DNA of 63,130 nucleotides, counting the filler, from Dugesia japonica (taxonomy: Eukaryota), in the NCBI GenBank assembly GCA_001938525.1. It is 5 parts of 5 records of this genome, joined end to end, with 100 filler letters (N's around TTAATTAATTAA, not from the genome) between each part and the next. Parts side by side here need not be neighbours in the genome. Positions count along the whole stretch, not along the records: positions 1 to 18,405 come from MQRL01615109.1; 4 more parts are not named here. The stretch is one strand, 5' to 3'. Positions 1 through 63,130 of the stretch are shown here, piece after piece. The notes under the pieces are model-generated. The model did not search any database. It was not told the DNA's origin and worked only from the letters and a program-made list of their open reading frames with translations. Within the stretch, counting starts at the first letter, position 1. Every line of letters starts with the position of its first letter. Made by a program: the position numbers and the translations under genes.

Positions 1-254
1 TAATTTTATAAAATGTAATAAACTTAATTTTTCCAGAATGTTGTACAATGCACAAACATTATTGTGCAAATCGGACTCATAAAGGCGACTGCCATAGTAC
101 TATGGAGATATACTATGCACAATCTTTTTATGAGGAAAGTATTACATATGTTCATCATGTATGTCTATAGGAATAGGTGAATATTTCGACTTTTATAGGT
201 TGCATGCAGAACACTTAGAGCAGTTTACAATAAATAAGAAACTATTATTAAGAA

Positions 255-3200
255 TGATACTAGATAAATAGATAGATGCTCCACCAACAAAAAACAAAAA
301 GAAGATGTTATCACAAAAGGTGCAATTAAGGTGGAATCTCATAATTTAAGATGATTGGACCAATTTTCAAATCATAGATGAAATGGATGAAGAAGATATT
401 GTCATGCAAAGTTTTATGGATGAAGAAGAAGCACAAGTTGGTGGCTCCCTCAATGAAGATGTGATAATAGAAAGTGACTTATTTAAATGTCACCAGATAA
501 AAAAATGGATGTTTCAAGGTAGATTACGAGAGAAATTTTTTTACCAAACTCTTTGATTGAGCAGTAAATTCAAAATTATTGGAGAATTAAAAAATATCAA
601 GATCCAATTCAGAATAAATGTTGAATTCGAAAAAGAAGACGAAACAAAAACTTGTAGATTATCCAATCGAGCTGTTCCATTGAGCGATTTGTTTTTCAAA
701 GATGGAATTAAACAGTTAAATGAGAAGATAGCTATACAAAGTTAGCTCGGATCTAGTTGGATACTGAGTTGCATATTGGAAGTAAATTTTAAAATCACAA
801 AGGTATCTGATATTAACCAATTATCTCGTCATAGTTATATATCAACCCTAGAAACCTTTATAAGAAAAACGCAATTTTAAATATTCAGAACAGTGACAAT
901 AAATGTTTTATATATATTATCTTGGCTATTCTCAAACAAGATAATTTTAGAGATAATAAATGTAGGGTCTCTAATTATCAAAAATACATATACGAGCTTG
1001 TATTCGACGTAGCGGATATGCCAATGAAGCTTGCAAATATACCAAAATTTGAAAAGCAAAACCCGGGCTTATTAATTAATATTTTCTCTTAGAATCCTCA
1101 ATCCGTGGAGGAAGATGATGATGTTATCATGATGCATCCGAATGTAGACATTATACATCGGTCTAAATGCGATGGAGAAAAGATCAATTTATTGTTATTG
1201 GAAGATGCCAACAAATCTCATTACACTGCAGTAATGAATTTGAAAAGATTGATGAAAAGAAATATTAAAAAGGGTGGTCTAAGAATACAATCAATTTGGT
1301 GAGAAAATTGTCTCAATGTATTCAAGGATAATACGCCTTACAAGACTCATTAGCTAATTTGTGAGAAAATTCAGACGGACACCACATTATACAAAATGCT
1401 GACAGAAAAGAATCTAGAATTTCAAGATTACTCGAAAAATATAACTCCACCCTTTGTTATATATGCTGATTTCGAATCAGTATTACAAAGCGGCGAAAAG
1501 CATTTCCAGAAACATTTACCCGTTTCAGCTGGACTATTGTTGGTAAATAATTTTACCAATGAAGTCAAATACGTCCAGTTTATTGGAAATGAATGTGTAC
1601 ATGAATTCTTAAAGTCATTTAAGGAAATCAGTAATAATATGGTACACCCATATTATATTATAGAAGGAAAAAAGAAATGAATTATGAACCCAGACCAAGA
1701 AATGAAATTTAAACATAGTACAATATGTCATTTGTGCAAAATATTTTTATATAAACTCTTCATTGGATGCAGCAGTCAAATCCTTAAAAGAGGCACCTTT
1801 GACAACAAATGAATTTAAAGATAGCAGAATAACAATGTCAAAGTGGATGTTTCCTTATAATTTTGCTACCAGTTTGGAAGTTCTGATTGAAACAACAACA
1901 ATGCCACCAAGATGGGAAAATGTTAGTGAGCAAGATTATTAAAAAGCAGTGAANNNNNNNNNTATAACAGGATGCAACAATCTATTGGATTATATGCTAG
2001 TATATTTGAAACTAGATGTGTTTTTGTTAGCCGATTTCTTTCAACAGTTCAGAAATAAATCATTGGCACACAATAATTTGGAACCATTAACATTCTTTGG
2101 TAGCCCGAGTATGAGTTGGGCATCTGCATTGATGTCATTAAATGAGTTCATTGAATTGTTGACTAATAATGATATGTATATATTTTTTGAAGGGGGTGTA
2201 AAAGGCGGACTAACATTTGTAAATAAACACCATGTTTTTAGTAATGAAAACACAGATTTATTACATATAGATATTAATAATCTTTATGGATAGGTATTAA
2301 GTCAGAAATTGCCTTATGCCGATTTCCAGTGAGTATATACTGGATCGGATTCAGTATTGAAAAAATGTAGAAAAGGAGATCACCATATGGATACACATTA
2401 GAATTTGATATGGTTATACCAGTAGAAACCCAAGACGAACTGAATGATTTATCTGTTACAGCAGAACGTCGAAGTGCTCCAGGTAGTAAGGTGATAAAAT
2501 TAATGCTGACTTATTACCCGAAAAAAAATTATGTCATACATTGAAGATTGTTGCAAATCTATTTGAAATCAGGTGTACAGATAACAAAGGTACACAGGGG
2601 TGTAAAGTTCAGCCAAGCATCTATTTTCAAACAATATATAGATGTGAACACTAAATAAAGATCAGAATGTAAATAAGAGTTGGAGAAGAATTATTTTAAG
2701 CTTTTAAATAATAGCCTGTATGGTAAAACAGTTGCAAATTTAAAGAAGAGATTGAATCTAAGCTTGTGTATTTCAACTAAACAATTGATGACATACACGT
2801 CAAAAGCTGGATTTTGAAAAAAATCAAAAATAGATGATGATCTAATAGCTGTTTGGTTGAACAAAGAGATTATTTGTTTGAATAGACCGAGCTACATCGG
2901 ACAGTCCGTAATGGACTTAAGTGAGTTAAGAATGTACCAATTGGGTTGGAAAAGTACAGAAAAGAAAATAAATGCGAGATAAATATTGAAGCCGGTGATG
3001 CGCATAGTTTTTTATGGAGATTAAGAACATAAAATTGTAAAAAACTAACCATCCAATTACAGCACAAGTCATCCCCTTTACAGTAACAGTTTAAATTCAG
3101 TAGTTAGAAAGTTCAAGGGTGAGAGTAAAAGGAAGAAATATCAGGAATGGATATTTTTGAGATCGAAGTGTTATAGCCTACTTAGCGAAAGAGAATCAAT

Positions 3201-3426
3201 GAAAGCTATGGACATGACATTAAAATCCACTGACATTTGTCATCAGTCATACCTTGACTGTTGTAATAATAATGAAACGGTATCAGTAGAATAATTACGA
3301 ATAACATCGAAAAATCATAAGCTCTACAGTATCAAAAGTAAGAGAGTAGTTCTGTCTAATAAGAATGATAAGCGAGTATGGACAGAGAAAAATTTAAGCT
3401 TACCATACAGGCATTATACATTGTAA
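255..3426 (+). pseudogene. Polinton/Maverick protein-primed DNA polymerase B, degraded
   Basis: Fragmented frames give exonuclease motif PFVIYADFES, YLKLDVFLLADFF, GVKGGLTFV, HIDINNLYG, FKLLNNSLYGKT and C-terminal DKRVW...LPYRHY; many stops and frameshifts. Start approximate. Confidence 0.9.
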
Positions 3427-6400
3427 TACTTTTCCTCATAAAAGATTAATTCAAATATTTACTTCAAGGTATGACTTTATTTTATTTTAGAAAATATTTA
3501 AAACTTTTATAATTACGAAAATGATGTCGTAAGAAAAGAAGAAAATCATATATATGTGAAAATGTTGATTGAGAGTATATACGTCTTTTTTAGGGCTATA
3601 ATAATGATTGCGAACGTGTAATAGTTCTCCTTAGGGCTCAAAATTATAGGTCCAAGAAGGAAATTGCAACTTAATCAAAGAAAATGCAATACAGATGCAA
3701 TTCTTAAACAAATACGGGGGAAATAGTACTGAGCACGATTTCTTGCTTTGCTACTTTCACGAAGAACAAAGTCAATATGATATGTTTAACTTAGATATTA
3801 GCTTTCAGGACATTGCTAACTCTTCTTGAAGCATAACTATTGATCATATTCTTGATTTCCTTGATATCCAAAGCTAAACCATTCGATAATACTTTGAATT
3901 GGTCACATACTAGAAAGTTGAATGCTTTTAGCAAACCTAGATCGGTTTCTGCTGCTGTCGGAATGCTCTTTTTCTAATAGACCATTTATGAAGAGTCTAT
4001 TTCCTATGAGAGCTTGTGTTTTATTTGTCGCGCTCGCATATGCACTCTTTCAGTGAGCTTCAATCTTGGCTTTAAAAAAATCTCTGCTTTTAAACTTTAA
4101 ACTAAGTTTCATGTCCTCTGTCACTGCATCTCGTCTTCGGAATATCATACTAGGTGTCACACTGATGTACTGAAAATACTTTCTGACTTTGCCCGCGGAA
4201 ATACCAGTTTAAAAGTCATTGTTGATCGCCCTTGCAAATTTTTAAATGGAACTGATTGTGTTGACTTACAACTAATATATTTGAAGTAGGAAAAGATTGT
4301 TTTACTGGATGTGAAAATTTCTTATAGTATTCTTGACAAAATCAAGTTTATCAGTGATTGCAACATCAGACAATTCACACAACTCAAGATAATATTTTTA
4401 GCTGTGTACCTTAAGACTATTTCAGTTGGATGTTTGGGATCGTAATGTGTTAAGAATAACTCTGTTTTAAAGTATGTTGGTCTCAAAGTAAACGTAATGA
4501 GAAACTATNCTCTTGTTAGTATTAAAATTTGTATCGCCTGATCCAGCAAGAAATGGTTATTTCATAACAGACAAGCCAGTTGTATTGGCTTTGATATTTC
4601 TGCTAATAAAAATGTCAGCAGCAGTGATTCCACTATAGATAATTAAATTTAAAGAGTTCCCAATCTTCAATCTGTTCCTTGCGACCTTTTTTCTTGATAT
4701 ATTTTTCTTTTGTGATTTTTCTACAGCGCTCTACAAGTGAAACCAAAACATAAAGTCTTCGGATGGATTTTTTTACTTTGAGACAGCCTTTGTTAATCTT
4801 GGTACATTTTGCGTACAGTCTAAGACTATTGAATTGTTGTACAAGGTGCTGTTGCTAGAAGACCATCTAATTTTGAAAGAAGACTTATAACTTAAACTTT
4901 TGTTATAGTAATGGTTATATTACTACATACACTTGATGATGTAACATGATTTCAGGTAACTTCTATTTACTACTGTGTGAGACGGGTGATAGCTTGCGGA
5001 TTCACTATGATTAAGACAATTTATGTGTATAGAAATTGCAATATAGAGATAGAGAGGGTAAAAGCTCAACATGTATAGCTCTATAAGTGTTTTATTTGCT
5101 ATTCTATGACTGAACGGTATTGCCAGGGTCGTAAGCTAAGCTTACATTTAATTAATTTAATTTATTTACATAAAATTGTTTAATTTGATTTATCTAGTTG
5201 TTTTAAGTATGCAAATTTAATATTGGAACTAATTAAGGTTATTATATATTTAATTTTAATTACTAAAAAAAGAAATATTTATTTTATTATTACTAAAATA
5301 GGAATATTTATTATTTACTTATTTCATTATTTTATTTAAATTACTAAAATAGGAATATTTATTATTTACTTATTTTATTTAAGTAATTTACTATTACTAT
5401 TATTAGTAATCAATTTTTTTTGCATTGTGTGGTTATAGAACCTACACTTATAAAATCCAGTATAAATACTGATAGCAAAAACGTTTAAAAAAAAGGAAAA
5501 CACAACTAAGTTTTTGTAGCTTATAAAAGCTGTTATTATAAAAATAAATTGATTGTTAACAAAAAAGCTGTAAAGCTTCAAAACAAGTGGTAAGCAGTTT
5601 TGCTTAAATATTAAAAATTAATTTTTTATAAATTTTCTTACTATCTATTAGCAGTATTAGGGTTTTTGCAATTGTAAAACAATTGTCAAAAGCTCTGTTA
5701 AATTGTTCCAAACTTACGCGCCTAAATTTCTTTCCTTGTTTATTATTCGTGGTGAGGGAATTATAGTCCCACCATTAGAGCTTATTTAGAACGGTAGAGT
5801 ATTACCGGTTTCCAACTCCTTCTAAAATTAATATAGAGCGTTATACGCTATAAATAAAATCATTCGCGTTCCCGAATTTTATTTGTAATTTTTATTTTTG
5901 TAAATTGTAAATTTTATTTAATAAAATTTATATCAGTAAAGTTTGTTATCTTATTTATTTATTTTATAAATATTTATAACCTACACGCCATTTTATCTTG
6001 TTTAAAAATCAATTGGAGTCAGAATTAAAGTTTTTGTTAGAGTTTTACCCACGAAACCTAACAGTATGATAAAATAGTATAATAGAATGCTGTTCTAATA
6101 ATTATAGCTGTAAACATAATTAAGCGTGCTCGATACTAATTTGTTAATCACTATGACAACGTTATTGCTAATGTTACTAAAAAGTAGTCATAAAAACTGG
6201 AGAGAAACAAAGTGAGTATCATAGAATGTAGGACCCAAACCAAAGGAATACGAGCAGCACTTAAACTACGGGTAGTGAGTTATCAGCTTTAATCTGAAAA
6301 TGTAGATCGATGACTTCAGATCTAGTTTTTTGACTTGTTCTACTGGGCTTATTATCCTAGACAATAATTAAAATTGAGTTGCCTAGATAAAGCCGCAACA

Positions 6401-7661
6401 ATTGTAATAGAAATAAAATAATCTAAGATTTAGATCACAAACAAGTGCTTATTTATCTTTTTATTGTGTTGTTATATTATCAATCATTTTTTATGTTATT
6501 TTAATAACACATGCGTTTAAACAAATTTGCATTTAAAACTGATTTCGATTTATCATAAATGTTTAAAAGAAAATTCTTTTTAAAATCATGATTATTTTCC
6601 ATATTAGTTATTTCGTAAATTTTGAGAGAAGAAAATTAAGATTAGATTTTCCATATTGGAGTTTTTTATGCATTTTTCAATATGGTCAAATGATTTCAAT
6701 TTTTAAATTAAACTATCTACATTACTTTTAATATTGATAGTTTTGTTACTATTTACTTCATTTAAGTACTTCATTTCTTGCTTGAATATTATGATATTCA
6801 TTATTACCAAAATGTTTACTTGTCAAAAGTTTTGTTTTCTACATTTTTTTGGTAATATATTTATCCATTTTAATTCATTTCTTTATTGTTAAACTTGGAA
6901 ATAGAGTTCAGAATAAAATATATTTATTCAACAAAAATGGTACTGTAACAAATATCTATAGTTTTTGAGGAATCGGCTATATAATAACGTTTGAGCACTC
7001 CAAATTTACACACATGCATTTACTTATTATCAAATATATATAAAAATTTATCTTTGCATATAGAAATATTATACAACTCTTAGTTATATCTCACACTTAT
7101 AATTGTGTTTTATTATTTCTTATTTTAATTTAATTATCCGTTTTATTTTTATTTCATTTACCTTTATATGTAAAAGGATGAAAAATGCAATAACGGTCTG
7201 TGATGCCTTTAGATGTTTTATTATTAAATTTTTATTTCTATATATGCGTCCTTGGTTTAAATTAAACACTGAGTAGCCATGTTATTTTCATTAATCTATT
7301 AATTTTTTATTGATTTTTTCTAGTTTCCCTAGTTTTGTTTTTTAATTACCATAATTATTTACAGAAAGAAAAATGTATCTGAGCCTTAATCGTCATATCA
7401 TTCAAAATTGTTTTTATCTTGATATTAGATTTCTAATTACAATATGACAACTAATTTTATTTTTATAATTTATTGTAGATTTTTTACGATACATAAATTA
7501 AACATTAAAACCAAAAATATTTTTAATTTGAAGCTACAATCTGATTTCAATGTGTTTAAATAATTCAAAGAATTGATTATATATTCAATATATTTTACAT
7601 CAGTTTCAAATATAACTATTTTACGTGACTATTATCATAGATTTCTAATCGATATATTTTA

Positions 7662-8561
7662 ATGGCTGTAGTCTCAGAAAGTGATTTAAGAGCTTTTGGA
7701 ACCATATTAAATGATGGAAATAAACCATTAGTTGAACGCTATCGTGCATTACGTAGTATGAAACAATCGAAAAGTGATTTGGCTATTGACTTGATTACTC
7801 AATGCTTTTCAAGTAAATCAGATTTATTAAAACATGATTTAGCTTATGCTCTTGGTCAAATGGCTAATGAACACGCAATAAAAGTTCTTAATGAAATTCT
7901 CGATAATGAAAAAGAAGCCCCAATTGTACGGCATGAAGCTGGCGAAGGATTAGCAGCAATTGGGCATGCAGATTCAATTGACATATTGAAAAAACATAGC
8001 AAATCATCGAATAAGGAATTAGCTGAAACATGTTATTTAGGTTATAAAAGAATTGAGTTTTTTAAAAATCATAAATCTCATGTCCCCCCTAATGAATTTA
8101 AGTCCATTGACCCAGCTCCTGAATTTGAAATTAATGAAAAGTCAGTGCATGATTTAAGCGAAATTATATTGAATCCTAAAGCAGATATTTTTGATAAATA
8201 CCGAGCTTTATTTACATTAAGAAGAGTAGCTCATTCAAAAGGAAACGATGCTCATGCTGCATTAACTGCTATTGGCAAAGCATTGAAATGTCCAAGTAGT
8301 GCACTTTTTCGACATCAAGTTGCATTTGTAATTGGCCAAATTGGAAATCCGGACTCAATTCATGTTTTAGAAGAAGCAATAGGAAATCTCTCTGACTTGG
8401 GAATGGTTCGACATGAAAGTGGTGAAGCTTTAGGAGCGATTGGAAATGATAAATGCAAAGAAATTTTGCATAAATATCTTGATGATAAAGTTCAAGTGGT
8501 TAAAGAAACATGTGTTGTAGCTCTTGGAGTTCAGGATTACAATTCTTCTGAGCACTTTTAA
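7662..8561 (+). CDS. DOHH: Deoxyhypusine hydroxylase-family HEAT-repeat di-iron protein, intronless CDS, with HD/HQ replacing two HE motifs
   Basis: Intact 299-aa ORF with LLKHDLAYALGQM, PIVRHEAGEGL, SIDPAP linker, YRALFTLR, LFRHQVAFVIGQI, MVRHESGEALGAIG and VVKETCVVAL. Confidence 0.93.
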   Translation: MAVVSESDLRAFGTILNDGNKPLVERYRALRSMKQSKSDLAIDLITQCFSSKSDLLKHDLAYALGQMANEHAIKVLNEILDNEKEAPIVRHEAGEGLAAIGHADSIDILKKHSKSSNKELAETCYLGYKRIEFFKNHKSHVPPNEFKSIDPAPEFEINEKSVHDLSEIILNPKADIFDKYRALFTLRRVAHSKGNDAHAALTAIGKALKCPSSALFRHQVAFVIGQIGNPDSIHVLEEAIGNLSDLGMVRHESGEALGAIGNDKCKEILHKYLDDKVQVVKETCVVALGVQDYNSSEHF

Positions 8562-8829
8562 TTAATTCAATTTATTGATCTGTAGCTTGTTGAAAATTAG
8601 AATTTATTAGAAAAGGAATCTCATAAACTATTGCGCAATTGTCATTTAGTCTTTTTTCGGCTTTTTTACTAATGGTATCGTCTAATTTTCATGATATTAA
8701 ATAAATTTATTATTTGTTCCTTTTATTTATTAATATCGAAACTTTTATTTTTAATGTACAAAAATTATGAAAGTGATAATAAAAATGGAAATATAAGATA
8801 TGAAAACTTATAAATTAAATACAATAGAT

Positions 8830-9036
8830 CAGTGGCGTAGGGATGGGGACGGCGCCTATCTTGCCACGGAGGCCACTTGTAGAGGGTCACTGAATGGTCC
8901 CCAAGACTTTCTGCGTCAAAAATTTAGTTTTTTTTGGTGTAAGATAAGCGACTGATAAAGTTTGGAAACCACTGCTATATTTATTACTACATTTTTTTCG
9001 GGAATGGGGGTGCCAGTTAATCTCGCTGCACCACTG
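8830..9036. mobile_element. hAT-type MITE
   Basis: Ends CAGTGGCGTAG...CTGCACCACTG; 8-bp flanks CAATAGAT / CAGTAGAT (7/8 match). Confidence 0.75.
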
Positions 9037-10464
9037 CAGTAGATGGAATTGTTGAAAAGTTATTGCACTTTTTTTGGAGAATGTGTTAAAGTAATCAATA
9101 TAAAATTTAAGTGTTACAGTTTTAAATATATTTGTAAATAAAAAAATCAAACAAAAACTTCAGTTTTTTGCATAATTATAAAATAATTTTGGGGAATCTT
9201 TTATTGATTTTAGCAAGAATTCTGCAACTAATTAAAATAATTTGATCATTGATTTTCTGATTTAAAAGCAAATCAGAAGGTTGTCAAGTATTGATTTTCA
9301 TATCTGAATGTTAGACAGGATAAACTCAACACCATTCCAATGTCAAATTTGTTTATGAAACTCAATAATCTCATAGTACTAAGGGTGTCTGCATACAATC
9401 TTATTTTAATTTTAATTAACCAATTATAANTAAACATTTAGTTGACTGGATTATTAATATTTTAATCACTAATTTATGTATTGTTAAGTTCATATTGGCT
9501 ACATTTTCATTAGAATTATTTTTGCTTTTTAGTAATGAATAAACTGAAACTAATTTTTTTTCTTACGAATCTTATTAATGTTAAATACTTAGTCTGCATG
9601 TTACATAAAATTTTAAGCTAAAATATGGCTTGAAAAATATTTAATATGTTCACGTCGTGCTGATTTCTTGCAATCCGAATTTATTGCATATGTCTGGAGA
9701 TATGTTAATGTGGCTATTAACCGACATTAAGAGTATCTGCACCTTTTTGGATTCTGTTACAATAACGGTTTTCAACCTATCTGGTGCCACACTCCTCGAT
9801 AAAACTTCTCAAGTTGTGGTGACACTTAGTAGTAAAATTAATTTCATTGCCTCTGCCTATGTAATTTTGTTACTCTTATGAATGGAAATATAATAAAAAT
9901 ATGAAATTCGGAGTAAAATTTTATTCTAACAGATCTAATATAGTTAAATAATAATTATTAATCATAATGTTGGGCTTCGAGGCTTTTCTACTAAATATGC
10001 AGTCTTATTCAGTTGAATTCTTGTTTACTTCTTTCTATTTATTACTGTCACCGGGGCATACCCTGGAACCGCAAGTATTACCGAAAAAATATTCGTTCCT
10101 TCTATTCCCAATTCAGCGGATCTTTGTGATAACCCGTTTTAAGATTAAAATTTAAGAATTAAAACATATTAGTTTGTTAAGGTTATATTCACCGAGCTCC
10201 TCTTATCTTTATAAATTAATTATAATAAATTACATTTGTTAGTTATAATAATATCAATAGTTTTATAGTCAAAATGAAATCAGTTTTTAGTATACAAAAT
10301 TTATTGTTAATACAACTAAGTACAATTAACTTACAAACTTATTGAACAAATTTTGTGATCTGAGATAAATATCGCATTTATCGGATGTTCTGGATTAAAT
10401 CTTTTCTTTTATAATTGAACCAAAGTATTCAATAAAATAACGTAGTCATTTAATGCTTTAATTT

Positions 10465-11720
10465 GGTTGGGGTGAAACACTTGATATAGAAAATAAAAAC
10501 AGCGATAGATAAACCCGAAAGTTGACAAAAGATCACGAGAAAAGAAAACGTAGAATCCAAACAGAGGAAGGACTCAGTTCAGTTAAAAGAAAGAAATAAT
10601 TAAAGAGAAAACCAGATTAGGGAGCTAAAACTTACGAAATAACCAGCAAAATCTAGAATTACAGCAAGAAACAATTCAGATATAAGAAAGCCGAAGAAGA
10701 AAAGAAGTAATAAAAAGATATTAGCAGGACAGAGAAAATAATGAATAACAACCAAGCAATTAGTTCAATGAGGCAAAAATAGGGAAATCATATTGAATTA
10801 ATAACTGAAGAAAGAGAAAATAAATTAAATGAATTAATTAACGAAAGAAAACAACGAAATTAAATTACTTTTAGATCAGAAACGAAAAAGAAATATCTAA
10901 TTAGTAATCAGGAAGAAAATAAAATAAATAATTTAGTTATTTAAATAAAATAAATCAAAAATATTAAAATTATTTATTTTAAAAAAGAAAATTAAATTTA
11001 GTCGAAAATATAGGAAAATGAAGACTTCCCATTGAGACAAAATTAGCAATTAAGAAAATTATAGTCAAGAAAAATTCAGGGATTTCGAAAATGCGAGTTA
11101 AAAATTATAGCCAGACCAAGAAAGAAGATACATGGGTCTGAAGATTGATCAATGGAACTCCAATAATTTTGGAATTCCAAAATTTCAACCAATAAGGCAA
11201 ATCAGATGACAAAACTAGATTAAATTAACCAATAAAAACGAAAAACATGCAATTCAACCAATGAAATGAACGAGGTGTATAAGAAAACCCGTATAAATAC
11301 CGATGAAATTTTCAGCAAATCAATCAATCAAAAAAATTAGTTAAAACCAATCGAGCTAGTTGACAACTAAGATGTAATGAATTGTTTTTAACTCTTGCAA
11401 CGGTTTCCGACTTGCAGGATCACCAAAGTTAATGGACCCAAAATAATCGGAATCGTTAGGCAGATGGGGATCCAAATTTAATTATTAAGTAGAATACGCC
11501 AAGTTAATACAATCGGTGGTCATGATAAGTCAAATGATTCCTGTGGGCTTGTTCCAGATTGAGATGCAGTCCATGTTAGTTCTTTTTGTTTTATTGATGT
11601 AATTGTTAATTTAATGTGTAAGTGGTAGTATTACTAATGATAATATAATTTGTAATCACCGGATTTTCTTTTGTTTAAACATAAGNTGAATTTTTCCAGT
11701 AATTAAGGTTAAAATTAAAT
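10465..11720 (+). mobile_element. 5' fragment of the TGTTGGGG...CCCCAACA element family
   Basis: Starts GTTGGGGTGAAACAC as at 50574 (minus); purine-rich body shares blocks such as TAAATTTAGTCGAAAAT with about 57000. Right boundary approximate. Confidence 0.6.
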
Positions 11721-12094
11721 CACATTGGTGTTCTTTATGACATGCTGCTGTTACAATAATTTTACATGCATTTCAATCTCCTCCGGCCGTTGTCTTTATA
11801 TCACTTTCTCGGTTTCCAACTCAATCTCTTTTGGATGTTGGGGAAAGCAGAAATTAAAATATAATAAGCATATAACAAGCACACACAAACACAATTCAAT
11901 CGATTCACACACAATANAACAATAAGAAAACACAAACAATCAAATCAATCGAGTCAATTCAAACAATTTTAACTCAAATGAGTAGAACAATTAATTAAAA
12001 AAGACTTAATATTTATTGGATTGTCAAATTGTATAAATTTTTATTTTTTTGACCTTATCATTTGAATTTATCAATTGGACCCTATTATTATGAT

Positions 12095-12423
12095 CGAATG
12101 TATTCCACCATATTCCCGCCGTATTCACCATATATTGGCCTTACAGATTACCACTGTTCTGTTTCATGGCTCATGGCCTGGTTGACCAGCATGTTAAGTC
12201 TTACGAGGATACTAAAATCTGGTTCGAATCTTGGATCGCCTCAAAAAGTGAAGATTTTTTAAATCACGGAATCGGTACTTTGTCTGAGAGATGGGAGAAA
12301 GTATTGACAAGCGGTGGAGAATATTTCGAAGAATGAATTTTTATAATAAAATTTATATATCTTAGTTATCTCTTCTTAGTTATTTATTCAAAAAAATCCG
12401 GAAACTTATTCACACACCTAATA
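12095..12423 (+). mobile_element. mariner transposase C-terminal fragment with 3' TIR
   Basis: PPYSPYIGLTDYH...MAHGLVDQH...WIASK...LSERWEKVLTSGGEYFEE*, followed by CCGGAAACTTATTCACACACCTAATA. Confidence 0.85.
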
Positions 12424-13039
12424 GAAAAATTAGTAAATTCAATGCGACTACTTTTAAATTAACTAAAATTAACGCTATCAACAATTAAGTAAACAAAATT
12501 ACTCTAAAGAAAATTAACTAAATAGTAAGATTTAATAGGTTAAACAACAATAATAAATTCAAGAATAATTCACCAAGCAACCATTTTATTATTAAAGAAT
12601 CATGGAAAATTATGTTACAAACAAATAATTATTTTATTCTGATAACATGTGTCTCTATTTCTAAAATAAGTTATTATTCAAATGTATCTCAGGATTAAAA
12701 GAGTCTGTTATTTCCTAATTATATGAGGAGAAAAATGAATTTCACTATTCAAATGATAAATTTACAATTTTATCTCTTTTCCCGAATTACTTGTGGTGAT
12801 TATTCTTCTTATTCACCAACAGTTGTAGAAATAATAATGATTTCTCAGTTGATCGAGAATTGTAGATTTAATCAATCAACATTTACTCTAATAAACAACT
12901 AATCAATAGCCGGAGTTTATTCCTACACATTTCTTAACTCACGTTCAATTTTAAATTAATTAGTTGGAATTGGTTTCAACGTAGTCTCGTCTAGGAAATA
13001 CTTGTGGTGCCATTCAATTTTGGATTTATCGTAGAGTAG

Positions 13040-13107
13040 ATTGCGTTAACATTACTCTTAAACTTGAAGAGCATCCAATGACGAATATGCTCGTTAGAAA
13101 AAGCCAT
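13040..13107 (-). mobile_element. mariner transposase N-terminal remnant
   Basis: MAFSNEHIRHWMLFKFKSNVNA resembles the mariner HTH start (HIRHxMLYEF...NA). Confidence 0.45.
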
Positions 13108-13830
13108 GATTTTAAATTAAAATTTTATGAATAATTAAAGGTTTATATAGGGTGCTCGATTGAAAACCAAACTGCTTGTATAATTTCTAGAATTTAATAT
13201 TTTAAATTCAGATAACTTATATATATTATAAGTTATTCTTGTTTAATACTCTGGATAATTACCTAATTGATTATTAATTTTAAATTTTCGCATAAACAAT
13301 ATATTATTTAAACAATTACATAAAAATGATATAACAAAAACNCAATTATTTATTCCTTGACCCAATATTTTCTTTTTGTAGTACAATCAGTACGATAATA
13401 TAAACATGAATGCGTGTGCAACATTAAAGTTCACAGATTGCAAGTAGGAATTAAACTGAGAAGCTGCATAAAAAACCAAAATTATACCACACTCTCAAAG
13501 AGGCTAAATGGCTAATTAAGTTTTTCAAGTGGTATACAACAAATTTAATATCGTTACAATACACGGAAGAAATAAAACATTGGAACAAAATTTAAAGTTT
13601 GACAAAAGAAATTAGTTGCAGAAATTTAAATAAAAATAAAATTTATTAAATTAGTTGAGAAAAAGAAAATGTGTTTGATGAACTTCAGAAGAAATTGAAA
13701 TCAGTAGACATTTTTTGAAAATCAGAACTAATAAAATGCTTGTAAGGATTTTACGGACTACCACCTGGTTTGCAGATTTGGGCCTATAACAGTATGCCGT
13801 ACAACTCCAACGGTATTTTTAAAAAATTAT

Positions 13831-14748
13831 TTTAAATGAATTCTAAAAAGCAATCAATGGTTACGTCCAACAATTATTCTCGCAATAATTGCAATTGTAA
13901 ACTATTATTTTGTTATTTAAATTTGTATTTTAATTTTTGACAAAAATAAAAAAAAATTACCTTCAATATTTTAAAATTTCATTTTAAATATTTTTTCATT
14001 TTATTTTAATTATTTATTTATTGAATTATTTCAATTGCACCCTCAAAATTATCACAATAATTAGTTAAGAAAATCATCTGAACACAATTTACTTTAGTTT
14101 TGCACACGATTCATCCAAAATTCAAAGACAAATTTATACAAAACATGTAATGTAAGCAAATAATTTTTCCTAATTAATATTATTTTAACCAACTTTTATT
14201 GGGTAATAATTTTAATTAACTAAATTTAGCTTTAATTAAATTTTTAAAAAATTCATAAAAAATTTTAATAAACAATTTTTTTCCTTATAATAGTAATTAA
14301 TAAATTTAATAATTTCTGCATTTGAAAATAACATTTAATAACTAACACCGTAACCGGTAATAAATTACAGAAAATTGTAAAAACTTGAAAAATTAAAATT
14401 AGAAAATTCTCTTTTTCTTTTTCATTGTGAATTGTTACCAAGTGACTATTATTGAAATAAAAATTTTTTTATTAACATTGTAAATTTTAAAATTTAAATT
14501 TTATTTAGACAAAATATCCTCTTTTACAATTGCAATTATTGCGAGAATAATTGTTGAACATAACCATTGATCGTTTTATAGAATTCATTTTATAAAAAGC
14601 TTTGATCAAAATTTTTGTTTTTATTTATTGATAAGTCAATTCAATTGAAAAAGTCAATTCCTGACGAAGACAAGGTCGAAATATCGAATTCTTATCCATT
14701 ATCAATAAAAATACCAAAATTTTGATCAAAGCTTTTATATTAAATGAA
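13831..14748. repeat. Nested inverted repeats around a hammerhead motif (Penelope pLTR-like)
   Basis: About 13831-13900 is inverted relative to about 14522-14592, and about 14583-14634 is inverted relative to about 14699-14748 (AAAGCTTTGATCAAAATTTT / AAAATTTTGATCAAAGCTTT). Confidence 0.75.
14656..14690 (+). ncRNA. Minimal type I hammerhead ribozyme
   Basis: AATTC-CTGACGA-A-GAC(AAG)GTC-GAAA-TA-TC-GAATT: stem I, catalytic core, stem II, palindromic minimal stem III and a UH site. Confidence 0.65.
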
Positions 14749-14999
14749 TATATCCTCTATTTCATAGTAGATAGTGGCTCATATCCCCTCTTGATTTTAT
14801 CCCTAAAAAGGCCCCNNNNNNNNNNNNNNNNNNNNNNNNNNNNNNNNNNNNNNNNNNTAAATTTTTAAAAGAAATTTAAAAAAGGGATAAAAATTTAAAA
14901 GAAATTTTAAAAGAGGATAAAAATTTAAAAGAAATTAAAAAAGGGGATAAATTTTTAAAAATAAATTAAAAGTGGTGTTTAATTTTTCCTGTGTGTTTA

Positions 15000-15800
15000 G
15001 TTAGGTATTTATTCGGTGATGTGGAATGAGGTCAATTTTTAACTGGTTTTGGTGAAATTAGTCAAATTTTTCCTCAGTTTTGGTCAGTTTGGGTAATTTT
15101 TGGAAGATTTGGTCAAGTATTTAATCGGTAATGGTAACTTGGTTAATTTTTAGTCAATATTGGTAAAATATTTCCTCAGGATTACTTGGTTTGGGTAATT
15201 GGTTGAATTTTTCCTCGTGATTGGTAATTTTTGGGTTATTAAGGTGAAATTGGTCAAATATATCCTCGGGAATGATTAATTTGGGTAATTTTCGGAATAT
15301 TTAGGTGAAATTGGTTAAAAGGTTTCTAGGTGAGGTAGAATATGGTCAATATTTGAATGGTTTAGAGTAATTTTTAAGTGATTTGGTCAAATAATTTCTT
15401 GGGATTTTTCGGATTGGGTAATTTTTGGGTGACTTGGTCTAATTTTTCCTGAAGATTGGTCAGTTGGGTTAATCTTTGGACAATCTTAGTCAATTACTTA
15501 CTCACATTGGTCAGTTTTGGATGATTTGATCGAATATTTCCTCTGGATTGGTAATTTTTGGGTGATTTGTTATAATATTTCCTCCAGATTGATCATTTTG
15601 GGTAATTTTTGTGTGGTTTAAGTTAAATTGGTGGAAAATTTCTTGGTGAGGTTGAACCTGGTCAAACCTGGTTTGTTTTAGGTTAACTTGGTCAAATATA
15701 TCCTCGGTAATGATTAATTTAGGTAATTTTTGGGTGATTTGGTTAATTATTTCACCGGGAATGGACAGTTTGGGTTGAATTTTAAGGAAATTCATGATGA
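15000..15800. repeat. Degenerate G/T-skewed tandem repeat (TTGGTCAAA / TTCCTC / TTGGGTAATT modules)
   Basis: The same three short modules recur many times; ORF 15511-15795 is a by-product. Confidence 0.7.
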
Positions 15801-17467
15801 TTGTAAATTTTGTTTAAATTTCAAAAGTTTTTTAAGAATTTTTATCGGATTGTTTTATAGGAAACCGGGCAAACCGCTCATGTTGTCTAAATAATATGAA
15901 AATTTAAAATTTTTTAAATGAAATTTTTATGTGAATCTGGGTGAACAGTCTAAAATTTTGAAAAAATATGTTCTATATCTCACATTCCAAAGATTTGTAT
16001 ACCAAACTGTTGAGAATTTTACGGCGATCATTTCTCAGAAATAAAAACTTTACGAAAAACCTTTCCTTTTCAAATAAGTTAAGAAAGTATCTATTAGATA
16101 GAGAAATATTTGCTGATTCGAAATCTGTTAACCTTAAATCGCCAAACTCAAAACTCGATGAAATAAATAGAGTTTTATGGTGAAAAAATCTCAAAATCTT
16201 AACTTTTATACTCAATTTTCTACTTGTATGGTTTCAAATTTAATATTATTTTACTCAGGAGGAAAAAGTGACTGTACAAAGTTAAAATATCATCTCAGGA
16301 AAAATGCTTTCTAACGAATATGTACAGCTGTCCTCCCGGATTTGATAACATTTTTTGAAAATATCAAAAGTACCTCAAAATTTATAAAACTTTATACTAT
16401 TTGACTGGGAATTTCACGGTAAGTACGAATATCACTGTTAAAAACCACCAAACTGTATAGATAAAAAGTTATATAGAAAAACATGTATTTAATTTAGGAG
16501 TCTAATAATTTACTCGATTCAGCCTATTTTTTTGTATTGGTTTACGGTCAATTTCAATGATAATTTACTCTTCATTGGACTTTTCTCTCACTGTTCGCTG
16601 GTCTTCAGTGAACAGTGATCAGTGCTCTGTATACTGGAATTCAATTTTCTGATTACAGTGCACTGGATTTCTCACTATGTGCAGGTCTTTACTCATAACT
16701 AGTGGTAAATGCACTGTTTAATTAGTATTTAATTATTTAACTTGTTNNNNNNNNNNNNNNNNNNNNNNNNNNNNNNNNNNNNNNNNNNNNNNNNNNTGAA
16801 ATTCAATTAGATTATTTTAATGGTTTTAGCTTTCTAGATTATTTTAATTCAATTATTTTAATTAGTGTTCGTTAAAATTAAATTAAAGTTTAATTTATAA
16901 TATGAAATTTTTATTAAAATTGATTCGTTGAAATAATTTATAATCATTTATTGAAAATAATCCATATAATTGATTGAAAAAATTAAGTATGGTGAATTGA
17001 TTAATTTTCAACGTGTAATTCCATTAAAACTAGACTTTTGTAATTAAATCAATCTTTATACTTGATTAAATAAATAGAAAAAGCTAGTATTTTATATTAG
17101 TTGATCCCTGAGAAAATTTGTAAGTATGAAATTTAAATTGATAACATTAAATTTGAAATAAATTAATTGTATTTATTAAACTAATCATCAAAATCTAATT
17201 CATCATTAATTAATAGTAATCAAGTTAATCGTCAAGGAAACAATAAAATCATAATTAAAGGCACATAAATTCAAATTTCACAAGTTAAATTATGTGAAAA
17301 GTATACATTTTTAGAAATAATTAAAATAAACGGTGAAAATTTAATAAAATCATCAAATCCCANCTGATTTCATTACATTTTTTATATAATTCTTAAAAAT
17401 AACTTGCTAATGTAATCAACGTGTTGATGGATTTGAAACAGTTTCATTAGCTTTTTGTTGTTTAAAT

Positions 17468-17883
17468 CAGTGCTCAGCAACAGGTGTGCCTTGAGCCGAT
17501 ACATATGTACAGAGTTAAAAGAAAATTCTAATTAAATAATTTTTCAAAGGTTCTTTCTTAGAAACAAAATAACGGAAATATATGCGATAAAGAGAATACC
17601 TGTAATAAAAGAATTATTTTGATAAAATATATTGAAGAATTCGAATATAAAACTTTTGTGTAAATTGAAACAAGCGCAGAAATTGCATTAATTAGTCATT
17701 ATACTATAATAATTAAAGAGATTTGATAAAAGAAAATATTGTCTGATTTTATCTATGCTTACTTAACAAATAAAAAAAATTTAATTTTCAAATTATTGTC
17801 TATATAGTTTAGGTTTTGATGTGCCGCAGCATTTTGGGGAAAACTTTAGTGTGCCTTAGGGGAGAAAAGGTGGCGAAGCACTG
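17468..17883. mobile_element. hAT (Buster/Charlie-like) MITE
   Basis: CAGTGCTCAGCAAC...GGTGGCGAAGCACTG, subterminal GTGTGCC motifs; flanks GTTTAAAT / GTTTAACC. Confidence 0.7.
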
Positions 17884-18449
17884 GTTTAACCTAAATTAAA
17901 TGGATTACATAATTGAATAAATATACCTAATTTAAATTAATTGATAATCAAAATATTAAATCAATAAAAAAATAGTAAAATAGTTAATTTAATTTACATT
18001 TTATATAAAAATTGTTTATTGTTTATTTATCAATAAACTTTGCTTAGATTTGTGAAACTGTTGTTCCGTAGTGAATAATTCATTTTCAATAAAAATTTCT
18101 GTGATGTAGAAAATCATTGAATTTCATTTGGAAATTATTAATAGTGCCTAAATTCCATTCGTAAACAAATTATATGGACGGGTTCCAAGTCAATGAGAAA
18201 ATAAACATAATTAACGACCACCGATTAATTTTCGATAAACAATACATTTTTACTTGAATTAAGATTTTTATTGAAATATGAAATATAGAACAAAAAATAT
18301 TTAAAAACATGCAAATTTTAAATCAATTCATTTTAAAAAGTGAAAATTATCATTTCTACTTCTTCAGAATTTTAACTTTTACTTCTTCTTCTTCTTCTTC
18401 TTCTTNNNNNNNNNNNNNNNNNNNNNNNNNNNNNNNNNNNNNNNNNNNN

Positions 18450-18461
18450 TTAATTAATTAA
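18450..18461. other. Artificial scaffold linker TTAATTAATTAA (also 27293-27304, 38826-38837, 50633-50644)
   Basis: Identical 12-mer with stops in all six frames, isolated between N runs four times. Confidence 0.9.
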
Positions 18462-18505
18462 NNNNNNNNNNNNNNNNNNNNNNNNNNNNNNNNNNNNNNN
18501 NNNNN

Positions 18506-19430
18506 TATGTTTGTTTTGAAAGTGTTTGAAGACTTCAATTTCTTTCTGTTTAAGATGTTCTTTAATTCTTGTACGGATGCTTCTGAATGATTCTCCTATG
18601 GATGTATCCTTACATAAGGTGCATGTTATTTTGTAAGTGAAATTTCTTTTATTGCATATATTTCTACCATCACAAATGCATTTGGGACCAAAAAAATGTT
18701 GTCTTGGTTTTTGTAATTGGATACCCAAAGGTGCTTGCGTTTTAAATATAATTCTTGGATTGTGTTTTAGTTTCGATTTTTTAATTATATTTTGAACGAT
18801 TTGGCTACATTTCTCATTAATAAAAGGTAATTTAATTACTGTATTTGTCTTTTGTTTGATTTTATTAACTTCTGTATTTGAGGATAGATATTTAGATACA
18901 ATTCTATTTGTATATCCATTATTTAGAAATTTATTTTTTATCAACTTAAGGGAAGTCAGTCTCATTTCTTCGTTTGAAGATAGTCTATCAGCTCTTATTC
19001 TTTCACCCTTGATTATTCCAATTTTCTATCTGATGGTAGTATTACTATTACAGGGTAATATATGTCCACGGTAAAATGGTTTCATATACAACTTGGTTAG
19101 TAATAATTCACCAGGTTTCTTTTGGATAAAGGTGTCCAGAAAAGGAATCTGAAAGTCGATTGACTTCTCTAAAGTAAATTTAATGTTATCATTAATACTA
19201 TTGGCTAGTTCTAAAATATTTTCTAAAGATAAATTAGTAACAAAGAAAATATCGTCTATATATCTTAACCAAAGATGTATCTTCTTTACAGCTTTGAGAA
19301 TAATTTTATTTTTAATGAAATTCATTAAAATTATGGCTAAAATAAGAGGCAAAATGTTGCCCATTGCCAGACCACTTTCTTGTTTAAAACGTTGTTCACC
19401 GAAAAAAATGCTGTCAGAGAATAGACACAA
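18506..19430 (-). mobile_element. Penelope-like retroelement, 5'-truncated RT plus GIY-YIG endonuclease
   Basis: QESGLAMGN, WLRYIDDIF, IKFTLEK..QIPFLD, NNGY, KLPFI, and YKITCTLCKDTSIGESFRSIRTRIKEH. Confidence 0.9.
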
Positions 19431-19902
19431 TTGATAGAATATTTTCCAGAATCAACTGCTCATCAGATTCAATAACTGAAACTAATGGCTTCTTATTTTT
19501 GGTATTGATTAAATTGAATCCAAAGTTTTTAGCATCTGATAACGATTTAAACTCCATTTTTACTTGACAATCTGTTTTTAATATTACTTTCTTTTCATCG
19601 GAAAATATGTACCAGTTATAATTTTTGATAGGGACGATATTATTAAGTTGAAGTTTACCATCTACAATACATAATTGAAATTTATCTTCAATTTCCTTCA
19701 CTTCTTTTATTTTATATTCAACTTTTGAACCTTTCCGTATAGTATGTGGACAATAATTGAAAACAAATTCTGTCATAACAACGTCCCAATGGTTATCTTT
19801 TAAATTGAAGGCATTCTCATAGTCAACTAATTATTTGGTCGCATTATTATTAGGTCGAGTTCTTGGGCAACTATTGCTTGGCAAAACCATGTAGAAACTC
19901 AT
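19431..19902 (-). pseudogene. Polinton minor capsid (penton-like) N-terminal part, cut off by the Penelope fragment
   Basis: MSFYMVLPSNSCPRTRPNNNATK*LVDYENAFNLKDNHWDVVMTEF matches the FYxxLPSNS...WEV signature. Confidence 0.75.
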
Positions 19903-19911
19903 TATTGGATT

Positions 19912-20390
19912 TGAGATTCTTGAATCCACGTAGGTTTTAAAAACCCATGCCATTTAACTAGATATTGTTTATATTGGCCTCGACCTTAGGTTTGGATAAT
20001 TGATTTGATTTGATATATGTTTGGGTTTTCGGGCAGCATTTGCAATTCCTGCTCATAAAAATTGCCTTAAATAATATTACCATCTTCATCACGTATTACA
20101 TATATGACTGGAATTTTTATCGTGTTGATTTTCGAGATTTGAAAGACTTCATCACTCCAATTTTTATCAAAGTTTTTGATGAATTGCGTAGTACTAATTC
20201 GTGTAGTACTAATATATTCCCGTGTTGAAAACCGTTTGTGCATTGGTCTTTTCAAACTATACTCCAATTGGTTACCTAACCATTTGTTCGTCTCTTTTAC
20301 CAAAACATTTGCAGTATTTACAAGCTTTGAAATACCAGCGTATCCAACCGGGTTCTTTGGATTGTACCATAGGTGTTCCGTCAACGTGAT
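19912..20390 (-). pseudogene. Polinton retroviral-type integrase with C-terminal chromodomain, core deleted
   Basis: WYNPKNPVGYAGISKL...WL...RP..KRF, then NWSDEVFQI...YVIRDEDG..I.GNFYEQELQ and YLVKWHGF...TWI. Confidence 0.85.
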
Positions 20391-21044
20391 CGGGCGAAAT
20401 ACAACAACGAATATTTAGTAAAATGTCTGGAATATTAGAAAAAGAAGGTGCAACACCCAATTATATTGCAATACCAATAAGAATTTAAATTGTTTATACA
20501 GAATCAATAATTTTCTTTGTAGCATATCCTGTAGCAGCCCCAAATGCACCGGTTGCAGCCGCTTTACCCAACAAATTTAGAATTGGTAAAAGGGCAGTAC
20601 AAACCAATCCATTTCCATTTTTCCATAATGAACTTGTTTTGTGCTTTTCTTGTTTTAATTTTGTATAGGAAAATGTCTTTCAAGTATTCGTTTATTTGCT
20701 GACAGTTTCTTGGCTTTTGTCATATCTACTAGAGCTTCTTGATAATTTTTCAATCGATTTTTTCAACTTTTGTGAATAACATCGACTGGGCCCAAAACAA
20801 TTTGTTGCAAAACACTAATGAAATCACTCATTACAAATGCCGCCATTGAGTGCATAATTTGCCATTGTGAATTTCATGGAGCCCTTTAAATTATCTTAAA
20901 GTATCTTAAAATCGTCTCAAAATACCACCACCACCACTACCATTTTGTTTGATGACAACTTTGAAAATCGATCCATTGCTTGTTTTTTTTATTAAGTACT
21001 AGTTTTGTTTATACCAATGGTTTGTAACCTGTTATTCATTCCAA

Positions 21045-21625
21045 ATTAAATATATTGGTTTTTACTCGTTCATCATCAGGACATTGTTGAGTAAAATCAA
21101 TAAATAAATATCTATGTGCCTTTGTAGTAACATCGCAAAATGCATCTGATAAAAATCATTTATGTTGAGGAAATGCTTGACGAGAAACATTAGCAATCAC
21201 AGTTTGATCTCGGCGATTCTTGAATAAAACCAAATAATGGACATTTAGATTACGTTTACGATGCATACCATCTTGATGGAAAAGATTTTGGGTGATGAAG
21301 ATTACATTACCATAACGAGCAGTTTTTGTAAACAGATTATTAAAGTCAGCCTGCTTATTTGCCTCTTGAAAGAAGACATCAATTACAATAACATCCCCAG
21401 TAGTTAATTGCTTAGACCAATCATCATCAAATCCATCAATTATTGTAATTTTTCTCAATTTGCAAAATTAACAGTTAGTTAAGCCAGCTTCACTTCCACC
21501 ACCTTGATGTCAATAGATATGTTTAAACTTTGTCCGAAACAATTTGCTTTGTAGTAATTTGCAAAACAAATAATGTTTTACCGATTCAACTGGGACCGAC
21601 TATTTGAAAAACTGCGTTGTTTTGT
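21045..21625 (-). pseudogene. Polinton A32-like packaging ATPase
   Basis: Walker A remnant VGPS*IGKT, Walker B VIVID, VIFITQNLF, LNVHYLVLFKN, YLFIDF...PDDERVKTNI. Confidence 0.85.
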
Positions 21626-21711
21626 ATCAACATTTTAACAAAACCATAGAAATGATTTTGTTTATACCAAAATAATATATAAGCACATGATTATTGCTCA
21701 TTAGTCAAACA

Positions 21712-22175
21712 ATGTTATCAAATATTAATTACAGGGCTCATGTTGTTGATTATGAATCTCATCTTCTCAAATTTAATACATGAAAAATCCCAGACAGTGT
21801 GTAATGAAAATGAAAGGTTATTCAGTAATTGTTTTTGAATCTGGAAAATGTCAAATCATGGGATGTAAAAAAGCGATTATTGATAAACAAATTACTTGCA
21901 AAAATCTTAAAATCTAAATAGATTGCATTCAATCAATTACTGTAACATGTGATCTTGAACGGAAGGTGGATTTATATAAACTGAGCAGTATATTAAATTC
22001 TTGGTTCGAACCGGAATTATTTCCAGTATTACGAGTCAACAAGTACAAGCCGTTATGTATCCATGTTTTTGCAAGTGGAAAAATGTTGATTCTTGGACTA
22101 AAGACATTGGATTATCTTGAAGTTACCAATGGAATCAGAAAATATGTGGAAAGTTTTTTTAATCAATCAAATTAG
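21712..22175 (+). pseudogene. TATA-binding-protein-like gene inside the Polinton, disrupted
   Basis: Two TBP repeats: VIVFESGKCQIMGCK and IQSITVTCDL..VDLYKL...FEPELFPVL...IHVFASGKMLILGLK; internal stops and a frameshift. Confidence 0.8.
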
Positions 22176-22750
22176 TTATTAACAAACATCATGTATATAT
22201 ATATATATATATATATANNNNNNNNNNNNNNNNNNNNNNNNNNNNNGAATAAATTTCTTTTTTTTTATTATTTATAAATATGGAGTTAGTTTATAAATAT
22301 GGAGTTAGCATCATTATCAATCAACAACAATGAACAAAAGCGAAACAAAAATCAACTATCTACTAAGCGGAAATATAATTCTTATCGTTTCCATTTGTTG
22401 GAAAACACTGTTAAAATTGAAAATCCAAACATTTCTATATAATAAAGAATATGAGTGAACATGATTTGAATAAAATGAGACAGTCAATGAAGCAGTTGGA
22501 AGGATATTTAGAATTTGATGAAAAATACAAAACAGTTCAATACAAAATCATCTTCACTTCCCAGGTAATAAAGTAAAAATTTTGGATGTATTCGGCCGGA
22601 AATAAAAACACATGCAAACATCAATAAAGTGCCGTCTCAAAAATGCTTTAAATGGTTTCCAAAAAATGAATAATAATCATGTTAAAATTCCGTTGTGGAA
22701 TATCAAGGAAATAATGTATGACTACTTATAAATGTGATGATTTTGTTTAC

Positions 22751-22803
22751 ATGTTTTTCCCCAAACAAGCTTTTCTATACCAAACTCAGATGGAACCCCA
22801 ATA
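22751..22803 (+). mobile_element. 3' terminus fragment of the TGTTGGGG...CCCCAACA family
   Basis: GTTTTTCCCC...TTTTCT..ACCAAACTCAG...ACCCCAATA aligns with 60980-61031 and runs into (ATA)n. Confidence 0.6.
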
Positions 22804-22815
22804 ATAATAATAATA

Positions 22816-22875
<60 letters not shown>

Positions 22876-23300
22876 NNNNNNNNNNNNNNNNNNNNNNNNN
22901 NNNNNNNNNNNNNNNNNNNNNNNNNNNNGGATTTCTTAAATTTGAATCTAACATAATAACTAAAATTATTTATCAAAGATTTATTAACTTCAATTAAATT
23001 TAAAACCTTTCTAAAAAATGTTACCGAATAAAATTTACAATTTAATAAAACTTAACACAGTTACAACTAATTACAACAATTAACAAATTACAATAATTTC
23101 TTACTATTGATCTGCAACTCTTAATTACCCTAAAAATTGTTATTTAAAATTAACACTTTTTTATATATTTTTTGGAATATTTAAACAACAAAAATTTTCA
23201 CTTGTCATATATTCCTCACATCCCCCTCCTTTAAGAAAATTTTAAACTTTTACACATTCCTTTCTATCTTTTTTCCCTGCTCATCTTGTAACACGTATCT

Positions 23301-25679
23301 CTACTCGTGTCGCTTTTCTATCACTTGGTAAGGTCCAATAAATTTTTCTTTATTTTTATTGCCCCCTTCACTTCTAACTAATACCCACTGTCCAACCTGA
23401 AAGTGTCTTCGTGTCATGTTCTTCATTTCCTCATCTTTATTGTTGTTTTCGTCTGTTTTCCCGCCTACTTTCCGACTGATGCATCTTCTCATTATTAGTT
23501 CCGCTGGACTCCTCTGAGTTGTTTTCTGCTTCGTTGCATTTATCGCGAATTCCACCTCAGGTAATATCTCNNNNNNNNNNNNNNNNNNNNNNNNNNNNAG
23601 AGTTGCATTTATCCATTCTCTTACCATTCTGAATTGCCGCTCTATTTGGCCATTCGTTTTGTGATGATACGGACTTGAAGTCTGTAATTCNNNNNNNNNN
23701 NNNNNNNNNNNNNNNNNNNNNNNNNNNNNNNNNNNNNNNNGACTCCTCTGAGTTGTTTTCTGCTTCGTTGCATTTATCGCGAATTCCACCTCAGGTAATA
23801 TCTCGGCCCAGTCTATCGTTTTTCTTTCTCGTAGAGTTGCATTTATCCATTCTCTTACCATTCTGAATTGCCGCTCTATTTGGCCATTCGTTTTGTGATG
23901 ATACGGACTTGAAGTCTGTAATTCTATCCCCAAATCTGATGTAAAATCCTTCATAAGCTTGGATTCAAAAATCCTGCCACAATCTGTTCTTATCATCCTC
24001 GGGCAACCCCACTTCAATACCCACTGGTTCATAATCGCTTGTTGTACCGTAATCGCTCATTGCACGTGATCCATACGCAATAACCCTCTCTCTACCCATA
24101 TCGTCAGTCTGGGATAAAACAGCCCCAATTGTATCAAAACTAGCATCTGTATTCAGTGTAAATTTATTGTTCAAGTCAGGAAATGCTAGTTTTGGTGCCG
24201 TCATTAACGCAACTTTCAATCCTTGAAATATTCCTTCCAATTCTTCATTCCAAATCAATTTAGTATTACCCGCACCGCTGCATAATTGTTCCAACTTTCT
24301 AGATTTAGCCGCATAACCTATAATAAATTTACGATANNNNNNNNNNNNNNNNNNNNNNNNNNNNNNNNNNNNNNNNNNNNNNNNNNTTAGCCGCATAACC
24401 TATAATAAATTTACGATAATAGTTACAAATCCCGAGAAAACTGCGCATTTTCTTCACAAAGTTTGGTCTACCAAACTCCTTAATAGCTTCGATTTTTACC
24501 GGATCCGTTTGTATACCTTTCGCGCTCACAATATGTCCTAGAAATTTAATTTCTTGTTTTAGAAATTCACACTTCTCCGGATTAACTCTTAACCCCGCAT
24601 CCATGTTCCGTTTCAATACTTCATCTACTATAATGTAATGACTCGCTTCATCCTTTGAAAAAACTAATATATCGTCAAGGTATACTCCTTCCCTTCGGAT
24701 TATTTATCTTTTTCCCAATCATCTCCTGAAATGTGCCAGGCGCTGCTGCTATTCCAAATGGCATCCTAGTAAAACAGTATTATCCGTGTTTTGTCGAAAA
24801 AGCGGTTTTCTCTTGAGAATCCTTTTCTAGTTCTACCTGGTAATATGCATTATCCAAATTGATCAAGCTAAAATATCCATTCCCGTGTAACGCGTCCAAC
24901 ATCTCATCCATATTTGGCATAGGAAATGCTTGTCTTTCAGTTATCGCATTTAATCTTCTAAAATCCAAACACAGCCTGATATCCTTTTTTTCTTTCTTCC
25001 AGATACATACTAACGGCGCATTCCAAGCTGAATTACACTTCCAAATAATTCCATTCTCCATCAGGTTCCGAATCTTCTCTTCAACATGATTTTCTAGGTG
25101 TAATGGAATTCTATATGGTTTCACTCTGATTGGCTCTTCATTTGTTACAATTCTATGTTTAGCCAAATGAGGACAACCCACATCCCATTTCGACGCCATA
25201 AAAACATTTACTCTCCTCTTGCAAATCGCTTGTAATTTACTTCGATCTACAATACCTGTCGTTTTTTTCACTCTTTCCCATCTATCTACTTCTGCCGCTT
25301 CTATACCCAATCTTGCTTCAATGTTTTCTATCAATTATCGCCTGCCAATTTCTCTATTTGCTTTGCTTTCTCTTTTAAGTTGAAACCCAAAAATGTGTTG
25401 AAAATTTATTCCCCCAATAACATCTGGATACACACTTTCAGCTACTATAAATTCAACTTCTGCTCTTTTTTCTCCCAGCTTAACTTCCAATCGTATTTTC
25501 CCTTTAGTATTTAAGCCACTACCATTTGCACAATGTAACTTTAACCCACTAGGTTTTACTTTTACTTCGGGCCATCCAGTATACATCACAACTCCACCAA
25601 TAATTATTGTTATACTCGGTCTGCCCTGCATTTTATCGAAACTGATTTCTACCTGTTGACCTCCTGACAAAACTCCCAC
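23301..25679 (-). pseudogene. Gypsy pol (protease, RT, partial RNase H, integrase), fragmented
   Basis: DVIGGINF, RLCLDFRRLN, YLDD, FLGICNYYRKFI, LNTDAS, IRTDCG, SPYHHKTNGQIER, GPY. Confidence 0.92.
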
Positions 25680-25792
25680 CCACTCCTCAACATTAATCGC
25701 ATGAAACTTCTTTTTCTTCAGAAAACTATATATTTTCTCATGGATTTTCGCTCTATTTTTCCACTTCTCTACTCCATGAGGACCTTCCTTGA

Positions 25793-26533
25793 TTAAATTT
25801 TCTGATAAATGGCTTCAACCACTTCCACCCTTAGCGGAGCCCTCCCATTTGAGTACAGTATATCTGATCCATGTTTGCTTATCTCATCATCTCGTCGATC
25901 ACCTTTTTCTTGTGTTTCTACTGCATTGAAATAACCAAACCGATTTCTCTGTTTCTTTTTTCCATTTTGTCTATCTTCCANNNNNNNNNNNNNNNNNNNN
26001 NNNNNNNNNNNNNNNNNNNNNNNNNNNNNNTGTGTTTCTACTGCATTGAAATAACCAAACCGATTTCTCTGTTTCTTTTTTCCATTTTGTCTATCTTCCA
26101 TTATATTTCTTCCTTTATATTCTCGGCACACTGATGCTCTGTGACCTGTCCTACCACATTGAAAACATCTCTCTTTCTTACACTCTCTGCTCATGTGTCC
26201 CATATCTCCGCATCCAAAACATCTCTTTTGTTCTCTTTGTGAGCAATCTCTACTTAGGTGACCTCGTCGTTTGCATGTCCAACAATCTCTATCCTCGCTT
26301 TTGATACACTGTGCTCTCATGTGACCTTTTTTATGACATCCCCAACATTCTATCTCTCGTCTTACGTCTTTACCATCTATTTGTCGAGTATCTACTCGCC
26401 TTGGTTCCATTTTCTGTGTACTCACTACTCTCGCGTAGCTACTTATCATGTTAATTTGCTCCCTTTTCTTCTCAACTCGATCTAGTAGAACTAGTGTTTC
26501 CTTAATTTCCTCCGGAGTTTCTAACTTCCACAA
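25793..26533 (-). pseudogene. Gypsy Gag C-terminus with four CCHC zinc knuckles
   Basis: CWGCHKKGHMRAQC, CWTCKRRGHLSRDC, CFGCGDMGHMSREC, CFQCGRTGHRASVC. Confidence 0.9.
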
Positions 26534-28347
26534 TACTACCTCTTCCTTTACTTTTCTGTTTTCAGACCCTCATACCAGCACCTTAGCAACTAACTTCTCC
26601 TTTGTGAAATCTTTATTCTTAAATATTCCGTCCACCATAGATTATACCGTCTTGATATATACATCATTGTCCATATTATCCCGTTTCAAATTTACCAAGT
26701 TCTGTAACTCGTGAATAATATCTTTTTCTTTTTCGAAGGCCAATCTCAAACGTGCTGAAAGCCATCTGTTTTCTTCGCTGTCTTAACATAATCTTCTACC
26801 AAATATCTCATCGAGAAGGCATAAAACCAATCTTTCTTGTTCTTTTTTTTTGAAAAATTCCTTTCGTATCGAAAAATAATTCGCATATTTTAATAAATTT
26901 TTCAAAGTCATTGTCTTTGTCATATATCTTAAGTATTAATCGCTCGGTAATGGAGTCAGTGTTTACCGCTGCCACCATGTGAGGCATACAAACCTCCAGA
27001 TTTGCTAAATTTGAATCTAGCATAACAACTAAAATTATTTATCAAAGTTTTATTAACTTCAATTAAATTTACAACCTTTCTAAAAAATGTTACCGAATAA
27101 AATTTACAATTTAATAAAACTTAACACAGTTACAAGTAATTACAACAATTAACAAATTACAATAATTTCTTACAATTGATCTGCAACTCTTAATTACCCT
27201 AAAAATTGTTATTTAAAATTAACACTTTTTTATATATTTTTTGGAATANNNNNNNNNNNNNNNNNNNNNNNNNNNNNNNNNNNNNNNNNNNNTTAATTAA
27301 TTAANNNNNNNNNNNNNNNNNNNNNNNNNNNNNNNNNNNNNNNNNNNNTTATTGAAACTATGAAAATGAGAAATATATTTTAAAATGTTAAGATGAATTT
27401 TCACCATGACCAAATTGTGAAAATTAATTCAGTTTTATAATTGATATTTAGAATATTAATGAAATAGTATTTTCATGAAAATTTCTCATTTTCATAAATA
27501 AATAATTTTTTATTTAAGTTACTAAATTAATATTACAAATCATATAAATATTTCAATTTTATAAATTCAAATGAAAGTAATAAATTCTATAAAATTTCTT
27601 AAAATTAAAATAAAATTATTTTTAAAAATTTAATTTAATTTTCAATGGAATAATTTTTGAAATTTAACATTTAAAATAAATTATTCATTGCGATATTTTA
27701 AAATAATATCGACTAAATGACGAAAGAAATGAATTAATTTTATTGATATATTTAAAATATCATTAAATTTTAATTTTATCTGTAACTGATAAACATTTAA
27801 CAAATTCATAAATCTTAAATTTTAGAAAATACCTGGAAAATTCTCTGGGTAAAAGTAAAAATTTTAATTCCGGTGATAAATAAGTAAACTGCCAAATATT
27901 TTCTTATTTAATATATTATATTTAATATCTTTAGGAAACATTCTATTTATGAAATATTAATATTTGATAATTTTAACACAACAGTTTTTAACATACTTTT
28001 TAATTATATAAGTCAATATGATTTATTCATTTATACAAAAAAATAATTAACTTATATTAGAATTAATATAAAAACATAAAACTGCACTAATTTGTCATTT
28101 ATTTATCATTTATATCAATATTAAAACCTATTATAATTTTTTTATTTTCCAAATAAAATGAAAGTTATAAATTAAAAGTTCTTTACGTTTGTAAATAAGA
28201 GATTACAGGCATCAGAGTCACGATAATTCTATTGTTAAAATTTGTATTAAATTTTTAATAATAAATGATATGTATGTTAATAATGCAGTACATGTAAAAT
28301 AAAACTTATTAATACAGTTTGAAATAAAATTTAGCATAATGTCAGAG

Positions 28348-31300
28348 TGTTATATAGAATACAGATAAATCCGAAGTTTTATTAATAATCAAAATCTGAG
28401 CTCTTTATTCACAATATTTAAACAACAACTAATTCGATAATTAATTGTTTTACATATATTCAATTTTAATTATAATAAATGAATAAATTACATTCCCTTA
28501 CTCAATGACTAATTGTATTTTGGATTTGGATTTCTAGTAGAGCAAGTTGGATGTCTTTTCTTACTGACTTGTTTATTTGTTCCTTTCCTGCTCTGATTAC
28601 TTGTACTTTGATATGTTGTCGTTTTGTCATTCTTGTCGACTAACGGAATGTGTTTGATCTGATTATAATTTCTCTATATTACTTAATGACATTTTTCATT
28701 TTTTAAGAGATAAGTCCATTCGTTTTTAATTGAAATATTAATAAAGGGTCCGATAAATCTTTGACCAAATACTTCCCTGTGTTCGTTTATCACTATTATC
28801 CGATCTCCCACTTTTAGTTTCTTATTCCATCTTGTTATATCATACTTTTCTGCTTTTCTATGGTTCATTGTTTCCACATTCTTTTTAACTTTAACTGATC
28901 ATAACGTTTTGTCTCAGCATCATTGTTTTTAGAAATATCGCAAAATTGTAGCCTTGATTAACGAACGAATATAATTTCATACGGGGAATACTTTGTTATT
29001 TTACGAGCAGTGATTCTCTATCGGTAAAACTTTGCTCAAATTCTTTAAATTCCGGTTCTCCTTTACTGCCTTTATCATGAATTTAACGGTTCGGAATGCC
29101 ATCTCTATCAAACCGTCTGATTGCTAATAATAAAATGAAGTAAATTATTTTTATATTCCTAATAAAGTACACAATTGTCTAAACATATAAGATGTAAAAT
29201 TCATTCCACAATCAGAGTGAATTTACTTCGGTATTTCTAATTTTGCAAACCAATGTAGGTCTTCAATATTTTTTTACGAATTTATTTGTTTTAACAGTAT
29301 AAGGCAAACATATTTTGAGAAATAATCATCACTGCGAGAATATGCATAAACTCATCAGTAGTTGAATTATACGGTTCACTTATATCTATTCCTATCATTT
29401 CGAAAGGTTCATTAGCGACTAATTCCGTAGCGGAGTTCTAATTCGGCCGTTTAAGTATTTATTTCTTTGGCAATATTCACATTTCCCAATGTAGTTCTTA
29501 ATGTGGCTGTCATATATGGCCAAAAGTAATCAAACGTAAAAACTTCTGTACATTTTTCTATTCCAATATGACAGACCCAAATGAAATTGATGTTTTATTT
29601 CTTCTCTTTTAGATGATTGAATAATTATGCGATATCAATCCCCTTTATAAAAATAAAGAGTATTTCATTTAAGTTGTAATTCTAAACTTAATTTGCAGAA
29701 TTTTAATCATTCAACGTTATCGATTATTTCACTCGCCGTGTTCTTCCACATTTCTGCCTTCCTTCATTAATTTAGTAATTAAGCTGAACTCGTCCTTTGG
29801 TATCTCCTTGTGTATCACGCTAAATAACCCTTTTTCAGCATCGTTGGATAAAGTCAATTCTGAGTTTTGTTTTGCAGTATTTATCAAATAGTCATTATAA
29901 ACTTTAGTGTTGGAGTTTTCTTTTGGGATCAGAATGTTTCATTGCGCATTGTTCACAAGGGGGCAATTGTTTTAATGCATCTGCATTGACATGATCTTTG
30001 CTCATTCTTAAAACTACCTTTATGTCATAAACTTCAAATCATGCCCGACCAACACAATATTGGGATGTATTTGGATTATTCCAATTCAACAACCATTTTA
30101 ATGTTTTATGATCCGTACGAACAGTAAATTTCTGTAAATGTGTAAATACAGAATAGATCTTTTCTGGTGATACAATATTGACGTTGGCACTTTGTTAATA
30201 ATTTACTAGCATAAGCAATTACTTTTTCTTCATTATTTTATAACTGAGATAAAACGGCTCTTATAGAGTCGTGAGAAGCATCTGTATATACTCACCATTG
30301 TCTCGAGGTAAACATAACGTCAGTGCTGAAATCAATTCGTGATGTAATTCAAAAAAAGTACTTATATTTATTCTGATCATTCAATCATCCTTTCATTTTG
30401 CAACATCAAAGATAACTCAGCAGACAATGCCACGTAATTCCTGATACATTTCCTGTAATAATTACAGAATCTCAGGAATGTCTGTAGCTCCTTTTTACAA
30501 GACGGTATTTCCCATTTTCTCATACTTTCAATTTTTTCTCGATCTGTTTGAATTCCATCCTTATTAATAATATGTCCTAAATATTTTACTTTTGTCTGAA
30601 GAAATTGGTAATTATCTGATGAAATTTGCAAGTTTGCTTCTTTTAATCGCATCAGTACACTGTTTAATCGTTCATTATGTTCTTCAATCGTCATGCCAAA
30701 AACAAGAATGTCATCCAAATAAAGTGAACACTTGATCCAATTTTCATTTCCTTGTACAATATTCATCAGTTTTTGAAAGGTGGCTTTGTGTCGAGCACAA
30801 TCCGATAGGCATTCTGTTGAACTCAAATTGATCATATCTTGTGCTAAAATCAGTTTTCTGAATATCTTCTTCTTTTATTGAGACTTCGTAATAACTACTT
30901 GGCAAATCTAGACTTGTAAAATATATTGAATCAGAAACGTTATCAAATAATTCATCTGCAGATGAAATGGAAAAAATTGGTCGAAATTTTTTTAATTTAA
31001 AGACAACGCATATCTTAATATTTCCATTATTTTTTCTAACAATCACAAGTGAAAAACTCCATGGAGACGAACTTTCTCTAATAATATCGTTTTCTTAAAG
31101 TTCATTAATCATTTTCTCAACTTCATTTCCTAAACTATTTGGCATTCTTCGAAGTTTAAATGCTATGGGAACATCATTCGCCGTTTCTATATCATCTTGG
31201 TGGTATTTATTCTGCCAATATCTATTTTATGTTTACTAAAAACATCTATATTATCACATAATATTCTCATTTGTGCCATAATTGCTGATTNNNNNNNNNN

Positions 31301-32200
31301 NNNNNNNNNNNNNNNNNNNNNNNNNNNNNNNNNNNNNNNNNNNNNNNNNNNNNNNNNNNNNNNNNNNNNNNNNNNNNNNNNNNNTCTGGTTATATTTTCT
31401 TTCAATTGTTCCACACAATTTAAAGATGTTGCTGTATGCAAAGTTTTAGATCATTCATCAAGTAGATAGATTCCTACTGGAATATATCTAGAATAACTCT
31501 TCACTAAACTGTCACCTATTAATAAATCTCTCTCAGCTATTTTACTTTTGTCACCATAAAATTCACACTCTGATCATACATATCATGCTACTACCACTTC
31601 ATCAACCTTTCTATTTTGAGCCACTCCACTAGGTCTACCCATATCTAGACTCAATAATATGGTTTGTATTAGTTTAAAGATGCAGGAACCACTGTTTTTG
31701 ATAAAAATGGAAACATAACATCTTGAATCAATATGCTATCTTTTCAAGGTAACACACCGATATTATATTTCTTCATATTTCACAATCCTATGTACAAGTG
31801 TAGAAATACATTAGGCATAATATCGAATACATGTCTTTTTACAATTGGTTCAATGTTTACATTTAGAATTAGTTTTCCCAAACAATTTACTGAGTTTCCA
31901 TTCGCACAAATCAGTTTTTGTGAAAAGGTAGACAACACTCTAGTTGTCGACCTTTAAATTTGCAGATCACGATTTTGTTTTACTAATCAAATTGCTAGTG
32001 TTTCGCTGATTATGTTGAGATCAGCCCCAGTATCAAATATTATTCGAATTTTCTCTCCTTTTGGTTGACATGCAACAATGGGTGTATTTCTTGCTCGTTC
32101 CGTTCTTGACGTTGAAATCAAAGTAGTATCATATTTTCTAATTATTGCTTTGCGCTTTGCGTAGTGTCCATTAATATAACTTACATAATTATCCAATAAA
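28348..32200 (-). mobile_element. Second, heavily degraded Ty3/Gypsy element
   Basis: Protease IIFDTGADLNII, RT YLDDILVFG, FCNYYRK, RNase H TDAS and VRTDHK, integrase IHSDCG and FIGPF; purine tract beside a possible LTR end at 28492. Boundaries approximate. Confidence 0.85.
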
Positions 32201-34177
32201 TTTTTCTTTTCTGCAAAACCTGCTATAATCGTTTTTGTTCTATTTGATGACTATGCATGTTCCATCGCGTATTTTCCTGATAAATTATCTTGTAAATAAT
32301 CTGAAATTTCTTTCAGCCATTTTACTTTTGTTACCATAAAATACACACTAACCATACATAACAAGCTACTACCACTTTATAAACATATAAGTTGATCACC
32401 ACTATTGGATATTAAATTTTTTAAAGAATTTTTTCTTTATAGATAAACTCTTCAATTAAAAAATAATTGTAAATCTTTCTGATATTAAAATTAAAACAAA
32501 ACGAAGATCTTCGTAAATATATATTGGATAATGAAATAGACGGAATTTTGTTCAAATTCGACTATTTTCAACATTCAAGTTTGTTGCTGTCAAAAATCGG
32601 TAGTCATTTTGTAATCAAAAGAGTAAAAATAACCAAGATCAAAATAATTAAAAATAAAATTATATTTAATTTTAATATTATTTAAAAATTAATTTTAAAT
32701 CGTAATAATTTGTTAAATAAATCGTATAATTTATTTTATAATATTTTTTTATGTGAATATCGTTTGTTTGTCTAATTATGGAAGAAAGTTTGAAATTGTT
32801 TTCCCATTTTGAACAAAATTATATCAATTCCAATTTTAAATTCAATTTTTGAATTATAAAAAATTTGAAAAGAAGAAATATTTTATCAAAAAATTGGCAC
32901 ATATCAATTGAAAAATAATGTTTTACTCAAAACGAATAAAAAATATATTATTATTGATATAAAATATATTTGGGTCATTCTTTCCACATAGAAATTACAT
33001 TTAGAACATACATATTCCGAAAATACTTGTTTAACGATTAATTTATAATAATTAAAATTATTAATTATTTATCAATAATTAATAAATAAATAATTATTAA
33101 TTAATTAATAGTTAAAATTAATTAATTAATTAATTATTAATTAAGAAAATAAAAGTATTTCTTAATTATAAATTTAAACAACTCATTCTCATTGCTTTAA
33201 TAATTACTTGTTTTAATAAATAATTGTTTTAATAATTGATTGTTTTAATAATTGATTGATATGTATTAAAAGCAGTTTTGTCAAAGTGTCGGTAAAGTTA
33301 AATTCTTTAAAGGGAAAAATATCATGTTCTAAGGTTTGGATAACTCTAATAATAGTATGGTAAAGAAAAAATAAGCGAGAACAGAAATATTACCCCTTTT
33401 AATTATTTTTAAAATATTTTTCATTTATGGATATTACGTATCTTTTTTTCTATTAAATTTCAGATAAATGACGACTGTGTCATTGATAAGATATTTTAAG
33501 GTACACTTATACTCTAATTTTTCAAAAGGCTACATCAGATTGTAATAAAAGTTATAATAACAAATAATATGATCACAATTAATGAACAATTTACATTTAT
33601 CAAACAGATCTCTTACGATATTACATCTTATTTGCATGATTTAAACATTTTGTTAAAGAAAAGTACGTTTAAATTGCAAATTTAAACAACTCTATCTATT
33701 TGTTTTAATGCAAAACTATAAATTTAATATAACGCAAAATTTTAATTCCGAAAAAAAAGTTATAAAGCATAAACACTTTAATTTTCACTGAGTCATAAAA
33801 TTACTACTTTATCGAAAAAAATCATAACAGATAGCTTGGTAGTATACATGCAAGAATAGCAGATTTTAACTAGATAAATAAAAGACAAATAAGAATTTTG
33901 AATAAAATCTCTCAAGTTTCACTGGCACCTCAATTTTAAGAGTTATTTTTGAACATTTTTTATTTAAAAAAGAACTATGAAAAATATAGCAATAAAATAA
34001 TTGTAATAAATGTTTGCCTATTAATTGATAAAAGAATCATGAAAATCGACAAAAGNNNNNNNNNNNNNNNNNNNNNNNNNNNNNNNNNNNNNNNNNNNNN
34101 NNNNNNNNNNNNNNNNNNNNNNNNNNNNNNNNNNNNNNNNNNNNNNNNNNNNNNNNNNNNNNNNNNNNNNNNNNNNN

Positions 34178-34245
<68 letters not shown>

Positions 34246-34292
34246 GAAAATCCAAATCAAGACAATTTTAGTTAGAGTCTAAAATCCTTTAC

Positions 34293-34504
34293 TTGTATGC
34301 AGCAGTATAGTTTGATTTCCATAATTTACTGGCATTAGGATAAAGAAGAAATCTTTCTTGTGTTATTCGAAAAGTTTTCGAACCGGTGCGAGAGAGTGTT
34401 ACCAGAGGAAAATTCATTTGATTAAGCCATGTTGACATAACACTTTGTAATCTGGTAACAGGGTTTTTATTATCAATTTCACTCCTATTACTTTGAGAAT
34501 ATGC
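34293..34504 (-). CDS. M1 aminopeptidase (APN/ERAP/ENPEP-like) internal exon
   Basis: ag|AYSQ...VMSTWLNQMNFPLVTLSR...ITQERFLLYP...|gt; open frame, in phase with exon 37545-37676. Confidence 0.85.
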
Positions 34505-34901
34505 CTATGTGAAAATAATTTTCTTAATTATATATAATTAAATATTTAAAAAATAAATATTAATTTCAATTTAGTAAATACTTGCAAAAAATGTTGAGCC
34601 ATTTCTTTTTTAAATGATTTTTATAGGCACATTTATTTCAACTAAAATTTATTTTCTAAACAATTAAATTAACGACATGAGTTTTCATTGTTTGAATTTA
34701 TCATTAATAAATGTATAAAAGAACAAAAATTTAAAAATATGAAATATTTAGTCACTGATTTATTTCATAAATGATGAATTTAATAATTTCTGTTTTAATC
34801 AGATAAAAAAATGCAAATTCACAATTAATATGAGATATATTCCGTATAATGTTAGGTAGCCATATATTAAATAGGTAACTGACACTTTTCTACTGAATTC
34901 A

Positions 34902-35088
34902 ATATCATTACATTTGTCATTTGATCAATATTTCACTATTCTAAAACAAACCAATATATTTTTCTAGTTAACCAAATAAATAATATTCTTATATTATATA
35001 AGATAATTATTTATTTGGTTAATTAGAAAATTCTATTGGTTTGTTTTAGAATATTGAAATATTGATCAAATGACAAATATAATGATAT
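34902..35088. repeat. Long near-perfect palindrome (foldback/MITE-like) in the aminopeptidase intron
   Basis: ATTTGTCATTTGATCAATATTTCA...TGAAATATTGATCAAATGACAAAT; arms about 90 bp with a tiny loop. Confidence 0.85.
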
Positions 35089-35279
35089 ATAAGTTATATT
35101 TTAATTACTTTCAATATTTTGTCGAAAATTTTCTGATTATAAGAAATAATCGTTTTCGTTTTTTTATATTAATCTTTATTTTTATCAACAGTATTTATTT
35201 TTTTGAATTAAAATTTAAATTAGTTTTTTAAATTTTTTGAATCAAAATTTAAATTGATAAGTATTATGGAATTAACTTC

Positions 35280-35420
35280 GAAACATCCCAATCATATTCT
35301 GGTTATGGACAATGCAGTTTTTCATAAGTCGCCTTTGGCGGTAAATACATTAAGAGAAAAAAATATTCTTTTAAGTATCTCGTACTATACTCACATATAA
35401 AAACCAATTTAGTAATTTTT
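35280..35420 (+). mobile_element. Tc1/IS630-type transposase remnant
   Basis: ILVMDNAVFHKS...YS...PI. Confidence 0.6.
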
Positions 35421-35956
35421 CGCAAATCAAACTTTATTGGGATGCAGACCAGGATGCAAACAGGAAAAGCAATATTGAAAATTGTCTTGCTAGTCTTTTA
35501 AAAACAACCAATTATTATACTGAGCAATCTTGTTTCTAATTTTAATTATAAATGTGTGTAAGCGTGTGTGTGTAAAATTGCAATACCCTATATATTTAAA
35601 TGGTTTTATTCTTTTTCTTACTTTATCCATAATTATTATTTACCATAAATCTAAAGAGTTTCTATTAGTAAATGACACTTTCGACGTAATTTTTAATTAA
35701 AATTTTTCATTTAAACAATCTTAAACAATGTACCTTAAAAAGTATTTTATCTGCTTTTGGCATGGAAAATTCCTTTCCAACAACTTTTTATATTTTATTG
35801 AATATTTAAACAAAAACTTATTATAACGTTTCTAATATAAAATACATAAGCTGAAACAAAAACAATCAGCAATTCTTAGTAATTTTTATAATTTCTATAT
35901 TTAATAAAATTTTAATTTTACTCAAACCATTTACTTTTATATTAATATAATAAATA

Positions 35957-36590
35957 TAGGGATGCCCAGGAAAATTTACCGTTTTAAAGTAGATGTATAT
36001 GAATATCAATAGAAATAGAATTAACGTATTTTAAAATTATTATGCTAAATTAACAAATTATTAGATTTCATCATTCAAAAATAATTTTTGAAGATCATTT
36101 CTCGAATTTGGCAATTTTGAAACATCATTGCTCAAAGATATTTCGCTTATAACAAGCAAAAAATCGGCTATAAATATATGGACGAGTTTTGAGTTGGTAA
36201 ATGTGATTTCCTTTCGCACGACCTTCATATTTCTAAACACGAATCTGTCTAAAAGATTCATATCTGACGAGTATGTTGGTTGATGAAAAATCTTATTCTC
36301 ACGAAGGAAATTTTGAGTAACTTTCACAGTATGTAGTTTTGCATGATTCTGAAGTTTTCTTATCTATAAACAGCATGCAAATAATTAAGGCATTGGAAGT
36401 ATCGTTTTTTATGCACAAGAGTGCAATGTTCAACGACCCCAAAATAGTGTTCACCTCTGAAGTTAATTGCCACAATTATATGATATGATGAGACGCTGAT
36501 AAATCTCAGGTTTTTTCTATCGATTAGACGATCTCAAATTTAAAAATATATTACTTACATTTGTAACGTCATTTTTTTCTGGATACCCCT
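35957..36590 (-). mobile_element. Internally deleted Tc1/mariner element
   Basis: HQPTYSSDMNLLDRFVFRNMK; imperfect TIRs AGGGATGCCCAGGAAAA / AGGGGTATCCAGAAAA. Confidence 0.65.
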
Positions 36591-37099
36591 TTATTTACAA
36601 ACTTAATTACAATACCCGATAAAATTTACAAACTAATATTTAAAATAAATAAAATTTAAAAATAAACTTCTCAAAATCAATTTAAAAAGTTTACAGGCAT
36701 TAAATGTTTTACAGATTTAACTTTTTTATTATTTATTTATTTATTAGATATTAAATGAAATTATAATTGGCAGTCATACAACGCGACTAAAACAACATGT
36801 ATTTTCTTTATAAATTTTCTTATATTCTAATTACGATACATTTGTTTAATTTTATAAAAATTGATTTTAAAAATGTTTAGCATTTTTATTATTTTTCACG
36901 CGTTTCATATATTAGATATACAAGGTGGAGTTTTCTGAAGTAACTGTACAATCAAAACAGTTTTAGTCAAAATGATAAAATTTAGGAAATACCTTCTTAA
37001 ATCAAATGTACATAAAACATACATAAAACGTAGAGAATATTTAGAGTCAGTGTTTGAAATGTTGACAAAGTTTTCCAATGTATTCAACTGTTCAATGAA

Positions 37100-37260
37100 G
37101 GACAGAGTACCACACAAGTCCCTTGATTTTTATGCAAGAACTCACTGAAGTGAGTTGCTGACTGAATTTTTCAGCACACCATAAAGAAAAATTTCCAGAA
37201 GGGTAAAATCAGATGAACGAGTAGAATACTATATAGAAGTACAACGCCAAATGCCTCTGC
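37100..37260 (-). mobile_element. Tc1/mariner (rosa-like) transposase remnant
   Basis: TRSSDFTLLEIFLYGVLKNSV resembles PRSPDLTPLDFFLWGxLK. Confidence 0.45.
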
Positions 37261-37544
37261 GTGAGAAGTGCTCATCAAGGCAGTTGCTCACAACAGTGCT
37301 GTAATGGAAAGTGCACTGCCTTATTGGAACAACAATCAAGTAATCAACAGAGAGTTTAAAAATAGTCATCCGTTAACTTACCACAAGCATGCATTGACTG
37401 CTAGGTTATTTCTGATTCACACTGTATATTATAAAGCATTTACTTTAACATTTACATTATTAAATTTAAAGCCTAATTTTTAAAATCTCGTGCTAAGTGT
37501 TGAAATAAAACAAAAAACATAATAAATTACCATAACGTAATTAC

Positions 37545-37676
37545 CTCTGAAAATGCCGTCCATAAATTGTCACTAACTGCTGTTTGGTATCGATATCTCT
37601 GTAAATATATTTTCAATCCGACCTTTAGTGTTTCAAGTCCAAGAACTCCTTCTAACATTCTAACCAATGACGCTCC
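37545..37676 (-). CDS. M1 aminopeptidase internal exon
   Basis: ttag|GASLVRMLEGVLGLETLKVGLKIYLQRYRYQTAVSDNLWTAFSE|gtaatt, the segment that follows the catalytic YxK motif. Confidence 0.88.
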
Positions 37677-38158
37677 CTAAAATCATAATAATTAAATTTT
37701 ACGCAAATGCAATTATACTTTTCCATAGCTAATTTGATCAAAAATCGATTCAATCTCTTGAGGATCTTTAACTGGAGCTTGAATTGGATGACTATTAAGC
37801 AACGAATCAAAACTCAAAGCATCAGTAAATTGCTCCAAATAAAAATGACCAATCTAATCACAAATATTAAAAATAAACATAAAATTAGTATGTATTCATG
37901 AATAATAATTTTTCATCCTTAATCGTTATTAATTTATAATTTATATATTAATCAGTGCAATTCGATATTAAATTGAAAATTATTCAAGAAAACTATTACA
38001 AAAAAAAATAATAAAATATATCTGAATTGTTTTTACTTAAAATGAAAAGCAATTTTTCTTATAAAATATGTTTTCAAGTATTTTAATAATTTCAAAAAAT
38101 CAAAAAGCATTCATGATTTTAAATTCAAAAATTAATATTTTTTGCTATTTTAAAAAAT

Positions 38159-38290
38159 CAATTCCTGACGAAGACAAAATTGAAAATTAGATTTTTTATC
38201 AAAAACAAAAACTAAATTTGATTGAAGCTTTATTTTAATGAAATCTCAAAAACAATCAATGTTCACAATCAATAATTATTAATAATTGTA
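38159..38290 (+). repeat. Degenerate second copy of the hammerhead-containing repeat
   Basis: CAATTCCTGACGAAGACAA is identical to 14655-14673 and downstream sequence resembles both IR arms; stem II is broken. Confidence 0.6.
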
Positions 38291-38731
38291 ATAATTCGAT
38301 ATCTTGATATATTCTTTTTTACCGTGTAACAAATCGTACTAAGTAAATAGATTTAAATCTACCACGAAGCATAAGAAACTGATAACGTATCAATTTAAAT
38401 AGCGCAAGGAATAACCTTATTATGTTAAAATATTGGTAAAACAAAAATTTGAAAAATGCTTGGAAAACTAAAGGTATTGAAAAATCTATTCATAGTAACT
38501 TTAATTTCATTATAATAAGAAGTTCTAATTAATATTTGTTTTTAAATTGTTAATCGTTGATCTACTATATATCAAAATAAAATTTAAAAGATCAAAACCA
38601 TTGCTTTTTCAATTTTATTTTAATATTGTCTTCATAAACATCTTCTATTTATCTGATACTGAAGATTTTTAGCGAATAAGAAGTAAGCTAGGTCAGATTA
38701 TTAAGACTTATTACTATTATTATTATTATTA

Positions 38732-38781
<50 letters not shown>

Positions 38782-38881
38782 NNNNNNNNNNNNNNNNNNN
38801 NNNNNNNNNNNNNNNNNNNNNNNNNTTAATTAATTAANNNNNNNNNNNNNNNNNNNNNNNNNNNNNNNNNNNNNNNNNNNN

Positions 38882-39060
38882 TCAAAATATTCTTTCCACT
38901 GTCGTAAACCTTGGATAGAAAGAGTTGCCGCTAGGAAACCTTACGTGTTTCAACAAGATTCAGCTCCAGCACACCCGGCCAGAAAAACTCAAAAGTGGAT
39001 ATCAGAAAACTACTGAATTGTGGCCTCCAAACTTTCCTGATTTTAATTTGCTTGTGCGGT
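38882..39060 (+). mobile_element. Tc1/mariner (maT-like) transposase remnant
   Basis: PWIERVAARKPYVFQQDSAPAHPARKTQKWISEN...PDFN. Confidence 0.75.
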
Positions 39061-40807
39061 CGAAGCGATAACAAACATTATTATTATTATTATAATTATT
39101 ATAATTATTATGTTCACATTCAGTCTCAAAAGAACACCACCACAACAGTTTTTATCTAGGCTGTATTTGATTAAAAAAACAGCTACTCATCATAGCCAAA
39201 TTTGACTAGACGCAGATCCTCAAAATAGTCAAGAATTCCAACTCAACTTTTATCAATTCAATGCGTAACATTAAATACGCTATTTAATTAAATAACATCA
39301 TTAAGAAAAGCATTACTTATTATTATTANCATTAAATAAAAAATAAATCCTTACTTGTTATCATAGTTCATATAAAATTCACAATAGCTTTTATATTTTC
39401 AAAATATTGATCACAATTCTTAATAGGTTTTCATAACTCCAAGAATTTATATCATTAACTTCCACTTAATAACTTATACAATTATTATCTGAACATCAAG
39501 TTATTAACTGAAAATGTAATTAATAACTTTAAGAAAATCAAATTACTAACTTAAAAATTATTAGCTTAAAACAAAATCATTACCGTTTAATAAAAGTCAT
39601 CACCGAAGAATTATTAATATTTAATAAAACATTCTCATTAAATAAAAAATACATCCTTACTTGTTAAAAATTTACCATAAAAATTTAAGAATAAGTTTTC
39701 ANNNNNNNNNNNNNNNNNNNNNNNNNNNNNNNNNNNNNNNNNNNNNNNNNNNNNNNNNNNNATCAATCTAATATTAAAATTAAAACATAATAAATTTAAT
39801 ATACACTTACTAGAAAATTAAAATTTGAAATGTGTTGAAATAGTATCTACATCTTGCTTATATATTCAATCAATGCACAAACTATTTCATATGTATACAT
39901 ATTTTACTTAATATGGTAAAACAAAATATAATTTAATATAGTAATTAATTAAATAATTGTCAGCTATATTTTTAAATTTCAAATGGCTAAACAAACATTT
40001 ATTTAATATTAATTATAAATAGAAAAATTTGAAACTTATCGATTTTAAGCTAAAATATTTTAAAGCAAATGAATTTTAAACTTATGAACTTTATGCACAG
40101 AATTTAGTATGATGGAATGTAATTTTAGTGTTATACATTGTAATTTTAATGTGACAAACTATAATTTTAACGTACTGGTTTAGAAATCTTAAACGTCAAT
40201 TAATTTTTACATGTTGTTTATGAATTTTACAGGTTGGCTTAGAAATTTCATGTGAATGACTTACAGAAATGTGATAATAGTATTTGTATAATAGTATGAA
40301 ATTTGTAATGTAAATTTGAGAATTTGATGTATACCTATAAAATCTGTCTATATTTGTATAAAGCTTACATATTGATTAGTGTATATCCATTAGAATATAT
40401 ATGTTTTGATGATAAAATTTCTTATAACATCATTTAAAAATAAAATAAATTAGAAAACACTATTAAACACCTATAAAATTCATAAGAAATCCGATAATAC
40501 CCTATAAAATCTAATATGTTCATGTAAGCTCCTATAGAAACCCTATATATCATATAAAACACTATGAATCCTACAATACGATGTAAAAACCTTATAATGT
40601 GCTATAAAAATTCTAAAAAAGATGTAAATGCTATAAATACAATAAAAACCATCAAACCTTAAAAAATCTTAGAAAACTCTATAAAATCCCATAAAATACT
40701 AAAATTCTTTACTACAAGTCATTAAAAACTATAAAACAATTAAATCATGTACATAAATCTTAGCCTATTACATAATAAATTGCATAAATAATGTCTTGTT
40801 TCCTACT

Positions 40808-40863
40808 AAAGCACGTGTAAGGTGTTCCTAATTACGTAATTAGAAACATCTTACACGTACTTT
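40808..40863. repeat. Loopless palindrome
   Basis: AAAGCACGTGTAAGGTGTTCCTAATTAC|GTAATTAGAAACATCTTACACGTACTTT. Confidence 0.8.
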
Positions 40864-41929
40864 TTTATGCAACAGGTGCGATCTTATGTAATTGATTGTG
40901 AAATAGAACATATGTTAAACAAAAAATCATTAAAATAATTTAATTTAAACAAAAAAATAACGTAATCCGCCAACCTAAAAAAACAAACAAAACTCGGTTG
41001 ACAAAAACTTTCCCTCCGTTGGGGGGGGGTAGTACCGTGCGCTACTATCTATATACTATTATTATTTTATGTTTTGAAAAGCTGATTGAAATTTTTGTGT
41101 TTTGGTTGGAAATCTTATTTTTAAAATATTTTTTTAAAATTAAAAAAATTTAAAATTGGTAAGAAATTAAATTGTTAAAAATGTGAATTAGGAATATTAA
41201 ATATTTAGACAAAAATTAAGAATTAGTTAAAGAATAAAGGAGTAATATTAAATTTTTGAAATATAATTTTATCTATTTATCCAGAAATTGTCAAACGAAC
41301 AACCATTTTAATTTTAATGCTTTTTACAAATATTTCACAGCGATATATTTTGGAAAACAAACCTCGTTTATAATAGATATTTACATTGATATTTTATTAA
41401 AATAAATTACAAAACTATTTGGAAATTAAATGAAGTCATTAAGTTCAGAAAGACATGTATTTTAAGACATGTAAATAAGATTGCTTTTTAGTAATAAAAA
41501 GGATAAACTCCATTAGGTTTAACAGTGTAATGATTATTTAATATCTTTACATAAACTAGTACTTATTATAATATTTTTAAAAAAATGATCTGATTGGGAT
41601 GCAATTGATTTGTATTTACCTTTGAAAATGTACATTATGCACTAAAGAATATCCAAAAAAAAAATAATTACCGATTTCATAAACAGACTAATTTATTTGA
41701 AATTTAATTATGTAAAAATTATTAATTATACATAATAAATAAATAAATTAAAATAAAGTTTTTGTGAGATAATTTATTTATTCATTTTATGTTAAAATTT
41801 GAATAAACATTTTCCATAAAAATGTTTAATGAAAAAGTAAATGTGATCATTAAAAATCCAAAGTTATTTAATTACTAATAAATAAAACTATTTAGTTTAG
41901 AACAATAATTTTATTAATAATAAAAATAT

Positions 41930-41939
41930 TAATAATAAC

Positions 41940-41988
<49 letters not shown>

Positions 41989-42048
41989 NNNNNNNNNNNN
42001 NNNNNNNNNNNNNNNNNNNNNNNNNNNNNNNNNNNNNNNNNNNNNNNN

Positions 42049-42113
<65 letters not shown>
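41930..42113. repeat. (TAA)n microsatellite (also about 22801, 34178, 38710, 45412-45710, 50575)
   Basis: Direct trinucleotide repeat, usually running into N gaps. Confidence 0.95.
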
Positions 42114-42799
42114 GAAAAAGAACAATTGAAATAAACAAAATTTTAACATAGTTTTACATGATTTTGAACACATGAGAACCGATATAAATTAAAATAAAAT
42201 AATTAAAAATTACTTAACCTTTTTCTTTATAATTACAATTTAAATTAAATGGATTAAAATATAAAATTACAATTTTATTGGATAAATATGTATGATTTAT
42301 AGATGGTAGAAACCCTTCTGAATTTTTAAAATAGGCGACATAAACTCTAGCTACAATTTTGCTATAGCGAGGCAAATTAGATAAATGATAACAATTCCAA
42401 AACTTCAATTGTATGTTTGAGTGTGATGATGATTGCTTGAATACTTTTAATAATAAAATTGGTGTAATTGAAAATGACCTATGAATATATTGACTGATAT
42501 ATGTATACTTAAATTTTTAAATGTTGTAAGTTATAGCAAGGTCGATTTTAGACCTTTTAATAATATTAAAAGAAATGGAAGCTATTTCAATGAATTAATT
42601 GATATAATTACGAAAAAAAGTTTAACGAGTAAAACTATAGCTAAACAAATTGAAAATTATGCAATTTCAACAAATATTTTATTTATTTATTTTATTGATT
42701 ATTTATTGAGATTGCATAATTTAAATTATATAGTTATTTAAAATTTGAAAATAATTTGTTTTAATATTCTTTAAATTTAAAATGTTAAATTTAGTGACG

Positions 42800-43990
42800 A
42801 AAATGTTAATGATAAATAAGTATTATGTTTAAATGAAAGTACTCTAAATGTTATACAAAAGTTTGATTTAAACATTAAATTTAATGGTAAAAAGTCTACG
42901 ATTAAAAGTTTTATTACGGATAAGATTTATCACCTTATAATTATATGAATCGATATTTTTAATTCTTAACAAATAAAATGAATAGAGTTGGTTAATACAA
43001 ATCCTGGCCTTTTAAATTTACAAGCTAAATTTTCGACAAGTAATATAAGTATGATTAATAGAGAATAATTAATTAGAAAATGAAAAATAAATTATAATAT
43101 TAGTATTCATGAAATTATTCTGAGGTATGTTGAAAATTTTATGAGCAATAATTGGTATATCGGAAAACTTGACATTTTAATATATAAAATAAAAACTGAT
43201 TGTAAATTGATATTAATCAAAACTAGAAGCCAACTTAAATACGGCAAAGAAAATACAGTAGAAATAATATGTAATTTAGAAGAAAATGGTATTATAAAAA
43301 GTGTGAGTTCTTATGAAACTTTCGAATTGTAGGTGTTAAGAAAAAGATACGTATGAAATAAGAATGTATTTAGATTTTAGATCAGGGGTTGGCAATCTAT
43401 AGCTCGCAGGTCATCAAGTAATCCGTTTGATCATATGAGTTTTGCAAACTTTTGTTTTTTTAATATTTGTTGCAGTGCTATGATAAGATAACTTATATTG
43501 TTATAAGGAACAAAAATCTTAACATCGAATTGCCGTTATAGCACTGTCTTGATCTGTCAACAGATGGACATTCGCCGCTGTCACTTGAACACAGATCGTC
43601 AACGCTCGATCTTTATCGCCTAACGAGAATAATCTTTGAGTTATTTAAAAAAATAGCAAAATGAATATTTCTATTAATGTGTATTTGTAAATACCCAGTT
43701 TTTACTTTGACCCGCAGCTAAAAACGGTTATCGATTCCTGTTTTAGGTTATCTAATAAAATTACTATAAGATCTGCTTGTACAATTTCAAATATTGAGCA
43801 AATGCTTGATTTATTATAAAGACAGGAATATTCTCCTTTCTTAGATTTAAGAAATGCATATTATCATGTTGAGTTAGAAAAGACAAGTAAGCTAAAGACG
43901 CATTTTTGACTAAGATGAGGCAACATTGGATTAACATAATATCATTTAGTATTGCTTTAACATATGAAAAAAGATTCCATCAACATTCCA
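42800..43990 (+). mobile_element. Third Gypsy pol remnant (protease-RT), split by a MITE
   Basis: LEENGIIK...IRMYLDFR, then after the MITE NKIT...NIEQMLDLL...LDLRNAYYHVELE. Confidence 0.7.
43383..43740. mobile_element. hAT (Buster-like) MITE
   Basis: CAGGGGTTGGCAA...TTATCGATTCCTG with TSD TTTTAGAT / TTTTAGGT, interrupting the LDFR motif. Confidence 0.85.
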
Positions 43991-45430
43991 AAATTTTATT
44001 TCAATTATTTCAAAAGACATGGTGTGGAAAAATTGAATTATCCAATAAAATCAGCATTTGTAAAATCACCAAATAGGTTTCGTTGTAATTTTCTAATAAG
44101 TTTTTGATTTTCAATTTTCNNNNNNNNNNNNNNNNNNAATTTTCTGACAAAATTGTTGTAATTTATTAATTCATTTTAATTTATTTATTATTTAGATCTA
44201 GTAAAAAATAATCTCGATCTCAAACCAAATTAAGTTTAACTAAATATTTTGAGTAAAAGTTTATTACTTGTATTTTTCAATTGATATTAATAACTTTGGG
44301 AATTTCTCAACCATTACAGTTAAAATATTTATTATAAATCTATAAATAAATCCACAAAATAATTCATGTACAATATAAGGCCCGCGATCTAAATTCATGA
44401 AAAATCTAAAATGTATTATTTTATTGAAATATAATTCTATACAATCAATATTTTACAGATTTACAAAAATCTCCTCCAAAATACTAGCTGTAAAATGACA
44501 TTTTAATAGTGGTATATTAAATTTCTCAAGTTATAATATAATATCAGTGATTGATAATATTTGGCCCCGAAATTTTTCCATGCATGGACTGCAACATTAA
44601 TTTAAACTAATTATGCGGCTATTCTTGAAATAAATTGTGCATCCCTGCTATATTAAATATTAAAAAAATAGTGATTAATAATATGAATCAATAATATAAT
44701 TATATGTTTATAAATGGAAAAATATTATTTATAGAAATTCTATGAAATAATAAATCATAATTTGTTTTTATAAAAACTAGTGTTTATTGAAAAATTTGTT
44801 GAAAGAATTTGAAAATAAATTAATTAATTCTTGAATATTATTACTAAAAAATTCCATTTTTTTAAAATATAAATCTCTACATTAAGTTCATTTAAGATGG
44901 AAATATCAGAAAGAACTCTACTGCAATTATTATTTTCAGGCTACAAGCGAAATCATACATAGTTTACATTTATTATTTCATTTCTCTGTGAAATTGTTTT
45001 TAAAAATAAAATTTGGCATTATGCTGAATCGGTCATAATATTTTGGCAATAATTTATATATTTAATTACATTTAAATGAAAACAATAATTTTTTCCTAGA
45101 AGTGTTCTGAAATATTTTTTCTCAACAAATAAATAATTGAATTTTTTTTTGAAAGAATTTTTATAACCTAGCAATAATATTTTCTTAATAATTAATTAAA
45201 AAAAGAGTATTTAAGAAAAATAACCAAATTAGATTACAAAACCGTTTTATCATAAAATGAAAAAAATTTTCAAATACATTTCTACGTTGTCTAAAGAATT
45301 TCATTTTTATTAATTTTTTTCAAAACAATTAAATCATAAATTTATTTAATACTAAATAGTTTAATAAGCCTGTTAAAAGTTATGTCAACAAAAAATTTTT
45401 TTGAAATTTTCATTATTATTATTATTATTA

Positions 45431-45483
<53 letters not shown>

Positions 45484-45641
45484 NNNNNNNNNNNNNNNNN
45501 NNNNNNNNNNNNNNNNNNNNNNNNNNNNNNNNNNNNNNNNNNNNNNNNNNNNNNNNNNNNNNNNNNNNNNNNNNNNNNNNNNNNNNNNNNNNNNNNNNNN
45601 NNNNNNNNNNNNNNNNNNNNNNNNNNNNNNNNNNNNNNNNN

Positions 45642-45710
<69 letters not shown>

Positions 45711-45933
45711 TAGGGTAGAAAAAGTACGGCTGGGGAAAAACAGCCATCTGGGGTCCCCTTAAAGAATTTAATCTAATGTCCCTATTTAGATTTTCGGTAT
45801 AGAGCGGTTGACCTCCATTTTGATTTGAGGCGCACACTCGTATACCTTTAGTTCGAGTTCAATATTTTTCCCTTGTTAAAGTTAAGCCGATTAATTAATA
45901 AACTACTAGAACTAAGATTTATTTTGCTACATG

Positions 45934-46296
45934 TTACATAAGCTCGAGAGCACTCGGGTCTAACCACTATGTAGGTTTCTCGTCAACAAAGCCGAATGTG
46001 GCTTCGTCCTCGTTGTTGTCCCAACGAATCTACTCTTCATTTCCTGGTTGTTTGGCTAAGTCATCTATTTATTTTTGTAAGAAGTCGATTTTGTGTTGTA
46101 ATAATTGCTTAGCCTGCTCGGCTAATTCACCCTGTTTCTTTAGTATAGCATTCATTTTTATAATTAACTTATTTTTCTGGGACAGGTGCTTTAAGAGAGC
46201 CTTTTCGTTTCGTCTCTTAATGTGGCGTTCTAATAACAGTTTTTGAATGAGTCGATGGCATCTGCGCAAGCTATTAGGTAATTGGATTCGTGGCAC
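45934..46296 (-). pseudogene. Element ORF D (basic/coiled-coil plus acidic-aromatic tail), copy 1
   Basis: 363 nt, gap-free alignment to 60423-60785; three copy-specific stops; starts at TTTCATTTCAG|TG. Confidence 0.75.
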
Positions 46297-46455
46297 TGAA
46301 ATGAAAAATTATAATTAGTATCGATGACAGTTTAAATTACAGTTATCTTTTAATGACAACTAGAAATTAGTTCAGGTAAACATAATTGAATGAAACCAAA
46401 CTATTTCAATTTCAAAAGGAAACTTTTATTTACAACATTGGTAGTAACGAACGAA

Positions 46456-46784
46456 TCACGGCCGCAAAGTTTGGGTGCCTTTGTTACTCATAAGGAGTTC
46501 TAGAGGCATGACATTTTTTATTATCTCGGTCATGAAGGGACCGGATCATCTCCGCAAAAGACTCAATTTTTGCTTCCACAAACGTTCTTGCGCGTGATAG
46601 GCCTCGCCTTCCTAAAAGCTACACATATTGCCTTGTATCTTTTAACTTTACTTTCGGCCGACGCGGTGTCCACCTCCGAGCGTCTTTTTGCCAGACAGTA
46701 GAGGTCCCATGTCATCTCGGGATCCTCACTGCTTTCTCTGATTTTCTTCGTTGGGGCCGTAGAGCGGTTAAGAGAGGGATGCAC
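46456..46784 (-). pseudogene. Element ORF C (helical, ends NKGTQTLRP), copy 1
   Basis: HPSLNRSTAPTKKIRESSEDPEMTWDLY...ESFAEMIRSLHDR...KGTQTLRP* with frameshifts; starts at TTTTATAG|TG. Confidence 0.75.
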
Positions 46785-46973
46785 TATAAAATGAAGTTTA
46801 TTGATTAATATTACTAAAAGTAGACCAATTCATTATAAAGGAAACCATGGTACATTTTAGTTTACCCTAGAAGTAATTTAGAGGTCTTGACGCAAATACT
46901 TATTACTGAGACGATTAAAATGATTAACATCATTTATTAAGATACTAAAGCCAATCAAATAACAAAAACGAGT

Positions 46974-47399
46974 TCATGCGTTAATTGAAGTCGAGCCTAC
47001 ATTCTCATCATTACTGCTATCGGATGTGTTCCTTATGTTCCATAAATTATTATGAACAAAAGCCGTTAAATTGTAACTAGCAGGGAGATGACTCGTGACG
47101 ATGCCCACGAATGATGGACCTTCGAGCCATTCCCGGGTGATCTGTGGTTCTCTGCTAGCACTTAACTGGTTAGTTGTAATTAAATGGTACACTGCACGCT
47201 TGCGGTCAGGCCCGTTCCAGGTATAATAGGTGTGACGTTCGTTCGCAACTCATTCTCTTTCCTCCTCTGCAGTTTTAAACGACACATTGGCTCTACTTAC
47301 TAGGACACCGACATTTTGATCGTACAGATTTTTATATCTCTTAAAAACAATACGACCGATCCTTTTGTCAAGCAAAGTTTCCCACTTATAGTTCACCAT
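46974..47399 (-). pseudogene. Element ORF B (about 141 aa, unknown), copy 1
   Basis: MVNYKWETLLD...ANERHTYYTWNGPDRKRAVYH...PQITREW...NLTAFVHNNLWNIRNT; one in-frame TGA where copy 2 has TGG. Confidence 0.75.
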
Positions 47400-47509
47400 A
47401 AAAGTAAAATGGTAACTATTTATTAACATCGAAATTCACAATAAAACATTAATGTAATAAAAGATTCAACTAACAAGGTAACTGGTTTATTATTTATTTT
47501 ATAGAAACA

Positions 47510-47709
47510 TTAATTAGAATATTTTCGGTTTTTGGCATCTATGTCTACCTGAAAATTCAGTAGAAACATCTCGACGAAACACTGGAGGTCTGTCTCATCG
47601 GTATGTTCCACTAAGGAGGGAACTACAAGTATCCGATCAGTTGTTTCAGTCCGGCGGTCTTACGCTGTCTCAAAATCGTGCAAAGTGCCCTCTTTAATTC
47701 TGCGAGCAT
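47510..47709 (-). pseudogene. Element ORF A (about 60 aa, unknown), copy 1
   Basis: MLAELKRALCTILRQRKTAGLKQLIGYL...VEHTDETDLQCFVEMFLLNFQVDID, homologous to 59000-59182. Confidence 0.7.
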
Positions 47710-50700
47710 AATCTATAATTGGGTGGTTGATTAAGATCAACCCATTCATATAGTTATAATGAAAATATTGAAACTTATGGGAAGATCTATAGGTACTCGT
47801 AGGTATCTTAATGACGGCAAATAAACGATAGCGATGATAATGACAGGCTATAAAGTAGAATTAACCACCTTGTCGAAAATTCTAATTATACTGATGATAA
47901 CGATAGAGACCGGAATTACGTTACCCTCAAAATTAAGAAGTTTATAGTGCTTTTGTCAATTGATATGAACCCCAAGATGATTAATCAAATAACTATGCTA
48001 AAAATCCATAAGTATCAGTCGTGCAACTACTGTTATTAGTAGAGGTGATGGCAATGATGCTAATGATTGTAATGGAATTATGCCTTATAATAATAATATG
48101 ATCGTCAACAATAACAACCATAATGACAATAACCGTGATGAGATTGGTGATCATAAGGCTCAGAATCATGGTAATTTTATTAGTAATAGTATTGATAGTT
48201 TTCATAAAGATAAGGAATTTAGAATTAACGAAAGCGGCATCACAAATAACACTTCTAATAATATTACCAATAAATATAGTAATAACTAGAGAATGAGCCC
48301 TACAAAAAAATAGTAATAATATTGGTCAAGATGTTAGAATCTGAAGACGTAAATAATCAGGAAAACAGCAATAGAGAAAGCAATACTAAAATTTCACTAA
48401 TTTTCCTAATATTGTTATATATAAGAAAAGGACTAATTTCTTGGTAATAGCAAATAAAGGTCAATTCATTATTAATAACAGCTTTAGCGTTGATACCAAT
48501 TTTACCATTAATAATATAATAATGACTGTCGCCTTGATGATAGTAAGTCGCATAATAGCCCTAATAATAACAGTAAACGCGTTCATCATAATATGGTTGG
48601 CCACAATAATTAGTATGATAATAAAATTATTAATATCGATAATCATAATGATAGAAAAATTATACAATGACATTCGTATGATAATGAGAATAATTATATC
48701 GTACTAATAATAATGACTATAAGGAAAATAAGAATTTTAATTATATGATGATAATTTTTCTTATAACCCATAATGGCAATCATTAAGTTAGTACGACAAG
48801 ATTACTAATTATGCCACTTACAACAATTCTCAATGAAAAACTACTTATATTCTTATATCACCGACAATTGCATCATTTTGATCCTATACAGACAACCATG
48901 GAAAAAACTACTTATTTTATTAATGAGAATTCGGAAAATCAATTCTATCCTCGTGGGTAAAATGAGCTAGTGAAAATTGCGATACTAATGTTGCCGGCCA
49001 TATTCTTAAACAACTATCATCGATTAACTACTATCCTCTTCACTGATGACTCAATGCACCACATATTTATTTCGTGAAATTAGTTGTTTGGATGTAGATT
49101 GTTATTATTAATCACCATTGAAGAGAGTTGAATACCTTAGCTTGTAGATAGTTTTAGCAGAAAATTTTTAATGAACTTCAGTTAGGATTTATGATCCGTG
49201 ATTATCAACTCTCGAAAAAAAATTAATATAGTACTCGTCAGATTTGGATTTATTAGTGTTAAAAGTTGCATATGAATCCATTCATATCACCCAATAGGCG
49301 ATTAAACTGCTGTTCAGATATCATTGGTATATTATGGATTTATGACAGAACAGATCGCAAGATGGAATTAAAGCTGTAAACAATTATTGCAGAAAACCTA
49401 AATTGCCAGTTGTTGATTTTAATAAAAACATTTCATTCATTCCTTTATCTTTTCATTTTTTCTTATTTAAAAAGAATAATTTAAATATTCAATCATAATT
49501 AATGTATATATTTTTTCGATTATAACACATATGTAACATATATAACTACACAGTTAAGAAAACAAAACATTTTTACTTGTTTCAAAAATATCTTTAGATA
49601 TTCTACAACGGGTATCCCTCGGCTTTTCTTTTTTAGTGAATTATGAAATGTCCCTGGTATTGGTAGTATTTCGTTTTCTTTCTGATTCTTTTTTTTAACT
49701 ATAATCAGTACGGGTTGAATCACCACTAATATTACTATTTTATTCGTCCAAATATGGCAACAGATTTTTTTCCAAAATGAATCTCTGAATACTGCAGTTA
49801 TTTGATTACCACTACGTTTTCTTGTTCTCAAAATAATAATGCGATTCACTAGAATTGGTATTTTTGATAAAAGTTAGTTTTTTTGCTAAGTTTTTCTCGA
49901 TGCTTTTATAGTTTTTCTCATGCATCCCAGCTATCTCCCTGCTGACTGGTTATTTTTATTTTCAGCTTCTTGTTTTTCATTAGTTTTTGGTACAAAATTC
50001 TACAATTTTTTACCATTCTCTGCTACACTATTGGTGCCTATTTTTGGAGAACCATGTGGTTTTTCATTCTTTGTTTTAATTTTCTTTTCTGGTCTCTTAT
50101 TCGCCCATTCTTTCAACCCTTGTAGAAACCCTCCTGATGATGATAAGGTTTTCTGGTTGCGAAATCCTATTGCTACTTGTCATTTTCTTTTCGACGTTTC
50201 TTGCTACAGGTTCCTGTGATTCTCCTGAGTAGAGTTAATCGACCAAAACTGATTTTTGTCTAATTTTAATTCTTTTTTGTGGTAAATTAATTAATTTTCC
50301 TTTATTAATTAATTATTATTTTCTCAACCATTTTCTTATTTTTCTTTTTAAGAATTATAATTCTCCTAATTAATAACTTGATTTCAACCACTATTTTACC
50401 CACTTGATGCTTTCTTTCTACATTTAGCTTTTTCACCAGTTTTCGTATTAGTGTAATTATTGTAATTTTCTCCTCATTACTAATTATCTTACTCATTTTC
50501 TTTTTCTAATCTTCTTCTTTACGAATTGGGCTTCTGGCTTTGTTTTTTCTCAAACCGGGTGTTTCACCCCAACATTATTATTATTATTNNNNNNNNNNNN
50601 NNNNNNNNNNNNNNNNNNNNNNNNNNNNNNNNTTAATTAATTAANNNNNNNNNNNNNNNNNNNNNNNNNNNNNNNNNNNNNNNNNNNNTTAATAATTATG

Positions 50701-50775
50701 ATAATAATAATAATAAAAATAATATAGTAAATTTCTAAAAGTTCCAAATAAAAATTCTGAAAATTATCCTATTAC

Positions 50776-53700
50776 CTTCTATCATACTAGTGGCCAAAGC
50801 TTCAATATCTTGTTCAGATTTTTTTCCTTGCTGATTTAATGACATTTCTTTTACTTGAAGATCGTTTCGTAAATCTACGTTTAAATCTACTTAATTCCTT
50901 ATTTTAAAAAAATGAAACAACACCTCTAGCTTCTTCTTTTAATCGTTGAACAGTTTCAACAAGAGTTTCTTTTTCTTCCAATTCATTTTCCAAAATAGCA
51001 TTTTTCTCAATTGCCTTAAAATGAAAATTTTTATTAAATTATACAGTAAAAAGGTCAAGTGATGACGCAATCAATAATAATAAATTTAATTATTTGTTGA
51101 TCATACAAAAAACAAAAACATNATTATAATAATGCAGTCTAGATATTTGGAAAATGTTTTATTTAGAAAAATCAATTTTCTATCATTTATTTATTTAATT
51201 TTAAATTTAAAATTATTAACTTGTTCTTTGAAAAATAATTTTATCCTTATGAAAGACAGTAGTTACTATCTAAAAATGCTTTCTTGTACCTTTTATCCAT
51301 TGAATCAAATTGTTTTCCAATAGCTCACCTCGTGAAGCGACAAGATACTGGAAGTGCGCTTTATTCTCATGTAGTGTGACAGCTCCAGAAGATATGAAGT
51401 TGTTAGTAAATTTAAAAATGATCATCACCTGGGAATTTCAATATTCGATAAAGTGATGAGTTTGTTCAAAATAAAGTCATTAATAAAGTAAAGCTCGAAG
51501 GTCTGATATTAGGATATACCCCAAGATAGAAATGAATGCCATAACCGCATAATTGATNCAANACNAATGGTATTATCACACTCGAAGAGTTCATTACAGC
51601 GATAAAACTATGGTTGAATGATTAAATAAATTCCAAATACAAAATTACGGTTATCTTTGTTATTTGGAAAAATGATAAATGAGAGGTTTTTCCTAATTAA
51701 AAATTGAACTTAAAAGGCGTATATTGATTTAAAATTTGGGAGCAAAAATAAAAAAATATCGAAATTCCAAATAAAAAAATTATATATAATAAAAACGTTA
51801 TTCCGTCTATCATAACTTCTCCTGATCTCTGGATCAATTCCAAGTTTAAAAACGGAGACTGTAGAGTCCTTGCAGTGTGTGTTTGTAAATTCCCTGTTGG
51901 CAATGTTATAATTGCGGAAGTAGAACGNNNNNNNNNNNNNTATGAATGTCCGATAAGCTGCTATCTTTTGCCATGGAAGCAAAACAGATTGAGAGATCTT
52001 ATCTAAGTCACTGATAACATTTTTTGACCAAACTATTCAAGATATCTTAGAGATGTTAAGAAGTATAATGTAGATTTTTAAAGATAAACCAAACGCTTTA
52101 AAAAAAATTCGTGGAAAATTTTTGGTTTGAAAGATATCAACTGATAAAGGGTTAATTTTTGACTTTTCTTAAATTTAAAGGCTAGAAACGAAAAATATTT
52201 TGAAAAAATTATTGTATTTAAAGTTTTAGCGAACAATATATCATTCACGAAAATCGATTCAGTTGTTTGCGAGATATATGCATAATTTTGAAAATTTTCA
52301 TGTAACCAATTGGTCGTGAAGGCACATGAAAAATCAGAAGTCCTTAAATATTAATGCATCAGTGATTGTGATGTATTTTTTGATAAACAATTTCCTCATT
52401 CCAGCTATGCAATTATATTAATTTGTTGAATAAAAATAGTGAACACAATCAATAACTTCAATTTTTGCTTTTTAATTTGGTTGTTGTTCAAGTTTATAAT
52501 TGTTTTATCCAATCACGTTTAATAATTCAATCGTTTTAGAATTATTATTGTTATTACATTTAAAATTTTATTATCCTATCGAGATTAATTAGCTTAAATA
52601 ATTAAAAATAGAATTAAAATGTGACCAAGAAAAAATCAAAATAATCAATAAAATGAACAGCGTCATTCAATAAGATTAAGAAACACGACTGCGTATAATG
52701 AACGACGATTAGTAGAACAAAATCAAGTTAAAACGTCAATCAGACGACAACCTAATCAAAGATAACGTCATAGATTTTTGAATAATTCATCTTCTGATCA
52801 GATTCAAAATCGATGAATACCAAATACAGAAGCTTAAACCATACATAGTGCTAATGAAACTGCTCAACAAGTATCAAATCGATTTAATGCGTCGATTTAA
52901 TATGAAAATGTTATCTATCATAAAGTTTTGTAATAAACCCTTATATGTTTTTTCATTTCAAAACGAATCTTTACAAATGACACACAAAATAACGGTTTAA
53001 GTTGAAAATATTCAATGAAAGTAAGAATAGCTGGAAATTGCACTCACTAAGCGTTTAAAAATCGAGCACAATTTAAACTTTAAATTAAAGTGTTTTTGTT
53101 CATATACTTAATTCTGAACGGCAACTCAACTGTAAGAAATCAAACGGAGCGATGTCAAGTGAGTCCAATTTCTATTTCATAATAAAAAAAAATTCCAAAT
53201 AAAAAAATTCCTAATAAAAAAGTAATTTCAAATAAAAAATTTCCAAAAAAAATTCAAAAAAAAATTCTAAATAAAAAAAATTCCAAATAAAAAAATTCTA
53301 AATAAAAAAAATTCCAAATAAAAAAATTCTAAATAAAAAAAATTCNNNNNNNNNNNNNNNNNNNNNNNNNNNNNNNNNNNNNNNNNNNNNNNNNNNNNNN
53401 NNNNNNNNNNNNNNNNNNNNNNNNNNNNNNNNNNNNNNNNNNNNNNNNNNNNNNNNNNNNNNNNNNNNNNNNNNNNNNNNNNNNNNNNNNNNNNNNNNNN
53501 NNNNNNNNAAATTTGAAATAAAAGGGTTTTAAAATAAAAAAATTTCTAAAAAAAATTTCATTCCTAAAAAAAATTCAAAAAAAGTAAAAGTAAAAATCGA
53601 AATAAGAAATTTGAAATAAAAGGGTTTTAAAATAAAAAAATTTCATTCCTAATAAAAAAAATTCTAAACAAAATAAATTCCAAATAAAAAAAATTCTAAA

Positions 53701-55066
53701 TAAAAAAATTTCCAAATAAAAAAAATTCTAAATAAAAAAAATTCTAAATAAAAAAAATATAAAAAAAATAATTTGAAGTAAAAATCGAAATAAAAAATTT
53801 GAAGTTTTCTAAAAAAAATAAAATTCCAAATAAAAAAAAATTCAAATAAAAAAATATAAAAAAATTTCAAATAAAAAGAAATAAATAATAGAGTAATAAA
53901 TAATAAAATTTACACCGCTGAAATGTTAAAACAAACACAAAACGCGATTTATTAAATTCACAACAAACCAATAAATAATTGCAACAATGTTCTCACAACT
54001 TATAAATGATTTCTATAAAGCCTTTTAAATGCACCAGTAAATGATTTATGTATGATTTATGATGACATTATAACAAATTATCTAATGAAAAGTTAAATTA
54101 ATTTTCTTACTAAAGTAAAATCCGAAGCAAAAAATGCCTAAAATAAAGATTTATCCCTGAAAATACAGAAAGATTCATTCAAGGAAAAGATCAAAGCAAC
54201 GGAACAATCAGATTTACTAAATTTGATTCAGAAATTTGTTNNNNNNNNNNNNNNNNNNNNNNNNNNNNNNNNNAAATATTCAATATAGCGAGGAAAACGT
54301 GTCCATTGAAAAGTTTTATTTAAATATGCAAAATAGAAAGTTGTATTGTTACTAAATAACATAAAATTAAATGTCATTGAAAGCTGATAGCAGCAATTTT
54401 AATCAATGATTATGATGTAAATAGTAATGTACTTAGATTAGAAATAATTGATTTCAATTACAAAATTATTTATTTATGAAAAATTTCACTTTTAATTATT
54501 TTAATAATTATTTTTGAAAATCAAAATAAATAAATATACTTCACTTACTAAATTTAGTTTCTCTTCAAAATCTTCCAATGACATAACTGTAACTCTAATT
54601 TTTAAACNNNNNNTTTTTTTTTCATTAAAATTATTAAAACCTTTTTGCTCTTTCCAGATCATCATTTGTCTGTTCTAATTCCCTGACATATTTCTGCAAA
54701 GTAGATTTTTCGTTTTTTAATCTAGTAACTTCATCTTGGCAGTCTGACATTTGATGATTCATATTAGTTACAGTTTCTGAGTAACGAATAGATAAGTTCT
54801 CTAATTCAAGACTTAGTTTTTCATTCGCTACCATTAAGTTTTTATTTCTTGATTCATAATCGTTTAATTGCAGCTCTAATTCATTTTCTAAATCCCTGCT
54901 GCTAATTTCAAAATTCTGAAATTCCTCTTGAGTTTCTCTAAGTCTAAAGCATTATTGTTAACCAACCAACAAATAGAAAATAAACAAACTCGTCTTGTAA
55001 AATTTGGGCTTTATTTCTCCAAAATTCAATTTCATCGTCTTTAGAATCAAACTCCGCCTCAGTCAT
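50776..55066 (-). CDS. NudE: NudE/NDE1/NDEL1 dynein regulator; exons 55066-54990, 54943-54641, 54594-54549, 51014-50924, 50874-50776; 3' exons not seen
   Basis: GT-AG joins keep frame: MTEAEFDSKDDEIEFWR...EEFQNFEISSRDLENELE...[48 protein letters not shown]...VQRLKEEARDLRNDL. Confidence 0.93.
53170..53880. repeat. A-rich minisatellite (about 16-17 bp, AAATAAAAAAAATTCY) in NudE intron 3
   Basis: Visible tandem units on both sides of a gap. Confidence 0.9.
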
Positions 55067-55989
55067 TTATATTTATAAATTCAATTTTTTTATTTTTCAA
55101 ATATTGATTAATAGTGAATTTACTAATCATATAAATTAGAAAATTGAAACAAGAAATTATTAGCATTTAAAATTTAAAATGATTAATAAAATTTCAAAAT
55201 AATCGAGAAAATATTAGAATTTAAATTTGTGATAAGCTAATAAGCATTATTTGAAACCCATTTTAAACTTTGAAATAAAAAGTAAATTTTAAACTTTAGA
55301 AAATCAAAGCAAATCTTCAATTTAATTTCAAATTTGAAAACTTCTATATTAACCAACCAAAAGTTTTAAAAAAATAATTTAAACTTTTAAAATTTTAATT
55401 TGAATGATGGAAATTATAAGATTGAAATTATTAATGTTAATACACATGAATAATTTTAAAATATCAAATCAAGCACAATTATACAGTAAAATCTATTAAT
55501 CACAAATACAAAGGGGCCTAAGTTGAGTTACTTCGTTGCATGATGGTTCTTTGTAAGAAAAGTTTTTAACAATGTTATATTTCAACAAATTAGTCTGTTC
55601 ATTTAATAATTAAACAGAGTTTTTGAAGTTTCATTTATATTAATAAAAAAGTGAAAAATATTTTTTACTTAAGAGACAAAAGAATGCATAATGACATTTA
55701 TTCCAAGTGCTACGATTTTCAGGTAGCCAAACTACGGTCTTTTCATTATAGCTTTTCATTATGTATGTCACATATTTTTAAATTTTAATTTTTATACTTA
55801 ATTTTAACTCGGTCAATTGGAATCATCTATTCCTTCTCTTAGATGTATAGCCTGGATAACTATTAGGTAACCAAAAAAGTTCTTTTGGTTTTTAAATAAA
55901 TAATACTCAGATTTTTTATTTCAAAATTAGACATCGTAATTATTAAAGTTTATTAAAATTAAATATATCAATAATATTTTTCTTAATCT

Positions 55990-56270
55990 TTTTGACCATC
56001 TGTTTTCTTAGCCACTTGATCCTTCTAGGTTTAGGGATTCCAGAATAACTTAATAGCACTTGAATATTTCAAAAGAACATTTATATCTGTATCTATTTTT
56101 CTTTAAATTATTTTCCACTTTTACTAGAACTTCTTCCCCTTCAACAAAATTTCGATGTACTCTTTAATCTGATTAATATTCATTTAATTCTAGTGCCGCA
56201 TTTTTTATATTTTTATCAACTGATTCTCTAACTCTATCACTGCTTGTATTGTCATTTAATAAAGTCCATG
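55990..56270 (-). mobile_element. Gypsy integrase C-terminal remnant
   Basis: RVHRNFVEGEEVLVKVE resembles RRHFQVGQWVLVR of the element at 23.4 kb. Confidence 0.5.
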
Positions 56271-58999
56271 AAAGTAGGTAAATGTGAACGCACCAGATCA
56301 CTCCAGCCGAGGGGGAGTGGTCCGAAGCGCTTACATGAACCGTTTGACCTACTGGTTATCAAGGACCACCTTAATTTCAACTCCTAATCTCATATACATT
56401 TGTTACAGTTTTCAATGTAGAACACAATTTCCTTTAGCTTAAAGAGTCACCATTAGCTTTTTTTACTTTACTAACTGGAGTGCATTAATATTCTGCTGTT
56501 ACTAGAAGATCCTTTAGATAGTTAGGGATAACAATGTCTCCCTCCATTATGCATCCGTACGACATTGCATCTAACTTCAATGTCTTACATTACTGTAATA
56601 CTGATTCTAAACCAGTATTTACACACTCAAAGTCTTTATATAGTGCTGGGGCAAAACACCCGACTAAGAAGGGAAACAAAGGCCAGAAGCCCAAACCCTT
56701 ACAGTAATGAAGAAAAATTAGGAAAGAAGGATAATTAAGAAAGCTAACTAAGGTGAAAAGTGTGAAAATTATCAACCAAAGAAAGCAAGCACAAATAATC
56801 ACTATGATTGAATTATGAAGAAAAAATAATTAACCAAAAGTTCAAAAGAAAGGCATGAAGATCTTGGTGAAACGAATCTAACTCACATCGTTCACAGTAA
56901 TCAAAAGAAATTAATAATTCAATAGTAAAAATCAAGAAAATTATTTTTTAAGAACAATTAATTATCTAAGAACTATTAATTAATTTGGAAATAAAATAAA
57001 ATAAATTTAGTCGAAAATTCGGGTTATACTAATAACTTCGCTCAGAAAAACCAGAGAGAGTTCAGGTAAGAAAATCTGAAAAGAAAACGATGAGAAGCAT
57101 TAGAATTTTGCAAGAAGAAACGTTTGCCACCATCAGAGGAGCTACCACATGAGTTGAAAGAATGGGCCAATAACAACCCAAGAAATAAAAATAAAACAAA
57201 GACTTAAACATCACATGGGGGTTTAAAAATAGATGCCAATGGCGTAACAGAAAATGGTGAAAAATTCTTAGAAATCTAAGTCTACACTAATAGAATCACA
57301 GAAATTTAAATTAAAATTAGACTACCAATAGCGATGATGCCGGGTTGCATCCAGAAAGCTATTTAAACCCCTCAAATTTTAGTCAAAATATCTAGAAAAA
57401 AATTTGTATTAGCTGTTATTGCAATTTGCGTAAATCAGCACATCAATTTAAGCGGAATAAATCTGTTAGTAAATAGATCAACCAACTTTCAAGGAAAACC
57501 ACCATTATCGACTAATACAGTGGTCTAGTTATTAGTTGTATTTCATTCAAATCATAGTCAAATTTTAGACAAATAAAGCCTTGTTTAATCCACAAGCAGG
57601 AGAGAAATTACTATTGAAGATTCCGTTATTGTCCTCATTACCGTTGCGACGAAGCGAAAAGATATTTATTTAAAAGCAAGCATGTGTGTTTTACATTGTT
57701 CGATTTATTAATGTAGGAAATGTGGTTAAAATTAATTATCAATAAAATGTATCACTAATTGTTATTTATTTAATCTTTATGATATTTCTATAAACATGTA
57801 TTTACAGATAATGATGACCTGACTGTCAATCACCCAGTGAATATCAAATAAGCTTAGCGCTGTTTCTTTTTCTCCTCGTGTCTGTAACATTTGCTGAATA
57901 AGTTTCAATAATCCGAACTTGTTGCTCACAAACATCTGGCAGGCGATCTAACCACTAGATTACTATTAAATTAAAACGGAATTTCCTCTCCAGATTTAAA
58001 CACACGTGCAAGCCTGTATGTGACCACACTGAATCTGGTTTACACGAACAAAAGTAAAATTACCGCGTTAAACTGCAACTTCATGATATAAAGTGAAACA
58101 CACACTCTTGCCAGATATCTAATGGAATAATGCATACCTGTGTAATGCAACAGCCAGTTAATTGCATAATTTAGTTTCTCTGTTATCACGTCATCAAGTA
58201 CGAATTTTTCATGATGTTCGTCAATTGCCAATCAATAAAGCATGCACCGATAAAATCAAGTTACATCCCTGCAAGTATGCATGGGGTTATTACTGTATCC
58301 ATAATGTCCGATGTTGAATCCATTAGATAACAGTCCATATGACATACATTATTTTTCTTTTTGGATCATTATTTATATTTGACTGCAGTTGTATAGACAT
58401 TGTTTCTGATGAGAAACCAGATTTGTCGCCAACAACGTACTAAGGAAAGAGATTATACTTTTCTTGTGGAGAACTTGATGGGTTTATCTCTGGAATTAAA
58501 TCAGTAATTGTAAGCTCATGTTGGCGTAAATTGATAGTAGTCTAAATAAAATTCTTATGCTACATTAGATCACGATGGTTACCACTAACAACATGATTAT
58601 ATTACTGTCTACTATTATTCGTAACACTCCTTTTCTCCAAATTAAAATTGGTATCAAGATGGGTGTGAGTACAACTAGGATATTTATTGGTATGGATACT
58701 GCTGTTGTTATTTCTACTATTATTGATAATATCATTACTATTATAATTACTAATAAATTCATCAGTATAGCGGACCTATTAATATTAATGTACAAACATA
58801 ATTGATCATTAACATAATCGGAATTAAACCCAGTAACGGCCTCTTGTATAATAACCAACACTAGTCGTATGATTAATGATATAAGTTGTAATGCGAATAC
58901 CATAAGATGCATTTTTGTTTTTATTGTTTTGTATTGCCTTCCGGGGCCGCATCACTCTTATTATCCCATTATAAACTAAGTTTTCGTTCATTTTAAAAA

Positions 59000-59182
59000 A
59001 TGACTGATGAGTTAAAAAGTGCTCTCAAAATAATTCGAAGGCAGNGCAAGGCAGCTCGTTTAAGGCAATTAATCGCCCATTTATTATCGCGCGGTAGAAT
59101 TGAACATCCTGACGAAACAGATCTGTGGTGTTTTGCCGAGATGTTCCCGCGGAACTATAATGTAGATATAGATGAAGAGTGA
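59000..59182 (+). CDS. Element ORF A, copy 2
   Basis: Open 60-aa frame conserved with copy 1 (ELK.AL..I.RQ.K.A.L.QLI..L...EH.DETDL.CF.EMF..N..VDID). Confidence 0.65.
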   Translation: MTDELKSALKIIRRQXKAARLRQLIAHLLSRGRIEHPDETDLWCFAEMFPRNYNVDIDEE

Positions 59183-59325
59183 TCATCCTGTTTTGTGTAA
59201 TTTGGTTTAAATAATCAATTAAATCTTCAGACTGAGTTTATTTTATTTTAATTTTTTTAATTTGCCACATTATATTCTAACGTATTTAAATATTGTTAAT
59301 AAATGTCAAAAATATAATTTTAAGC

Positions 59326-59763
59326 ATGACGCACAAATGGGAAATTTTGCTAGATCGTGCCACGAGTCGAACCGTGTTCAAACTGTATAGGAATCCCCAC
59401 AATAGAGATGCCGGGGTTCTGGTTGACAGAGCCAATCTACTCGTTGAAGATGCAAACGATGAACGCTAGTGGGACGCAAATGAGCGCCACTTGTATTATA
59501 CCTGGAATGGTCCAGATCGAACGAGGGCCGTATATCATGTAGCCCCCCATTGCAACAGTAAACGGAGATGGCATGCCCCAAATTACTCGCGAATGGTACG
59601 AATGACCCTCACTGGTGGGTCCTAATCAACTCCCAATCAACTCCCTCCATTCTCCAATTTAACCGCGTTTGTGAACAACAACCTGTGGAGTATCCGTAAC
59701 ACAGAAAGCAGCGGAAGTGCTGAGAATGCCGACCCCAACCCCGTGCTCGAAACTGTATTGTAA
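59326..59763 (+). pseudogene. Element ORF B, copy 2
   Basis: MTHKWEILLD...ANERHLYYTWNGPDRTRAVYH...PQITREW...NLTAFVNNNLWSIRNT with stops and frameshifts. Confidence 0.75.
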
Positions 59764-59917
59764 CATGTAAGTTTTGCTTGACACTAATAAATAGTCTTTT
59801 CTTAACTTGAGTTTAGTTTTGTTTACTAATTCCGAAATTAATAACAAATTAAGAGCTGTAGGCGACTGAATTTAGAATTATCTTAATTACAGACATCATT
59901 TTATCTTTTTATTCATA

Positions 59918-60277
59918 GTTCATTCCTCACTCAACCGTGTTACCGCTCCAACAAAGAAAATCCGAGTGGATAGCGAAGACCCCGACATGACATGTGAGCT
60001 TTATCGACTTGCTAAGCGTCATTGGGAGGCTGACATCTATACGGCCACAGCCAAAGTGAAACGTTATAAATCTAAATGTATTTCGTTTCGAAAAGAAGCA
60101 GAAGCCTCCCATGCACAGAAGCGGCTGTGGAATACCCAAGCCGAATCCTTCGCCGAAATCATCCGGTCCCTCAATGACCGAGAGAATAAACTGGTTAATG
60201 ATTTCTTGGAATTACGAAAAAGGATACCCCTTAAACCACTGTTGATCGATAAAGGTATCCAAACCTCTCGACCCTGA
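59918..60277 (+). CDS. Element ORF C, copy 2 (acceptor-started terminal exon, ends DKGIQTSRP)
   Basis: Open frame from TTTTTATTCATAG| to TGA, followed by AATAAA about 20 nt later; conserved with copy 1. Confidence 0.7.
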   Translation, partial: VHSSLNRVTAPTKKIRVDSEDPDMTCELYRLAKRHWEADIYTATAKVKRYKSKCISFRKEAEASHAQKRLWNTQAESFAEIIRSLNDRENKLVNDFLELRKRIPLKPLLIDKGIQTSRP

Positions 60278-60422
60278 CTATTTTTTGTATCTGTNAATAA
60301 ATGTATCCTCGCTTTTGTACTGATTTATTTTTTGTCGACTGTCTCTAAATACAGCATTTTCTCACTAGTTAAATGTGTATAATGAATAGTCTATGATCTA
60401 TCTAATAGTTCTTTATTTTTCA

Positions 60423-60785
60423 GTGCCACAAATTAGACTTCCGACGAGTCGACGCCGTTGTCACCGACTAATTACCAAGTTGTTACTAGAGCGTCATCTC
60501 AAACGACAGACTAAACGTGCCTTACTCAAACATCTCGCACAATGAAATAGGCTTATAAAGAAGCGAGATCTAATCGTTAAGAAACAGGGATGTCTAGTCG
60601 AAAAAACGAAACAGCTCCTTCAAAATAAAATCGATTTTTTGAAAAGATATATTGCAGATTTATCTCGCCAGCTCGATAATGCGTCATGGTTACAATGAAA
60701 CGACAATGACGACGAAACTGCNTTTAATTTTTTAGATGATGATTCCACTCAGTGGTTAGACCCGGGTGCTATGGATTTCATGTAA
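60423..60785 (+). pseudogene. Element ORF D, copy 2
   Basis: TTTATTTTTCAG|TG PQIRLPTSRRRCHRLITKLLLERHLKR...KQLLQNKIDFLK...WLDPGAMDFM*; two copy-specific stops. Confidence 0.75.
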
Positions 60786-62454
60786 TATGATATAAAGTAT
60801 AAATTAGTTTTAATGATTTGTTAATTAGTTTTGAGTATAATATAAAAGGGGGAAAAAAGAACCCGAATTAAAGGTGTACGAGTGTGAACCTCACATGAAG
60901 TTGAAGGTCAACCACACTAAATTGAATATCTAATTTAGGGACATTAGATTAAATTCTGGAAGGGGATCCCCTGAGGCCCGTTTTCCCCGGCCAGCGTTTT
61001 CTTTCATCACCAACTCAGGTGTACCCCAACAATAGTAATTATTATCATACATTATCCGTTGGTAAAACTGATTCAAAATCAGAGTATATGACGAATGTTA
61101 GTTTCATTGTTTTAGAGAAATCCCTAAACTCTAAGTTTTTATCTGATGGCTTTGTTTATAATGTTGTTCTGGGTTTGAATCTCCTCATAAATTATCTCAT
61201 GCTTCTCAAAAGCTATTTCCTTTCTAAATCCATTTAAGCAATTTGGACACCATATTGTTTGGATTCTTGTGTCATTTTTATCTCTCTCTATTCATTAAAC
61301 TGTCCAATATAATTACAGCTGTGTAATGGTAGTCGTTACTTTTTTCTAACATCAGCAAATATACCATCTCTCCATCAACCATCTTTGACCTATGGATGAT
61401 ATCTAAATTGAAATGTTTGAAAACATCTTCATCACTATCTTCCACATCGTCTGAACTCCATGAACGAACATTGATTAAAAGTCCTAAATTTTTTCTTTCA
61501 ATTTTTCTAATATTATTAAGTCGCATTGGCATGTATGATTCTTCATAATCATACTCAGACATATATTTTTCATTTTTTGATGGTCTACATCTATTTGATT
61601 GCATATAAAAATACTTAGTAATAGCTAAAATGCTATAAATAAAGCATTTATATTCTCTATTTTGAATGTTAAGAATTGCACTTTTCTTTATCAAATTCGT
61701 TGGTGTTGGTATATAACTATGACCCGACTGAATTCAAGTCCGGAATCAATAAATCAAGTTCAAATGAATATAAAACTAAAAGCGCTAGCAATTGCATTAC
61801 AACAATAACATGAATACAGACTGACAAGAGATCCAAATACTTTAAGTAATTTCGTTTGCTTAATAATTTATTTTAATATTATAATTTCAGTTGTCAAATG
61901 TCATACCGAATAATCACTAGAATATCGAATACATTGGGTTTTAATTAAAAAACTTTAACAATTTATAAGAGTTTTGATTTATAAAATCTAATATAACAGA
62001 GTTATATATTAATAAGAGGAAACTAATTATTTATAAAAATATTTATTCAATCTTTTGAGTTGATTTAATTTTCCATATTGGTTTTACNATATCGTCTAAG
62101 TTTTTGTAACCAATAATTTCACCTGTAATCATTGATTTACTATCTTGAACGTTATCTTCCCCTGATTTGATAAATGTTGTATCTTCAATCTTCATACTGT
62201 TTTNNNNNNNNNNNNNNNNNNNNNNNNNNNNNNNNNNNNNNNNNNNNNNNNNNNNNNNNNNNNNNNNNNNNNNNNNNNNNNNNNNNNNNNNNNNNNNNNN
62301 NNNNNNNNNNNNNNNNNNNNNNNNNNNNNNNNNNNNNNNNNNNNNNNTAAACAATTTAAGAGTCAGTTTTGGATAACTTAGAAATAGATTCCAAGTTTAA
62401 TTTCTTACTGAAATTTATTTGAAATTATTTACATTTTTTTCATTTTATCTGTCT

Positions 62455-62605
62455 TCAAATGAGACACATTTTAGACATTGCTTCATCAATGGGTTCCGTC
62501 TGAATAATAATGCAACGGTAACTACCAAAAAAATATTTTTTGTCAGTTTATGGTGATGCGATAAGTGTCCGCAAATGCCACGAACGGTTCACCAAATTCA
62601 TAGTA
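62455..62605 (+). mobile_element. mariner transposase N-terminal remnant
   Basis: ETHFRHCF...NNAT.TTKKI...YGDAISVRKCHERFTKF. Confidence 0.6.
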
Positions 62606-63130
62606 GATAATTTGGAATATTTTTTTCAAAAATTTACTGATCATATAAACATTTTAATATTAACAAAAAATTATTAAATATTATATTTAACTTTTAAAAA
62701 ATTAAATATAGATTGTATGAAAACAATTTTCAATGACTCATAATAAAATAATATTTTTTACTAATGAATAAGAATTGTCATTTTTTCGTTAATCCAAATT
62801 GATGGTTCAAATTCCGAATGAAAATATCATAATTTGTTTTGATAAAGTTTCACGGAAACTAATTGCTATCGAACAAATGCTTGAAAAATAACCCATTCAA
62901 AACAAAATTTTCTTTTAAAAAATATTTGACCTGAAATCTAAGATTGTCACTAAATAAAGAAAAACCAAAAAAATAGGCGTCATTCTAATTATCAAACTTG
63001 TCAAACAGTAATTATTTTCCATTTAATTTTTGATGTTTAATTTCAACAACACACTGACTAACATGATTTAATAGAAATTTCAAACACCTTTTTCACTGTC
63101 AATAGAAAATTATAAAAACAAGAAAACGAA

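Follow-up and report, generated by a model that had tools for sequence, protein, structure and literature searches.

A transcribed, selectively maintained DOHH paralogue with His-Asp and His-Gln motifs in the Dugesia japonica genome assembly

The window analysed here (a stretch of 63,130 nucleotides, filler letters included, joined from five parts of the Dugesia japonica assembly GCA_001938525.1) carries a gene for a homologue of deoxyhypusine hydroxylase (DOHH), which completes the hypusine modification of the translation factor eIF5A; in this homologue, the four motifs that are His-Glu in the enzyme read His-Asp, His-Glu, His-Gln and His-Glu. Our results clearly showed that this gene is a lineage-specific DOHH paralogue, transcribed and maintained by selection, in a genome where a canonical DOHH is encoded separately. 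On balance, the job of its product may well have diverged from ordinary deoxyhypusine hydroxylation, towards that of a HEAT-repeat diiron oxygenase whose substrate pocket has been remodelled.

In the prevailing view, DOHH is a single-copy, single-substrate enzyme with four strict HE motifs, and hypusine occurs on one protein only. The review by the group that characterised the enzyme describes the four HE motifs as strictly conserved, with H56, H89, E90, H207, H240, and E241 as the diiron anchors of human DOHH, and with E57, E90, E208, and E241 plus two glycines as the residues that bind the deoxyhypusine side chain (PMC9117371), and E57A has been used as the inactive DOHH control in mouse cells (PMC4107325). 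Our literature searches found no DOHH paralogue with altered motifs. According to the primary mutagenesis papers, the E57A and E208A changes are said to abolish substrate binding completely, and Kang and co-workers reportedly found in 2007 that only Asp substitutions at E57 or E208 retained partial activity.

The gene, its predicted fold and its transcript

The open reading frame comprises 299 codons with no internal stops and ends in TAA (Table 1). The only Pfam matches of the encoded protein are HEAT_2 and HEAT_PBS repeats, its alignment with human DOHH (PDB 4d4z) runs end to end (E 2e-59, residues 3–296, ~40% identity), and all its neighbours in the ESM Atlas are labelled DOHH. An AlphaFold model, built on an alignment of 52 sequences and with a mean pLDDT of 94.9, contains 16 helices in two blocks of eight with a loop between them, and superposes on 4d4z with a TM of 0.91 and an rmsd of 1.7 Å; the predicted fold is one of eight HEAT hairpins in a 4+4 dyad. 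By homology and by these eight HEAT-like hairpins in two symmetric halves, the protein belongs to the DOHH family. A predicted complex of the protein with one of the eIF5As of the same assembly (L005) obtained a score of 0.02, a value that speaks neither for nor against an interaction.

An earlier note on this gene had given its coordinates, residue numbers, and motif order (HD, HE, HQ, HE), all of which were found correct from the ORF and from the alignment to 4d4z. The note had also described the six iron ligands as kept, and H58, H91, E92, H218, H251, and E252 are indeed aligned with the human ligands and conserved, which by alignment would supply the six diiron ligands expected of a functional DOHH. 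Such an enzyme is also expected to have His-Glu at its four motifs and all six deoxyhypusine-binding residues. Here, motif 1 is His-Asp (codon 59, GAT at 7836–7838) and motif 3 is His-Gln (codon 219, CAA at 8316–8318), and four of the six binding residues are kept, namely E92, E252, and the conserved G65 and G225 (equivalent to human G63 and G214), with Asp in the place of E57 and Gln in that of E208. The claim that both substrate glutamates had been lost was right in that both positions are changed and overstated in its wording, as the Glu to Asp change in motif 1 keeps a carboxylate, one methylene shorter, and only Glu to Gln removes the charge.

Table 1. Features of the DOHH paralogue gene, in window positions
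Feature	Position	Strand	Basis
Unspliced transcript, ~1.02 kb, 5'UTR ~45 nt, 3'UTR ~75 nt	7613..8636	+	RNA read starts 7613–7619, ends 8634–8636
TACGTGAC, candidate cis-element in the 5'UTR	7622..7629	+	TACGTGA core conserved in the 5' flanks of L002 and L004
CDS of the HD/HQ DOHH paralogue, 299 aa + TAA stop	7662..8561	+	ORF, Pfam HEAT_2 and HEAT_PBS, E 2e-59 to 4d4z, AlphaFold model
Motif 1, K-H58-D59-LAY, CAT GAT	7833..7838	+	D59 opposite human E57; D in all four HD-type clade members
Codon 63 (Ala)	7848..7850	+	Cys at this column in 98% of other DOHHs; clade members have A, T or S
Motif 2, R-H91-E92-AGE, canonical	7932..7937	+	Opposite human H89-E90, iron ligands
Motif 3, R-H218-Q219-VAF, CAT CAA	8313..8318	+	Q219 opposite human E208; Q also in P0001 and P0002
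Motif 4, R-H251-E252-SGE, canonical	8412..8417	+	Opposite human H240-E241, iron ligands

One search found the stretch in 20 public runs from 10 studies, and reads from three raw RNA runs (two studies) and one DNA contig run were aligned to positions 6800–9400. These reads are 95–99% identical to the window sequence and thus derive from another strain. The window gene is transcribed, with an RNA depth of 200–770 over the CDS and of zero on both sides of the transcript, and no splice joints were seen across it in the reads of the three RNA runs within 6800–9400. Nearly all first mates of the two stranded oligo-dT libraries map to the minus strand, which means that the RNA of the gene is plus-strand. 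In the part of the gene unique to the window copy, a quarter of a 7-Gb run gave a depth of 200–250, and very rough arithmetic puts expression at ~100 FPKM. The strain differences listed in the CDS comprise 19 synonymous and 8 non-synonymous ones and no indel, and among those listed (13 less-supported ones lie outside this set) none touches codon 59 or 219. The earlier note had named GAA at both codons as a reading that would speak against its description; RNA and DNA runs, obtained independently from another strain, concur on the two codons and confirm GAT and CAA.

Scans of the window against Rfam and for tRNAs gave no matches. An interspersed repeat lies 200 bp beyond the end of the transcript, a GC-richer segment of ~200 bp at 8830–9060 with at least 138 candidate copies in the genome (70–84% identity), corresponding to no Rfam family and matching no tRNA. 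In addition, the broken frames at 1396–2293 bear a weak resemblance, below the threshold, to organellar/viral type-B DNA polymerase (PF03175, E 0.006), and this region is probably a decayed Polinton/Maverick-like element.

Genomic copies, relatives and selection

A six-frame search of the genome assembly (854 Mb in 648,594 contigs, ~27% GC around the window gene) identified three DOHH loci, each of them one single open frame, and a DNA search of the genome found no copies beyond these three. Besides the window gene, contig C578455 (L003) encodes a protein of 310 aa, 57% identical to the window protein and with four ordinary HE motifs, and contig C342972 (L002; CDS 1498–2397, minus strand) encodes one of 299 aa that has 77% identity with the window protein, His-Asp at motif 1, and a motif 3 that falls within a run of N. 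The canonical gene on C578455 bears out the view of the earlier note that the window gene is a paralogue and not the sole housekeeping copy, and the three loci dispose of the possibility, raised there too, that it might be the only DOHH in the genome. That note had proposed a search for a canonical DOHH and for further HD/HQ paralogues; the genome yielded the former, and a second HD copy whose motif 3 is masked by the N run. A housekeeping orthologue would be the sole or direct descendant of an ancestral gene present in one copy and would have unchanged motifs, which is not the case of the window gene. Copy counts in this assembly are to be read with care, since a match to eRF1 domain 2 was found on four contigs (C384392, C384393, C438888, and C462665) with identical scores, which points to a redundant assembly (haplotigs or recent duplicates).

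The copy in L002 is a composite in its similarity to the window gene. Its first 270 nt are 67–76% identical to the latter and the remainder 92–100%, with dS dropping from 0.88 to 0.09 between the two. At the protein level, residues 1–95 are only 65–68% identical to every other HD/HQ protein, and residues 96–299 are 96% identical to the window protein. The pattern suggests, from these sequence comparisons, an old duplicate whose 3' two-thirds were homogenised later by gene conversion. L002 is also transcribed, as reads that diverge from the window right past the stop codon continue into a match of the L002 3' flank, and L002 reads probably add to the depth at 8105–8540. Regarding the canonical protein L003, no exact match to it was found in public assemblies. 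A pyrimidine-rich stretch ending in TTTAG lies directly before its ATG and looks like a splice or trans-splice acceptor, and no such acceptor-like site precedes the ATG of the HD-type genes.

Just downstream of the transcript start of the window gene, 33 nt before the ATG, the 5'UTR contains TACGTGAC, a motif that occurs once in the 18-kb part of the window that carries the gene, against 0.09 expected. Its TACGTGA core is found at the same relative place upstream of L002 and in L004, a contig of another species, and the motif is absent upstream of the canonical DOHH (L003). It resembles an E-box or a hypoxia-response core (RCGTG) and may be considered a candidate element.

A word-index protein search revealed two further proteins with the HD/HE/HQ/HE pattern, P0001 (86% identical to the window protein) and P0002 (73% identical, encoded on the 1347-nt public contig L004), as well as a canonical relative, P0003 (78% identical to the canonical copy of the genome). 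The remaining matches of this search were animal DOHHs at 40–47% identity, and animal proteins were the best matches of both DOHH and eIF5A. Two scans of metagenome contigs found no further HD/HQ genes, and the four HD-type proteins are the only ones, among the 120 best matches and the three genomic copies, without HE at every motif. In a maximum-likelihood tree, these four form one clade (support 99), sister to the canonical pair of the lineage (support 92), with the six together supported at 100, and by this topology the duplication is lineage-specific and predates the split of at least three species. The dN/dS between the window gene and L002 is 0.19, and the comparison with L004 gave a dN of 0.19 with dS saturated; these values, ~0.2 or lower for the window gene, indicate purifying selection. 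Phylogeny and dN/dS were among the checks that the earlier note had proposed, and both the separate sister clade and the low ratio agree with a paralogue under constraint.

In view of these data, it is scarcely credible that the window gene is a decaying retrocopy or pseudogene, or an artefact of assembly or sequencing. An intronless ORF, the transposon-like DNA polymerase B fragment and the interspersed repeat nearby, and the fragmented, redundant assembly could be taken in that sense, but the ORF is intact and abundantly transcribed, the RNA and DNA reads of another strain have the same two codons, dN/dS lies far under 1, and the identical motif pattern recurs in two other species. Moreover, the canonical DOHH gene and others are likewise intronless, with single open frames for the canonical DOHH, for the two deoxyhypusine synthase (DHS) and two eIF5A genes described below, and for the eIF6 and eRF1 matches. 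The genome looks intron-poor, and the intronless state of the window gene is thus uninformative; the "possibly a retrocopy" of the earlier note finds no support in a feature that is equally present in all these genes. A processed retrocopy was rejected, as the parent-type canonical gene is itself intronless and the sequence beyond the 3' end at 8636 has no A-run that could be a poly(A) remnant.

The substituted pocket and the rest of the hypusine pathway

In order to place the two substitutions within the family, 95 near-invariant columns were defined on 117 other DOHHs. Seven of the 95 are changed in both clades of the lineage and three only in the canonical pair, and six are changed only in the HD/HQ clade and in all its members (F27Y, E59D, C63 to A, T, or S, E219Q, S283T, and D289G). 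The window protein keeps 72 of 92 near-invariant columns. Both columns of the substrate-anchor glutamates are among the six clade-specific ones, for which the probability by chance, calculated post hoc, is ~0.003. Residue 63 follows D59 by one helical turn and faces the same side of the helix as the G65 equivalent, and, judging from helix periodicity, the C63 position probably lines the same pocket as D59. The C-terminal QYA tail, too, is missing from the HD/HQ clade.

When 1.84 billion cluster representatives were searched exhaustively with HMMER, 248 members of the family were recovered at E <= 1e-30. In 136 of the best 150 of these 248, all four motifs are HE, the rest being mostly fragments. 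His-Asp at motif 1 combined with an ordinary motif 3 was present in at least four unrelated clusters among the same 150 (P0258, P0318, P0353, and P0355, the first being Steinernema glaseri A0A1I8AQ13, annotated as DOHH), and His-Gln at motif 3 was present only in the cluster of the window protein itself. The Glu to Asp change at motif 1 is recurrent and so probably tolerated, and with His-Asp in DOHHs of unrelated taxa Glu57 is not universal, despite the motifs being described as strictly conserved. This weakens the interpretation of the earlier note, which had seen in the pair of substitutions a neofunctionalised paralogue, since only the Glu to Gln change at motif 3 is special to the clade.

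The recurrence of Asp at motif 1, which alone is compatible with an ordinary DOHH, is one of the points that would fit a working DOHH isoenzyme, for which the Asp/Gln pair suffices, perhaps by way of a co-changed eIF5A loop, with the two copies differing in expression or in the eIF5A they serve. We regard this as a possibility to be kept in mind, albeit a doubtful one. None of the six iron ligands, E92, E252, or the two glycines has changed, nor has any other pocket residue named in the literature, and the gene is under strong sequence constraint and highly expressed. Nevertheless, Gln at motif 3 is found in none of 148 other family representatives among the best 150 of 248, which marks a position normally under absolute constraint, and replacement of E208 by alanine, like that of E57, is said to abolish substrate binding; in the mutagenesis attributed to Kang and co-workers (2007), only Asp substitutions reportedly kept activity. 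The canonical copy has also been kept alongside, which would be unexpected if the HD/HQ form were equally good. Two further considerations count in turn against a diverged role: Gln matches Glu in size and could yet form a hydrogen bond with an amine, and the HD/HQ copy is more conserved between species than the canonical one (86% versus 78% identity, with shorter branches, assuming that P0001 and P0003 belong to one species), which could mean that it is the main enzyme.

The other components of the pathway are duplicated too. Two intact eIF5A genes, encoding proteins of 134 and 133 aa with 64% identity to each other, were found on contigs C544471 (L005) and C303926 (L006), besides degraded copies. 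Both eIF5As lack the usual N-terminal extension, and in both the hypusine loop is KTGKHGSAK, with Ser for the second His of the usual KTGKHGHAK. Among the 120 best eIF5A matches, 115 carry the usual loop, and the five with the Ser loop are short eIF5As from environmental or transcriptome sources that sort as orthologues of one or other paralogue, at 72–89% identity; these five are from the same lineage as the window gene. A search of the literature for the KHGSAK loop found no report of it. Hydra was considered as the source of these genes and rejected, its eIF5A being only 61% identical. Two DHS genes, 68% identical, are present as single open frames on contigs C598611 (L010) and C478656 (L011); L011 keeps the SWGK catalytic-lysine motif, and L010 runs off the contig before that point. 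As far as their sequences tell, eIF5A, DHS, and DOHH appear as old paralogue pairs in the lineage, at 64%, 68%, and 57% identity, respectively, a parallel that would suit an isoenzyme, as would the KTGKHGSAK loop of both eIF5A paralogues, which might compensate for the altered motifs. A simple whole-genome duplication behind the pathway pairs was considered and set aside, with eIF6 in one intact copy and eRF1 copies that score identically, although two genes are too few to settle the matter.

In the reading that we lean towards, that of a diverged role, the window protein would still assemble the diiron centre and activate O2, and the two-glutamate clamp that holds the amino groups of deoxyhypusine would be remodelled by Asp59, one methylene shorter, and by Gln219, of the same size but uncharged. 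In the N-terminal half, the shorter carboxylate and the smaller neighbour residue that replaces Cys would leave more room, and in the C-terminal half the uncharged amide would mean one negative charge fewer. The altered clamp might then suit a side chain that has one cationic group less or differs in charge or length, or else deoxyhypusine in another register. There would be a division of labour, with the canonical copy performing the ordinary hypusine step and the HD/HQ copy a diverged oxygenase role, which might target one of the two unusual eIF5A paralogues of the lineage. A bolder version, which we hold to be unlikely, has two parallel hypusine-type circuits in the lineage, with the HD/HQ enzyme marking one eIF5A differently (at another position, on another side chain, or in another oxidation state); if true, this would be the first enzyme of the DOHH fold whose substrate or product is not hypusine.

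Changed substrate anchors next to kept metal ligands, which stabilise the structure, might also be expected of a pseudoenzyme, whose metal site would serve in folding or in iron/O2 sensing, or which would bind eIF5A without modifying it, as a regulator or chaperone. The same pathway offers a precedent in trypanosomatids, where a dead DHS paralogue activates the active subunit (PMC3663545), but the analogy is loose, as DOHH is not known as an oligomer. The RCGTG-type motif TACGTGAC, present in the 5'UTR of HD-type genes only, gives at most a very weak hint of separate regulation. We consider a pseudoenzyme quite improbable, because the six ligands, E92, E252, and both glycines are conserved in at least three species, beyond what folding alone should need, and because the substitutions are slight and near-isosteric, not destructive.

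In conclusion, the window paralogue, with its metal site kept and its substrate-clamp pair changed, constitutes a natural test of the roles of the glutamates and of the substrate range of the DOHH fold, and should it prove to be an ordinary DOHH, Gln would be tolerated at the E208 position. The duplication of DHS and eIF5A, the short eIF5As (133–134 aa), and their deviant loop raise the possibility of a diversified hypusine system in at least one animal-like lineage. These results are relevant to the hypusine and diiron-oxygenase fields, with the function of the window protein put forward as a hypothesis built on sequence.

Comparison with known systems

With human DOHH (4D4Z/4D50; orthologues Lia1 in yeast and nero in Drosophila), the window protein shares ~40% identity, the dyad of eight HEAT hairpins (TM 0.91), the six iron ligands, E90, E241, and the two pocket glycines. 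It differs from the human enzyme in having Asp for E57, Gln for E208, and a small residue for the Cys one turn after E57, in the further changes F27Y, S283T, and D289G, in the absence of the QYA tail, and in being encoded by a paralogue alongside a canonical copy.

The canonical protein of the same genome (L003) and its orthologue P0003 are much nearer, as a sister clade at 57% identity that has in common with the window protein a set of lineage-wide substitutions and a four-residue insertion, and the L003 gene is likewise intronless. Unlike the window protein, L003 and P0003 have four HE motifs and the usual state at the six clade-specific columns, and L003 lacks the TACGTGAC motif in its 5' region.

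The Glu to Asp change at the E57 position is also found in Steinernema glaseri A0A1I8AQ13 (P0258) and in P0318, P0353, and P0355, whose motif 3, in contrast to that of the window protein, stays His-Glu. These proteins are only 35–41% identical to the window protein, from which it follows that the change arose independently in them.

Finally, duplicates of hypusine-pathway enzymes that acquired other roles have precedents in a different enzyme family; for DOHH, our literature searches revealed no comparable case. Plant homospermidine synthase, which derives from DHS, is a duplicate with a new metabolic role. As for a regulatory role, the dead DHS paralogue of trypanosomatids (PMC3663545) is likewise a duplicated enzyme of this pathway and also belongs to a family other than that of DOHH.

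Follow-up and report, generated by a model that had tools for sequence, protein, structure and literature searches.

A highly repeated 4.4-kb insertion with four selected coding blocks in Dugesia japonica is probably a solo LTR left by a large Gypsy element

In complex retroviruses, accessory genes overlap the U3 region and are expressed from spliced RNAs, as is the case for HIV nef, MMTV sag and foamy virus bel; in each, a single gene overlaps a U3 that measures about 1 kb at most. In planarians, the closest described system is the giant Gypsy-like element Burro (GYPSM1), for which section 7 of PMC6431247 gives a size of more than 30 kb, an internal region of up to 25 kb, accessory ORFs and thousands of copies. 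These sizes imply LTRs of several kilobases, and the host of Burro is likely of the same kind as that of the element described here. Burro elements are further characterized by a polyprotein near 4900 aa. For the DOHH of the present host, at least 120 listed relatives include no named one above 46%, while unnamed ones reach 86, 73 and 55%. The likeness to Burro is one of description, and the accessory ORFs in that account lie in the internal region, none being described in the LTRs. Supplement 1 of PMC13524379 lists six S. mediterranea elements with no LTR given, and the paper listings and abstract openings searched gave no account of an LTR from a planarian that contains ORFs. In Drosophila, the sections consulted of PMC11952523 report selected accessory ORFs of 70-110 aa (sORF1 and sORF2) in the MDG1 group, separated by an alternative poly(A) site, with sORF1 being nuclear. 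The ORFs of the present element resemble these in size and selection, but the MDG1-group sORFs precede gag and undergo no splicing, and sORF2 carries a membrane helix. Such a helix is absent from ORFs A-D, in which the highest 19-residue hydropathy is 1.1 in all five translations examined, and a likeness to sORF2 or FAST-like fusogens, which are marked by a transmembrane helix and an N-terminal glycine motif, was rejected.

The window analyzed is a 63,130-nucleotide stretch of Dugesia japonica DNA (GCA_001938525.1). Copy A of the element (56644-61031, plus strand, 4388 bp) begins with TGCTGGGG at 56644 and ends with CCCCAACA at 61031. By inspection of the terminal repeats and flanks, the duplication ATAG occupies 56640-56643 on the left and 61032-61035 on the right, a 4-bp match with a chance probability of 0.006 at the local composition. 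The TG...CA boundaries and the duplication of the original prediction were thus verified, and the integrase-type footprint holds for this copy. The perfect inverted repeat at the ends spans only 8-9 bp, while gapped similarity reaches about 17-20 bp; both ends are conserved, and the right end contains a subterminal repeat of the end motif. Such subterminal repeats are a trait of DNA transposons too.

Copy B (45711-50574, minus strand) belongs to a diverged subfamily, lies inverted relative to copy A and is about 61% alike. Its identity to copy A is 64% over 56644-57394 and 61% over 58990-61002, with the order retained, so that the proposed collinearity stands for the two outer blocks and fails for the middle (57400-58990), which barely aligns. 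Since its last bases are lost and it sits in an AAT run, with AAT on both sides, copy B gives no independent TSD. Of the two fragments previously proposed, at 10465 and 22751, the first (10465-11050, plus strand) is a left-end piece of a distant relative whose similarity is weak after the first 20 bases (z 3-4), and the second is a right-end piece of about 50 bases, spotted by eye at 22755-22803 (plus strand) and followed by an AAT run. The family is clearly multi-copy: 697-764 related contigs per run were found for the right end in three DNA runs, and right-end junctions in 26, 31 and 33 contigs run on into variable A/T-rich flanks, as expected of independent solo or 3' insertions. These flanks start with ATA across the family, and a clean ATAG duplication was seen in one case, copy A. 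No related locus was found in metagenome and viral contigs, where the candidate L001 proved to be a 19-base chance match, and an Rfam search of 45600-61200 gave no match at E 0.1. The element is an insertion with TG...CA ends, present in many copies, and it carries four coding blocks that were under selection.

Copy A interrupts a broken DNA-polymerase gene on the minus strand, labeled a Polinton polB in the original prediction, whose upstream part lies at 61054-61733 and downstream part at 56380-56639. Both flanks match a separate polymerase copy at 600-3400, and the polymerase matches PHROG 1907 (E 5e-6 and 3e-5), with no match in Pfam. The right flank's match ends at about 1495 and that of the left flank begins at about 2315, so that about 820 bp is absent within 25 bases of the right end of copy A. 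The claim that the frame rejoins on removal of the element rests on two or three codons and was overstated. The element itself is not of the Polinton/Maverick type, for which the part of PMC6839031 consulted gives a 6-bp TSD, AG-type ends and a polymerase: it has a 4-bp TSD and TG...CA ends, with no polymerase inside.

A rival reading, in which the unit is a non-autonomous cargo element complete in itself, mobilized at the DNA level by an external Gypsy-like integrase or transposase and transcribed from its conserved left block, would account for copies being seen only singly, for the conserved ends with their gapped similarity and subterminal repeat, and for a majority right-end flank without a PBS. 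According to the excerpts of PMC2836005 consulted, Ginger1 and Ginger2 elements share TG...CA ends and a 4-bp TSD, non-autonomous copies exist, and Ginger2 favors A/T-rich sites. However, membership in either group fails. The same source gives inverted repeats of 40-270 bp for Ginger1 and about 50-180 bp for Ginger2, against 8-9 bp here; the Ginger1 targets are CCGG or CCGT, against ATAG; and the element differs further in its asymmetric ends and in having no transposase. A check against the Ginger2 site RTATAY showed a 4-bp, A/T-rich TSD, the six bases reading TATAGT. As had been claimed, no transposase is present; Pfam searches of all 12 frames of copies A and B gave no reverse transcriptase, integrase or transposase, and only sub-threshold matches of any kind. 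We consider a cargo element unlikely, as it also has to accommodate a unit lacking a strong conserved internal donor, a strict TATA box downstream of all four genes, and selection on these genes over saturated divergence, which an autonomous element explains more easily.

The four coding blocks lie in the same order in both copies, as predicted. ORF A (59000-59182, plus strand, 60 aa) has its own ATG in both copies and an EHxDETDxxC motif. ORF B (59326-59763, plus strand, about 140 aa) has an ATG near its start in both copies and is disrupted by stops and frameshifts in copy A. ORF C (59919-60277, plus strand, 119 codons) is open in copy A, and ORF D (60424-60785, plus strand, 120 codons) has two internal stops there. 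Between the copies, pN/pS is 0.21 over 49 codons for A, 0.30 over 115 for B, 0.21 over 87 for C and 0.26 over 114 for D. Across the pooled 365 codons, third positions hold 221 of 394 differences, with pS 0.86 and pN 0.22, synonymous sites being saturated. When the alignment was made on DNA alone, 245 of 456 differences in the ORFs still fell at third positions, while none of the three spacers, nor the terminal block, showed such a bias. The mirror antisense frame also has low pN/pS (0.27-0.43), and therefore the assignment of the coding strand rests on the lower sense ratios together with the signals for splicing and polyadenylation. Neither copy is intact today, and their internal stops fall at different codons. 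This pattern, which had already been read as past purifying selection, indicates that ORFs A-D were kept by selection in the ancestors of both copies.

The earlier description of C and D as plain small ORFs has to be revised. Neither has a start codon at the point where conservation begins, and in ORF D no in-frame ATG common to both copies occurs before the last codon. Instead, each is preceded by a predicted splice acceptor (pyrimidine tract and AG), at 59905-59918 for C and 60410-60423 for D (both plus strand, phase 1), which rank second and first, respectively, among the 42 YAG sites common to both copies. CTAAT lies about 22 bases upstream of the D acceptor in both copies, and TG directly follows the acceptor AG in three of the four cases. 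A motif scan located AATAAA after ORF B (59786-59791) and after ORF C (60296-60301), both on the plus strand. Overall, six of eight stops have AATAAA within 45 bases (p 1.6e-4 against a background of 0.14, the two copies being related, so that these are not eight independent trials). The stop and AATAAA are followed by A/T-rich spacers of 110-190 bases and then an acceptor. By these signals, C and D resemble terminal exons reached by splicing, each with its own poly(A) signal. Of the 75 GT sites that both copies share ahead of the acceptors, none is a strong donor, the best having 4 of 7 consensus matches, and the unit therefore looks incomplete on its own. In about a quarter of each of two poly(A) RNA runs, element depth was 0-2; no spliced joint at acceptor C or D appeared among the joints listed, and no transcription start site was seen on the element.

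A precedent for such exons is the env of the Drosophila errantivirus subclades springer, ZAM and Beagle, a downstream ORF without its own start that is completed by splicing, which adds either an AU contributing to the initiation codon or a short peptide, as set out in the part of bioRxiv 10.1101/2023.08.03.551782 consulted. The Gypsy group also has 4-bp A/T TSDs. The errantivirus env differs in being a single ORF placed before the 3' LTR and in having a two-base donor part, whereas the present element has two small soluble ORFs in phase 1 whose predicted position is within the LTR, and no spliced read was observed for them. The reverse strand of the S. mediterranea GLT2 probe, judged by eye from the portion of PMC8532177 consulted, shows a similar layout to exons C and D (a T-rich tract, AG, TG and a K/E/Q/A-rich open frame of about 78 codons). 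This likeness is a lead only, and one of the GLT2 primers matches nowhere in the window when 3 mismatches are allowed.

The succession of stop, AATAAA, A/T-rich spacer and acceptor also resembles the spacing of a flatworm operon resolved by spliced-leader trans-splicing, with the terminal AUG of the leader as the start; in flatworms the leader terminates in AUG and neighboring genes of an operon are commonly 300 bp or less apart, according to the sections of PMC12582326 consulted. Joining a full AUG at these phase 1 acceptors, however, opens just 15-23 codons in all four cases, and the frame so opened shows no selection (pN/pS 1.45 and 0.99). Together with the lack of a shared in-frame ATG in D, these sequence comparisons have largely refuted an operon for C and D, and we regard it as very improbable. 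Alternatively, units of acceptor, stop and poly(A) signal resemble the terminal exons of host genes, and host exons might have been captured and carried passively in a transposon. This is the most improbable explanation considered: C has no relative among 65-209-aa proteins and D none among 66-210-aa proteins, ORF B has one unnamed relative (P0121) in a profile search of 1.84 billion representatives that took in ORF B and the first half of C, and the two lineages of the element diverged under selection while the genes retained their order and spacing.

As stated originally, none of the four proteins is recognized, with no significant family, structure or fold. The matches of ORF C to BRE1 (E 6e-5, below cut-off) and of ORF D to IMD reflect generic coiled coils. 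A PDB sequence search of the ORFs gave nothing significant (best E 0.019 and 0.025), the ORF B match to Spc24 (E 0.019) vanishing once P0121 was added. PHROGs gave no match under 0.06 for ORFs A-D, and atlas searches returned only unnamed clusters with low recognition for ORF C and no usable match for P0121. AlphaFold models of ORF B from three sequences had a pLDDT of 35 and were unusable. In composition, ORF C has a basic PTKKIR motif followed by a coiled-coil-like stretch, while ORF D has a basic N half, a heptad stretch and an acidic, aromatic tail. This composition leads to the prediction that C and D act in the nucleus as coiled-coil proteins regulating the element, D being basic and zipper-like with an acidic tail.

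Outside the ORFs, the A-rich left block (56644-57394, plus strand) is conserved at 64% to copy B and is likely regulatory. Within it, 57079-57264 has differences of 15/15/14 by codon position and a pN/pS of 0.96, so it is not coding where tested, and a fifth ORF was rejected. The poorly conserved middle (57400-58990) gave no protein-level and weak DNA-level alignment to copy B; it includes a 3-periodic low-complexity tract (58520-58750) present in copy B too. A RING/IAP-like reading of its minus strand, made by eye, was unsupported in copy B and Pfam. Toward the right end, the sense strand of copy A has a single TATAWAWR match, a TATA-like box at 60841-60848 (plus strand). It precedes by 18 bases a non-coding terminal block (60859-61031, plus strand), which is the best conserved part of the element (76% to copy B), and family conservation begins at 60859 in 43-53 contigs per run. 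RNA folding of this block was no better than that of shuffles (z -0.19). The TATA box followed by the conserved block may be read as a 4.2-kb U3 and a predicted R-U5.

Based on the results presented above, the 4.4-kb unit is probably the solo LTR of a large Ty3/Gypsy element, with an approximately 4.2-kb U3 carrying accessory genes, two of them as spliced terminal exons. Between a solo LTR and a non-autonomous cargo element, the two options of the original prediction, the former is favored. The TG...CA ends and the 4-bp A/T-rich TSD fit Gypsy; Drosophila Gypsy-group families have 4-bp TSDs at ATAT/TATA targets in the part of PMC3276498 consulted. A Gypsy integrase would have placed the full element in an A/T-rich target, after which its two LTRs would have recombined to leave a single one. 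Transcription of the full element would begin at the terminal 170 bases of the 5' LTR. A splice donor there, or in the lost leader, would join acceptor C or D of the 3' LTR, and each spliced product would end at a separate poly(A) site. One base would come from the upstream exon, completing the start codon if this is A and otherwise continuing a short leader peptide, and ORFs A and B would be translated from their own ATG. Against the LTR reading, poly(A) sites in U3 would need read-through by the genomic RNA, and in copy B the TATA box has decayed, five other matches being present there. No copy in the window was seen as one of a direct-repeat pair around gag-pol. In the 26-33 right-end junction contigs per run, the majority flank is neither a PBS nor a PPT complement, although collapsed contigs could hide a PBS. 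The Gypsy element at 22930-27248 was rejected as the parent, having short LTRs and other ends.

The antisense gene HBZ of HTLV-1 offers a model for an LTR in the opposite orientation, in which A-D would be antisense genes driven from the left block. Internal poly(A) sites would then not clash with genomic RNA, and the left block is indeed conserved and non-coding; yet no shared minus-strand TATA lies near the left end, the left block has no strong shared donor and the majority right-end flank is not a PPT complement, which leaves this orientation improbable.

If the favored solo-LTR reading is true, an invertebrate retrotransposon shares the gene-expression plan of a complex retrovirus, with four selected genes, splice acceptors and a poly(A) signal for each of several genes within 4.2 kb, in LTRs that the usual annotation treats as non-coding. 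It would add four orphan protein families. More tentatively, and on balance doubtful, the parent may be a Gypsy-type virus with a regulatory gene array in a 4-kb U3, alternative terminal exons and a tiny leader donating the A of the start codon, each solo LTR of which would disperse four orphan regulator genes, preferentially into AAT microsatellites. Under the favored reading, hundreds of solo LTRs would disseminate splice acceptors and poly(A) sites that could cut host transcripts short.

The element at 56644-61031 (plus strand, copy A) begins with TGCTGGGG at 56644 and ends with CCCCAACA at 61031, and ATAG adjoins each end; these boundaries and the duplication were found as the original prediction had described them, and the 4-bp flank match has a chance p of 0.006, computed for this site. 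A diverged second copy (copy B, 45711-50574, minus strand) had been called collinear, which holds for the outer blocks (64% over 56644-57394 and 61% over 58990-61002), whereas the middle 1.6 kb shows only a weak A/T-rich DNA match between the copies (z ~6) and no convincing protein match. End fragments of the element, also anticipated (at 10465 and near 22751), lie at 10465 and 22755-22803. In three copies the end motif recurs subterminally, 30-45 bases in from the right end (60976-60992, 45729-45745 and 22755-22770), and a further TGTTGGGG occurs at 11836 without other similarity to the element. The host polymerase frame had been described as rejoining once copy A is removed. Both flanks do resemble another DNA-polymerase copy, at 600-3400 (PHROG 1907), but a gap of approximately 820 bp in the host gene lies no more than 25 bases from the right end, and the insertion point therefore rests on the duplication more than on the frame. 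This second polymerase copy (plus strand) is itself broken and 66-72% alike to the copy that hosts copy A. Copy B may sit in an intron of a NudE/NDEL1 gene; a host exon of this gene at 54637-54951 (minus strand; PDB 2v71 match, E 3e-15) is covered by RNA reads.

The element family is large and old. Summed contig depth over 54000-63130 in two DNA-like runs, which is not equal to copy number, was 12-24 in the least repeated outside bins and 37 to ~9000 in the element bins. The last 214 bases of copy A were aligned by 750, 764 and 697 contigs in three runs from one organism and by 70 in a run from another; in run X1, 618 of the 750 were less than 95% alike. Right-end junction contigs (26, 31 and 33 in the same three runs) share a common terminus followed by variable A/T-rich flanks starting ATA. 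An AAT run adjoins two of the window's four element insertions, where the chance of such contact is 0.002 per site, and these runs could have lengthened after insertion.

Judging from their substitution pattern, the four small ORFs (A, 59000-59182; B, 59326-59763; C, 59919-60277; D, 60424-60785; all plus strand) were under selection. Over 365 codons in gap-free pairwise blocks, copies A and B differ at 101, 72 and 221 first, second and third positions, with pooled pS of 0.86 and pN of 0.22. The pN/pS ratios of 0.21 (A), 0.30 (B), 0.21 (C) and 0.26 (D), with bootstrap upper limits of 0.30-0.39, are upper bounds because synonymous sites are saturated; this count excluded out-of-frame stretches and any codon containing a stop, an N or a gap. 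Since the blocks came from tblastx, the codon-position count was redone on a DNA-only alignment, which gave 119/92/245 within the ORFs and no bias in the three spacers and the terminal block (60859-61031); pairwise counts over 57079-57264 showed none in the left block (56644-57394). The third-position excess originally read as purifying selection is thus upheld, as are the copy-specific stops: internal stops lie at differing places in the two copies. ORF B has one outside relative, P0121 (94 aa, E 3e-14, on a 512-bp ENA contig), which begins at the same Met and is open where both copies carry stops. Directly upstream of ORF A, a 3-periodic low-complexity tract (58520-58750 in copy A, 48000-48700 in copy B), whose opposite strand is N/D/S-rich, is the decayed remnant of either an antisense gene or a repeat.

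Sequence and profile searches linked ORFs A-D to no known family and to no solved structure, and modelling of ORF B gave no usable fold. None of the four proteins has a membrane helix. The ORF C protein carries a basic motif and heptads; the net charge of the ORF D protein runs from +8 to -9 per 30 residues along its length, with a heptad stretch between. Such compositions suggest that both could be nuclear regulators.

ORFs C and D have the appearance of terminal exons joined by splicing. In both, conservation starts at an AG behind a T-rich tract (predicted acceptors at 59905-59918 and 60410-60423); these sites rank 2 (C) and 1 (D) of the 42 YAG sites common to both copies, both are phase 1, and TG stands next to the AG in three of four cases. 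The first ATG of C is codon 24, downstream of conserved coding sequence, and D has no ATG common to both copies ahead of its last codon. AATAAA follows six of eight stops within 45 bases, and the other two have ATTAAA or TATAAA. Trans-splicing was rejected for C and D because flatworm spliced leaders, in the portion of PMC12582326 consulted, end in a whole AUG, which would fall out of frame at these acceptors. No strong donor common to both copies lies upstream of the acceptors; a weak one preceded by A, shared by both copies at 60882 in the terminal block, is a candidate. A start completed by splicing has a precedent in errantivirus env, according to the accessible text of bioRxiv 10.1101/2023.08.03.551782. 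In two poly(A) RNA runs, depth over the element was 0-2, with no spliced junction at the C or D acceptors among the matches listed; 12 reads of one run match ORF C to 60195 and diverge beyond, which suggests a transcribed relative.

The sole strict TATA on the sense strand of copy A, at 60841, lies 18 bases ahead of 60859, where family conservation starts, and in the block from 60859 on, non-coding sequence reaches its highest conservation (76% between copies). This arrangement may be read as U3 followed by R-U5, which would place all four genes inside U3. With the ends and duplication of a Gypsy LTR, the element behaves like a solo LTR of that group and likely belongs to it. Ginger1 and Ginger2 (PMC2836005) and Polinton (PMC6839031) were rejected for the element, which lacks defining features of each as given in the consulted parts of those sources.

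Other features in the window include an ordinary decayed Gypsy at 22930-27248 (minus strand), whose short LTRs share 97% over 250 bp; it has a PBS that starts with TGG, a PPT, zinc knuckles, RT, RNase H and integrase. By eye, an RT fragment at 19029-19451 looks non-LTR or Penelope-like and another at 30377-31094 (minus strand) Gypsy-like. At 21918-22175 (plus strand), a broken frame with no introns encodes a TBP-like fragment (E 1e-10 to Pfam TBP) that may come from a large DNA element. An intact single-exon deoxyhypusine hydroxylase gene occupies 7662-8561 (plus strand); among the matches listed, its nearest relatives are 86, 73 and 55% alike and named ones at most 46%. Palindromic stretches lie at 34902-35088 (92% self-complementary over 187 bp), 14583-14749, 40765-40906 and 42637-42737.

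Based on these results, the element is real, selected and architecturally unusual, with a putative parent and putative splicing and functions of ORFs A-D. Burro, compared by description, would be the closest candidate described from a matching host (PMC6431247, section 7); the host itself shows as a fast-evolving animal. An already annotated LTR may match the element. The GLT2 probe, in the part of the PMC8532177 supplement consulted and read by eye, has an acceptor-TG-open-frame layout like that of C and D. If GLT2 is of the same kind, the element class would already be named, and its genes seem undescribed in the literature searched.

Follow-up and report, generated by a model that had tools for sequence, protein, structure and literature searches.

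Long terminal repeats (LTRs) are regarded as regulatory DNA, and a solo LTR as a remnant without genes. By description, the locus that we consider here resembles Burro and GYPSM1, giant gypsy-like LTR elements of planarians, which likewise are very large, occupy AT-rich animal genomes, and carry accessory ORFs (PMC6431247). According to the accessible portions of that work, these elements encode a giant gag-env-pol polyprotein and measure more than 30 kb in total versus up to 25 kb of internal sequence, which implies a multi-kilobase LTR (PMC6431247). The Burro accessory ORFs lie upstream of the polyprotein, and the same portions mention neither LTR-borne genes nor splicing nor distinct poly(A) sites (PMC6431247).

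Other retroelements exemplify single steps of the expression scheme that we propose. For instance, the Drosophila errantivirus springer expresses env from a spliced subgenomic RNA that completes its start codon across the junction; as far as the accessible text of that report goes, this concerns one gene, split AU|G, located 3' of pol and sharing its 3' end with the genomic RNA (10.1101/2023.08.03.551782). At our locus, in contrast, the proposed split is A|UG, and at least two genes would use it; these lie within the terminal repeat, and each is followed by a poly(A) signal of its own. The MDG1 group (412, Mdg1, Blood, and Stalker) has two small accessory ORFs under selection close to the 5' end, sORF1 and sORF2, and a poly(A) site behind sORF1 gives a short message, as proposed here; in the available parts of that source, the two ORFs are unspliced, have their own starts, and lie upstream of gag rather than inside the LTR (PMC11952523). 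Foamy viruses place the promoter, donor, and poly(A) signal in the LTR, with U1 at the donor suppressing cleavage in the 5' LTR, yet the available text describes one poly(A) site for these vertebrate retroviruses and mentions neither acceptors nor genes downstream of the donor in the LTR (PMC3694450).

Single features of the locus have precedent (the AU|G split of springer env, the poly(A) site of MDG1 sORF1, and the donor in the foamy virus LTR). We found no description of their combination inside an LTR in the literature, in a search outside which subscription work largely fell, including the original Burro paper that may describe LTR ORFs. The adenovirus major late unit joins one noncoding leader to alternative acceptors and uses several poly(A) sites, with body exons that carry their own ATG. 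An earlier note on this DNA had likened the layout to adenovirus late units or complex-retrovirus accessory genes; adenovirus, an unrelated DNA virus, offers an analogy of layout only, and a retrotransposon LTR is the closer comparison.

The window that we analyzed, a stretch of 63,130 nucleotides of Dugesia japonica DNA (filler included), has two diverged copies of one element, which measures 4.4 to 4.9 kb over both decayed copies (Table 1). Our main reading, to which we assign a probability of roughly 0.55, is that selection has kept four small ORFs, A to D, which share one promoter and reach expression through alternative splicing of a noncoding leader that makes the start codon of C and D, all within the probable solo LTR of a giant gypsy-like element.

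Bounded by TG..CA and flanked by a 4-bp target duplication, copy 2 is most likely the solo LTR of a retrotransposon, likely a giant gypsy-like one. The likeness to Burro and GYPSM1 is one of description and leaves membership unproven. Both the putative LTR identity and the presumed direction relative to gag-pol are read from the element ends alone. Copy 1 retains only the 5' one of the TG..CA ends, and its target duplication is unreadable owing to the (AAT)n surroundings. Both copies in the window are dead relics, and the element is dispersed and of high copy number: 3949 contigs from one DNA run align to copy 2 and its short flanks, covering 30 of 30 bins, and most are less than 95% alike. 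Searches of metagenome and viral stretches with ORF C patterns found no loci related to the element.

Ginger-like DNA transposons also have TG..CA ends and 4-bp duplications, and a nonautonomous DNA transposon with cargo genes is a quite improbable alternative source. Consistent with it, neither gag, pol, a primer-binding site, nor a second LTR is attached to the element within the window, and the ends make a short inverted repeat. That repeat, however, is merely ~15 bp and imperfect, Pfam and PHROGs searches of A to D found no transposase remnant or known family, and AT-rich flatworm genomes have giant gypsy elements with accessory ORFs, as described in the available parts of that source (PMC6431247).

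Table 1. Features of the element and its two copies (positions count along the whole window)
Feature	Position	Strand	Details
Copy 2, TG..CA-ended element, 4388 bp, solo LTR-like	56644..61031	+	Flanks TTTATATAG|TG and CA|ATAGTAATT; terminal inverted repeat short, imperfect
Target-site duplication of copy 2, left, ATAG, 4 bp	56640..56643	.	
Target-site duplication of copy 2, right, ATAG, 4 bp	61032..61035	.	
Copy 1, diverged, about 4.86 kb, inside (AAT)n tract	45712..50574	-	Begins TGTTGGGG; final ~18 bases absent
Conserved noncoding block, putative U3 enhancer region	56900..57350	+	0.52-0.76 identity per 50 nt; six frames without clear codon pattern
TATA-like box (putative promoter)	57360..57367	+	TATTTAAA; copy 1 TATAAAAG at 49910, homologous position
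Predicted noncoding leader exon region, ends AA	57368..57675	+	ATG-free in both copies
Candidate splice donor, weak match	57676..57681	+	Copy 2 AA|GCAAGC; copy 1 AA|GTAAAA at 49576
ORF A, 60 codons, own ATG	59000..59182	+	
AATAAA after ORF A	59298..59303	+	Same TGTTAATAAAT context and position as copy 1 (47424)
ORF B, about 140 codons	59326..59763	+	Disrupted in both copies, which differ in the context of its start
AATAAA 22 nt past ORF B stop	59786..59791	+	Then U/GU-rich tract
Predicted acceptor of ORF C, pyrimidine tract + AG	59900..59918	+	Copy 2 TTCATAG|TT CAT; AG 59917-59918; exon predicted to begin at 59919
ORF C, 118 codons after phase-1 dinucleotide	59919..60277	+	Helical or coiled-coil-like; no match to a known family
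AATAAA 18 nt past ORF C stop	60296..60301	+	Then U/GU-rich tract
Predicted acceptor of ORF D, CTAAT branch-point-like motif, pyrimidine tract, AG	60400..60423	+	Copy 2 TTTTCAG|TG CCA; AG 60422-60423; exon predicted to begin at 60424
ORF D, 119 codons after phase-1 TG	60424..60785	+	Internal stops in both copies
Conserved noncoding tail with stem-loops	60790..61031	+	0.67 identity, without codon pattern
Copy 1 predicted acceptor of C	46783	-	TTTTATAG|TG CAT
Copy 1 predicted acceptor of D	46295	-	TTTCAG|TG CCA

Comparison of the two copies indicates that ORFs A to D are real genes under purifying selection, kept in two distant lineages; overall, differences that change an amino acid amount to about 0.2-0.3 per site. 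Across all nine ORF segments, Jukes-Cantor dN between copies is 0.08 to 0.35 while dS is saturated or above 1, a pattern that vanishes in shifted frames; the full-length comparison rests on two copies. Selection on C and D begins at the first codon past the AG, ahead of any Met. The first 22 codons of ORF C, which precede its first in-frame Met, have a pN of 0.14 and a pS of 0.78, and the first 46 codons of ORF D have a pN of 0.22 and a pS of 1.09, the only in-frame Met of D common to both copies being its last codon. The spacers are AT rich (73 to 81%) and poorly conserved, as the earlier note had described them, and the nucleotide contrast between ORFs and spacers is modest, because copy-to-copy identity is 0.56 to 0.61 in the former versus 0.42 to 0.50 in the latter. 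A hidden ORF in the block at 56900-57370 or in the 3' tail was considered and rejected, the codon pattern being lacking, and an Rfam search of 45000-62000 gave a single, subthreshold match.

The N part of ORF D is basic and coiled-coil-like and its C tail acidic, and the composition of the C and D products suggests small helical regulators. No paralogues of A to D were found elsewhere in the window. Searches for protein relatives of ORF C (lengths 64 to 207) and ORF B (lengths 39 to 245) raised 2 and 14 candidates, respectively, none of them passing. A profile of ORF D run against 1.84 billion representatives gave one match (E 4.8e-5) over 22 positions of a 1722-amino-acid protein, which was rejected as coiled-coil similarity. 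Patterns from ORF C had no match in 293 metagenome stretches and a single one in 31 viral stretches, over 32 residues at 44%, which was rejected as chance. Pfam and PHROGs returned nothing above the cutoff for any of the four (at best BRE1, 23.5 bits versus a cutoff of 27.9), an Atlas search with ORF C reached unnamed clusters only (recognition 1619, under 2300), and the predicted fold of ORF B was unusable (pLDDT 36). The window also contains a DOHH gene with at most 47% identity to all but one of 120 listed proteins and 73% to that one, which is unnamed; the matches with names are animal and include no flatworm. The composition of the DNA is compatible with a planarian host.

The starts of C and D bear out what had been claimed for them: in both copies, conservation begins at a pyrimidine tract plus AG, without an ATG, and all four acceptors stand in phase 1 to the conserved frame. 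Upstream of them, the frame meets stops within ~16 codons and has no in-frame ATG. Copy-to-copy identity is 0.41 in the 50 nt before the AG of C and 0.72 after it; the contrast is smaller at D (0.50 and 0.62, also over 50 nt), and both pairs of windows are offset by one base. The codon pattern is sharper evidence for these starts than the step in nucleotide identity. The CTAAT motif before D sits at -22 in copy 2 and -23 in copy 1. Such acceptor signals are preserved across lineages whose silent sites are saturated. Moreover, at acceptor C, 37 contigs from relatives in the DNA run (554.8 of a depth of 563.2) show AG|TG rather than ATG, in line with the earlier account.

ORF A differs in that its acceptor has another phase and it carries its own ATG. 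A YAG lies three bases 5' of that ATG in copy 1 and in relatives from the DNA run (14 contigs, all of the depth there) and is missing in copy 2, which also deviates at C by having TT instead of TG. For ORF B, an acceptor common to both copies is absent. The description of the ORFs as same-phase terminal exons thus stands for C and D and falls for A, with its own ATG, and B, whose start context differs between copies.

A leader that ends in A would complete the start codons of C and D, and we newly propose a candidate donor for it, a weak match in both copies, near 57676 in copy 2 and 49576 in copy 1. The longest ATG-free stretch in each copy (345 and 351 nt) runs from the TATA-like box to AA|GC at the former site or AA|GT at the latter. 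Both leaders end AA before GT or GC, so that joining one to TG would yield A|TG. The leaders contain no ATG, where 3.7 and 5.0 would be expected (P 0.008 and 0.001 by local shuffling), for leader bounds chosen after the alignment was viewed, and an ATG gap as long anywhere in the element arose in 18 and 19 of 300 block shuffles. Two of 64 triplets are missing from both leaders, ATG being one of them. Because the leaders are just 0.42 to 0.54 identical, the absence of ATG is largely independent in the two. Further donor-like sites shared in position lie at 57066/50204, 5' of the TATA-like box, and at 57469/49809, within the leader. The claim of one leader spliced to every ORF survives in part: the DNA has the predicted acceptors and ATG-free leaders ending AA before GT or GC, and the start-making A|TG would apply to C and D only.

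Real acceptors would also be expected if an upstream coding exon supplied the ATG and C and D were simply its phase-1 terminal exons, the TG being a conserved codon remainder and the possible donor sites lying in A, B, or an internal part of the full element. Phase 1 at both sites suits any shared coding leader, the candidate donor of the noncoding leader is weak, and env of ZAM, Beagle, and idefix is, in the accessible text of one report, spliced to a short peptide or Gag peptide (10.1101/2023.08.03.551782). We nevertheless judge a coding leader improbable: the same TG past the AG in two unrelated proteins would be a coincidence unless the codon is Met, the acceptor of A is in another phase and precedes a complete ATG, the four ORFs are set apart by poly(A) signals, and ATG is absent from the leader region.

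Those signals were said to follow the stops of A to D in copy 1 and of B and C in copy 2; all of these are present, and the list for copy 2 was incomplete, as it has one after A too. Each of the four post-stop spacers of copy 1 therefore holds AATAAA (shuffle chance 0.007), as do three of the four in copy 2 (0.03 for at least 3), and the chance of at least 7 in 8 is 3e-4 if the copies are taken as independent. AATAAA is common in the element at large, with 15 in copy 2 and 16 in copy 1, some within C and D.

The distance from hexamer to acceptor is fairly constant (127 to 154 nt) and resembles nematode operon spacing. This would suit an operon resolved by host spliced-leader trans-splicing, its precursor being cleaved at every poly(A) site and each following AG receiving a leader, and free-living flatworms have both trans-splicing and operons (PMC12582326). 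All reported flatworm spliced leaders end in ATG, however (PMC12582326), and placing that ATG before TG would throw C and D, which are under selection from their first codons, out of frame. The frame objection, raised before, is upheld, and we hold trans-splicing to be very improbable.

Copy 2 was compared with three RNA raw-read runs and the one DNA contig run. RNA reads aligned numbered 13, 131, and 20 per run, 13, 118, and 17 of which were less than 90% alike; they were partial and came only from distant relatives. RNA depth was zero over the donor bin and the C and D acceptor bins in all three runs, with no RNA joint listed and no poly(A) read end or tail seen. A search across sequencing runs listed no RNA run carrying the element, a result that speaks neither for nor against expression. 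Among the 15 contig joints listed, none linked the candidate donor to an acceptor. RNA reads were also present at 57016-57319, 5' of the proposed transcription start, and ran in both directions on copy 2.

Absent junction reads, at zero RNA depth over the sites, would be expected without any splicing, with C and D initiating at the near-cognate GTG of AG-TG, RNAs polycistronic or separately started, and the T-rich tract a matter of spacer composition. Three of the four sites do offer an in-frame GTG, and T-tracts are cheap in AT-rich spacers; also, a strict pyrimidine-tract filter missed the copy 1 acceptor of C. What makes GTG initiation doubtful, to the point of being quite unlikely, is that the A before GTG, the tract, and the CTAAT motif are kept too, that ORF A, with a true ATG, also has a YAG before it, and that the short spacers (0.42 to 0.50 identity) have no visible promoter-like conservation.

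The direction of the reads bears on a different question, namely the orientation of the gene row. The same splicing could operate in the opposite architecture, with the row antisense to gag-pol, in U3, and an antisense promoter in U5, which is compatible with the splicing part of our main scheme. U5 is often T rich, and the strand opposite 56644-57400 is very T rich. An antisense row would need no 3-kb U5 or read-through of four poly(A) signals, and its poly(A) sites would be no threat to genomic RNA. Also, antisense promoters in retroviral LTRs are known, according to the accessible parts of one source (PMC10186651), and reads in both directions would fit. On the other side, the conserved noncoding block, with a TATA-like box and leader behind it, looks like an ordinary U3-R arrangement in the direction of the ORFs, and read direction carries no information if the library is unstranded. 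We consider the antisense architecture unlikely, if a serious competitor.

Under the sense-oriented scheme that we prefer, transcription would start near 57390, and a leader of ~290 nt, ending in A, would be spliced from the donor near 57676. Joined to the acceptor of A, it would leave A to use its own ATG at +4; joined to that of C or D, A|TG would complete the start codon; and it would probably be joined to B as well. The poly(A) signal behind each ORF would cut the RNA so that each message yields one protein, and splice-site choice would set the amount of each. From unspliced genomic RNA, neither C nor D would be translated, and by analogy with foamy viruses only, U1 at the donor could mask the downstream poly(A) sites there.

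More tentatively, and with the odds somewhat against it, the terminal repeat may be a self-contained, virus-like transcription unit, with promoter, leader, donor, acceptors, four genes, and poly(A) sites in one LTR and with splicing that builds at least two start codons. A gene whose ATG is made only by splicing is hidden from ORF callers, which may partly account for the lack of relatives of B, C, and D in the protein collections searched. If the scheme is true, an invertebrate retrotransposon lineage evolved accessory gene expression in the style of complex retroviruses inside its LTR, and solo LTRs can therefore be protein-coding units. Every intact solo LTR, possibly thousands per host genome, would then be a complete multigene expression cassette without gag-pol, and such cassettes could act in trans through their regulatory proteins, or the host could domesticate them.

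Four small ORFs, A, B, C, and D, lie in that order in the 3' half of the repeat, and their codons have diverged between copy 2, the element holding the flagged stretch, and copy 1, its diverged minus-strand counterpart, as those of real genes do. Only 0.26 to 0.52 of third codon positions are identical, versus 0.64 to 1.0 of the first two; dN is 0.08 to 0.35, with silent sites saturated or nearly so, in 9 of 9 segments of the four ORFs, and the pattern vanishes in shifted frames. Stops or frame breaks occur in both copies, which are relics. The proteins belong to no known family and have no database relative (for ORF A, as scanned against Pfam and PHROGs). Upstream of ORF A, both copies contain a low-complexity stretch, open for 80 to 128 codons on either strand, Ile/Thr/Met-rich in one direction and partly Asn-rich in the other, with RNA reads of relatives at 58688-58839; it is possibly a decayed fifth gene.

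The starts of C and D are where splicing would come in. An earlier note had described four junctions at which conservation begins at a pyrimidine tract plus AG (an acceptor) with no ATG, and these motifs are exactly as it gave them. Selection acts from the first codon past the AG: pN is 0.14 and pS 0.78 over the 22 codons ahead of the first Met of ORF C, and 0.22 and 1.09 over the initial 46 of ORF D. Across the AG at D, nucleotide identity rises only modestly, from 0.50 to 0.62. A CTAAT motif precedes ORF D at -22/-23 in both copies. The only in-frame Met of ORF D common to both copies is its last codon, which means that this ORF must obtain its start elsewhere. GUG starts of C and D with no splicing are quite improbable in our estimation. 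Relatives carry AG/TG at C as copy 1 does (37 contigs, depth 554.8 of 563.2; among the variant rows listed, 40 of 823), which speaks against the family having an ordinary ATG there. A strict tract filter passes 7 and 10 sites in the two copies, and three of the four C and D acceptors are among them. Splicing at the C and D AGs is likely.

ORFs A and B differ from this arrangement. In relatives (14 contigs, among the variant rows listed) as in copy 1, a YAG lies three bases upstream of the ORF A start codon, so that ORF A, too, is probably led by an acceptor, although its ATG is its own and its phase is different; the idea of same-phase acceptor-led exons fits C and D but not A. ORF B has an in-frame ATG in each copy, one codon apart, and no AG before it is common to copies 1 and 2.

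A candidate for the upstream exon follows a conserved noncoding block, where none of the six frames shows a clear codon pattern, and a TATA-like box whose positions in the two copies are homologous. On the ORF strand, the longest run free of ATG measures 345 and 351 nt in the two copies; it begins just before this box and ends a few bases past mutually aligned donor-like sites, both poor consensus matches. Local shuffling reproduces the absence of ATG in 0.8% and 0.1% of cases; the fairer test, an equally long gap anywhere in block-wise shuffles, gives 18/300 and 19/300, and the interval was picked post hoc with the copy alignment already in view. Two of the 64 triplets are missing from both leaders, ATG (expected 3.7 and 5.1) and GGC (0.8 and 0.9), and leader identity between copies is only 0.42 to 0.54. 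In both lineages the final base of this candidate leader would be A, as required to complete ATG from the TG at the junction. That C and D are joined instead to a coding upstream exon is improbable. Spliced-leader trans-splicing is very improbable, and reported flatworm leaders end in ATG (PMC12582326). Other donor-like sites are position-shared between copies; the pair at 57066 and 50204, strong in copy 2, could serve transcripts entering from upstream.

Separate message ends were also proposed, from an AATAAA after A to D of copy 1 and after B and C of copy 2. All are present, and the set was incomplete, since copy 2 has one after A as well; 7 of the 8 post-stop spacers contain the hexamer, the exception being that after D of copy 2. 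The chance of such counts in shuffled spacers is 0.007 for copy 1 and 0.03 for copy 2 (jointly 3e-4 if the copies are independent). Those behind B and C lie 18 to 34 nt past the stop, and U-rich tracts come next. With 15 and 16 occurrences in the two copies, some of them within C and D, AATAAA is a common motif in the element; the spacer hexamers are candidate poly(A) signals. With only about 25 to 28 nt between the one after A, common to both copies, and the start of B, the bases needed for 3' cleavage of A would also be those needed for 5' definition of B, and the two processes would compete for them.

The scheme that we rate most likely, at 0.55, has one promoter producing a precursor with an ATG-free leader: the leader would be spliced onto A, B, C, or D at its acceptor, every message would end behind its own ORF, and the junction would complete the ATG of C and D.

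Features of the window (positions along the whole stretch)
Feature	Position (copy 2 or window)	Position (copy 1)	Strand	Remarks
Copy 2 element	56644-61031		+	4388 bp; flagged stretch in 3' half
Copy 1		50574 to about 45712	-	diverged; within (AAT)n tract; final 18 or so bases absent
Conserved noncoding block	56900-57350
TATA-like box	57360	49910
Candidate donor	57676	49576		AA/GCAAGC; AA/GTAAAA
Donor-like site	57066	50204		CAG/GTAAGA; GTA/GCAAGA; upstream of TATA-like box, inside conserved block
Donor-like site	57469	49809
Low-complexity stretch	58565-58951	47990-48710
AATAAA after ORF A	59298	47424
First exon base, ORF C	59919	46783
First exon base, ORF D	60424	46295
Polypurine run	60845-60864			about 170 nt upstream of 3' end
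Gypsy-like element	22930-27248		-	about 250-bp LTRs, 97% identical
DOHH gene	7662-8561		+	299 aa
Mobile-element-like fragments	18450-21470		-
Tandem repeat	15015-15813			degenerate, G/T-rich, strong GC skew

Copy 2 runs from a TG to a CA, its ends form a short imperfect inverted repeat, and it is bounded on both sides by ATAG, a 4-bp duplication. As its interior is without gag, pol, or transposase, copy 2 is, from its ends, most simply read as the solo LTR of a giant LTR retrotransposon; a non-LTR carrier of ORFs A to D is quite improbable. The polypurine run is followed by conserved stem-loops and is weaker in copy 1. The family is large and old, since 3949 contigs of one public run align to copy 2 with its short flanks; they cover 30 of 30 bins and are mostly less than 95% alike. 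Copy 2 appears to have been inserted into older repeat DNA, as both flanks match repeats near the window start (61059-61723 with 828-1489, 66%; 56380-56502 with 2455-2576, 72%); RNA reads are present on both flanks.

A search of the run index returned no RNA run containing the flagged stretch. With copy 2 as target, 13, 131, and 20 reads aligned from three RNA runs under the same species label. Almost all were partial and most were less than 90% alike; they fell, in both directions, on conserved patches (A, B, C, the 5' block, and the tail). The donor bin and the acceptor bins of C and D had zero depth, and none of the joints listed came from RNA. At most, these reads reflect distant relatives being transcribed at a low level; they are neutral on splicing.

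The window as a whole is AT-rich, repeat-filled animal DNA. The gypsy-like element, with a zinc-knuckle gag and RT and integrase fragments, is ordinary, decayed, and unrelated to the large repeat. The DOHH (deoxyhypusine hydroxylase) gene is intact and intronless; its protein is 73% identical to one unnamed protein; the other matches listed reach 47% at most, and those with names are animal proteins. Four ORFs among the mobile-element-like fragments had no Pfam match at E 0.001; by eye, the fragments resemble Polinton-type ATPase and integrase pieces and a Penelope-type RT/endonuclease.

From the solo LTR, sense and antisense gene directions are indistinguishable. Were the genes parallel to gag-pol, genomic RNA would have to read through several poly(A) signals of the 5' LTR, and U1 at the donor could permit this, as described for foamy viruses (PMC3694450); were they antisense, that problem would be gone. 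The ingredients have each been described before: springer env has a start codon divided by a splice junction (10.1101/2023.08.03.551782), MDG1 sORF1 is followed by a poly(A) site of its own (PMC11952523), and foamy virus has a donor within the LTR (PMC3694450). Planarian Burro elements likewise have accessory ORFs (PMC6431247), membership of the present element in Burro being unproven. The parts seen of PMC8532177 and PMC11410931 held nothing further on LTR genes, and we found no such unit described inside an LTR in the literature covered, which excludes the original Burro paper and its supplements. The observed layout is real, and by analogy the A-to-D unit may work like the accessory unit of a complex retrovirus.
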